Shown piece by piece: positions 1 through 64,000 of a stretch of DNA of 64,000 nucleotides. The position numbers and the translations under genes are program-made. Within the stretch, counting starts at the first letter, position 1. Every line of letters starts with the position of its first letter. The stretch covers positions 73,656,001 to 73,720,000 of the forward strand of contig NC_087444.1 of the NCBI RefSeq assembly GCF_036321535.1, read 5' to 3'. This DNA is from Camelus dromedarius. Its lineage: Eukaryota. Under the pieces are notes generated by a model. It was not told where the DNA came from. It saw only the letters and a list, made by a program, of their open reading frames with translations, and did no database searches.

Positions 1-3000
1 AGCAGGGCGTTCTCCTTCTCCAGGAAGGCCGCCCGCACCGATATCTGGTTCTCCTTGAGCCTCCGGGCGTCGCGGGACCGCTTGGCCGCCTCGTTATTCT
101 TGTACCTCCGGCTCCAATACTTCTCGTCCTAAGGGATGGGAAAGCACTGAGGTCCAGACGGGGCCCAGCCCCAGCGAGAGAAGCGAGGAACTGCTTTGCT
201 GGCGACTTTAAGGACAAGAGTCCATCTAAGAGAGCCCTGAGGCTGCTTCTCACCCAGCAGTGGGGCCCAAAGGATACCGGGTCTCCCCTGCGTGGGTACC
301 CAAGGGTCTGCCCTTGAAGGGCCCTGGTTGCTAAGGACAGCAGGCCCCTAGCAATAGGCATGAGATAGCCTCCCACCCCAAGCAAGTCAGCTTCAAGTCT
401 CCGCTGTGCAAAGCAGACGAGCTCTCCTCATTTGACAAAGGGCCTGCAGTTAGCCCCTGGTTTGCTAAGGATGCTTGTTCCCTAGCAACAAGGCCTTCAG
501 GGTCTGAGGGTTTCTCCCAGTGAAAAGCACTGCCCTATGCATCACCTTTCCAGATCCTGTTTGCTAAGGAAAGCCTAGGCTCCCAAGTGATGGAGTTTGG
601 TGTCCCATAAAAATCCTCTCAGAGCTGGGCCCTTTGACCTGGTTGCCAAGGCAACCTCATCCCTCCTCAGCAAACAAAAGTGAGGTCTAAGTGGTCCCAA
701 TGACCACAGCCAGTCTCTGACCCACTGGCTTTGAATAGAGGCCAGGGAGCTGCCTCTTCCCTAACAGTCCCTGGTTGCAAAGGGGTCTACCTGAGACCTC
801 CCCGCACCAGCCTTGGAATTGGTTGCAGAGGAGGACCACTCCTTAGTGACAAAGGCCACCCAAAGCTCCAAAAGATGCCCCTCCATCCGCATTTCATTAA
901 AGCCTAGTCCCTGCTTGCTAGGGTCAAACCAGTCCCGAGCAACAGGGTCCTGTGGCAGGAGAAACCGCCTGTCTAGATTTGGGGTATAGGGCAGTACTCA
1001 CTGCTTCAAGTAGTTGTGTCTTACACAAGGGCATGGTAAAGTCTTGTGTGAGAAGCCCAGGCACCTCTTGTTAGGGAAGACCTCAGAACTGGCAAAGATA
1101 GAATTCTAGAGAGATGCAGTCACTGTCCAAAGCACCCCAAATCAGAATGTGGCCCTGGAGGCTAATGGACACCTGAGGCCTCTCACCAGTAAGTAGTCCA
1201 GGCCCAGGAAACAAGGCCCAGAGGGGCTGGCAAACTCTTCATCCTAGTCAGATGTAATCACGCTGAAGGATGTCCTAAATCAGAGATTAAAAGGCCAACC
1301 CCAGCCTGGTTGGCTGCTCAGAAGAAACAGGCTGATACTCCATTCCTAAGGGATGCTGTCCTTAGCATCTGGGCCTGGTAGAGCCTGAAGCCTGCTCCAG
1401 TGAGGGTTTTGGCTCCTTCTGAAAGAACCTCTAAGCCTATACAACTGGCCCAGCAGGGCTGGCTGAGTCTGAGTCCCACAGTGATACCATTTTCACAGTC
1501 TCAAACCCAAACCTCTGCCCCCTGTGCAGCCCATGGCCAAGATCCTTTGCTGTAGGTTAGGAGAACGTGAGAGCTAATCCGAGCTAAGCCCAGGCCTGAC
1601 TCTGAGAAAAGGGCCATCCCTGCCTGTGGGGCTATGCCCTCCAAGCCCGTGTCCCACACCCAGTGATGCTCACCTTCTGCTCCTCTGGCACCTGGATCTT
1701 CCGTGCCTTCTTCATGATTGGCTGGGGCTTAAGCTCCTCCTCTGAAAAGCGATGTCTCCGAGGGTCAAAGGTCTCATGGCCGGGAATGCTGGACAAGGCT
1801 AAATCCGCTGGGTCAGGTTCAAAGGTCATCAGCACCTCCACGGTGTCTGGGTCCACAGGGCTGGGTGTGTCCCGAGAGGTCAGGCCTTGGGGAAACAGAG
1901 TGTGCCACCTGAGTGTGTGTTTATTGGGGGCGGGGGTTCCCAGAGGCTACCCCCTGCTTAGGTATCATATCCACTACAAGGAAGGCCCTTACAGGATCCA
2001 ACATAAAGCCCACCAGGGATCAACCTCCCTAATATAAAATATGAAGGTTCTGTAAGCCACAAAGGTACTTAGAAATCATGGAACCAACTCCACTTTTACA
2101 CAGGGAAACTGAGGCCCAATCACGCGTGGGTAACACAGGAACCTGGGCTATTGCTTCTAAAACCTCATGACTTCAGAGTCACAGTGTTACATTCTTTTTT
2201 ATAGTCTACCCTTCTTAACTGAATCGTCAACCAAAGCTAAGACCCCAGGCTGCTCAGGGAAAAGTAATTTAATGCAACGAAAAGACCTCAAGTCAGCTTC
2301 CTAAAAGGTACTAGCTGGGAAGAGTTAATGACGTGAATAAATGGCTCTGAGGTTCCAGGAAGTTGGTTCCCGAGGAAGGGCGGCCTGTACCTTTAAGAGC
2401 GAGCAAGCCGGGGCCAACTGAGGACACAGGTTCAGGGCCGAGTCACGTGCTGGCGCCTGCTTTCCCGCCCCGCCCCCTGCCGCCACAGGCGCCCTCACGT
2501 TCCCCAGCCCCGCCCCCCTCCCGCGTGACCGCGCGTGCGCGAAGCGCGAAGCATGGAGGAGGGAGGAGAGGGCTCACGTGGCGAGGGAATGTGCTGCTGG
2601 GAAAGGGAGGGCCCTGGTTCGGCCCGGAGGTCGGACCAGGAGCAGGTGGGTCCAGGAATCCCCCACCTACAGTCCGCACTTGGGGACCCCAAGGTGCCCG
2701 AGGGAGCACACCTTTCCTCTTGCTCTCTGGGGGTGGTCTGTCAGCTCGAACCTCTCAACCTCCGAGGATCCAGACCCCTCTGCTCTCGGGAGAACACTCG
2801 AAAAGCAGCCCCCGGATCTTCTCCTCAGGCCCCCAACGCCCTCGCCACTAGCATATATACGATTTTGGGGTCCCAGGCCCCTGGGTCCTTGCCCCAATAG
2901 AAGACCTAGAATGAAAATCCTTTCTGAAGGACTCCAGTACCCAGGTCCCCAGCCCCTCTCTACTGTGGAACGCAGGAACCAGGGCTGCCAGTCCCTTATG

Positions 3001-4843
3001 TCCTGGGGAAACAGAAGTCTGTGCCTGGCCCTCGCCTTCTCCCAGTAGAGAGCCAAGAAGTTCTGGTCCTACCCAAGTCCCACTGATTCTGGGCCCAGAT
3101 TCTGGGGCATAGTCCACTCCCCAGTTAATAACTCCGGTGTTCTGGAACCCCAGTCCCGGCTCTTCGAATATCCAGACCCTTTGTCCTCAACGTCCCACAT
3201 AAAAGTCCACACACTACTTCACCTAGTCTCTGATCCGTTAGGGGACACAGAATCCGGACTCCTCTCCCAACATCTCCCGATTAGGAGATCCAGAATTGGG
3301 GTGTGCAGCCCCAGTACCACTATCCTGGCCCCGTGTCGCACAGACCCGCCCTCTGGAGTCCAAGCCCCGCCCAACAAGGGCCCTGCCCCGCCCCCGCCGT
3401 CGCACCTGCTCGGTGGCCGCCGGCGGCCCCGAGGGCAGCCCTGGCGGGGGCGTGCCCCGGCGAGGAGCGAGGGGAAGCCGAGCCGCAGGAGCCGGGCCCC
3501 GGGGAGGGTGCGGGCGTGCGCACGGGTGAGGGAGCTGGCGACGGGCCGCTGGGGGGCGGCGGGCTGGGAGGGAGCCCGTGCTCCAGCAGGAAGGCGTCCA
3601 GGTCCACGTACTCCACGTCGCCGAACGGCAGCGTCCGCTCCCACAGTAGCGGCGCCAGCAGACCCGGGCCAGGCGCGGTCCCCGGGCGTCCCCGTGGGGA
3701 CCCGCCGCCCACCACCGCCCCAGCTGAGGCATCCGCCGGGCCCGCCGTCTCCAGGCCCGGCCCCGGGACCGCGGCTGCCGGCGGAGCCGCCTTGCGCTCC
3801 TTTTCCTTCAGGAGACCTGCAGGCCAGGGAAATACCGGAGAGAGTGGGGAAGAAGAGGAAGACAGAGATGAAGAAACGATTCCGAGTGGAGAGAGACACG
3901 AGGAACAAGAGGATAGAGACCCACACCGCAGAGATCCAGAGAAATAGGGGACAGAAGGGAGGTGAGGGAGAGATCGGAGAGAGAGGGCAAGGATCCAGAG
4001 AGAGGAGGGGACACAGGCTCAGAGAGGGAGAGAGACCCAGAGAGAAAAGACGGAGATGGGGTTGGCAGGCCGAGAGAGGCACAGAGGGATAGAGACTCAG
4101 AAAGAGGGGAGGGCCGGGATGCCAAGAGGAAGATGGGGACAGAGACCCAGGAAGGCATAGAGACACACAAGGGGGACAGAAGTTCATACAGATGTAGGTG
4201 GAAGGTTGGGCAGGTGAGAGAAAGAATGACAGCTCTGTAATTCCCCTGTAATCTATCCCCTTCCTTGCGCACTGTACCCCTTTCTCCCCGCCCCCACAAT
4301 CTGTAAGGGGCAGGAAGGGGCTCTATTCCTGGGGCACATTCCTCATCCCTAGACTCCATGTGACCCCAGGAGGCCCCGCCCAAGCCCGTGTAACTACCGT
4401 GTGAGCATCCGACACACCCCCTCCCTTCTCCCTGGACCCCAGAGGTCCAGATTCTCGGAACCAAAAGGAAGAGGGGTCTAGGGCTTAAAGTCTTGGGTCC
4501 TCGGGGTGGACGGGCATGAGAGAGCCAGGACTTTGGGGTACTGAGGGATCTAGGGGCCCCAACAACTAAGTATTTGAGTAGATAAAGGTTGGGAGGATGG
4601 ACTCTTGGCACATAAGAGGTAACTGTGGGACACCCCTCCCCCAGCAGTTGAGTCCCTAAGAGAGTAGAGTTTCTGAGCTGGGCGAGGTTGGGGCTAGAAC
4701 TCACAGCTGGCTGGCTCTTTGGGCTTGCTGGTCCCCTGCAGAAGGCTCCGCAGCCCAAGTAGCGCTCCCCCGCCAGGGGGGGCCCCGGCCGGGCCGCCCA
4801 GCAGCAGTGGGGCCGGGGTCCTGTCGCTCACGGGCCGCGCCAT
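1..4843 (-). CDS. DBP: D-site binding PAR bZIP transcription factor. Coding exons 4843-4705, 3816-3406, 1885-1674, 128-<1; exon 4 runs off the window start
   Basis: Spliced translation [17 protein letters not shown]...[25 protein letters not shown]...[24 protein letters not shown]...[29 protein letters not shown] (PAR plus basic region). All junctions are GT-AG with matching phases (139, 411, 212 nt exons). Confidence 0.98.
2444..2580. promoter_or_regulatory. DBP intron 2 E-box cluster (CLOCK:BMAL1-type enhancer)
   Basis: CACGTG at 2444-2449 and 2575-2580, CACGTT at 2496-2501, CACGCG (minus strand) at 2522-2527 and 2532-2537, in a CpG-rich patch. Intronic E-boxes are the established circadian control elements of Dbp. 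Confidence 0.85.
4335..4362. promoter_or_regulatory. Non-canonical E-box pair in DBP intron 1
   Basis: CACATT at 4335-4340 and CATGTG at 4357-4362. The position resembles the intron-1 E-box pair I recall for rodent Dbp. Confidence 0.45.
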
Positions 4844-5229
4844 TGCCGGGCACCTGCCGGCAGGCTCACGGGCTCATGGAGAGGCGAAGAGCTGGCCTTC
4901 CAGTCAGCGGCACACTCCTGTGGTTCAGGCGAGTGTCTGCCCAGGGGCGGGCGAGCGTAGCTTGCAAGCCTCCAGTATCCAGAACACTGCAAATCCTAGG
5001 AGCGACGTGTTATTGCTGTCCTCGGTGCAGAAACGTGCAACTCAAGAGGGTCCCAGGAGACCATACAGTCTGGGTGAGGGGTGATCAAATCAGGCGGCCG
5101 GCTCTTTGCAACCGAGGGTTCAAAAGGACACAAGGCGCTCCTTCTACAAGGTGGGCGAGCCTGGCTCTTGCAAAATCTGCAGCTCTCTCCACGGAAGGAG
5201 CTTTGCAATCTGTACCGAGAGGTGTGCGC

Positions 5230-5620
5230 GGAGGGGCGGGGGAGAGGGCAGGAGGAGGTGGCCGCCTTGAGGCGTGGCCAAAGCAAACTTCTTTCGCGGA
5301 AAAAAAAAAAAAGAAGCCAAACCAAAACACCCGACGCCACAGCGCTCACCCCTCCTCTCGGCCCCCGCCCGACTCTAGGGCCCTGCACTCCAGCCGCGTG
5401 CCTCCCTCTGGCTCAAAGCGCAAGCCAATCACGTCTCGACCCCTCGAGATGTACAGCCAATGGGACCCCTGGATCCGCCAAGGCCGAGGAGTGAGAGAGG
5501 GGCTCAGTGCGTGAAGTTACCGTGCCTTTTGGAGGGAGGCGGGACCCTGACCTACATTTACCCAATGGGAGACAGCGCTGGGGGCGGGACTGTGACCCAG
5601 TTCGGACCAATGAGGCAGGC
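5230..5620 (-). promoter_or_regulatory. DBP proximal promoter
   Basis: CCAAT at 5425, 5457, 5562 and 5607; GC box GGGGCGGG at 5581-5588; RORE AATGTAGGTCA (minus) at 5548-5558; A13 tract at 5301-5313; CpG-rich; upstream of the DBP ATG. Confidence 0.75.
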
Positions 5621-5882
5621 GGGAGGGGGAAGCACATGGCTTTGCGCGTGCTGCCTGACTTGGGGGGGGGTAAGAGGCTGGGGGATGGAGGGGTAGAACG
5701 CCGCTTAAAGGAGCCACATACCGAAATGACTGTTCTGGGAAACAGGAAGCAAAAAAACCGAGTTGTGGGGTTTAGGAAGAGGGATATTGGTTTCTAGAAG
5801 AAGGCTGCTATTCTTTAACACCCAGATGTTTCCCCACGGCGCCTAGAATCAGACCACTGAGATACAGGAAGTATTCTGTCCC

Positions 5883-5888
5883 TTTAAT
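5883..5888 (-). terminator. CA11 polyadenylation signal (ATTAAA)
   Basis: TTTAAT on the plus strand, about 80 nt past the CA11 stop codon. Confidence 0.6.
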
Positions 5889-5965
5889 AGCTTTGTTTTG
5901 GGGGTGACTCCCCTCCCCTTGTGAGGAGGCTTGGGAAAGGCAGGCGCAATCCTCGATGACGAGTC

Positions 5966-10738
<4,773 letters not shown>

Positions 10739-13700
10739 CCCCAGGAGACCTCTGGGCGACCCCTTCCCAATGCTCTGGACCCCCTCTCTCAGCTCTGTCC
10801 CCTCTTTCTGGAACCCTGTCCTTCTAGGACCCCCAGCCTTCCTCTCCTCCCCACAGGGAGTCCCAGTTCCCCAGCTACTAAAGCAGCCGGGATGGAGAAA
10901 CCCCCACCCCACCTGCACCCCCGCCCCTTTTCCTCCTCTCTGAGCCTCTCCTGCCTCTTTCCCGAACCCTCCGGCCTCCCTCTCCCTCCCGACCTTCCTT
11001 CTCCTCTCTCTGCCTTCTGCTTCTCCCTCCAGCTACCTCTTGGTTTCTAATCCACACCCTCTTCTTGGCTCTCTTTTCCTCAAGCTCCCCCAGCCCTCTA
11101 ACTCCGTACCCCACCCTGCTGCTCTCACCTGCTCCTCCTCCTCCCTCTCCCTCTTCTCTGCTCCTGCCTCTTCTTTCTCCCTTCTCTCCCCCTTGTCCTC
11201 CCCACTCTCTCCCTCTCGGTCTCCAGCTCCTCTGTCTCCCCACCTCCTCCTCTCCAGCCTCTTCTCTCTGTTTCTCTGTGTCTCTCTTCTCTCTCCTCCC
11301 TTCCTCCCTCCTCCCTCTCCCTCTCTTCTCTCTCTGGGTGTTATTCAATTTTTCTGTCGTTGTTTGGGGTGTGGGGGGGTCCTCACAGCAGTGAACACTC
11401 CTCCTCGGGTTGGCGTGTGTGGGGGTTGGTGTCTAAGGGGCAGGATGGAGGGGTCGTTGAAGGGCTAGTCCCCACTCCCATCCGCGCTGGGGCCATGGGG
11501 GCGGGGGTGGCCCCGGACACCTGGGGCCCAAGAGCTGGCAGTTTCCATCCTCCGCAGAAGGCGGAAGGGGGGGGGGGCGCTTAAGGTGGAGCTGGGAGAG
11601 TCCTCGTTGTCTCCGTGCTCAGGGCCGTTGGCCCCGGGGGATCGGGGGTCTCCGGGCTCGCGGGGGCCCGGGTCAGAGGCTGCGCCAGCGCCTGCAGCCC
11701 CCGCCCAAAGCATCACTCGGGCCTCGGCCAGGGGCTCCCTTAACCCGGCTGAGGGATCCCCTGGGAGACTGGAGTGCGGTGTGGGCCGCTGACCAGGAGG
11801 GGGAGGCAGAGACCTGGAAAGAGAGAGGGAGGTGGGAGGAGGAGCTGGGAAGGCAGAGGCAAGAGAGCAGAGGTGAGATCAGAGAACTGCGGAGGCTTGG
11901 AGAGGGTAAAGGAGCTGAGCTAGGTGTGGAGAGAGGACGGAGGGAGAGCCAGGGAAGAGATGAGGGGGCGGTGGGGGTGGGGGCAGGAGGAAGAGAGACT
12001 GAGAGACTCACATACCTTGAATGAAAGAGATGCAGAAACGGATGTACACAGAGAAGAGACAGATAGAGACCCCCAGAATGAGAGGGTAAAATACAGAACG
12101 AGACAGATACAGAGGGAGGCAGAGAAAGAGAGACAGAGACACGCAGAGAAAGAGAGACAGAGTCACACAGAGAGACAGAGACACAAACAGAGATAGAAGC
12201 AGAGAGACCCAGAGACAGAGAGACCCTCAGAGCACTTAAGAGATGGAAGAGCAAGATGCCAGGCAGGAGGTATGAGGGGAGAGACAGAAACAGAAAATAA
12301 GATCTAAAGACAGAGATGCATAGAAACACACCCCTAGAGCAAGGGGCACAGAGAGGAGGAGACAGAGAAGGAGGCAGACGCACATGCACATCTACACATA
12401 GAGAGACTCATGCGGAGGAAGAGGTACCAGCAGACACCAACAGACAGACAGAAACAGAGACCCAGATACAGAAACACTGACATAAGGGGAGATACTAAAG
12501 AGAAATCAGGGAGACAGAGGCATTCAGAGATAGAGAATGAAATGGACACTCAAGGACACAAGATGTAGGGAGACAGACACCCAGAGAGAGGCAGAAATAG
12601 AGAGACACAGAGAACACACAAGAAAGAAAAGTTTGTATTCATTTTCCATTGTCACATAACAAATTTCTCTAAAACTAAGTCGCTTAAAGCAACACTGATT
12701 GTCTCAGTTCCTGAGGGGTAGCAATTAAGGAGCAGTTTGGTTGGGTGACTCTGGCTCAGACATCAACAGAGAAGTCAGGGTCTCTCATGAGGGTGCAGTA
12801 AGCCATTGGCCAGGGCTGCAGTCATCCGAAGGCTTGACTGGGGCTGGAAGATTACTTCCAAGCTCCCCTACATGGTGCTTGGCAAGAGGCCTCAGCTCCT
12901 CACCACATGGCCACTGGCTTCTCCCTCAGATTGAGTGACTTGGGAGAGAGAGAGAGAGAAGGTGTCTTATACGACCTAATCCCGAAAGTCACACAAAATC
13001 ACTTCTGCTTGATTCTGTTCATCGGAGATGAGTCACTAGGTCTGCCCACACTGAAAGGGGAAGTGATTAGGCCTCTCCTCTTGAGCAGAAGTATCTCAAA
13101 GACTGTGGACTTATTTTAGATACCATCACAGGTGGGGGGAGGAATAGAGAGCAATGGAGAGAGACAGACTCTTTAAAGTCCCAGGATGCTCTGATGTCAG
13201 TGACACACTTCTTCAAAAATGCAGGTATGTGTCGAGAGACACAAAGACAGTGGGAGCTGTAGAGACCAGGAAGAGACAAGCCAGAGGAAACAAATGCATA
13301 CACAGGTTAATTCATTTAATCCTCATAATATGCCATGTGGGTTATTTCCTATTATCATCATCATCATCCCCATTTTACGCATAAGAAAACTGAGGGACAG
13401 GGAGGGGTGTGAACCAGTGATCTGGCTCCAGAGTCCATGCACTTCATGAAAATGGTCTCCTGAGCAGTGCTGTCCAATAGAAGTTTCTGCGATGGTGGAA
13501 ATGTTCCTTATCTGCTCTGTGCGATATGCTAGCCACCAGCTACCAGTGTGGCAGTGGTTACTGGCTGGATAGCTCAGCTCTGGAGAACTAATGAATGCTG
13601 GCTACTTGCTGTGTGACAGTTGCTAAGTCTCGACACTTCTCTTATTCAGTTTCTTTATCAGAGAGGTGGTCAAGGATTCTAGCCAAACCCAAACACATGT

Positions 13701-14440
13701 GGGTTTGAATCCCTGCCTCCATCTCAAGGTGATGTCCCCCAGGAAGCCTCAATTTCTTCATCTGTATAATGAGTACAATAAGAAGACCTACCTATTTATT
13801 CAACAAATATTTATTGACTACTTACTATGTCCTGAAGGCTCAGGTTACAGCATCAAACAAAACAGCCACAACACCAAGTTCAGGGCAGCAGGAGGTGGGA
13901 TGAAGTGTCAGACCAGACATCATCTACTTTTAAAGTCATCCTCTCTTTTCCTGGAAATTCCAAAAGACTGCTCAACCTAGCATCTCATGATGTCACAGTA
14001 TACTTTGGGTTCTGATTGGCTGAGGGCATGGCAGTATTGATTAATGTCCTTAATATCATTTCTATTCTATTTCTTTGATATCAAAACATCCTATTTTGCT
14101 AGGTCTAAGACAACTCAGCATTTAAGGCTATATTTCTGCTCTCTCTTGCAGCTAAGTGTGGTCATGTGACTAAATTCCTGCCAGTAAGATGATAACAGAG
14201 GTGTTGTATAGCAGCTTTTAGAAAACACCTTATACATGAGCTGTGTGGGGTATTTTGGTCTTTGTATCTGCAGAGGTTTGAATGAGGTTGATTTGCAGGA
14301 GGTGAGGTCAGCTATGTGGTGGGAGTAGATCATATAGGGCTTTGTATGGCAGGGCTAGGATTTGAATTTTATTCTGAGTAAGATGGGAAGCCACTCAAGT
14401 GTTGTATACCATAGTAGTAGCATGATCTGAGTTAGGTTTT

Positions 14441-14566
14441 CTTTGAGGGGGAGGAGGTAATTAGATTTATTTATTTATTTTTAGAAGAGGTACTGCAGAT
14501 TGAACCCAGGACCTTGCACGTGCTAAGCGTGAATTCTACCACTTGAGCAATATCCTACCCCGTCAC
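14441..14566 (-). mobile_element. tRNA-Ala-derived camelid-type SINE
   Basis: Reverse complement gives ...GCTCAAGTGGTAGAATTCACGCTTAGCACGTGCAAGGTCCTGGGTTCAATC... plus an A-rich tail. Target-site duplication TTAGGTTTT at 14432-14440 and 14567-14575. Confidence 0.85.
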
Positions 14567-14734
14567 TTAGGTTTTGTAGTCATTATCCTAGGTCTTGTTG
14601 AAGAAGACTCTAAGAAGGTAGTGAACAGGCCAGTGTAGAGACACTGTAAACTGGGTGAAGAGTGGTGGTGGCTTGAACCAACATAGCAGCAGTGGAAATG
14701 GTCAACATAGTTGAATTTTGAACATGATAATATG

Positions 14735-15183
14735 TGTAACTAAAGAAACTGCAGGTAGAGTTGGAGGTGGGACAGGCCTGTAGTGGGAGTTCTCAGGCCC
14801 CGCCAGGCATCTTCAGTTAACAGGAGGGAGGCAAACCTACATCTCTAATAGGAAGGTGCGTTTAAGTTACTATCTAGCAGAAGAAGAAAACTTCTCTCCG
14901 CCTCTTGGCCCTGTTAGCTCAGCCAATCAGAGACTTTAGCAGCCCAACCAATGAGAAGCCTCCATACTTTGGACTCCCAGTTTCCTCCAATGGCCTCTTT
15001 GGTTATTACAGGCCCCTTCAACTCTCCTCTTTTCCCTCCAAAGGCAAGTTCCCCTGCCTTGTTCTCTGTATTTGTGTGTGGTCACCTATCTTTGAGTATC
15101 CTCAATTGCAATTCTTCTGCTATTCCCTAATAAACTCACCTTTGCTGGTAAAATAACTAGCCGTTATATTATTAAAGTTGGCA
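14735..15183 (+). mobile_element. Solo ERV LTR (family not assigned)
   Basis: TG...CA ends, internal CCAAT motifs and an AATAAA near the 3' end. Boundaries approximate. Confidence 0.5.
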
Positions 15184-15244
15184 AGGAGATATGAGGGTGA
15201 AGTATAGGGGTTAATGTTTGATTGAATTGTTTTCAAGATATCAT

Positions 15245-15640
15245 GGAATAAGCCAGAAAGAGAAAGAAAAATGCCATATGATATCGCTTATATGTGGACT
15301 CTAAAAAAAAAAAAAAAAAAAAACAAATAAACCACTTATTAGTTATAACTTAGATGAATGATTTCTTGAATATGTATAAGCACATTTGACTGTTATGATT
15401 GGATTATTGCATTCTGTTGATTCTTATTTTGTGTTTGGCTTTATTCCTTTGATAACTATGTAAGTTTAAAAAACTAAAGGTCTAAACTGTTCTTAGCAAC
15501 AATGAACAATAAATATATGTATATTTTAAAATGTGCAGTATATTGTGTATATGTATTTGCATGCTATATACTGTATATGTGCAGTCAAATTATGTCAATT
15601 TTACCTAATAAAACTGGAAAAAAAAAAGACCAAAAAAAGA
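15245..15640 (+). mobile_element. 5'-truncated L1 3' end with A-rich tail
   Basis: L1 3'UTR-like ...GAAAAATGCCATATGATATCGCTTATATGTGG..., internal A run, terminal AATAAAACTGG followed by an A-rich tail. Confidence 0.65.
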
Positions 15641-16620
15641 AAGGACAGATAAAGCCAGATAATTAAACAGAATTCTTCTTAGAAAATCCCTTAAAGACTC
15701 CTAACTCCTGCTTCAGAGATGCCCCCACCCAGGGCACTCAGTTGGAAGCCAAAGGCAAGCTTCCTCATACATAGGATAGTGTTGGTAGGTTGGGGGATCA
15801 AATAGTCACTTCCTCTCCTCAGGAGCACACCCAGAACATTGGCAGGAGGATCTATTCTCTGCCTAGTAACCTGTGACATCATGGCCCATCCTAACTCCCC
15901 ATTGGCTAAGAGGCCTGCTTTTTTTCTTGGGGGAAGAATACGTTGCTCTCTAGGCCCCAGTAAACCTTAAATCATATCCTTGCATCTGAGATTCCATCAA
16001 ACTGCTTGTTCAGGGACTCTCCTACAAATTTGAAATTTTGTGGTTAATTGTGGGGGCAGAGGTCAAGGTGGCAAGGAAGATCATAGGCCATGGTGGCCTT
16101 CCATTCCATCGTACTTATTGCTTCCTGCCTTTTAAACCCCACCCCTCTGGCCTGTTGGGTGGAATAGATTTCTGTTTAGCACAAAGTCACGTTATAACAC
16201 TGTGGCTCCCAATTAGCTATTCACTCAGGAAAGTGTTTAGTCTGTGCTTCAAGACCCATCACAATCTTCCAGATTTCACTCAGAGTTCCATTATTCTTTT
16301 CTCAGAGACCATGCTGGGGCCAAATGAGAACCCAAGTTTCCTCAGTCTGGAACTTTCTGGAAATCTGACACTGCCGAACTTTCCTCACGTGTATTTCCCG
16401 CCTTTTCTGGTCACCCTCCCCTCTCACTGGCTTTGGCCAATCATCAGGCAGTACAAATCTGACTAGCACCCAGTGAAGTCATACCAGCTCTTTCATTGGA
16501 TTGGCTGTTTGGTCAGAGCTCTAGCCATGTCTAGGCTCCTCAGATTTCCTCAAAGCCTTCTTCATTTTCCCCCCAGAGACCGTCTCAGCACAGATCAGGA
16601 GATTCCCCAAGAGTTGAGAC

Positions 16621-16626
16621 TTTATT
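16621..16626 (-). terminator. NTN5 polyadenylation signal (AATAAA)
   Basis: TTTATT on the plus strand, about 240 nt past the NTN5 stop codon. Confidence 0.7.
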
Positions 16627-16868
16627 GAGGGGAATAGCTGCGTAGATCACAGGTCAAGTGTTCTAGCCAGAGACTGAGAGTCCGGCTTGCAGTTTGCTGC
16701 CTTCAGTTCAGCATCCCTCCTGCCTGCTCTGGGCCGGCGCATGCCATTGACGTCAGGAGCTCCGCAGTATCTGATTGGCTCGCTGAGGGACGGGCCGTGG
16801 AGGTAAAGGCTCAGCTCCGGGTTGCTTCCAGTTCCTTACTTGGCATTCGAGGACCGCAGGCCCAGGTT

Positions 16869-19800
16869 CTAAAGCCTGGGTTCAGAGCTCGGAGTCGCAG
16901 GCTGCAGTTCGCGGCAGCCCCCTGTGCGCTCCTCCTGCTGCAGCCGCCTCAGCGGCCGGCTCCAGCGGGGCCTCCAGGGCAGCGCGAGGCCGTGGCGGTC
17001 GAGGACCAGGCGCGCGGGGTCGGGGTCGCCGGCCGCACTGCCCAGCAGCAGGTAGTGGGTGCCTGGCCGTAGGCGCAAGCAGCCGCAGGCCAGGTCGGCG
17101 CGGGGCACCCAGGCTTCCTGGCCGCCGCTGCGCACGGGCCGGGCCCGCTGCTTGTACACGGCCAGCACGCGCACGGCCAGCCGCTGCCACACCGGGCCTG
17201 CCGCTTCAGACGCCAGCACCTGGGCGCGAAGAACTGCGGGGAGGGGAGATGTCAGGCCTGGGCAGTGGGGAGCTTCCGGGGTCCCATAGGCTCAGTAGTG
17301 GTAGAGAGAGGCCCGGGACCCGAGAATGGACTTCCAGGATGCCGTCAGGAAGAAGAGAGACCTTGAACATTTGAGGCTGAGAGGTCTGGGGGGGGGGGGG
17401 GTCTGACCCTGCTTTATGAAGAGTGAGGCCTCCTAGAGGAGAGGGGTCAAGGCAACGAAAGCGGGGCTTATGTGATGTGAGTTTGTGTTATAGGATTGTG
17501 ATTGGGAAGGGGTACCTTCCAGGTGTCTCTCTGGAAGAGGGGAGACCAGACCGGGAGAGGAATCCAGGTGCCCACTATGGATATGCCAGGTGCGGCGCTT
17601 GGGAGGTAATATTGGAAGCCGAGGATACAGGAATTACTTAAATGTTGGAGGTACCAGAAGGACCCTACAGTGAATGGGTCCAGGAACAAGGCAGAAGAGG
17701 TAGGTCTGCGGTCTAAAATGCCACGGGGTCAGGTGTTAGGAGCAGAGCCCTTGGAAAAGAGAGGTTTTGCCAGGGGAGAGAATCTGGATTAGGGATTAAT
17801 TTGGGGGCTGGAAGGTCATACTAGTGGTGCTTCACATGGTGTCCTCTCTGAGGAGGTGAGGTGAGACTTGTTGGGAGCAGGACTCTGGCTTGGTAAGCTA
17901 GATCTATGAGGCAAAAGATCCTTGTGGGAGGTGGGGGTCTAAGATTGAAGTCTAAGAACACTAGTGGCCAGTTGAAGAGCCTCAAGGAGGGGAGGTCTGG
18001 GGTCCTATACCATTGAGGGAAGTTACTGCGGCTGGACTGAACTCCTGAGTGTCCAAGAGAGCAGAATTACCCGACGTCATAGGCTCTGAGGTCATGGGTC
18101 TGGTGTGGACTGATGGATTAGGAGACTGGGGATGAGTCTCTGACAGTAGGGCTATGTCTCAAGAGAACTGGGACCCTGAAGGGAGGCAGAGAGGGTCTGA
18201 GATAGGCAAGACAGAGCAAGGGTCCCTTCCATTCAACCAATTTCCCTTTCTCTTTCTCCTTCCATCCTGAGGAGAACACCACCCTCCCACAGAGATATGA
18301 TGCTGAAGGACATCGTGGAACTCTACAAGGCCAAGAATATGAGGGAAGAGGACATATAGGAAGGTAAGGAACACCCCCCTTGGCATTTGTCAGCTCTCCA
18401 GTTAGGATCTAGATCAGGTAGGGTCATTTACCTGATAGAGTCCACACCCATTTCCATTTAAGATGAGGAAACTGACGGCCAGAGAAGGGGGTGGCTGTGA
18501 GGTAGAGCAGAACGCCTGAACAGCTGCAGCCCTTTTACTCCCCCGCACTCACCGTAGTCCTGCTGGCAGTACCTCCGAAGGCTCATGTATACCCTGGGGT
18601 CCGTGATATTGCAGTAGTTTTGACATCGAGGGTCTGGGGAGGGTCAGGCTGTCTGCAGTGGGCTCCTGAGGCCTAGACTACAGCATTCTGCCCCCTGCCC
18701 ATCCCGCATTCCAACCTGATGGACAGCTGGGGTGCCCGAACCCTTCGGACGCCTCAGTGGGCCACCCCTGTATCCCCACCTAGGGGCCACATCAGCCCCT
18801 CCCAGATCCCTCTTGCTGCCAGAGAATTTCACACCAGCCTATCTTACCAGAGCTGTAAGCATCAGGGGTTGTAGCAATGGTGGTGGTTGCCTCGGGAATT
18901 CCTGGGAGAGAGCAGAGGAGAGATTTAGCTTTTTGGTATCCTCTCCTTCCACAGCTCCCCTGAGGAATCCAGGCATCCAGACCCCAAATGGGTACTCTCT
19001 GGGTGCCCAACAATGTAAGCACAGTTTGTCCTCTCTAGAACCTAGACCCAGGAGTCCAGGTTCCCTACCCCCTCCTCCCTGAGACCCAGGAGTCCAGCCT
19101 CTTCCTCCCCCAGACTGAGGAGACTGGAATTTCAGTCTCCACATGTCAAAGGACTCAGAGTTCGGCCTCCAGCCTCTAGCTTCTAGCTTCCATCTCCCAG
19201 GGACCCTCACCCCAGCTGCCCACTGGAGATCTGGGACGTCTCCCTCCCGCCCCACCTGGGACTTGTGGCCCTGTCCCTCAGGACTCACGCTGGCACGGCA
19301 TCCTGGGGGAGCGGCTCTGCTGGAAGCCAGGACCACAGCGGTTGCATGTCAGGCCAGTGACCCCTAACTTGCAGGAGCACTGTCCACTGGTCTGGTTGCA
19401 GGTACCACCTGTCGCCCCAATAGGATGGCACTGGCAGGCTACATGAGGGGAGGATCCAGGGATGTGGAGTCCAGGCTCCCAGCCTCTTCTCCCCAAGACT
19501 GGGGAGACTGGAATTCCTTGTCCCCTCCTCCCTCAGACCCAGGAGCCACGCCCCCAATCCCCTCTACCCTCAGACCCAGGAGTCAAGTTCTGCCTCCCCT
19601 CCCTCTCGGCAGGGCTTCAGGCTGCACTCACCCCTGCAGGCCCTGCGGCTGGTGATGGGCTGGCTGGGGTCCCTCCAGAACCCCGGCTGGCAGTAGTGGC
19701 AGTGCCGCCCAGCTGTGTGGTGGCGGCACCGCTCGCAGACACCCCCACTGCGGCCACCCGACAGCCTGAACAGCTCAGAGTTGAACCTGCAGCGGCGGGC

Positions 19801-22800
19801 GTGCTGGTTGCAGGAGCAGGCTAGGGGCAGGGTGGAGTCGGGGCATGTCAGGCCCGGCCCTGTGTTCCCCTTCCCCACCTTTCTCCCCGCTGCCCTCAGG
19901 ATGGAGACTGCCTGGGGGTCTGGGTAAATGTGGGCCCTACAACCTCTTCCTTCTCCTCTTTCAACCCGTGCAGTGGACTGGAGCTGTAGGCCCTAGAGGG
20001 CTGCTGGATGTCTGTGTGAGCCCAGAGGTGGGCGTAAAGAAGGGTGGCGGCTCCGGGCAGGGGCTGCGAGTCAGGCCCCTACGTGTAACTGTCTCCCTGT
20101 GTTCCTTGGGCAAGTGATTTCTCCTTTCTGTAGCTCAGTTTCCTCTGCTGCCAGATGACATTTATAGTGTCTACCTGATGAGATTTAAATGAAACCCACT
20201 AGCTATAAAGTGCTTAACTCAAGGCCTAGGCTTGACACAGAGCATGTGCTGGCCTGTTTCGAGTGACCACATACCAGGTGCCATGTTTTAAGTGCTTGGC
20301 GTGTTTCCTTCTCACAGCAGCTTTGTTAGACTGGTGCTGTCATCATCACCCCCATTTTACAGACACGAACACTGAGGCGGAGAGGTGCCGTGCCTGCCCA
20401 TGGTATTGCAGCTGAGGGGAGGTCAGAGGTAGGATTGGAACCCAGGCCTTCTGGCTCCAGAGTCTGTGCTCCTAGCAGCCACACTCCAGTGCCTCTCACA
20501 CAGCTCACATGAGGACATGAGGCATGTACATTTTCCTGGAGAGCATTGATCAGATTTTCTAAGGCAGTGGCTCTCAGACCTTGCCACTTACCTGAATTAC
20601 TGAGGAAATGTTTAAAAAGAACAACTCAGATTCCAGGGCTTCTGTGGGCCCAGGGGCCTGTACTTCTAGCAGGAATCCCAGAGTGAGATGCTAACAGAGG
20701 GGGCTCATGGGCCATTCTTTGGAGAGATGTAAGGGGTTTTGACTTGAGGAAATTTGAGAGGCCAGGACGGGCAGGTCCTGAGGACCCCAAGGAGTAGTGG
20801 TCAGGTCAGGGAGCTGAGACAGCTGTGTGTTCTTGCAGAAATGACTCCCCCTCTCTGAGCCTCGATTTCCTCCCATTTAGTAGGGATCTCAATTCTGCTC
20901 TCCAAGGTTTTGTAGGCATCAGAGATGGCAGTGCTCTTCAGATTATGAGGGAGTGCTGTCGGGCTTTGGATTCTTTCTGACCGGACAGTGATCACTTCAC
21001 CTCGCTTCTCTCTAGAGAACTTGGATGGGGGGATATTCAGGCCACCGTGTCTGTGAAGCCCATAGCTCCACCACAAGAGTTATTCTCACCGTGTCCGCCC
21101 AGACCCTTCTCCGTCACAACCCTGTGGTCTCTTACCCAGGCTCAGAGGGCAGTGCCCAGCTCAGCCAGGGGGATGTGGTGATCCTCTGAGGGACTGCCTC
21201 CCCAATTCCCAAGCCCTGTCCAGGCCCAGGATGAAGCCAGCCCCACCCTCAGGCCACGTGAGTCTGCCCTCCCTCACTCCTCTGTTGGGGCCTCAGATCT
21301 AACTGGTGGGAATGGGCCAACTGGACAGAGTCCTGAGGTGGTGGGGACAGAGGGTCAGAGAAGACCCCAGCGGGGATGCGGACAGAGTGGGGAGCTGTGC
21401 CAGTAGTTCAGTCTGTCAGTCCACTTGACATTGCAGGAAGAAATAGAGGGGAGGGACAAAGAATGTGGGAGATGGAGAGAGTGAGATCCATGGAAGTACA
21501 GACAGAAAGAGCGTGTGTGCGTGTGTGTGTACGTGTGTACGTACCTGTTGGACTGGAGGTACCTCCCAGGATTAGTAACACACTTAGAGCCTCCAGCAAG
21601 GGCTGCAGGCTGGAGGTGGGAGTGGAGGAGGCCTGTCTCTGAGGGGAGCTGCTGGAGGGATGGGGAAGGGCCTGGACTCTGGAGGCCAGTCTGGAAACAG
21701 TGTGGAGAGGGAGGGTGTTGCGCCGCCCTGGGGTGTGCTGGTCCAGCTGGAGAGCACGGTGTTGACCCAGCATCTAGGAAGGCTGTTTTCGAGTCCAGTC
21801 CTGTCTGACCCTTGCTGGCCATGAGACCTGGACCAAGAGACCCATCCCCTTGGGCCTGACCCCCCTCGTCTGGAGAGTGGTAACCCTGGTGGACTCAGGA
21901 AGCTCTTTCTGTGTGCCAGGTACTGCATTCAGCTTTATTCCAAGGACTTTATGGATGTTAAATTATTGAATTTTCACTATAGCCTGTAAAGGAAATGCTG
22001 TTACTATCCTCATTTTCCAGGTGAGGAAATGGAGGCACAGAGAGATTAGGTCACTTGCCTGGGGTCACAAAGCCAGAAGGCAGAAGAGCCGGGATTTGAG
22101 CTGGTTGGCTGCTGAGGCCACGCTCCTGTCTGCCTGTAGAACGTCTAGTGTGACAGCACCTGACAGAGCCTGGCAGGGACCAGCTAAGACCCTTGGGCTT
22201 GGCCTCTCAATCTCAGTTTCCAGCCTTGCCACTGACTGGCCATTTGTCCTTGCCCAAGGTACTTTCCACCTCTAGCCTCGGTCTCCTCATCTGTAAAATG
22301 GGTCTGTGTAGTACCTGCCAGTCACACAGTAGATGCTGGTTAAATACATGTCTAATGAATACTTTCCCCACGTGGTTGATTTGATGAGTCCAGACGTCCA
22401 GATGAGTGCGGCTGTGCTGTTCCCCTCCAGCCAGTCCATAAATCCCACCCGAGTGTCCAAGTGTGTGCCCCAAGCCAGGCCCTGGGCTGAGTGCTCAGGA
22501 AATGTTACCCATCCTCATGATTGAGTGTGGGGAGAGGTTGGAGGCCCTAGTGAGTGTTTAAGTAGCTGGGAATCTGGGGATGGCAGAGATTCGGGGCAGA
22601 TAGGTGGTGGCGGGTAGTGAGGGGAGGAGACGAGGGGCCCTGTCTGGAGAAGCACATGGGGGGAAGCAAGGAGGGAGCAGCCCTAGGGAAGGACAGAGCT
22701 TCCTGCCCCTCAGGGACAAGGGACCCCATGCTGGGGTCATGGGGTCAGGTGGTAGGTGAGTGAGGATGGGGGACCCAGGACTCACGCAGGCAAGGGTGAG

Positions 22801-23416
22801 GGTGCCAGGGTGTGGCGGGCCGCCAGGGCCGGTCGCGGTGGGATGGGCGGCAGCTCTCGCACCCTGGGCCGGTGGTGTGGTGGCGGCAGCGGCAGCGGGG
22901 TGGCCGGGCTCGGGCAGCACAGCGGGCCGCGTGGCCGTGGCACTGGCAGCGGCCTCTCACCCCTGCTGCCGCCAGCCCTGCCCGACCCCCAAACTCCACG
23001 CGGAGGTGACTGGCCACTACACTGGCCTTGGGGCCGGGTGCAACTCGGAAGGTCACCCTCTCGGGGCCTCCCAAGGCCCGGGGCCAGGCAGTTCTGTGCC
23101 ACAGTGATCTCCAGGGACCTCCGGTGGCCCAGGCGGTTGACAGGACCAGGGCTGGGGGTCCTGGGGTGCAGAATCGCAGGCTGACAGATGTCAGGAGGAA
23201 GGTCCCACCCAGGGCCAGAGTCAGACTGCCATTGCAGGTGGCCTCGGGACCAAAGTCCACCCCTGGGGAGAAGAGACAGGCCTGGGGACAGGAGGCGGCC
23301 AGGCCAGGCAGCTGGGTCACTGGTGGGAGGCAGAAGCGGGGGCCGCCCCCTGGATGGTAGCAAGGGTCTGCACTGGCCTGGCTCAGGAGGAGCAAGAGGG
23401 CCAAGGTCACGGGCAT
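16869..23416 (-). CDS. NTN5: Netrin-5, 489 aa. Coding exons 23416-22786, 19820-19632, 19438-19289, 18901-18848, 18633-18553, 17233-16869
   Basis: Exons sum to 1470 nt with GT-AG junctions. Signal peptide [19 protein letters not shown], three laminin-EGF repeats ([42 protein letters not shown]) and a C-terminal NTR/C345C domain. Confidence 0.97.
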
Positions 23417-25867
23417 GGTTCCAGCAGAGGCAGGTACCTGGAGAGGAGAAGAGTGCCCGGCTGAGAGCCTCAGGCACCTTCAGGGGTCCGATTCCGCCCT
23501 GCTCCCCGGGCTCCCTGAGGAACCCCGGCATTCCACCCCCAGCCCTGCCCAAGACCCCTCCCAGCTGCTTCCAAGCGAGGAAAATAGTTCCATCTGGGGA
23601 GAATTACTGTTTACATAACCCGAAGGGGAAAGAACGCAAACCAAATCGAGAATTTTGCCTGAACTAATCCATAGCTTAACACCCCAGAGCTATCTGTCAG
23701 TCAGTGTCGGGGGGCAGGGGCCCTGGGGAGGGGGCAATGAGGGGGGGACAGATGGGGAAACCTAGAGAGGGCACAAGGGGGAGGGGGATTTAGAGACTGA
23801 GGAAGCCTCTGAGACAAAGAAAAAGAGACAGAGATAGATAGAGACACAGACAGAAAGACAGACAGGAGAGGAGGAGACTCAAGTGTAGGGAAGGGCCAGG
23901 CAGGGAGAAGGAACCACGAGGAGAGAGGACAGACACAAGGGGAGGCCAGGAGGCCTGGACAGATGGCAGCCAGGCAGCAGAGTCCTCAGGGACTGCAGGG
24001 ATCTGGTCCTAGGGAGCCTGGGGGCTGGGACAGACAGTGGCAGTTGGACTCAAAGACACCCGTGGAGCAGGAGGAGAGCAGACAGTGCAGCAGGCCTGAC
24101 TGGCAGGGAGGGGAGCAGGAGAGGGGAAGGGCCAGGGAGCCCGGGGCCCAGGGATCAGAAGCCAGAGGCCAGGCCCTGACCTACTGGGATGAGAGTGGAG
24201 GCCCTTTCCCATGTAGGGCCCTAACCTTGTTCTCCACACCCTGGGCATGGAGGGGGATTATCCCAAACAAAGGGGCCTCCCTGCCACCCACCCCCAGCCT
24301 CCAGTTGCCCTTAACCCTTTCCCACCCAGGTATGAGGCTCAGAGAAGTGTGCTAAGGAACAGGATGGGGATGTCTGGGTCACTCTGGGTTGGGAAGTGAG
24401 TGTGGTATCCCTGTGGGGTCAGGAAGGAAGATACCTTGGTGTCCCTTGGGATCGGATGACCCTGTGCTTGGATTTCTGAGGACTTTTTGGTAATTTCTGC
24501 CATCCTAGGCCTCAGGGTCCAAGAATCAGAGCCCCCACTTTCTCTACTGGTCCTAATGTCCCCAAGGCAGATGGGGGAACAGATGGAGTCGGGGTAGTGG
24601 GTGCTGAGGCGGTAGATAAAAGAGGCAGGACTGGACAGGACCAGTTGCTGGGGCACTGGAAGGGCCAGAAATCTAGACACCCAAATGATGGGAGGGAGGA
24701 ACGACTTGGTGCTGAAATGTCCCGCGCTCTCCCTTTCCTGGGCCGGTAGCCCCTAATGAGGAGCTCACTCAGATCTGGGACCTTAGAACTTTTCTGGGCC
24801 CCACTGTCACGGCCTCTGGTTCTGAATCTGGACCCAGGTTTGTCCCAGAGCTGGGAGTCTGTTAGGCACCTGTGGGTGCGGGTGGGATCACATCCTCCCC
24901 CTGCCCCATATGCTGCACATGGCCCTCTGCGCCTCCGGAGCAGCTTGGCGCCATTTTGCACTCCTCCCTGGGCATTTGCCCCAGTCCTTCAGCACCCGCC
25001 TTGTTAAGGACCTCACCCCATCTCCCACCTCTCCTCTCTTGCCTGGGTGGTTCACGGGGTACCACTTTCTGGCTCTTAGCAGCTTGGGCATCCAGGCTTT
25101 GTTCCCCAGTGTTCCTGAGGGATCCAGAAGGCAGCCCGTGCCCACCGGGGAGGCCCGATATCCAGGCCCTAGTCCCTACCCCTTATAGGAACTTTAGTCC
25201 CCTCGTCACTCCCCCTTAAAGACCTTAAGGAGTAGCTGTGCTCCTACCAGATGCAGAGTCAGGCCTAGTACCTGGGCAGTGTAGGGGTCCACCTAGGACC
25301 CAGGCCCCTTTTCCCTGACTCTCTTGCATGCACCCTGCCCTTCACCCCTGATGTCCAAACCTGCGCCCAGGAAGAGAGTGTCCTCTGCATTTAGCTCCTC
25401 ACAGGTTCTTCCCTCCCGCAGGAGCTTGGCGGCCAGCGTGGGCTCCAGCGTAGGCTCTAGGGAGTGAGTGAGGAGTGGCTGTTCTCAGGCCCCAGGCTAG
25501 TGGGGCTTCTGGGCGGGAGCTCAGAGCAGAGCCGGCAGCATCCAGCACCACCCCCACCCCAGTCCCCTGGCCAATGCAACCACGCTCTCGCTGCTCTCTT
25601 CACAGGGACCCCTGGCAGCCACACCACCCAAGACTGTGTGGGTTGTGAGCACCGTCACCCTCCAGGGACCTGCAGCCAGACAGTCCCAAGCCGGCTGGCC
25701 CAGCAGGCTCAAGGCAGGTAGGAAGGGATAGTGGACAGATGACCTTTCTGGGTCTGAGGTCCCTGCTCCACTCACACTCAGCCCCCTGCCCTTCGGGCTC
25801 CTCTAAGAGCAGGCAGGCAGGCAGGCTCAGCCCCATCACGTGGTGGCTGTGATCTCGGGGAAGGGGC

Positions 25868-25960
25868 TGACCTGCGGGGCGGGTTCAGGGCTCCACATGC
25901 TGAAGTGGAAGGTTGGTGTCTGGCTGGGTGACCCCAAACCAGCCCCTCTTCCCCTCTGGA
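25868..25960 (-). other. Candidate non-coding first exon of NTN5 (donor CAG|GTCAGC at 25871)
   Basis: A 3' splice site (CTCTTCTCCTCTCCAG) just upstream of the NTN5 ATG implies a non-coding upstream exon. This donor about 2.4 kb upstream is only a candidate. Confidence 0.3.
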
Positions 25961-28900
25961 ACCTTCTGTCAGCTCTGGGTTAACTGAGCATTAAGGCCAG
26001 TTGCTTTAAAGCCTGAAAAATCAATGCTCCTGGAAGGATCAGACCAGCCGCCAGAAAACCCAAAGACGTGGGCCAGTTTCTAAGATGGTGGCAACGAGGT
26101 GGAGGAGATAAGAATGCCTCACGCCTCAGAGGTTCTAGGGGCCAGAGGGAGAAATCAGGGGCCCTGACAGGGACAGAGATCCAAGCCGGTCTCCGCCATG
26201 GTATATTTCCTGCGAGGCCTCAATACCTGTCGTGAAGTTTTGATGTCAACATTGCTGTCAACTCTGTTACATACCCAAATTGTCTGACTAGAAAAATACG
26301 TTTTCCATCAATTCCCACTGAGAAAAGCAGACATTTGGGGACCTACCATCTGGGGTGGGAGGACATAGCCAGGCAATCCGTGATTCTAGTTCAGGGTGAC
26401 CCGCACTGCAGTGGAGGGGCCCGCCAATTTGAGAGTCAGCTGTGAGGATGTTACCTACAAAGAGAAAGGGACTGAGGATAGAGACACCCCCAAATGAGAA
26501 GGGACATATGGGATCTGGGGCGGGCAGTGAGAGTGACAGGGTAGCACAATGCAGCATGCACTGTGCTCATCCATTCAGCTCAGAATGACTTCCCCTGTGT
26601 GTGACACTCTGCTGAAGATCCCGTGTGACATGTACAGAATCCCCATCCTTGTCAGGTTCACCATCCAGAGAGAGCAGAGATGGCCACCAAAGAGTAACAG
26701 TAATTATGTTCTAGAGTGTGGTGGAAAGTGACAGATGTTTGGAGCGAAAGAAAGGAAGGAAGTAGATGGGGTGGGGTGGGCGTCAGAGGGGACATTTGGG
26801 CTGAGACCTGAAGGAGGTGAGGGCAATGCTACCTGGGCATCGGGGCAGGAGTGACCCAGGCAGAGGGCGTTGCCAGTGCAAAGGCCAGTTCTGCCAGAGA
26901 AACTCAGGAGGAAGGTTTAGGGCTCACTTTATTCCTGCGCACCTGCAAGAAGTTTCTAAAGCTAAGGTTCCCTGGAGGGAAGCTTGCTTCCTCACTGTTG
27001 TTTTTAATAGCCTGTGCTGCCTGAGGTGATTAGCACCCCGGAATGTGGCTGGCAGGGGGTGTACAAGCAGGCAGAGCAGAGAGGAAACATTCCCAGAGTT
27101 GAGAAGGGGACACGTGGGGGGATTCCTCAAGTATCAGGCACCTTTACCCTCACAGCGGCCCAGAAAGGAGGCAGGATCTCCCAGGGACCAGCTCTGAAGT
27201 GGGCTCAGCAGGGTGGGACCCTCACCTCTGGGCTTCCACAGATCTTTTATCCCTACCTTGGTGTCACCGAAATCACAGAGGCCCCACAAGGCCAGGCAGG
27301 TCAACCCCTGAGTAACTGGAAGGAGAGTTTCTTGGCGTGTGCGCCCTCAGGACAAATGGAAAAATCAAGGACCATAATTAAGAGCATGGATTCCTGAATC
27401 ACTGTCTGTTCAAATCTAGGCTCCCCCTCTTTCCTACCTGTGTGACCCAAAGCGAGTTTCTTAACCTCTCTGTGCAGTAGTTTCCTTATCTGTTAAATGG
27501 GCTTAAAAATGTACCTTCCTCGTGGAAAATCGTGAGGACCAAATGAGCCAGGACAGGCTTACAGTCTCGTATCTGAAACTCTTTGGACCAGACATGTTAC
27601 AGAACCCGTGTTTCAGGCCCTTGTGGGGTGCATAGGTTATATATCACGCAGCTCCCCCAGCGCAGTTTGGGTGGCATCCCATAATCAAACATTGTTTCTG
27701 CAGCAAAACATGTGGGCAGTCACACCAGGATAAGTCAAGTCTAGGAACAGCTGCAGGTCTCTTTAGGCCAGATTTGTTCCCAGACGAGTTCTATTCCGGT
27801 TGGGCTTTGTCGCTGATCTTCAGGGAAGTGGCAGATAAGGAATTGTGGAGCAGGATATAAGCACTGAAAACAGTGCCTGGCTCCAGGCAGGAACCACAGA
27901 AGCATCAACCTTGAGTCATTATTTTCAGTGGCCTTTCAGTTGTGCAGGCTGATGTGAGGCCAGGAGAGGGAGCTCTTAGTACTCGAGGACAGAGGTGGCC
28001 GCCAGACTGACTATCTGCTTTGCAGAGCTCAGTACAAAATGAAAAGCCAGACTGCCTTTCTCAAATTTGTGGAGAATTTCTAGCTGGTGCGAGCAGAGCC
28101 GGACACAGAGCAGGTCACTTTGGGTCTCAGGACTTGTGCAGCTGCTCAGGTCACACTCCATGGTGGGTCGTCAGGGGAACAGAGGAAGGGAGAGGACAAA
28201 GCGGGTCAGGACACACTGGGGACCCGGAGTGAAAAGACTGTTTCTGGGAGCCCAGGGGAGAGCTGGAGGAGAGGCTGACTCAAAAAGAAGCAAGCCAGAA
28301 GAAGGGATTATCCACCCCATTACAAGGATGGGGAAACTGAGGTTCATGGAGCCCAGTCAGAGCCCAGTGAAGTCGGGGCGGGAGCTGGATGGGGATCTTG
28401 GTGGGTTCAAATGTATAGGCCTCACTGAGATCGCACGGCACGCCCACTGTGATCCAAAAGACAGACTGTAGTGTGTGTGTTGGCAAGGATGTGAAGAAGT
28501 CAGAACCCTCATAGGCTGCTGGTGGGAATGGAAAATGAGGCAGGTACTTGGAGAACAGTCTGCGGTTCCTGGAACTGTTAAACACAGAGTTATTTAGTTA
28601 TCATATGACTCAGCAATTCCACTCCTAGGGAAATACTGGAGGGATATGAAAACTTGGGTCCACACAGAGGTTCGTATGTGCGTGTTCACAGCAGCATTAT
28701 TCCTGATAGCCCCATGGCGTTGCCCATGTGTCCAGCAGCCGATGAACTGATAATAAAATGAGGCATATCCGTGCAATGGAACATCAGTCGGCTGTGAAAA
28801 GAAACCAGTGACATCCTCACAAATGCTGCAACATGGATGAACCTTGGACATGGGACACTGAGTGAAAGAATCCAATCACGAAGAGCCACTTGTACAATTC

Positions 28901-30088
28901 ACTTACATGCAGCGTGCAGGCTAGGTAAATCCACAGAGATAGAAAGTAGATTAGTTGGAAGGAGGAGGCGGGAGAATGGGAAGATTGGGGTGAGAATGGC
29001 TAAGGTGTGCAGGGTTCCTTTTTGGGGTGATAAAATTTTCTGCAATTAATTATGATTGTTGCCCAGCTATGTGAATATACGGAAAGCTATTGTACACTTT
29101 AAATGGGTGAATTATATAGCATTTGAATATTATCTAAATGAAGTGGTTACCAGAAAAAAAAAAGATGTAATATAAAGACATAAATATCACAGATGTGAAT
29201 ATAAAAGTTAAATGTAGGCAGCTTGAGGTGGCAGCTCAGAGAATGTGACGGAGGCAGGAGGTGGGAACTGCCAGTCCCTGAAGTCCTGGTCTAGAAAGGG
29301 CCCAGCATCACTTCTGCCATATTTGATTGGCTGAGGCAGTCACAGGCCCGCCCAGACTCAAGGGAAGGACCGTCAAAGGGTCTGCAGCCAGCTTGAATCC
29401 ACCACGTCCACCAACAGTGGTAGGAAACACTTAGTTACCCTGGGAGGGGCCCTTCCCAGTGCAGCTCAGCAGGGGCTGTGGTTAACCCCATTTTACAGAG
29501 GAGACTGAGGCTTAACTAACGTACTCTGAGGTGCCCCGCCAGGAGGAGGCAGGACCCACGTGCAAAGCTGGGCTGTCTGGCCTCAGTCTGTGCTCTGAAC
29601 CTCCATACTACACAGCCTTAACAGACTGAGCTCCCCAGGAGTGAGGATTCATGTAGTAAATACTCTAGACGTATTTATTTTACACTTACTGAATACTTCT
29701 TGTGTGCTTGGCACTGTCCTAAAAATGTTACAAATGTCACTACCTGTAAGGTAGTTCTGTCAGGTTAGACCATATGAAATGGCTGTTTGTGTAGGTAAAA
29801 TATGGTTGAATACTGGCACTTTGAAGTGTTTTGACCTAATCTTCGTGTTTAATGGGCAAGGAAACGGATTCAGAGAGGTGAAGTAACTTGACTAAAGTCA
29901 CACAGCACTGGTAAGGGGTGGAACTGGGATTCAGACCCAGGCCAAACAGGCCCAGGGTCTGTGCTCTTAGACCTCCACAATGGAGGCCACTAGATATGCA
30001 TGGAGGGGCTGAGTGAGCGAATGAACCTCCTGCCCACCCAGCCATCCCCCCCGACTTCAGTCCTTCCTCTCTCTGCCCTGCAGCCACC

Positions 30089-31111
30089 ATGAAACTCCTC
30101 CGGGCCACTTGCCCTTCCTTGTCCACCATCTTCTTCCTCTTTGTCATCTTCGTGGTGTCTGCCATCTTCCACTGCCACCAGCGCCTGGCTCTGGTGCCCA
30201 TCCCCTGGGCCTACCAGGGTCATGTGGTCCTGGTCTCCAGACACCTGCCCAGCGGGGGCATGTTCACCATCAACTCCAAAGGCCGCCTGGGGAACCAGAT
30301 GGGGGAGTACGCCACCCTGTATGCCTTGGCCAAGATGAATGGGCGGCCAGCCTTCATCCCACCCCAGATGCACAGCACTCTGGCCCCCATCTTCAGAATC
30401 ACCCTCCCTGTCCTGCACGACACCACGGCCAGCAGGATCCCCTGGGAGAACTACCCACTGAACGACTGGATGGAGGACCAGTACCGCCACATCCCAGGGG
30501 AGTACGTGCGCCTCACCGGCTACCCCTGCTCCTGGACCTTCTACCACCACCTGCGCGCGGAGATCCTCCAGGAGTTCACCCTGCACGACCACGTGCGGGA
30601 GGAGGCCCAGAATTTTCTGCGGGATCTGCAGGCCAAGTGGGCCGGGCAGGCCACCTTCGTAGGGGTCCACGTGCGCCGTGGGGACTATGTCCATGTCATG
30701 CCAAGGGTGTGGAAGGGCGTGCTGGCCGACCGGGGCTACCTGCAGCAGGCCCTGGACTGGTTTCGGACCCGCTACCGCAGCCCGGTCTTCGTGATCACGA
30801 GTGACGACATGGCCTGGTGCCGGCAGAACATCAACGGCTCCCTCCGGGACGTGGTGTTCGCCGGCAACGGCCAGCAGGGCTCACCTGCCAGGGACTTTGC
30901 GCTGCTCATCCAGTGTAACCACACCGTCATCACAGTGGGCACCTTTGGGATCTGGGCTGCCTACCTTACAGGTGGGAACACCATCTACCTGGCCAATTTC
31001 ACCCTGCCCAACTCCCCCTTAGACATGATCTTTAAGCCACAGGCAGCCTTTCTGCCAGAGTGGGTGGGTATCGCAGCCAACCTGGGGCAGGCCAGAGGGA
31101 ACGACCCCTAG
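30089..31111 (+). CDS. SEC1: Alpha-1,2-fucosyltransferase SEC1 (GT11), intact single coding exon, 340 aa
   Basis: Uninterrupted ORF with type II membrane anchor, [21 protein letters not shown] and FGIWAAYL motifs. SEC1-type features: [23 protein letters not shown]-terminus. Kozak GCCACCATG immediately after a 3' splice site (AG 30082-30083). Sits upstream of FUT2. Confidence 0.93.
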
Positions 31112-32289
31112 CCGTGCTCCTCTTCTGCCTCGTCTTCGGGTCTAACAGGCAGCATGAGCTTGGACACCTGAGTTTAAATCCAGGCTGCTCTGCCTCCCAG
31201 CTGGGTGACCTCAGACAACCTCTCGGTGACTTAGTATACCACCTGAAAAAAAAAAATAATGCAGCTCTTTGTGAGCACGCAGCGAGTTCACTTGGTGCCC
31301 TGGAAACATGGGGTGAGTGTTGGCTGCTAACGTACATGTGAGTGGCGCGCCCTGAACATTTGGACTGCTAGAAGAGAGAGGCTTTTTTTTTTTTTTTTGC
31401 CATCTCCTTTATGGCTCCAGGAGCATGGAGTCCAAATATCTTGCAGTTGCTTCCTGAGAGAGTTTGGCTCTTCCTGCCCTCAAATGAAGAGGAGCTGGGT
31501 GTTTTCAGCAGCTGAGAATTAAAGCTTTGGGTTTAATGGGCCCTTACCATGAAAAAATGTGAGGAAAACAGGATTTGAGAGGATGAATCACAGGGAGATA
31601 CCCTTGGTGGAGTGTGGGAGGGCCTGACAATGATGGCAGGACTCAGGCAGAACTCAACTCTGGGCTTTGGGTGTCTTTCCTGCAGCGGCAAAGGCACTCA
31701 CAGTCTACATGACATAGAAGCAGCAGGCGGACCACCTAGGGGCAGGGACCACAGAGATCGGAGCATGGCCGTGTCAGCAGTCACCTGGGTGGCCAGATAA
31801 CCTCACACCCTGCACTGCCTGTGCCCCCAGGACCTAATGCCACTCTGAGAAACCTCAGTATGGACGAAAGTTGGATGAACTGATTACAGTACTGGTTTTC
31901 CTGTGTTCAGTGTATTTTAAAGTATGGAGATACCAGTATTTTTATTGGTGTGCTACTCCTTTTTGGAGATTAAGAAAAAGTTAACGTATAGTTGTTTACG
32001 TTCATTTACATTTCCACCAAACATAGGTGCACTGGTTTAGAAAACATTTCAATCACCTCTCTTTCCTGTTTTAAACTCTTTCCAAGTATCTTATTATTTG
32101 AATTCCCATTTCTTGGCATATTCGTGAGGTTGAACACCTCTCCTTTCATGATTAATAATATTGTTACCTCCCCAGAGCCATTTTGGGCCCCAGTTGACTT
32201 CCTTAAGTCCTTCATGGTGTCATCATGGTGTGGGGGTAAGGTCAAGAGGATGTTAAAGAAAGCAGAAGAAGGGTCTGAAGGGGCAGGGA

Positions 32290-33185
32290 GTTGGGGAGAG
32301 AGGTTCTGTATTTGCTACCTATTGCTGTGTAACAAATTACCCCAAAATTTAGTAGCTTAAAGCAACAACAATAACATTATCTCTTAAGAGTTTCTGTGGG
32401 TCAGGCGTTCAGGAGTGGCTTAGCTGAATGGTTCTGTTTGAGATACCCAGTGAGGATGCTGTCAGGTCTCCGCGAGGGCCACAGTCATCTGAAGGCTTGC
32501 CTGGGGCTGGGGGATCCACTTCCATGGCTGGCGAGTTGGTGCTAGCTTGAGGCTCTTGGTCAGATCCTCTTGATGTGGACCTTGGTGGGGCTATTTGAGT
32601 GTCCTCACCACATGGTAGCTGGATCCCTCCAGAGAGAAACCCAAGAGACCAAGGTAGAAACAGTACCTTTACAACTGAGCCTCACCTTGTCACACACTGT
32701 CACATCTGGTGTGTCCCACCCATCACACTGAGCAGCCTGAGTCAGTATGGGAGGGTCTGACACCAGCAGATGAGGATTATTTCAGACTAACTTGGAGTCT
32801 GCTGTATTAGTTTGCTAGAGCTGCTATAACAAAAGTACCACAGATGAGGAGGNNNNNNNNNNNNNNNNNNNNNNNNNNNNNNNNNNNNNNNNNNNNNNNN
32901 NNNNNNNNNNNNNNNNNNNNNNNNNNNNNNNNNNNNNNNNNNNNNNNNNNNNNNNNNNNNNNNNNNNNNNNNNNNNNNNNNNNNNNNNNNNNNNNNNNNN
33001 NTGTCTTTACGTCTTCCCTCTGTACATGTCTGTGCCCAGATTTCCTCTTCTTCTAAGGACACCAGTCATAATGAATTAGGGTCCACTTAATGATCTCACT
33101 TTAACTTAATTACATCTATAAACTGGGCATAGGACTTCAACATAAGAATTTTTGTGGGGACACAGTTCAGCCCGTAACAGCTCCC
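32290..33185. mobile_element. MLT1/MaLR LTR fragments spanning N gap 32853-33001
   Basis: MLT1-like motifs (TGTGTAACAAATTACCCCAAAATTTAGTAGCTTAAAGCAAC; TGTATTAGTTTGCTAGAGCTGCTATAACAAAAGTACCACAGA). Confidence 0.6.
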
Positions 33186-36100
33186 AGTGTCCATTTCCAG
33201 CCCTCCCCCCCCCCCCGGAGTCAGATTGGTTTTGGTCCCCTTGCCTTTTCTCCTCCATTCTCTCAGGACCAGCCCTTCCTCCTCAAGATAATTTACCTTA
33301 GCCAGGATATTTTCCCAGATTCTCTCTTTGGGAGAGACTCAAGCCAGAAGGATAGAGGAACCTCAGCCCTGACCCCAGGTTATCTGTCAAGTGCAACATC
33401 ATTGGAGTGCAGAAGCGGCTGGCAGCCATATCTCCCATTTCAATAAAACGCTCATGTGGCAGGTTCCTTCCTGCTGCCCCACCACAAACATCGCCAGCTT
33501 CCTCCACCCTGCTCTGTGCCCTGGGAGGCTGTCTGATGTTATCTGCTGTGGCTCGAATGTTCCTGCCCCCACCCAAATTCCTGTATTGAAGCCCTAATCT
33601 CCAGTGTGAATTTGGAGGTGGGCCTTTGGGAGGTGATTAGGTTGCACGGGTGGGGCCCTCGTGAATGGGATTGATACCCTTCTAAAAGACACGAGAGAGA
33701 TGTATAAGGGCCAAAGCAGAATTTGGGCAGCTGCCAAAATAAATTGCATGGATTCATTTAACAAATATTGATTGATCTGCCAGTCGGAGTGGGCTGTCAC
33801 CAGGAAACAAATCAGCAGATCTTGGACTTCTCAGCCCTCAGAATAGGGAGGAATACATTTCTGTTGTTTAAGCCACCTAGGGTGTGGTATTTTTGTCAAG
33901 GCAGCCCAAACTGGCCACCATAGGATCTGTAGGCTCCCCTGCCCTATGCCTCCCTGTTGGCCAGGTCAGTGGGATCATAGTCCAGAAATCACAAGAGGAA
34001 GGAGAGTGAAGCTGGGGTGTTTATTCTCCCAGATCCATCCCTGCTGACCAAGAGATGGTACCAGCTGCCCACTGTTGCCAGCCCCTGGGAGCTGTACCAT
34101 CTCTCATAGTTTACCCTACATTCTACCCACATCTTTGTAAATTATCCTGTTAAACTCCTCTCAGGTTTGCCCCCATGAGTGTTCCATCTCCCGCCAGGAC
34201 TCTGAGTGGTGCCCCCAGGATTTTGGTATTACACAAAAGAAACCCCCCGCCCCCGTTCCCACTTTGCCCCGACATTGAACCCACTAGCTGAAATTCGGGC
34301 CAGCTTAGTGGAATGAGGACTTGTTCTCAGTCCAAGTCAAGCTGATTCACAGAACATACTGAAAAGATGTGACATTGCTCGCAGCCCTGACTTGGAGGAT
34401 GAAGGTGAAATCTCTGGAATGATCATAGCACCCATGGGCGAGAAACTGAGCACTAGTTTCCTGCACATCTTTTCTTGCATGTTCTGGGTACCATATAGAT
34501 GCTGGAGGAAGATTCAGAAGACCTGTGCTCACAGTCACCCTCTCATGTTACCCGTCAGGAGGTCTCTACCCAGAAAGGGCCCTGCAGGTGGACAGAACAG
34601 GCACCAGCTGGCATCTGTGAGCCGAATGGAGCAGTGTGATGTTCTGTATTGAGTTCTGTCTAATCCAAATGCTAAGGCCCCCCAGCTCTGTTCCCTGTGC
34701 TTGAAGTGCCCTGCTTGAAAGAGGAAGTTAACTTTTATTGTGTCAAAGCAGGAGCTAGCCAGCTGCCAAAAATAAGTTACACGAATTCATTCAATAAATA
34801 TTTACTAAGCTCCTTACTATGTTTGCAAATCCAAAGCAGAAGGTAGCAAGCCCTTAAAAACCTTCCTCTTGCTCAGAGGGGACACAAGGATGCCCAGAAG
34901 GACAGAAACCACTTACTATCTCCCAAGACAGAGATCTCATAGCCCAGCACACTAGACAGTATCAGCACATAGTGTATGTTTCTTATGGGTTGAACTGTGC
35001 CTCCCAAAAGCTATGTTGAAATCCTAACACCCAGCACCTCAGGATGTGACCTTTGGAAGTAGGGTCTTTACAGACGCGATTCGTTAAGATAAGGTCACAC
35101 TGGAGTAGGGTGGGCCCTTACTCCAACCGGAAGGGTGGCACGCAGACACGCAAGGGGGAAATGCCCCGTGCTGAAAGAGATAGGTTGCGGGCCTCCAGAA
35201 TTGTGTTTAAATCACCCAGTGTGTGGTATGCTATTACAGCAGCCTCATAAAACCAATACAGCGTTTAATGCATTTTTACTGACTGAACTGAACAAGCCTT
35301 GGGTCAGTGCTAGACTCCTGGCTTAGCACAGAAGCAATTAACAGCCAGCACGTCTCCGGCTGCCTTCACCCAGGGCATGTGTTCCTGGTTGGAGCCTGGA
35401 ACCCGGGGGGCCATTACGAGAACACCAGGGCTGAGTCAAGCAGGGTGGGACCTAGTTGAACAAGGGAAGCTGTCAGAAGCTATCCAGGTATGGCATTGAA
35501 TGACCTACAGCAATATCTTTGCTTCTGATTTAAAAGTTGCTGAAATCCTCAGAGGCCATTAAGATCGCGTGAAGGATTTCTTTGCAGAAGATTCTCAGTG
35601 TTGACTAGATGCCTGGACCACAATTGAGCCAACCCAGGTAGGGCTCTGGGCCCCTTGAGTCATCCCCGGGTGTTAATTTGAGCCCAGCCAGAAATGAGAT
35701 GCCTGGGTGAGATAGCCTTCTTGGGCATTATTGGACTCAAAGGAACGGAGCCAGCGGGGCTGGTTTTGCTGAGTAAGGTTCATTACACAGTTCAGCTGTG
35801 GCTCACAAGCTTCTCGGTCTTACTGCCCCCAAATTCCTGATAAGCCCCTTTCTCAGGGCCACTGAAAGCAAAGCCTCCCCATTCCCTCTGAAACCCACCC
35901 CTTAGCACTAGGCAACCACCAATCTGCTTTCTGTCTCTGTGGATTTGCCCTTTCTGGACATTTCCTGCAAGATACGGTTCTTGGGCCAGGCACTGTTTAA
36001 CCCCTCAGAGAGGTGAAGCCACTTCCTCCAGGATCACACAACTGCCGAGCGCGGGAGGCCAAGTGGGCAGCCCGGGGCCAGAGGGTGTGCACCGACCGCA

Positions 36101-36296
36101 GAGTCACAAACCCTCTGAGTCATCAGGTGAAGTACAGTCTGTGCGGGGCTGAGTGAACAGAGGCTTTGCTTTCAGTGACTGATTAATGGTTTGATGAAAA
36201 TGTTCTAAAATGATGGTGGGGATTGATGCGTAGCTCTGGATCCATTCTGATTTTTAAGTCACTGATCTGCAAGCCACTAAAAACCACTGAATTGTA

Positions 36297-36453
36297 AGGG
36301 GGAGGGTATAGCTCAGTGTAGAGCACATGCTTAGCATGCATGAGGTCATGGGTTCGAGCCCAAGTACATCCATTAAGTAAAAATTAATGACAAATAAGTA
36401 AGCCTAATTACCTCCCCCACACACAAAAAAACCCCAAAAACAATGACAAAAAC
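36297..36453 (+). mobile_element. tRNA-Ala-derived camelid-type SINE
   Basis: GGGGGAGGGTATAGCTCAGTGTAGAGCACATGCTTAGCATGCATGAGGTCATGGGTTCGAG head. Perfect 16-bp TSD AAACCACTGAATTGTA at 36281-36296 and 36454-36469. Confidence 0.9.
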
Positions 36454-37859
36454 AAACCACTGAATTGTATACTATTAAAAATTATTTTTCTTCTGGTTTT
36501 ATTGGGATATACTTGAAATACAGAACTGTATGAATTTAAGATATACACCTTAATCAAGTCAGATAGTGATTCAATTAACATACATCATAAAGTGATTATC
36601 CCAAGTTAGGTGGACACACATCATGTCATACAGACACACAAAACTAAAGAAATAGAAAAAAATTATCATGTGATGAGAACTCTTAGGATTGACTCTCTTT
36701 GAATCTTATACTTTAAATGGGTGAATGTTTTTTATGAAGTATAGTCAGTCTGCAATGTTGTATTAATTCCGGGGATACAGCATAGTGATTCAGTTATACG
36801 TATATATTCCTTTTCATATTCTTTTTTATTATAGGCTATTACAAATTTAAATGTGTGAATTTTACAGTATGTGAATTCTACCTCCATAAAACTGTTATCT
36901 AAAAAAACAAAAAAACAAAAAAAACCCACAAACCAGCGCCAGGCATGTATACATGTGTAATGAGTGTGATCTATTACAACACACAAAGCAAAGAGTGCTC
37001 TTGTTTGTGAGCGCTGGGGCAGCGACCAGTGGATCTTCACCTTTGCATGAGGATGTGTTGGTGGTGGTTAGAAGGGAAAAAAGGCAGCTTTGAGACCATC
37101 CAGGAAATTATCATTTAGGCTGGGTGTTATATGATGACATATTTAGAGATGATTGCTAATATTTAGATCTAGTAACAGCATGGTGCTTTTTATACATTTT
37201 AAATGGTTCTCATCAATCTGAGGAGCACACTGATGTGTTTACAGATTGAATGAGGAAGCTGGGTCAGGTACAGATGCCCAAGACTGTCAATATGTTGAAA
37301 ATGCAGTGGGTACATGGGGCTGCGTTGTATTATTATCCTGTCTACTTTTGTGCATGTTGTTAAATTTAAATTCCATAGTATGGTTTTTTAGAAATATACC
37401 ACAACCCCTTTTTGTGCCAGAGGACAAGCTTAGGAGTGGCTTGGCCCCATTCCCAACCCCACATAGCTCTCCGTCTGATGGCGGGTAACCTTGGCAATGG
37501 AGGCTGGAAGGATGTTGTAAGTGGTCCTTTAGTTTACGCTGAGTATCTCCTGATCGATGCAGAGGTGGATGACAGGGTGTCGAGGGTTTTATCCGCAGCT
37601 CTGGACACCCATGCACCTTCCCTGTGGTCACAAGGGAGCTTTCCATCCACATTCCCACATGCAGCCCTGGGCCCCTCTAAGCCCTCTAGCTCCATGGTTA
37701 ATAAGCAAAACACATCCTGTGATCAGATACTTATAAACCAGTTTTTCACCTACTTTCATGTCTGGCAGAATGTTCAAAAGTCATGGGGACGCAGGACAGT
37801 TCCTCATTAAGCAACTTCTGGCATCGCCGGCCCTGGTTATGAAATGGGATAGTGGTATC

Positions 37860-38175
37860 CAGAGGCAGACTTTACTTCATTTCCCTTCGCAGATACTGCA
37901 TTTTTTACAAGTCAAAGGTTTGTGGCAACCCCACGTGGAGAAGGTCTACAGGCGCCATTTTCCCAACACCATGGGCTCACTTCTCTGTGTCACATTTTGG
38001 TAATCCGTGCCATATTTCAAAGTTTGCATTATTATTCTATTTATCATGGTGATCTGTGATCACTAATTTTGATGTTAATATTGCAAAAAGATTGTGAGTC
38101 GCTGAAGGCTCAGATGACGCTTAGCATCTTTTTAGCAGTGAAGTATTTTTATTAAGGTATGTACGTTGTTTTTTT
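37860..38175 (-). mobile_element. Tigger1-type non-autonomous DNA transposon, left part (interrupted by the APPBP2 retrocopy)
   Basis: Tigger1-like CTTCGCAGATACTGCATTTTTTACAAG...GGTTTGTGGCAACCC...GCTGAAGGCTCAGATG. Homologous in reverse orientation to the element at 53662-54011. Confidence 0.75.
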
Positions 38176-40548
38176 AACTCTTAAATAGTTTTATTTAGTT
38201 CTTTTTTTCTTTCAGGCTTTCTGCAAAATGAATTATTTTTTAAAAAGAAAAAAAATTTTCCTGTTGTTTATTCTACTAGGTTGAAAATATGGGCCAGACT
38301 ACTTAGACGTGTGGTACATGCTGAATATAACTGAATATATGCTTATTCGTATGGACACTCTGCAAGATAGGGATCACCCACATAGGGTCAATGGACTGGA
38401 CGAGTGTTTCGATGCAAATTCCAGCCCCAAAAGCCAACATGGTTTAGATTTCACAGTATGAATTCCCTGGAATCTGGGAAAGGGTAACTGAGGTCCTCCC
38501 TCAGCAGCTCGGTCCTTCAACATTCTGAGAAATCAGGAAGGACTGCACCGCTTCTTCTGTGGACAGGGGGCTGGTGTCAGTGTCTTCAAGAGCATCGGTC
38601 ACTGAATACTGCCGATGTCGCAACTGGTTCCAGTTAGACAGAACATTGTGATACTCAGACACTTCCTCATAAGTTCCTGTGGCGTTGTAAAGTTTAATGA
38701 GGCCTCAGTAATCATATTACTCTAGTCCTTGTAGCCTTCACCAGTTTCTTCCCAATTGCTATAGATCACAAATTAAGTTTCTCAGCATTTTCATACTGAT
38801 CCACATTATAATTATATAAAGAAGCCAGATGTCCCACTGAAAGGGCTACTTCATAATCTTCTTGCCCAAGAAGTTGCCCTTTAATCTGAATTGCTTTGAC
38901 GTGCATTTCTTCAGCTTCCGTAAATTTTCTCATTGTCTGATAAAGTCTCCCAAGTTTTCCATAGTGTTTTGCAGTCTGTACGTTAAATTCACCAAAAGCT
39001 TTTTTATGTAGCTGGAGTGAAGACAGGTGCAAATCATGAGCTTCTTAAAGGAGCCTCTGTTCAGTTTCTTTATTATGACAGTCAGCTGCAATCTCCTCTA
39101 AAATAAGTGCTTTCACCCTCTTTGAAGAAGCCAAAATAAGATGATCTTCAGGTAGGATGTGGGTAATGATACCAACAGCTCTGCATGAAACAGTGCATCG
39201 CCAAACTTCCCAGAGCTATACTGGTGAATGTAAGAATAAGCCAAGTCTTCATGAGCTGTTGCTACATGGATATTTTTGCCGCCAAACACTGACTGCCAGA
39301 CGTCAAGGGCTGCCTGATAAATTGCAACAAACTGACAGATATTATCTACATTGAGTAAACAGAACCCATAAGCTAGCAATGCGTCAGAATAATTAGGGTG
39401 TTTGGATTCAAAATGATCCCGTGCCAAATACACTGCATGCTTAATTAACTGTTCTGCCTTCTTAAATTCACATTTTACAACACAAGCCTTAGAAGCTTGT
39501 CTTAAAACATCCACCACAACTTTGACTGGTAAGCCCGCTGTGATTTCTTTCATTGCCTCAATGCACCATTTATATGCCTCGTCATAGTGACTTTTTGCAA
39601 ATAGGAGTGCACATAGTTCTTCACGGAGTGCAGCTTTGTTTGCTTGCTGGCCTTGTTTTGAGAGTTTATCCATATACGTCTGAGCTAACTTAAATGTTTC
39701 TTCACTCAGATGGTATTTGCAGTTTCCATTTTGCACATGAAGCAGCCTTACACAACATTTCTTCTGCACCAAACCAGTGAAGCATCTCATCGTGTAGAGT
39801 ACACAACTGAAGGCAAGACAGAAAAACTTTCTCAGCATCACTGTACCAGCCTGCATCTGAAAGCGAGCCACCAAAAACAAAGCCAACCTGAATGGCTTTT
39901 TCCTTTACCGCAGCATCTGATTCTGCTATATACGTGCACCGTCTACTGAACGAGTTAGGCCAAGACTGAAGCAACTTTCACACCATGATCCTTCAAAGCC
40001 TGGACACAATGATGAAGCAATTGTCTTTTATCCAAAGCTCTCAATACTTTAGCAAAAATTTCCAATTCACAAAATTCACTGCCCTGTTGACGCAAGCATC
40101 GCTGTTGGTACAGCTTGTTGTAAACATCGAACTGGACGGAACTTTTTGGGCAAGGAGCGAGTATCTCCGCGGGCGTGGATGTAGCTGTCCACAACAGCGG
40201 AGATGGCAGCGTTACACAGACTCTAAGATCCGCTCTAGTTCCACGGCCGCCGTCTCCCTTCCCTCCTCTGCCGCCTCTTCCGCCTCCCTCTGTAGCGAAC
40301 TCCTGTGCGGCCCGGGCCCCGGAGGATTCGTAGGGGCGGCGGTGGCCACGCGGGCACGCAGCAGAAGGGCGCAGCCGCCCTGCCTCCTCCGGGCCAGCTA
40401 GGGATGCGGCGGCGGGCGCAGGCCGGCGCGGAGAGTGGCCAGGAGCCAGGCCCAGCCGGGCCCAGCCGGGCCCAGGCCCCACATTCTGGGTTTGAGAGCA
40501 CCCCGGGGTCCGTCCCAGCGCGGATCTCTGCAGGGGCGGAACTCCGTT
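38169..40548 (-). pseudogene. APPBP2: APPBP2 (PAT1) processed pseudogene; CDS-equivalent 40253-38501, plus 5'UTR, 3'UTR and poly(A) remnant
   Basis: Intronless match from (ACG)AAVELE through QFDVY..KLYQQ, AESDAAVKEKAIQVG, FAKSHYDEAYKWCIEAMKEITAGLPVKVVVDVLRQASKACVVK and QLLGQEDYEVALSVGHLASLY to SFLISQNVEGPSC*. Start codon mutated to ACG, at least five frame changes. AATAAA at 38190-38195 (minus) and an A7 remnant at 38169-38175. Confidence 0.95.
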
Positions 40549-40585
40549 GTGGGTTTTTTTTTTGTTTGTTTTTTGTTTTTGGGGG

Positions 40586-40604
40586 GATGTAATACTACTG
40601 CACA
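40586..40604 (-). mobile_element. Right part of the interrupted Tigger-type element (continues into N gap 40605-40750)
   Basis: GATGTAATACTACTGCACA matches the segment that directly follows ATGTACATTG..TTTT in the uninterrupted copy (reverse complement of about 53802-53846). Confidence 0.55.
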
Positions 40605-43600
40605 NNNNNNNNNNNNNNNNNNNNNNNNNNNNNNNNNNNNNNNNNNNNNNNNNNNNNNNNNNNNNNNNNNNNNNNNNNNNNNNNNNNNNNNNNNNNNNNN
40701 NNNNNNNNNNNNNNNNNNNNNNNNNNNNNNNNNNNNNNNNNNNNNNNNNNCATATGTACGCCCTCCACCTAAACGCACACTAGTTACATGCATAGAGGCT
40801 GGTGGGCAGTTGCTGGCTTCCCCCTACATTTCAGGGACATCCGCCCGGGACACGGAGTTCTGAAAAATCCTTCTCTTCCATCCTTCCTCCCTTCCTTCCT
40901 TCCTTCAACAAATACAAATTGAGCACCTATTATCTACCAAGAAATGTTCCAGGCAATGAGGACACAGTAGGGAGCAAAACAGTCATGCCTCTCAGCGAAC
41001 TGCCTTAGTGGAAGGTGTTTCAGTTAGCTAATGCTGTGTGACAAGCCAGCCCCAGCAGAACAACTTCAACTGCAAAATGTATTATTTCTCACAGTTACAT
41101 GGATTGACTCGGTGCTTCTTCTCTCCTTGTGGTGTCATTGAAGCCTCTTCATGCAGCTGCACTCAGCAGGGAGCTTGGCTGGGACAATTGGGTCTCCTCC
41201 ACATGGCCTCTCTCCTGAAGGACAGATGGGCTTCCTCACAGCATGGCAGCTGCATTCCAAGAGAACGCATATCAGTGTTCTAAGAAATGCAGAAAGTGTG
41301 TGTGCTCAGTACCCATTACAGACAGGGTTAGAGTGATAGTCACTGCTTACTAGTAATTGTCCACCTCCTTGTGCCTTTCCCATGGGGCCTCCTGGCTTAT
41401 CCCCGACAGTCTCCTGAAGCAGGCACCAGGCTGTTTCACAGGCTGGGGGAGTTCAGATCCTCAGCCCTCATGTGGCAGTCAGGTTTTGAACCTAGGCCAG
41501 TGACACTCAGTGCATCTCCCTTCCGTACTGCTGCCCACTTCTCTGCAGCTCACTCCACGCAAAGGACAGCCAGTTTCAGGTTTGTTAAGCAGGGGTTGGA
41601 CTGAAGGATGGCAGGGAGCTAGAGTCCCCAAAGCAGGATGTTGTGGATTCAAATCCTGGCTCTGGGCTCCTGGGAAGGGCATGACTTCTCTGCCTTGGTT
41701 TCTCCATCTGTGAGGGGAAGAGGGTCCCATGAGCACTTGCTCTGTAGGTGTCAGGTCCCCTCTGCATTTACTCAACAGAGACTTTTGAGCTTTTATTACC
41801 AGCAACAGTGGTTCTGTGTTCTGGAAGCAGTGAGTGTTGCTTTTCAAAATACTGACTGAACCCGTGTTCACAGCAGCGCTTTCCACAACAGGCAGAAGAT
41901 GGAAGCAACCCAAGTGTCCATCAGTGGATGAACAGATAAACACAATGTGGTCTATCTGTACAATGGGATATTATCCAGCCTTCAAAAGGAAGGAGANNNN
42001 NNNNNNNNNNNNNNNNNNNNNNNNNNNNNNNNNNNNNNNNNNNNNNNNNNNNNNNNNNNNNNNNNNNNNNNNNNNNNNNNNNNNNNNNNNNNNNNNNNNN
42101 NNNNNNNNNNNNNNNNNNNNNNNNNNNNNNNNNNNNNNNNNNNNNNNNNNNNNNNNNNNNNNNNNNNNNNNTTGGGAGTTGCTGTGTAATGAGGACAGGG
42201 TTTTGGTTTTCCAAGATGCAGAATTACTGGAGATTGGCTGCACAACACTGCCAGTATATTTAACACTGTTGAACTGTACACCTAAAAATGGTAAAGATGG
42301 CACGTTTTATGTTATGTGTATTTTACTATAGTTTTTAAAAACACACACACAACAGATATGGGTTCAAGGTTTAAATCCTAGCTCTGCCACTTCCAGGCTG
42401 TGTGACTTTGGGCAAGTGACTGTACCTCTCTGTGCCTCGGTAGTGATAATTTACGGGAGTGGGGAGGATTAAGTTCTTGATATTGTGCAGCAATAAATAA
42501 CATAGATAGGGCTCCTGCCTGCAGGGAAACAACAATCACTACAAATATTCTGATTCTATTATTATTGTTTTATTATTATTCAAGGTGCAGTACAGATATA
42601 AAACAGGGTTATGGGAGTTCCTGGTGGTTTAGGAAGTCAGACTAACTTTGACCCCCAAACTGCAAAGGAGCTGGCAGGGCAAGGGGAGTGTAGGGATTTG
42701 GGAATGAGTGACTTGAATTAAAGACCTGCCTCTAGGTCACCTTCTCCTTGTGACCTTGGCCTTCTGAGCCATGGTGTCTAAAGAGAGCAAAGTGGAAGTC
42801 AAAGCAAGACAGAACTCTGCTGATGCCCAGGGAGGTGTGGGAGGAACTTAAATCGAAGCTTTCTGAAGAGGCCTGGCTGGGCAGAGGAGGGTTAGGACCA
42901 GTAAGATCTCTCCTGGGGGTGACAGGTGCCATGGTGGGGGTTTGGGGAGAGTTGGGGGGTGGTTGGCTCAGACGTGTATGAGACACAGTCGTATCATATT
43001 GCCACAGGCTGATGGCAGTCATCAATTCACCATTTTAAGGTGTATGATAGAGGGGGTTTTAGCACACTCACAATGTTATGCAAGCATCACCACTATTGAA
43101 TTCCAGATCATTTCCATTCCCTCAAAAAAAACCCAGTACCTATAGCAATCACTCCTCATGCCCATTCCCCCACCCTGGCCCCTGGCAACCACTAATCTAC
43201 TCTCTGTCTTTCTTGATTTGCCTACTCAGGACACATCATATAAGTAATCAGACAGTAAGCAGCCTTTTGTGCCTGGCTCCTTTCACTTTGCGTGTCTTCC
43301 TAGTCCATCTATGTTATAGCGTGCATCGGTGCTTCAGTCCTTTTGACGACTGAATACCAAATAGACTTTTGCAAAGTCCTGAGTGACAATACTAATTGCA
43401 GGAATTTATTTCACAAATACTGGTCAGGTACTAAAGTTCCCAGAGATTCTCATACCCTTGCCCCCAGAAGAAATCCAGAATATAGTATGTGCTTAATTAA
43501 ATATCTGAGCAGATAGAATCACGGAAGGTATAGTCTATATAGTGGAGACTGTAGTGGAGAGTGACAGACATGGTAGCCCCTCCCCCCCAGCCCCCAAGCC

Positions 43601-43699
43601 ATAATAGCCCTGCTTGACCTGGACCTTTCCAGAGCAGCCTAGAGGGGACACTGGCAGTCCCAGAATGGAGCATCAAAGACAAGCGATGTAGATCCCAAG

Positions 43700-44114
43700 C
43701 AGTGGTGTGTTGGAGTCAGCACACACCTCTTCAGAGAGAGCTGATAGTTAAATTTCTAGGAATGCTGCCTGCTGTTTGTTAAGCACAGCCATTACCTAGA
43801 ATTAAATTATACCACTTACAATTGAATATATTACACAACAGGGAATGAGTGCTCAGAACTCATCACACCCTAATTATCTTACTACATTGTACAATAATCT
43901 ATCTCACGGTTATTTCTCTCTATTGTCTGCATGGCGGGGATATAACCGTGTTTTGCTGTGCACGTTTTTCCAATTCTGTGACCCACAGTGTCCTGTTGGT
44001 AGCTTGAAATTGACCATGGTGGGAGTTTTTAGACCGTGGAAATTGACAAATGCTACCAAGCAGGGTTTTCTTCTCAAGAGAGCCGGTTGTTAAGAGTTTA
44101 CCAGCACACCCCTG
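43700..44114. mobile_element. hAT-family MITE (MER63-like)
   Basis: Terminal inverted repeats CAGTGGTGTGTTGG (43700) and CCAGCACACCCCTG (44101-44114) match at 12/14 positions, with a degenerate 8-bp flanking duplication. Confidence 0.55.
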
Positions 44115-47100
44115 GTCCCCAAGAAGGGTTAGGGTGTTAGGGTGGTAGTTCCCAATTCAGGAGTACTGTTCCTCGGGGGGCATTTTTAGTTGTCACAATG
44201 GTTGTCTGGCGCTAACACATCGTTTAGTGACTGAGGGCCAGGGCTGCTAAAAGTTACACAGTGAAGAATCGCCCTGTAACCCCATGACTTTTTTTTTATT
44301 TACTATGTTGTAATAGTTTCTGGTGTACAGCATAGTGATTCAGTTATACATACATACATATAGACATATTCTTTTTCATATTCTTTTCCAGTACAGTTAC
44401 TACAAGCCATTGAATATAGTTCTCTGTGCTATACAGTAGGACCTTGTTGTTTCTCTATTCTGTACATAGTGGTTTGTATCAGCCAATCCCACTCATGACT
44501 TTTGAACAACCTGTTAGACATCCATACAGGTGAAAAATCTGCTTCTCTGTTTCTGAGCCCCAAATCTGCTTTACATATATTATAAGTACCCCTCTCAATT
44601 TGCTACTTTTTTCCACATCATTCAATCATGGGGGAAACCGGGTCATTTGTCCTGTAGACTGCGTCCTACTGGCTGATTTTGTCCTCATGTTGTTAAGTCA
44701 CTGGAAACTTTGTCCTCTTGTTTTCTAAAAACTGATGATTACAGTGGGAGACTTGATTGGATTCAAGCCCCCTTTTTTTTCCCTTGTGGGGATGGAAGGA
44801 GGGCATTTGTACATGTCACCAGTAGGGGAGGTATCCAGAGGGCTACTTGTCCCTCTTTCAGTGTTAGGAGTGCTGGGAACTCTGGTGATGCCCGCCTCAC
44901 CACCCACCCCTCCAGTAAAATGCTTCTGCAATCTTGAGCTTTGCTTGGACCCATAATATACCATTAAGAGATACAAAATGGTCTTTTCCCAAGAGAATCT
45001 TTTTTTAAATAAGGGAAACTGAGAAGAGTTGCTATTTGCCAGGTGTTCTCCAAAATTCTACCCTGCCTGGTTTCATATTCCAGCCTCTGTGACTTTCTAG
45101 CTCTGTGACCTTGGGCAAGTGCCTTCACCTCTGTGTGTCTTGGGTTTCTCAGCTGTGCTGTAGGGCACACGAGTGTCTCTCTCACGGAATTGGTGTGAAG
45201 GTGGAATGAGGTTGGTAGGCCAGGTAACTGCTAACAGTTGTTTGCCCAAATAAATGTAGGACCCTGAGAAGGCTGAGTCTGGGAGAGCCAAGGCCAGCAG
45301 GACTCTGTCCTCCTCCTCCAGGCTGCCTTCCATGTCTACATCCTGGCAGCACCCGGCACCTGGGGAGGAAGGAGGAGCTTGGGCTCAACTGGCTCTGGCA
45401 GCTCAGGCACCCTGCCTCTCACAAGCTCCCAGAGGCTGAACAGATTCTGGGCGGGGTTTTCTGGCCACAGGTGCTGGAAGGTTTGGCAGATTCTGAGTGA
45501 GAAGTCGTCCCTGAGGGGAGGGAGCACGCTGAGCTGCCACTTTGTTGTCCAGCCAGGACCAGGTGAGAGATGGTGAGGGGGAGTTTCTCCCCACACCCGC
45601 AGCCCGCTCGCGTTACACACACACGCGCGCGCGCGCACGGGACAGAGGGCTGGGGAGAGACTTGAACCCAGAGATTCAGCGCCCACCTCCTCTGGCCCCA
45701 GCACACGGGCCACCTGACCTCCCGGCAGCCCCCTAGCCGGCTGCCTTTCTCAGCTCCCACTGCCTTCCTTCCTTGCAGATCGGTTACTTGAACCCCCTTC
45801 CCCCTCCGTCCCCATCGCTCTCCCTTCCCCCTCCAAGGCCACAGGCTTCCTTCCTCCCTCCCTCCTGTCACCATTTCCCTGGAACCGACCTGAGACAACC
45901 TGACAATGGCAAGCCAGGACCGGCCTGATAGTAACTTGAATGACTTGGTCCCATCTTGGTCCCATCTGAGATTGAGACAGACTGCAGGACCCCGATGCTT
46001 AGAGACCCCGGGCGGCAGGCCCCACCCCCAGGCCGCAGGCCCCACCCCCAGGCCAGCCCTTACCCCGGAAGTGGCCTGATCCCTGGCTTCTTTATCCCAT
46101 CCTGAGTCACCATTTCTGTCCTAAGTCTGAGAATAGAGTTGGAGATTTCCAAGTGGTAGCCCAACATTTTTGTCTTAAGCTCTTCCCCAGGGTTGTGGTG
46201 ATAGTGTGAATTTCGGGAATAGGGATGGACAGCGCAAACCTGTCCATGCCTAGCCGAGGGAGAGCGGAGGGAGAGCGGGGAGCTGGCAGTGAGGCCGGGA
46301 CTCAGCTGATTGACCTGAGCTGACCTGGGGGAAGGAGGCTGGAAAGGGTAGGGAGGGGCTTTCAGAGCCGAAGGAACAGGTCTGGCAAATCCCAGGGTGT
46401 GACAGAACTGGGCTTGAGGAAGGGGAGTGTTGGGGTTACTCCCTGGTGACAAAGCCTGGGGGGGCGGGGGGGTGGGGTGGGGGGAGGGGACAGGACGCCC
46501 AGAAGGGCTGTGAGCTGAGGAGGAGGCAGGGTCAGCTCTCATGTGGGGCAGGAAGGGAGGCGAGGAGGCTGTGGCCAGCCTCCCAAGAGAGGAGAGGATG
46601 AGGCCAGGCCTGGGTAGAGAGAAGTGGACCAGATGGAAAAAGTTGAAAAGAAGCTATCGGCAGATTTTGGTGATCTCTTTGCTGAGAGACCTGAAGGCTT
46701 CATTCCTCCTTTGAAGTTGGGGCTCTTTTCTGTTCTGTATCCTCCTGCAGCCCCTCAAGCGGTGACCCCCCCCCCCCCAGGACCAAGGTGGAGGAAGGGG
46801 CCTTGACCCCTCACTCCAAGGCCTAATGCAGCTATAAGACTGAGGGCAGGTAAGGAGATGTACTTCCTGACCTCAGAGGACTGGGGGAAAGGCAGGTTCC
46901 TCCAATTTGCCAGAAGCTGCCTCTGGTCCAGACTCCAGCTGCTGGCTTTCCCCAAAGTTCCCCACTGACGACATCAGCGAGCCGCTTTCCCAGTTTCCTC
47001 CCCTCCTCGCCAGCACCCGCCCCAGCCCTGGCCCTCCCCCAGGCCTGCCACCCACCCTCCTCTCTGACCAGTCGCTGAGCCTTAGTTTCCTTAGCTTTCA

Positions 47101-49703
47101 AATGGACGTACTTACACCTGCTTTCCAGGTTGTTGTTAAAATTTACTAAGAGAAAACTGCAGGAAGGGGGACACGAGAGACAGGACACTTGGTTTCAGCC
47201 TGACGTTAATGTGAGTTTGGAGTGTGTCCCCTGCCACGGGAGACAGGACCGGCCCACTCGGTGCACATCCCGCCGCAGCCCTGCAGAGCGGTGCTGTTAT
47301 TATTACCTCCGATTTTTGGATGTTGACACTGAGAGGCACAGACCCTTGGTCAAGATCCTACAGATAATTAGAGGCTTCTGACCACACCTCACTGAGCTTC
47401 TCTCCAAACCTAAATCTTTCAGAACCTCACAGCGAGGCCCATGCTCCCAGACCCTGGGTTACAGCCTGTGAGGCTCTTCCCGCCTCCTCCTCCTCTCCCT
47501 GCAGCCTCAGTCAAGGTCAGGGCTTTGGTCAAGGTCAGGGGGCTGAGGTCTACAGGCCAGTTAGGCCCCTCAGCAGTGGCCCATCCCCTTTTCCGGATAA
47601 GAAGGGAGGGAACACCTAGGGAGACTTAGAGCCATAGTTCTAGAATATTCTGCATTTTTTCTTACCCAGAGGAAACTGGCCTTCTTGTCTTTCTGTCTGC
47701 TGTAAACAAATTTTCAAGGGGACCTTTGGGGCACTGGCTGCCAGTGCAGAGATGAGGAGGTTTGATTGTGAAAATCTCTTCTTCCAGTATTCATTGTTTC
47801 ACCCAGTAGGTGCTGGGAAATGGAGATGTGGGGAAAAAAAGCAAAGAAAAAGGTAGGGATGTAGGGAAGTGAATGAGGCAGGGAGATGTTGGCAGAGACT
47901 CAGTGAGAGGGGGAGAAAAAAACAAATGGGGCCAGAGGGGGACTTGACAGAGGTAGAACTTGTACCCCTTCTACATGTGTCTCCTGAGCACCTATTAACA
48001 TGTGTGTAAGAAAGACGCTGAGACTGAGAGATCCCAAAGGGACTGTCCTGGAGAAGGAGAGAACGGGGACAGAGCAGAGACTGGAGGTGGCACCCAAGTG
48101 GCGTAAGATTCATCTTGTCCATCTGCCTCTTTTCTCTCTGTCTCTGTCTCTGCCTCTCTGTCTCTGTATCTGCTTTTGTCTTTCTATTCCTGTCTCTGTC
48201 TGTTTCTTTCTTCCTGTCTTCCTTTCCCTGCCTCCCTCTTCCTCTCTGTCTCAGTTTCTGTTTGTCTGTCTCTCTCCCTGTCTTTGGTTCTGTCCTTGTC
48301 TTTTCCTCCGTATCTTTCTATTTCCCCCTCTCTCTTTTTTTGGTCTCTTTTTCCATCTCTCTCTCCTCCTTCCCCCTCTCACTTCCTTCCCTCCATCTTT
48401 CTGCCTTCCCCCAAGCATTCCCCCTGGCCCCCGGCATCCCAAGTCCCGTCCTTGGCCAGCGGGGAGCCAGACAGAGGTGCCAAGTCTACCCCTTGCCCTT
48501 CAAGGACTCACCGTCCAGTTGGAGAAGGGAAGAGAGGACCACAGTGGGAAGAAAGCAGAGGCCACTCCGCAGAAAGCTTGCCTCCTCCTACCGTGGGGCT
48601 CCCTCCGCCTTCCCGCAGCTTCCTCCTGCTTCCCAGTCCCCAGAGGGTTCCTCTCCACCCAGAATCAGAGGTGGGTTCTGGACCAGAATGAAATGCCACG
48701 TGGCCTTGAGGGAACAGGAACCAAGAACATCAGGACCACAAGACACTTTCACCTCTCTCTAGGGTCTTCATTGATTTTGATTCTCAGGGCTGAATCCCCT
48801 CTGCTCACAGATTTCTCCCGTTCATCTTAGACATGGCTTCATGTGCTGCCTCAGCTGGGCCCTCGGGGGCCCTTTAGCTGCCCAGCCCACAGTCAATGGG
48901 CCACCGTCTCTGGGCTTCTAACTTCCAGTTCCCAAGGGAGAGAATCTTCTTGGTACAACTTATTCTCTGGAGCCGGCACCCACCCCCAAGCATCATCGCC
49001 TGGCCAGTGGATGGGCCATCCTTGGGCCAGTCGTTGTCTTATGATGTACTATGGGCTGTGGTTTTGCCTTTTATAAAGTCACCCATCGTCTTGGATTAGC
49101 GCCAACCTCACGGTGACCTCATTATATCTTGGTCACCTCTGTAAAGACCCTGTCTCCAAATCAGGTCACATTCTGAGGGACCAAGGGGTTAAGATTTCAA
49201 TATATGTTTTTCAGAGGGATACAATTCAACCCATAACAGGCTGTAACAAGGTCTGTGGGCTGGCCGAGCAAAAATACACCTCCTTAATACAGTGCACGTC
49301 ATGATCGCCCATCGCCTGCTCTCTTTATCTTATGCCTTCAATGCCATTTAAAAAAAAAATCAAACCTCAGTCATGGCAGGTGAATCACAGATATACTCAA
49401 TCACTCCCCAGAGATATAACCTCCCAAAGTCAGCTCGGTCCACGGGATCTGTCTCTGATGTATGGGGCGACCTTAGTTGATCTCAGAATTCACCACCTCT
49501 GATGAAACAGATTCCTCCTCTAGGCCTGCCCTCATCACATTCATGTGTGACTCCCCCCAATTCTATGATCTGTGTTCTAAGGGCTAGATTTGACCATTTA
49601 CCCATACACCCAATATAAAACGTGGAAACCAACTGGTCACTGGCCCAGAGCCCATATAGACAGCATCTTTTGCTTTATATGGGATAATATCAAAAGTTGA
49701 TGG

Positions 49704-49803
49704 AGGGGGGTGGTAATAGCTCAGTGTTAGAGCATGTGCTTAGCATGGATGAGGTCCTAGGTTCAATCCCCAGTACCTCCATTAGGAAAAAGAAGAAGAA
49801 AAA
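49704..49803 (+). mobile_element. tRNA-Ala-derived camelid-type SINE
   Basis: TAGCTCAGTGTTAGAGCATGTGCTTAGCATGGATGAGGTCCTAGGTTCAATCCCCAGTACCTCC plus A-rich tail. Confidence 0.85.
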
Positions 49804-50339
49804 CTGACTGCATGTGTGTATGTGCCAGGCACGGTTTTAATCCTCAGAGAAAGCTGTGGGAGCTGGCAGTCAGCAGCCCGCAGCCAGAGGGTGTGTGCTT
49901 AACCAGAGAGAGACGTGTCCTCTCTGGCTCACTGTGTCAAGTACATTCCACACAGAGCTGAGTGAACGGAGGTTGCACTTCCAGTGGCCAGGAGGAAGGG
50001 CCTCACGTGGAACTTGCGGGCAGTAAGACTGAGACTCAGCTGAGCTTTGAAATGAACCTTCTTCAGTCAACCCAGCCTCCCTGACTCCTTTCTTTCAAGT
50101 CAAAAAGGGTTAGAGGAGATTGTGCCACCAGGGAGCTATTTCTGGTTGGGCTCAACACCTGGGGATGACCCAAAGGGCCCACCCCCGCAGCTGAGTTGGT
50201 TCAATTCAAATCCAGGCATGTAGTTGACAAGCCTCAATCTCTTCTGGAAAGATAACGCTTATGTGCTCTTAATAGCTCAAGGGTTTCAGTGACTTATAAA
50301 TCAGAAGCAGGGATATCGCCACATTTGGTTTTTTGCTAA

Positions 50340-51135
50340 CTTTTTTTTCGAAGTATAGTTGATTTACAATGTTGTGTTAGTTTCTGGTGTACAGCATAGA
50401 TATGCATATATATGTATTCTTTTTCATACTATTTGTCATTATAGGTTATTACCGGATATTGAATATAGTTCCCTGTGCTGTACAGTAGGACTTTGTTGTT
50501 TTTCTATTTTATATATAATAGTTTGTTATATGTAACATATCTGCTAATCTCAAACACCTAATTTATCTCTCCACCCCCATCCCTTTTGGTAACCATGTTT
50601 GTTTTCTATGTCTGCAAGTCTGTTTTGCAAGTAAGTTCATTTGTATCATTTTTTTTAGACTCCACATATAAGTGACATCATATGATATTTGTCTTTCTCT
50701 GTCTGACTTACTTCACTTAGTATGATCATCTCTAGATCCATCCATGTTGCTGCTAATGGCNNNNNNNNNNNNNNNNNNNNNNNNNNNNNNNNNNNNNNNN
50801 NNNNNNNNNNNNNNNNNNNNNNNNNNNNNNNNNNNNNNNNNNNNNNNNNNNNNNNNNNNNNNNNNNNNNNNNNNNNNNNNNNNNNNNNNNNNNNNNNNNN
50901 NNNNNNNNNNNNNNNNNNNNNNNNNNNNNNNNNNNNNNNNNNNNNNNNNNNNNNNNNCTTTTCTAATTAATGGTTCCTCTGGATCATATGATAACTTTAG
51001 TTTTTTAAGGAATTTCTGCACTATTTTCCATACTAGCTGCACCAAATTACATTCCCACAAACAGGGCAGGGGGGTTCCCTTTTCTCCATACCCTTCCCAG
51101 CATTTGTTATTGGTAGACTTTTTAGTGATGGCCCT
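50340..51135 (-). mobile_element. L1 3' fragment spanning N gap 50761-50957
   Basis: T-rich start then AGTATAGTTGATTTACAATGTTGTGTTAGTTTCTGG...GATTCCAC/CTCCACATATAAGTG..., L1 3'UTR and ORF2-end motifs. Similar short 3' ends lie at about 36730-36850 and 44290-44480. Confidence 0.75.
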
Positions 51136-52044
51136 CTGCTAACTTTCTATCAGCCATAGTTAACCCGAAAGGACCACACCTGCATAGCTTCCGGCACCTT
51201 CCCAGCTTCAGCCAGGTCACACCTAGCTTGATTTAGCCCCAATGTTCTCTTCTTAGTGGCCACTTAGTTCAGTAGTTTGACCAGGAACACAAGCCCTAGA
51301 CCAAATCAAATAGACATCTTTATCTTTCATCTACCTTGGTGCAAAGCCTCCAGGATATGCTGCGATTATAGCCTGCTCATAAGGAAGAGGTTTTTATACG
51401 TGGGTGGGAACCTCACATTCACAGAGAAGGAAGAGGGAAGTCTTTGGAAAAGCTGAGAGAACATCATTCCTTTGACTCCTCCCAGACATCTCCATTCCTG
51501 TTCTCTTGGAGCCCCATCTTACACAATTAGGTGCCACTCCTGGACTTCCACTGTGGCAACATGTGCTGGTCCCACCTAGATTGCAAGATGACAAAGTCTA
51601 TCAGTCATTTCTAGATGTAATCTTTGGCAATAACAAGGTGTTAACTGTGATAACATTAAGTAATTGTCCTGTTCCACTTTTCCTTACTGGCTTCTAGCCG
51701 CATAATGGGGAGTCAGAACCGACTTGTTTCCTGCTTTTCTTTTCTTACAACTGCTTTACTTTTGCTCAGCAATCTTATCTTCAAAGTCTCATCCTTTGGG
51801 GGCCTTTGATTTGTTCTAAAGAATCCCAGCCAACCGCTTAATTAACTGCTTCACTCTACAAAACACTGGGTCAAGATTTATGTCCCAGGATGGGGAATTC
51901 TCCAAGTCCCCTACCTCCTATAACACCATAGTGACTCCTGTGTGTTCTCGGAAGTTCTGGACTATGCAACCACCCTACCCCAGGAACTAATTTCTGTTGT
52001 AACCAGAGTTGAAAAGAACAGGTTGTATACTCGTTCAAATATAA

Positions 52045-52071
52045 GTGTGTGTGTGTGTGTGTGTGTGTGTG
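52045..52071. repeat. (GT)n microsatellite
   Basis: Perfect GT dinucleotide run directly before the SINE. Confidence 0.9.
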
Positions 52072-52073
52072 GT

Positions 52074-52249
52074 GGAGGGAGGGTATAGCTCAATGGTAGA
52101 GCATGTGCTTAGCATGCACAAGGTCCTGGGTTCAATCCCTGGTGCCTCCATTAAAAATAATAAGTAAGTAAGTAAGTAAATAAATACATACATACATACA
52201 TACATACATACATACATACCAAATCTCCCCTCACCCCCTGCCCAAAAAA
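52074..52249 (+). mobile_element. tRNA-Ala-derived camelid-type SINE with (TAAG)n/(TACA)n tail
   Basis: GGGAGGGTATAGCTCAATGGTAGAGCATGTGCTTAGCATGCACAAGGTCCTGGGTTCAATCCC head followed by tetranucleotide repeats. Confidence 0.9.
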
Positions 52250-52426
52250 ACCCGAAAGAAATATAAGCAGATTTTCTGGGATTTCTTGAGCAGGAATTGA
52301 AGTTCTCTTGAAGTCTCTGCACATCCATCTCTTCAGGTGTTTTCTGGTAATTGGCTCCCTCTGCTTCAGTTTGCATCTGACACATCCCAGCTGCACCAAC
52401 TCCTATGCTCCCTTTCAACATCACCT

Positions 52427-53160
52427 GTCATGGTTTCATAGAAATCATCTGTGGTCTTTGTCCCCAGTTCCTGGCACATAGCACCTAGAAGCCTTGACAT
52501 TTCCTGATCGATAAGCGATAGGAATGTCTTTCATACTGATGAGGCGCCTCTTGCCAGGGCTCTAGATAGCTTCAGGATGGGAGCTGGTCACCAGAAAGAC
52601 CAAACCTCCATTAGAGGATTGGCACTTTCACCCTCACCACCCCGCCCACGCCAGATCTGGAGACGAGAAAGAGACTAGACATCGAGTTCATCACCAGTGG
52701 CTAATGATTTGATCAGTCGTGCCTCCACAATGATACCTCCATGAAAACCCCAAAGAATGGGTTTCAGGGAGCTTCTGAATTAGCAAACATGAGCTAGGAG
52801 GAGGATCTGCCCCAACTCCAAGGGAACAGAAGCTCTGTGCTCAGAACCCTTCTGGACCTTGTCCTAAGGACCTCTTCTGATTACTCATTTGTCTCCTTTA
52901 TAATTAACTAGTAAACACAAGCAAAGTGCCTTCCTGAGTTCTATGAGCCATTCTAGCAAATTATCAAACCTGAGGAGGGGGACACAGGAACCCTGATCTA
53001 TACCTGGTCAATCAGAAGTATGAATAGCCCAGGGCTTGCAACTGGTGTCTGAAGTTGGGGACAGTCTGATGGAACGTAACTGTTGAACTTGCAGGATCTG
53101 ATACTAAGTCCGGGTAGATAGAGTCAGAACTGAACAGAATTGTTGGACACCGAACAATGT
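52427..53160. mobile_element. MER21-like ERV LTR
   Basis: MER21-like motifs (GAGCCATTCTAGCAAATTATCAAACCTGAGGAGGGG; GGGTAGATAGAGTCAGAACTGAA). A related copy lies in opposite orientation at about 57940-58490. Confidence 0.55.
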
Positions 53161-53601
53161 CATGAGGGAAAAAACCAACTGCCTCTGAGCCTTTTAGTAA
53201 AAAGGCTCAAGAGAAAATTGGCCAACTGGTCTTTTAGAGCCAACTTACACTTCTCAACGCCTCAGCTAAGGAAAAGAGAAGCCACCGGGGACCCAGGTGT
53301 CTGTCTCATGTTCGGTCATCTACAGCCAGGAGGGTGACCAGATCAAGTGGTTGAGCTAATGATGGAAGGGCAGTTTCCCTTCGAAGGGGATACAGACAGG
53401 CAGGCATGTCAAGGTGGACATCTCTTGAAACTGGATCCCCAGTAATTAGTAGGTTCATACACTTGTGTTCATCACATATAGACACCATACATGTATACTC
53501 ACAGTCTATAAACACTCCCATTTAAACATACAATATAATGTATGCATATATATACACAGACTCACGTACACACACATGCTGTCTAGCCACAGACAACTGC
53601 A

Positions 53602-53638
<37 letters not shown>

Positions 53639-53661
53639 CACACCCGTACATGTACACAATA

Positions 53662-54011
53662 CAAATGGAACTCAGAGATATTTCAGGTTCAGTTCCAGAC
53701 CACCACAATAAAGTGATGACTGCAATAAAGCAAGTCACACAAATGTTTTGGTTCCCCAGTGAATACAAAAGTGACGTTTACCCTATACTGTAGTCTACTA
53801 AGTGTACAACAGCATTATGTCTAAAATATCAATGTACATTAATTTAAATTGATTATTTTTATTATTAATTTAGTTTAAGTACAATGTAGTTAATTTAAAA
53901 ATAATTTATTACTAAAAAATAAAGTCATCATCTGACAACACAGGGTTGCCACAAACCTTCCATTTGTAAACACTGCGGCATCTGGAAGCAGAATAGAATG
54001 AGGTGTGCCTG
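53662..54011 (+). mobile_element. Tigger1-type non-autonomous element, uninterrupted copy
   Basis: ...GAGATATTTCAGGTTCAGTTCCAGACCACCACAATAAAG...GGGTTGCCACAAACCTTC...GAGGTGTGCCTG, preceded by TA. Confidence 0.75.
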
Positions 54012-54362
54012 CGTGCACACATGTGTGCAATATACACTGTGCATATGATGTCCATTCGTGTGCACACAAGTGCACACACACTTACCTACATACACAATAT
54101 ATGGATACCCATACATATCATACAATGTGCATGCCATGTGAACACACACAATGCACATAGATCTACATGTGTGAACATGCACATATGAATCCAATGTAAA
54201 CACATCCACATAGCACACACTGCAGAGGTGCATACGTGTACCTGGGTATTCACACTACATGCACACACGAAGTAAATCCACACACACATACAACCACACA
54301 GTGTCTGCACACACAACTGCGCTGCCAGCTTCATGGCCACCCCAGGGCCTCCATCCCCCAAG

Positions 54363-54395
54363 CTAACTGTCCCTGCTCTCCCTCCCCTGACAGCC
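54363..54395 (+). other. Branch point and 3' splice site of the FUT2 coding exon
   Basis: CTAAC at 54363-54367, pyrimidine tract, then GACAG|CCATG (AG 54392-54393), the layout I recall for human FUT2 exon 2. Confidence 0.8.
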
Positions 54396-55412
54396 ATGCA
54401 CACAGCAACTTTCTTCTTCCCCACGGCCCCCTTCATCCTCTTTGTCTTCGCGGCTTCCACCATATTTCACCTTCAGCAGCGGCTGGTGAAGATGCAACCC
54501 TCGTGGGAGTTAGAGATGCTGGAGTCAAAGATGGTGGAGACTCCCTCCAGCCCCCCGCGGAAGGGCATGTGGACAATCAATGCAATAGGCCGCCTGGGGA
54601 ACCAGATGGGGGAGTACGCCACCCTGTACGCTTTGGCCAAGATGAACGGGCGGCCGGCCTTCATCCCGCCCCAGATGCACAGCACTCTGGCCCCCATCTT
54701 CAGAATCACCCTCCCCGTCCTGCACGACACCACGGCCAGCAGGATCCCCTGGCGGAACTACCACCTGAACGACTGGATGGAGGACCAGTACCGCCACATC
54801 CCGGGGGAGTACGTGCGCCTCACCGGCTACCCCTGCTCCTGGACCTTCTACCACCACCTGCACGCCGAGATCCTCCAGGAGTTCACCCTGCACGACCACG
54901 TGCGGGAGGAGGCCCAGAATTTTCTGCGGGGTCTGCAGGTGAATGGGAGCCGGCCGAGCACCTTCGTAGGGGTCCACGTGCGCCGGGGGGACTACGTTCA
55001 CGTTATGCCCAACGTGTGGAAGGGCGTGGTCGCTGACCGGCGATACCTAGAGCAGGCCCTGAACTGGTTCCGGACGCGCTACAGCACCCCCATCTTTGTG
55101 GTCTCCAGCAACGGCATGGCCTGGTGCCGGGAAAACATTGATGCCTCCCGTGGGGATGTGGTGTTTGCCGGCAATGGCAATGAAGGCTCACCAGCCAAGG
55201 ATTTTGCACTGCTCGCGCAGTGTAACCACACCATCATGACCATTGGGACATTCGGGATCTGGGCCGCCTACCTTGCAGGTGGAGAGACCATATACCTAGC
55301 CAATTACACTCTCCCAGACTCTCCCTTCCTCAAAGTCTTTAAGCCCGAGGCAGCCTTCCTGCCAGAGTGGATCGGAATTGAGGCAGACCTGTCCCCACTA
55401 CTCAAGCACTGA
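54396..55412 (+). CDS. FUT2: Secretor alpha-1,2-fucosyltransferase FUT2 (GT11), 338 aa, single coding exon
   Basis: [30 protein letters not shown] anchor, [37 protein letters not shown] and [15 protein letters not shown] terminus typical of FUT2. Sequons NGS, NHT, NYT. No nonsense codon. Confidence 0.97.
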
Positions 55413-57939
55413 TGTTAGCTGGTCCTCTGGACCCCATTCTCCTTTTTTGGCTCCCCCAAGGTCAGTGCCAAGGCAGGAGGAGCACATTGTTACATGTTCC
55501 AGGACACTTCCTCCTTGTATCAGAATGCTTCAGGCTGCAAGTAACAGAAGTCCCAATGAACTTATTTAAGTAACATGTTCATGAGTCTCACACAACAGGA
55601 GCAGAGGTGGCACATCTCCTGGGTTAATTTAACAGCTCAAGAACATCATCAGTGACCCCAGTTCCATCCATCTTGTTGAGCTGCTTAATCTCTTAAATTG
55701 GCTCCCTCGTGGTCCCAAGATGGCTGCCACATACCCAGGTGTCACACACAGACAGCCTCTTCCCAAGGCAGCAAAAAGAGGTTTGTTCTTATCTTAGGTC
55801 CCTTTTGAAGAGTGTGGGAAGCCTTCCAAAACCTCAGCAAGTGGCCCTGTGTCTTAATGACCAGAAGTGAGTCCCATGCCCACATGACTCCTTCCTTACA
55901 AAGCACGATGAATCAGACCCTGGACTTGACTTAGCCTCAGATCAAGAAATCTTTGCCCTCTGCAGCTGGGAAATCAATCAGCCTCCTCTGAAGGACACGG
56001 TTGTTTGCAGAAAGAAAATTGGGGTGCTCGTATCAAGGAAGAAGGGAAGAATGGCTATAGAGTGCAAAATAGGGAAGCTCTGAGTTATTGTGCAGGTAGG
56101 TCACTAAGCAAAGGCACCTGGCTAAGGAGTCAGGTGGGGCTTAAATAGAGCCCACAGTCTTCTCTCCAAGCCGTGTGTTCTAGGGATGGTGCCCACCCAG
56201 AGGGCTCACTTTTTTTTCTAGTTAGCCCACCCAGAATAGAGACTTTTTTTTCCAGTCTTCACAAGAGAGCCATCTTGGCTAGTAGTTGGGTGTGAATCCA
56301 AGACCATATGCCCCACCTCTGCAACCCTGGGTTCTAGGGCCTCAGGTGATTATTGTTGAGAACTCAGAGACCAGCATGGCTCAATGAACTCGAGGAGAGT
56401 CCATCATCCTTGTAGTAACCATGTGTGGTGTGAACCTAATAGACAGGATCCCTGCCCTCAAGGGCTGCATTGACAAAACATAGTGGCTTAAAATGACAAT
56501 TTGTTATTTCCCACAATTCTGTGGGTCAGCTGGGTGATTCTCTGCTCCATTCTAAACTGGCCGAGTTCTCTCAAGCAACTACATGTGAAGCTCAACTGGT
56601 GTAGGACAGGGTAACTTGGACTTACTCACAACATGGCTTTTAAGTTGTTTGCTGGAACACTCACTCTTGGAGTCTTCAGTCATCAGCATGATGTCAGAAG
56701 TCCAGCCATCTGAAGCTGCCATGCTGTGAGGACGCCCAAACCCAATGAGAGTCCACATGGAAGTACTCCGATTAAGTCTTAGCTGAGGCCAGCTTCAAGT
56801 CACCCCAGCCCAGGCATCAGATATGTGAGTGAAGAAGCTTCCAGATGATTCCACAGAAGTTCCAGTCAACCTAGCATTTAGAGTGATGCAGCTGAGGCAC
56901 CTGATACATTGCAGAGAGAAACCATATCTGAATTCTTGATTCACAGATTGTGTTGAGCATAATAATGTGACTGTTTTATGCCACTAAGTTTTGGGAAAGT
57001 CTGTTATGCAGCCGTCAATAACTGGAATAAACTAAAACAATTACTTTCTGTATTTGCAAAAACTTTTATGACTTCGGCATGAAAAAGGCCAACATGAATT
57101 TCCCCATCTGACTTGAGATGTCATGTGCAAAGGCCCTGTGGCAGGAGAAAGTCCAGTTATTTATGTGAGTGAAATGAGGCCAGTGTGGCTGGAACACATC
57201 AAGACAGGTATGGGTGGAGAAGTTAACAGGGTGGGACCATAAAATGCCTTGTTGACCCTGCTGAGGGCTTTGGGTTTCATTCTAAGACCAATGGGAAGCC
57301 ATCAGAGGGTTTTACTTAGAGAGGTGGTATGATCTGATTTGCTGTGTGGACATTTCTGGCTGTTATGTGGAGACATGGCTGTAGGGGCAAGGGTGGAGAC
57401 ATAGAGACCAATAAGAAGGAAGGCTACTGTAACATTTCTGGCAACTAATGATGGTGCACTTTTGAAAAACTTAAATTCTATCCAACTCCAATTATGGTCT
57501 GTCTACACCCATTCACCCACAGTCTTGCCGAAGTTGGATATTACCATTTTCTAAATTTTTCTCCAACTTCTTTGGAAAAAAAGGCACCTTTTTCAATTAC
57601 GTGTCTCTGAGTGAGATCTGTTTTAACCTTTTTTATCACTTCTTCTAAAGTCAGTCTGCTAAGTGAGAGGCTGCCCTCAGGTTCTCAAATGCAAAACTAA
57701 GGTGAATTCAGAACTTCTTCACTTTGCAGGTTTTCTCATCAACCACACCAAGTCTTCAGCATCAACCCAACCCAGAAATTTTATTTTTAATTTTCCTTTC
57801 TTTATTTGCCATCTTGTATTAGTTATGAAGTCCTGATTGTTATTTTTAAATTCTAACATCATACATGTGAAACATTCATAAAATGCATGGTATAAAGAAT
57901 AACAGAGCAGAAACTCCTATCCAGGTTAAGACCTGGTGT

Positions 57940-58490
57940 GTCAGGTTACTCCAAGACCACTCTCAGGTTCAATGAGTTGCTGGAAGGACTCACAGACCTC
58001 ACCAAAGCAGTACTCATGGTTATGTTTTATTACAGTAAAAAGATACAGATTAAAATCAGCAAAGGTGCACAGGGTAGAGCTCAGGAGAGACCAGGTGGAA
58101 GCTTCTAGTTGTCCTGTCCCAGTGGAGTCATATGAACAGGACTTAATTCTCCTGGCAATAATGTAGGACAGGATATATTAAGTACTGTCAACCAGAGAAC
58201 CTCACATGAGCCTTGGTGTCCAGGGATTCTCCTGGGGGTCGGTCACGCAGGACTGGCTGGGTGCCCGTGTGGCCGACCTTAGTTACTTGTCCTCAGCACT
58301 TCTGGAAATCAAGTTGATACTATGTGGTCCAAGGTCCCAAGTAAACAAAGATAGTAAACCGTCAGGTAGAACATGCCAAGGGCTTAGAGGTTATATCCCA
58401 GGAGCTGGTCATGGGTCACTCCTTTCTCTGGAATGTGCAGGGCTTGAACACCCCAAGACTGTTGAGTTAACCCTTTACTGCACACCTGGG
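57940..58490. mobile_element. MER21C-like LTR
   Basis: TGTCAGGTTACTCCAAGACCAC...GGAAGGACTCACAG...GATACAGATTAAAATCAGCAAAGG motifs. Confidence 0.6.
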
Positions 58491-58994
58491 ATGCTGTTGG
58501 GGTCCAGAAACAACCAGAAAGCCTCTCTCCCCACCGCAGTTGATGGTGACTCTCAATTCTGTTGACATATTCCTATCTTTCTTCATTCTTTTACCATTTC
58601 TGGATATATCTCTAAAAAAGAAAATAGTTTCATTCTGCTTTATCTTTATTTCCCAGTATAATTGAAACACAATTTATATACAATAATGTTCACCCACTAG
58701 TTAGTAGTATTCTTTATAATAGCCACAAAGGGGAAACAACCCAGTTGTCCATCAACTGTGGAAGGGAGAAACAAAATATGGTGGATGGAATATTATTCAG
58801 CCTTAAAAAGGAGTGAAACACTGATACACCCTAAACCATGGGTGAACCTGTGAGACACGAAGCTGAGTGAAAGAAGATGAACACAATGGACCACCATTAT
58901 GTTCATATGAAATGTCCAGAAGTGGTCAATCCACAGAGATAAAAAGTAGATTAGTGGTGCCCTCCATACCTCAGAGGACAGGTATGGGAGGGAA

Positions 58995-59574
58995 CGGGCA
59001 GTGACTGTGCAGTGTGGATTGCAAATGCCAAACAAGAAGTCCAGGCAGCTAGTGCTTAAAAGAGCCAAACTCCCTGATGACTTCCAGGGAAAGGCTTTTA
59101 AAGATGGGGGTGGAGAGGTGGTGCTGCTGAGTGCGTGATCAGCTTCTGGACATACTTCTGATTGGTTGGTGGTGAGGTAATCGGAGTCAACATCATCAAC
59201 CTTGTGCTTCCAACCCAACCCACCTGAGGTCTATGTGCCTGTGGGCAGAATACAGTTGATTTCTTCCACCTGGTGGGGGTTTCAGTATCTGCAAAACAGC
59301 TCAAAGGATATGGCTCAGAAAATTATCTATAGCCCTTGAGGAGAAACTTAAAGTTCTTGAGTTTGTTTAAGGGCTAAAGTGTTACTATTTTGTCTTGCTT
59401 GTTTTCCTTTGCTTATGCATTTTGTCACTTCTCTGATTACATTTATTCTTGGGAACACGAGGAAGACCTAAGACGATCAAAGTTTTCTACAAACAATAGG
59501 CAGGCAGAGGACATGGGGTAGGGGGTCAGGGGGTCCTGTCCCAGGAAGGGCCCATTGGGTCCTGCTCAGTTACA
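58995..59574 (-). mobile_element. Solo ERV1-type LTR inserted in an L1M fragment
   Basis: Minus strand begins TGTAACTGAGCAGGACCCAATGGG and has CCAAT and TATA-like segments. Flanked on both sides by L1-like sequence. Left boundary approximate. Confidence 0.55.
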
Positions 59575-62499
59575 CTTCCTGTCACTTTAGTTTTTCCTTT
59601 TCTAAAACTTTAAATAGAGAATCATTCCCCATTTAGTCTTTTCTGTTTGACTTCTTTCACTTAGCATCATGTTTCTGAGATTCATTCATGTTCTTGCAGG
59701 TATCAATCATTCACTGCCTTTTCACTGCTGAGTAGTATTCCACTGTGTGGATGTCCCTGTACAGGGTGCCTATCTGTTCAGCACTTGACAGACATTTGGG
59801 TTCTCTCCAGTTTAGAGCTATAATGAATGATGCTGTCATCAACATTTGTGTACAAGTCTTTATGCAAACATATGTTTTCATGTCTCTTGGGAAAATACCT
59901 TGGAACCAGGTCATCTATGAGGTCAGAGAGAAGTGCTTCTCTGGGATCCGCAGCTAGGGAGAGGCTGGGCTCAAAGTCTGAATGAAGGTTTGGCACTGAA
60001 GGGGTTTGCCCAAGGGGAAGAGAGTGTGAATGCTGATGATTCTCTTTCCTTCTTTTCTTCCCAGTTCAGTCACCTAACCCCTCCCTCCCTGGGGTCCGGG
60101 GTCCTCATCACCAGGCTGCCTGGGGCCTGAGAATCCCCATCATCCACCTCAGGGATAAACAAGATTTGAGAGAAAGAAGAGGTAACAGCCAGACAGACTG
60201 AAAATGAGAAAGCTGGACAACACCAAGGGCAGGGCAATCCCTGGGCACTCATGGTTGTCACAAGGGTTGGCACAGCCATTTGGCAGAGAAGTAGAAGTCA
60301 CATCAATCCTGACACAATCACTGACACTTAACAAGTGCTTCCTTTATGCCAGGCATTTTTCTAAGCACTCTACACAGGCTAGCTCATTTATTCCTCACAC
60401 CAAGCCCACATAGAGAGTACTATTACCCTTGTCCCCATTATATAGATGAGTAAACTGAGGCACAGAGAGGCTAAATGGCTTGCCCTAGGCCATGTAGATA
60501 CTGGTGTAGAGGTAAGTCCACATAGGTTGATCTGGCACCAGAGATGAGACTCAACCACTGTGGCACCTGCCTCTGTGTCAACGCACTCCTGGGTGTGATT
60601 CCTGGAGAAATTCTCCCACAGGTCCCTAAGGGGCTGTGCTTGATGGTGACAAACAGGAGGGTGAGGATGAGGATGATGGGGTGGAAGATGATGAGGATGA
60701 GGATCGCGGGTGGTTAGTGGAGTTGGGAGCTGCGGGTTGGTCACCACTGATAGAGCAGAGGAGGTGGAGGTAAAAGACAGAGTAGAAGTCAGCAACTGGA
60801 AGCAGTGACTAGATATGTGGTAACAGAGAGAAGGGAAGGAGAGAGAGAGACATGGAGGTGGGTGGGGAGAGAAGACGAAGAAGAAGAGGAGGGGGAGCAA
60901 CGAGGGGGAGAAAAGCAAACAAATACATTCTTCTCCATTCTACCCAATGAATATGAATGTACCCTTCTGGGGAATATGTCTATTAGATACATTGGTACCC
61001 TGGGAAATTTGTCAAATATATTCTTTGTCTTTTACATGTTTCCACTGAAATCATGGGGTGGCAGCTCGGTGGGGCGTGGGGTTGGGATCCCCATCTGACA
61101 TTCTTCTCCAGTGCCCCCATAGGTCCAGCCTTCATTTCCCCTGCTCCCTCCCTTGGGGGAGGCCCAGCCCTCTCATCAGAGGCAGGAGGGAAGGGACTGA
61201 AAGGTCTGGAGAAGGGTTGGGGGGCAGGCTGTGGAGCGTGCAGGACCTAAGCCTGTCCCTCAGGCTCTGGATTCAAAACTGCACACTCCACCCAAGCCAG
61301 AGCCTGTCTTTCAGATCTCCACCTTCCAGAAAATCCCTTAGCCACCCCTACCCCTGACTCTCTTTGGAACTCCACACAGGCCCCACAGGCTCTCAGCCCA
61401 AGGCTGCCCTCCTCTGGACATGGGAGAGATGGGGACAGAGATGGAGGAGGACAGAGACAGGCAGAGACGGGAAGAGGCTGATTTGAAGGTACAAGCAGAT
61501 AAGTGTCAGCAGGGAAATAGAGACAGAGGAAGCCCTGCCTGACCCCTTCTGATCTTTCCAGGGCTGGCTGCAACCCTTTCCCACCAATTTTCAGCCTGAC
61601 ATGAAGGGTCCTGCAAGACCCAGCCCAACACCCACATTTTTCTCCAGGAACACTGACCTCACAAGGCTCCCCAAGGGGCAGCGCCCTTCACACCATCAAG
61701 CCTCTGAGTGTTCTTCTACAAGGATGTTGTCTTCCAGGGGGTTCCTCTGACCAGCTCCTCCTTATCCTTTGAGTCTTAGCAAAAATGCTTTCTCTGACTA
61801 CCCTGTCCCATTCCCCCACAGCTTCTGGTACTTTCTAGGAATCTTGACCCTGCTGTTCCTCATACCATTACCAAGAAAATGCTTATCAGCCTGCGCTGGG
61901 ACTCTCTCTTTGCAAATGTCTGAGCTTCACCAGAGCAGAGATTGAGGCTCTTTGATTTTTCAACCCTGAGGGCACAGGCTGTGAATTTACTAATCTGATT
62001 TAAAACCCCACTCTGTGTGACATTGGGCAGGTCACTCCCCTTCTCTGATCTTTAAGTATTTCATCTGGAAAGTAAGGATGACAAATTTGACCTGATTGGT
62101 TTGGAAGACAGCAAAGTTTTGTTTGTTTGTTTGTTTGTTTTTGCCTCATGGTAACAAACATTTGTTCCCTTCCATTTCTACCTTGGATCTTTAATGTCCA
62201 TCAGAGTTTATATACTTTGCGACACTAGAATTGTCAATCAGCAGCAATATTTATCAGCACACGTCACATGCCAGGTCTAGTTCATGGACAGTCTCGGTGA
62301 ACGCTCATCCTCACCAGACTGTCGGTACAGGTGAGGAAACTGATGTGACAGCAGGCCAGGGGAAGTCGCTGGCTCTAGTTGCTGTAACATAATTAATCCC
62401 ACTTGCACATTCCCAGTTGTAGTGGACACCATTGGTGGCCTGCCCAGATCCTCTCAGATTCCTCTTACCAGTTCTGTGCACCCAACACCCAGCTTCTGC

Positions 62500-63065
62500 A
62501 TGCTTTATGCATTAATCATGCCTTTTTTGCATCTGTATTTCTGGCACTTTGATGTCTGGGCCTTGCTGACATTGGAGGGAACGCCCCTCCCCGGGCTAGC
62601 CAGTGCCTAAAGATAATAAAGGACTCACTTTTAAACATGCCTTTCATATACGAACCAACCAACCCGGAGCCTAGACCCCCAACCACTTCCTGTATGGAGC
62701 TCTTATACTTCCGGCTACTGTTCCTCTGCCTAATCACCCCAGGACCAAGTTCCAGATGACTGGGGGCAGCCCCTCCCCCACCCCAGAGCCTGCTGAAATT
62801 ATTCAACTAGGCAATCCTAAACTTACCTTGGTCATCTATTCCTTCCTGAGGAAACCACAATAAGGACTCTTGCCCAAGGTTCTCCTCTTTGCCTGTACCA
62901 CCTCCTGACCAACCTTGGTGCTTCCTCATATAGCCCTGTATAGCTTGGCGTGCCCCCTTCCTTTGGGATCTGTGAGAATAACAAACTATCTTTTCAATAG
63001 TAATTATCTTGTAATCTGTTGGCCTCACCATACCTGAATAGTAATAAAACCTATATTTTAAAACA
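62500..63065 (+). mobile_element. Ancient ERV LTR (family not assigned)
   Basis: Ends ...GGCCTCACCATACCTGAATAGTAATAAAACCTATATTTTAAAACA, an LTR-like terminus with a poly(A) signal. Confidence 0.5.
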
Positions 63066-64000
63066 CGTTGCTGTTAACAGCTGACACTGTGACCTTGTTC
63101 CCAAGACTGCCCTGGAACTTGAGGTGCCCGGGAGTTTATGTCCTGCCCTCTTCCCATCATGATCCATGGCCCACAATGACCAGGCCCCTGACATTCGTAC
63201 ATTGGTATAGTCTTCTCCCATATTCAGCCTGGGCTAGCCTGATTTGAATTAATCAATAGAATATGGTAGAAATGACATTGTGCCAGTTCCAAGCTTAGTT
63301 TTTAAGAGACTGGCAGCTTCCACTTCCTCCCCTGGGAATGCTTACTTTGGGGTGCCCTGAGCTACCATGTAAGGAGTCCAGCTACCTGTAGGAGAAAGCA
63401 CATGGGGAGGGGGAGCACTGAAACTTCATGGAGAATGAGAGCAGTTCCGATGTCCCACAGCCCAGTAGGCTCAAGCCTACTAGCCCTCCTTGCCAGACAC
63501 ATGTGAGTGCTCCATCTTGGATGTTCCAGCCCAGCTGGGTCCTAAGATGACTGCGGCTTTAGTTGACATCATATGGTAGTGAAGAACTACCTTTCTGAGC
63601 CCAGTCAACCCATAGAATTGTGAACAATCATAGACTGTTATTATTTGAAGACTCTAAATTTTCAGGTGGTTCATTATTCAGCAATAATAAACCCAAACAG
63701 TGATCTCTCTTTGCCTCAAAAACCCAGTTCCCTTTGCCTAAAGGTGGGAAAGACTCTGCAACTTAATTTATCCTTCAGAGCTCCCCATGGGATCAGACTG
63801 GGGTTGGACTTCACCTGAAGCCACACTCTTGCTGGTCTTCTTCCTCTTCACTGTAGTGTTTCATCTGTTCCTGTATTGGTTTCTCTTGGAGGCATGTCTT
63901 TAATAAATTATGGACACATGAATCTTGTCTCAGGGTCTCCTTCCAAGAGAATCTGAGCTCAGATATGATGCATCTGATTTTTCTCATCTCCAATCAGAAG

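Follow-up and report, generated by a model that had tools for sequence, protein, structure and literature searches.

Antisense to NTN5, within its last intron, lies a 71-nt stretch with the outline of an exon, and it raises the question of whether it serves as a 5' leader exon of SEC1 and what the short upstream open reading frame (uORF) inside it could do there. A sequence-only reading of the 64,000-nt stretch of Camelus dromedarius DNA analysed here (the window) had proposed a direct splice to the SEC1 coding exon. The uORF would then share the SEC1 frame, separated from the SEC1 start by a single TAG, and would be either a re-initiation-type control element or the relic of an N-terminal cytoplasmic extension.

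An exon-like stretch opposite NTN5

All elements described for the candidate SEC1 5' leader exon (18293-18363, plus strand) are present on direct reading. A pyrimidine tract (18241-18268) precedes an acceptor zone (18270-18292) with AGs at 18270-18271, 18273-18274 and 18291-18292. The 20-codon uORF (18297-18359) opens with ATGATG at 18297 and closes with a TAG (18357-18359) that is also placed by the alignment described below, and the donor, AAG/GTAAGG, has its intron bases GTAAGG at 18364-18369. The same alignment sets off within the uORF an inner mini-uORF (18336-18359, MREEDI plus stop) that begins at an ATG common to most mammals. The candidate exon is single-copy in the genome, which rules it out as a repeat; about 100 nt downstream, outside the exon, lies a motif that we take to be MIR-like. 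A tblastn search with mouse NTN5, read from the mouse RNA contig L011, places the NTN5 coding exon that flanks this intron at 18554-18634 and the next one at 17234 and below, both on the minus strand. By this mapping the candidate, on the SEC1 strand, falls between the final two coding exons of NTN5 and is ruled out as a minus-strand NTN5 exon.

The donor at 18364 ranks fifth among the 3335 plus-strand GT sites of the whole window, as scored with a rough donor matrix. Pseudo-exon layouts are frequent in the window: 9 of the 14 comparably strong donors have an AG and a pyrimidine tract 50-150 nt upstream, and in 7 of the 14 the layout encloses a complete small ORF. Splice-like motifs alone are therefore no better than chance here. 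Local alignments and the motif search were run on window pieces from 17101 on, or with 16969-17006 masked. No Pfam family matches the 20-aa uORF peptide, the 48-aa camel extension described below or the macaque extension.

RNA data speak to the boundaries of the exon. All five sampled words of the 71 nt are present in five runs on record as RNA. A second word test took in the exon with a 100-nt flank on each side (24 words, 5 of them inside the exon). Five runs from four studies gave a share of exactly 0.25 (6/24 words), other RNA runs gave 0.46-0.71, and four large DNA-like runs gave 1.00. The recurrence of an exon-sized share argues for a bounded exon. That six words were present, not five, hints that the RNA reaches a little beyond 18293, for example from the acceptors at 18270-18274. 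The shares of 0.46-0.71 may reflect a longer exon, an admixture of NTN5 pre-mRNA, or use as a first exon, as in mouse, with transcription starting close by. Altogether, the candidate exon is probably real in camel.

The mouse locus bears directly on this question. Mouse Ntn5 and Sec1 have interdigitated exons on opposite strands, with Ntn5 exons 2-6 inside Sec1 intron 1 and Sec1 exon 1 beyond Ntn5 exon 6; Sec1 mRNA was quantified there with primers in exon 1 and exon 3 (Garrett et al. 2016, PMC4726805). Of these primers, the one in exon 1 can be aligned with the 3' half of the candidate in camel, an exact 10-mer included, and the one in exon 3 has an exact match at the start of exon B (see below) in eight mouse RNA contigs. 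Judged by the primer alignment and by the hamster locus, the candidate is apparently the counterpart of mouse Sec1 exon 1. None of the mouse RNA contigs L011-L018 contains the orthologue of the candidate; they begin with unspliced sequence ahead of exon B, so exon 1 would not be obligatory. One of these contigs, L011, carries spliced NTN5 at 308-1663 on its minus strand and Sec1 at 1852-3021 on its plus strand; it is an assembler fusion of the two mRNAs, joined where they overlap in antisense ahead of exon B. Taken together, orthology to SEC1 exon 1, the interdigitation in mouse and the exon-sized piece of RNA bear out the proposal of a plus-strand exon antisense to NTN5 within one of its introns. 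In NTN5, a knock-out or a variant towards the 3' end can also hit SEC1 leader exons on the opposite strand, as the mouse work noted.

SEC1 transcripts and reading frames in camel

The main coding exon of SEC1 (30084-31111, plus strand) begins after an acceptor AG at 30082-30083. Its ATG at 30089 in GCCACCATG opens the 340-aa protein, which stops at 31109-31111. This exact protein is present in a Camelus assembly, and its 90% cluster consists of Camelus and Vicugna; the camel SEC1 protein cluster also has 388-aa 'isoform X1' models among its members, along with a single protein derived from a Logan RNA assembly. The RNA contig behind that protein, L003 (1554 nt), is the only one found for camel; it aligns to the window in three blocks with GT-AG introns removed, namely 21138/21140-21257 (exon A), 25606-25717 (exon B) and 30084-31398. 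Exon A (21140-21257, plus strand, 118 nt; contig L003, model P0002) ends at a donor, gtgagtct, that is common to all other species mapped. The ATG at 21231 in this exon opens the 388-aa SEC1 isoform X1, adding 48 codons that continue across exon B to the canonical SEC1 ATG. Exon B (25606-25717, plus strand, 112 nt) is joined to the SEC1 coding exon in L003.

Exon B is reached by all four camelid long models. The dromedary model has exon A before it, as in L003, and the C. ferus isoform X1 model starts with an alternative leader exon, A1 (18954-19014, plus strand, 61 nt, cacag/.../gtaagc), before exon B; the vicugna SEC1 model starts near 19845 and enters SEC1 via exon B. In contig L003 and in all camelid models, the SEC1 acceptor at 30084 is joined to nothing but exon B. 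The annotated N-terminal extension of camelid SEC1 is thus made from exons other than the candidate. There are also 340-aa 'isoform X2' models of SEC1, whose leaders are unseen. An exact look-up of the 340-aa SEC1 protein returned genome records only and no RNA contig, and when the initial 130 residues of the long isoform were used in a fragment search, two non-camel proteins were the only matches, with no camel contig. None of the contigs retrieved has the 18363 donor joined to another exon.

The start of L003 lies at 21138, that is, at 'AG' followed by exon A. This break is suggestive of a branch in the assembly graph, where the intron end ...cccAG would have a rival in an upstream exon that, like the candidate, ends in ...AG. 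L003 also differs from the window at single bases. At 21173 the window has A and L003 has G, and the A creates a two-codon mini-uORF (ATG TGG TGA) in exon A. At two differences in exon B, L003 has the C. ferus residues VWDVSI and the window has VWVVST. These differences place L003 in another animal or species than the window.

An ab-initio model, KAB1273070 (366 aa), has a start exon on the plus strand at 28328-28400, 1.7 kb upstream of the SEC1 exon, for which no RNA support was seen. Between SEC1 and FUT2, the minus strand carries two long intronless ORFs in a low-GC stretch (39113-40482; 257 and 175 aa), which look like a processed retrocopy of some gene. A run of N at about 42000-42170 shows up as X where an ORF was translated.

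The distance from the TAG of the uORF to the SEC1 ATG was computed separately for each exon chain. On the direct join of 18363 to 30084 it is 9 nt, in frame, and the junction reads GAA G/CC ACC ATG. The arithmetic of the sequence-only reading was thus right, but the junction itself is without support and exon B is used instead. The distance grows to 121 nt when the candidate is joined to exon B, to 182 nt with A1 and B, and to 239 nt with A and B, and all three chains are out of frame (the last by +2). A hypothetical chain that keeps both A1 and A before B gives 300 nt, in frame, with the TAG as its sole stop. The proposed proximity of the two reading frames accordingly does not survive the presence of exons A and B between them. 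Re-initiation across a 9-nt spacer presupposes this unsupported junction. When A and B follow the candidate, 95 nt separate the end of the uORF from the exon-A ATG downstream. In every plausible chain, an ATG with an in-frame stop lies upstream of the main SEC1 start.

No open frame from the ATG of the candidate into the catalytic exon was found in camel. It is closed by the TAG at 18357, and in the chain through A and B then by a TGA in exon A and by phase: camel exon A, at 118 nt, is 1 mod 3, and the uORF frame meets the TGA 17 codons past the TAG. Since exon A is out of frame, neither a sense allele nor read-through at the TAG alone restores an extension through this chain. If A1 and A were both kept, TAG read-through or a rare sense allele could give camel SEC1 a cytoplasmic extension of about 120 aa, an outcome that we regard as hardly to be expected. 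Were it true, camel SEC1 would resemble in this respect the predicted long isoforms of primates and rodents.

The exon and its stop codon in other mammals

A search with the long isoform retrieved extended SEC1 models from many mammals. Six of these (macaque, Saimiri, Microcebus, hamster, Peromyscus and Talpa) open with residues that can be aligned with the last part of the camel uORF, and all six have Gln at the position of the camel stop. When mapped to their genomes, the Microcebus, Mesocricetus and Talpa models run from the orthologue of the candidate to exon A, exon B and the catalytic exon. Protein-to-genome mapping puts the exon-1 ATG of Microcebus, hamster and Talpa within the aligned block, at the syntenic place, and exon 1 in these species follows the pattern ATG ... 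CAG/CAA GAA G/gt. Their exon A measures 110 nt (Microcebus), 119 nt (hamster) and 95 nt (Talpa), in each case 2 mod 3.

The candidate exon was then aligned as DNA across nine species. At the site of the camel TAG, camel, C. ferus, buffalo and fur seal have TAG, vicugna has TAA, mole and mouse lemur have CAG and hamster has CAA; in warthog the codon is deleted. The site is thus a Gln codon in primates, rodents and mole, but camelids, buffalo and fur seal have a stop there. Camel, vicugna, warthog, fur seal, mole, mouse lemur and hamster share the ATG at 18336; buffalo has GTA instead, and the macaque protein has Ile. The ATGATG at 18297 occurs in Camelus only, the other species having GTCAGG. 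Annotated long isoforms with the uORF peptide, which the sequence-only reading had suggested looking for, are found in so far as the six models align to its end, but the Camelus start is absent elsewhere. As read from this alignment, the uORF stop is common to camelids, a ruminant and a carnivore and would be old, and the 20-codon form of the uORF is young.

A pyrimidine tract followed by a TCAG/GAGG-type acceptor is common to warthog, buffalo, fur seal and mole. The donor GT is kept in six of eight lineages; it is GA in fur seal and deleted in warthog, so the exon is dispensable in some lineages. Identity across the candidate exon is 0.65, compared with 0.56-0.63 for nearby intron and 0.90 for the neighbouring NTN5 exon. 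The uORF is not conserved above background, with only the inner ATG and, in ferungulates, the stop in common. No conservation of the uORF peptide was found in the nine-species alignment. Conservation as a sign of coding was rejected, the candidate exon being no better kept than intron.

The vicugna reading carries a caveat, because the exon lies in a divergent block there. Vicugna L004 4722-9141, compared with 13299-19033 of the window, forms a block of about 5.7 kb that is 84-87% identical with a ts/tv of about 1.3; the flanking DNA is 96.8% identical with a ts/tv of about 3. The block extends from the spacer between CA11 and NTN5 to the 3' region of NTN5 and includes the candidate exon. Window positions 17101-18292 are without a vicugna counterpart (16901-17100 were left out), and the vicugna NTN5 model is short (351 aa). 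The block may represent a divergent haplotype, a patch of paralogous sequence or a problem of the assembly, and the TAA in vicugna is to be read with this in mind.

Exon B is exactly 112 nt, bounded as cag/.../gtag and without a stop in the isoform frame, in eight species. No ATG is present at the canonical SEC1 start in many mammals, among them macaque, warthog, buffalo, mouse lemur, hamster and mole, and their start must therefore be in exon B or A. In most of the mammals sampled the SEC1 coding region spans more than one exon, with exon B, and often a start in A or B, giving the N-terminus. The literature describes the SEC1 coding region as monoexonic and pig Sec1 as a pseudogene for want of a start codon (PMC4398370). 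Exon B and the absent canonical ATG sit uneasily with both statements (PMC4398370).

A probable leader exon of SEC1 and the rival readings

We consider it likely, though well short of certain, that the candidate is a genuine plus-strand, non-coding SEC1 leader exon with an ordinary uORF, and the camel orthologue of mammalian SEC1 exon 1. As such, the exon would be non-coding in camels, offering 20 codons from the Camelus ATGATG or 6 from the common ATG, in both cases ending at the TAG. The TAG would have replaced a Gln codon before the camelid, ruminant and carnivore lineages split, or several times independently. Transcripts would run from the candidate to exon A (which precedes exon B in the RNA contig and the dromedary model) or A1 (which precedes it in the C. 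ferus model), and from there through exon B to the SEC1 exon. The orthology of the candidate, an exon-sized piece of it in RNA and the chain of A, B and the SEC1 exon in camel RNA are shown by the data; we infer both the camel junction from 18363 to exon A or A1 and any regulatory effect of the uORF. The uORF, if it acts at all, would do so as an ordinary leader uORF, lowering downstream initiation by way of leaky scanning or re-initiation. Little depends on the uORF itself.

A weaker but serious contender makes the exon the relic of a coding one. Translation of a long SEC1 isoform, with a cytoplasmic extension of about 85-100 aa, would once have begun in it; the TAG, among other lesions, would have retired it in camel, and primates, rodents and mole would still translate it. 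In Microcebus, hamster and Talpa the ORF from the common ATG is indeed open through exons A and B into the catalytic exon, the macaque, Saimiri and Peromyscus models have the same N-terminus, and the camel TAG is aligned with CAG or CAA. The many species without a canonical ATG require an upstream start, and exon B is free of indels, at 112 nt, in eight species. However, automatic (Gnomon) models favour the longest ORF, and the species were chosen for an open frame. Start positions vary among species, the ATG of exon A and those of exon B suffice as starts, the candidate exon is conserved at the level of the intron background, and the extension has no family match. The relic proposed by the sequence-only reading thus keeps one footing, in that the TAG stands at a Gln site of the ORF annotated for the long isoforms, but restoration by a sense allele or by read-through fails in the chain through A and B.

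That camel has no exon here at all, with the RNA signal coming from NTN5 pre-mRNA or genomic carry-over and the motifs arising by chance, strikes us as improbable. Similar motif layouts recur often in the window, flank words are also present in several runs, and conservation is at the intron level. Against this, the same share of 0.25 recurs in five runs from four studies, all of which contain every exon word, and the orthologous exon is annotated in three orders and was used in mouse RT-PCR. Exons A and A1, moreover, have acceptors, and L003 breaks at the acceptor of exon A, which points to an upstream donor. Still less credible, indeed very unlikely, is the direct splice to 30084, by which the uORF stop 9 nt before the SEC1 ATG would bring re-initiation control or a read-through extension. 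Its arithmetic is correct and the donor is strong, and the 340-aa 'isoform X2' models with their unseen leaders would leave room for it. Yet the junction is in no contig or model and all those seen use exon B, while a frame match of the uORF with SEC1 on a direct join is a 1-in-3 event beforehand. By established scanning rules, a spacer of 9 nt would also be poor for re-initiation, the efficiency of which rises with intercistronic distance.

Three known systems come closest to a non-coding leader exon with an ordinary uORF, the reading that we prefer. The opposite-strand arrangement of mouse Sec1 and Ntn5 is the same as that of the camel candidate within NTN5; in mouse, however, exon 1 is the first exon, whereas acceptor-like sites lie upstream of the camel candidate. 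The exon chain proposed for camel recurs in predicted long isoforms, for example those of Macaca fascicularis (442 aa), Microcebus (423 aa), Mesocricetus (426 aa) and Talpa (433 aa), and the primate, rodent and mole isoforms share with the camel exon the common ATG and the ...GAA G/GT exon end. They differ from camel in having Gln and an exon A of 2 mod 3 where camel has the TAG and a frame change in exon A. The longest annotated camel isoform (388 aa), unlike the primate, rodent and mole models, starts at the exon-A ATG. Like the uORFs of ordinary mammalian 5' leaders, the camel uORF is a short ATG-to-stop ORF well ahead of the main start (95 and 239 nt in the chain through A and B), and nothing distinguishes it from them. 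On the preferred reading the candidate is a leader exon of a known kind, already described in mouse and annotated in other mammals.
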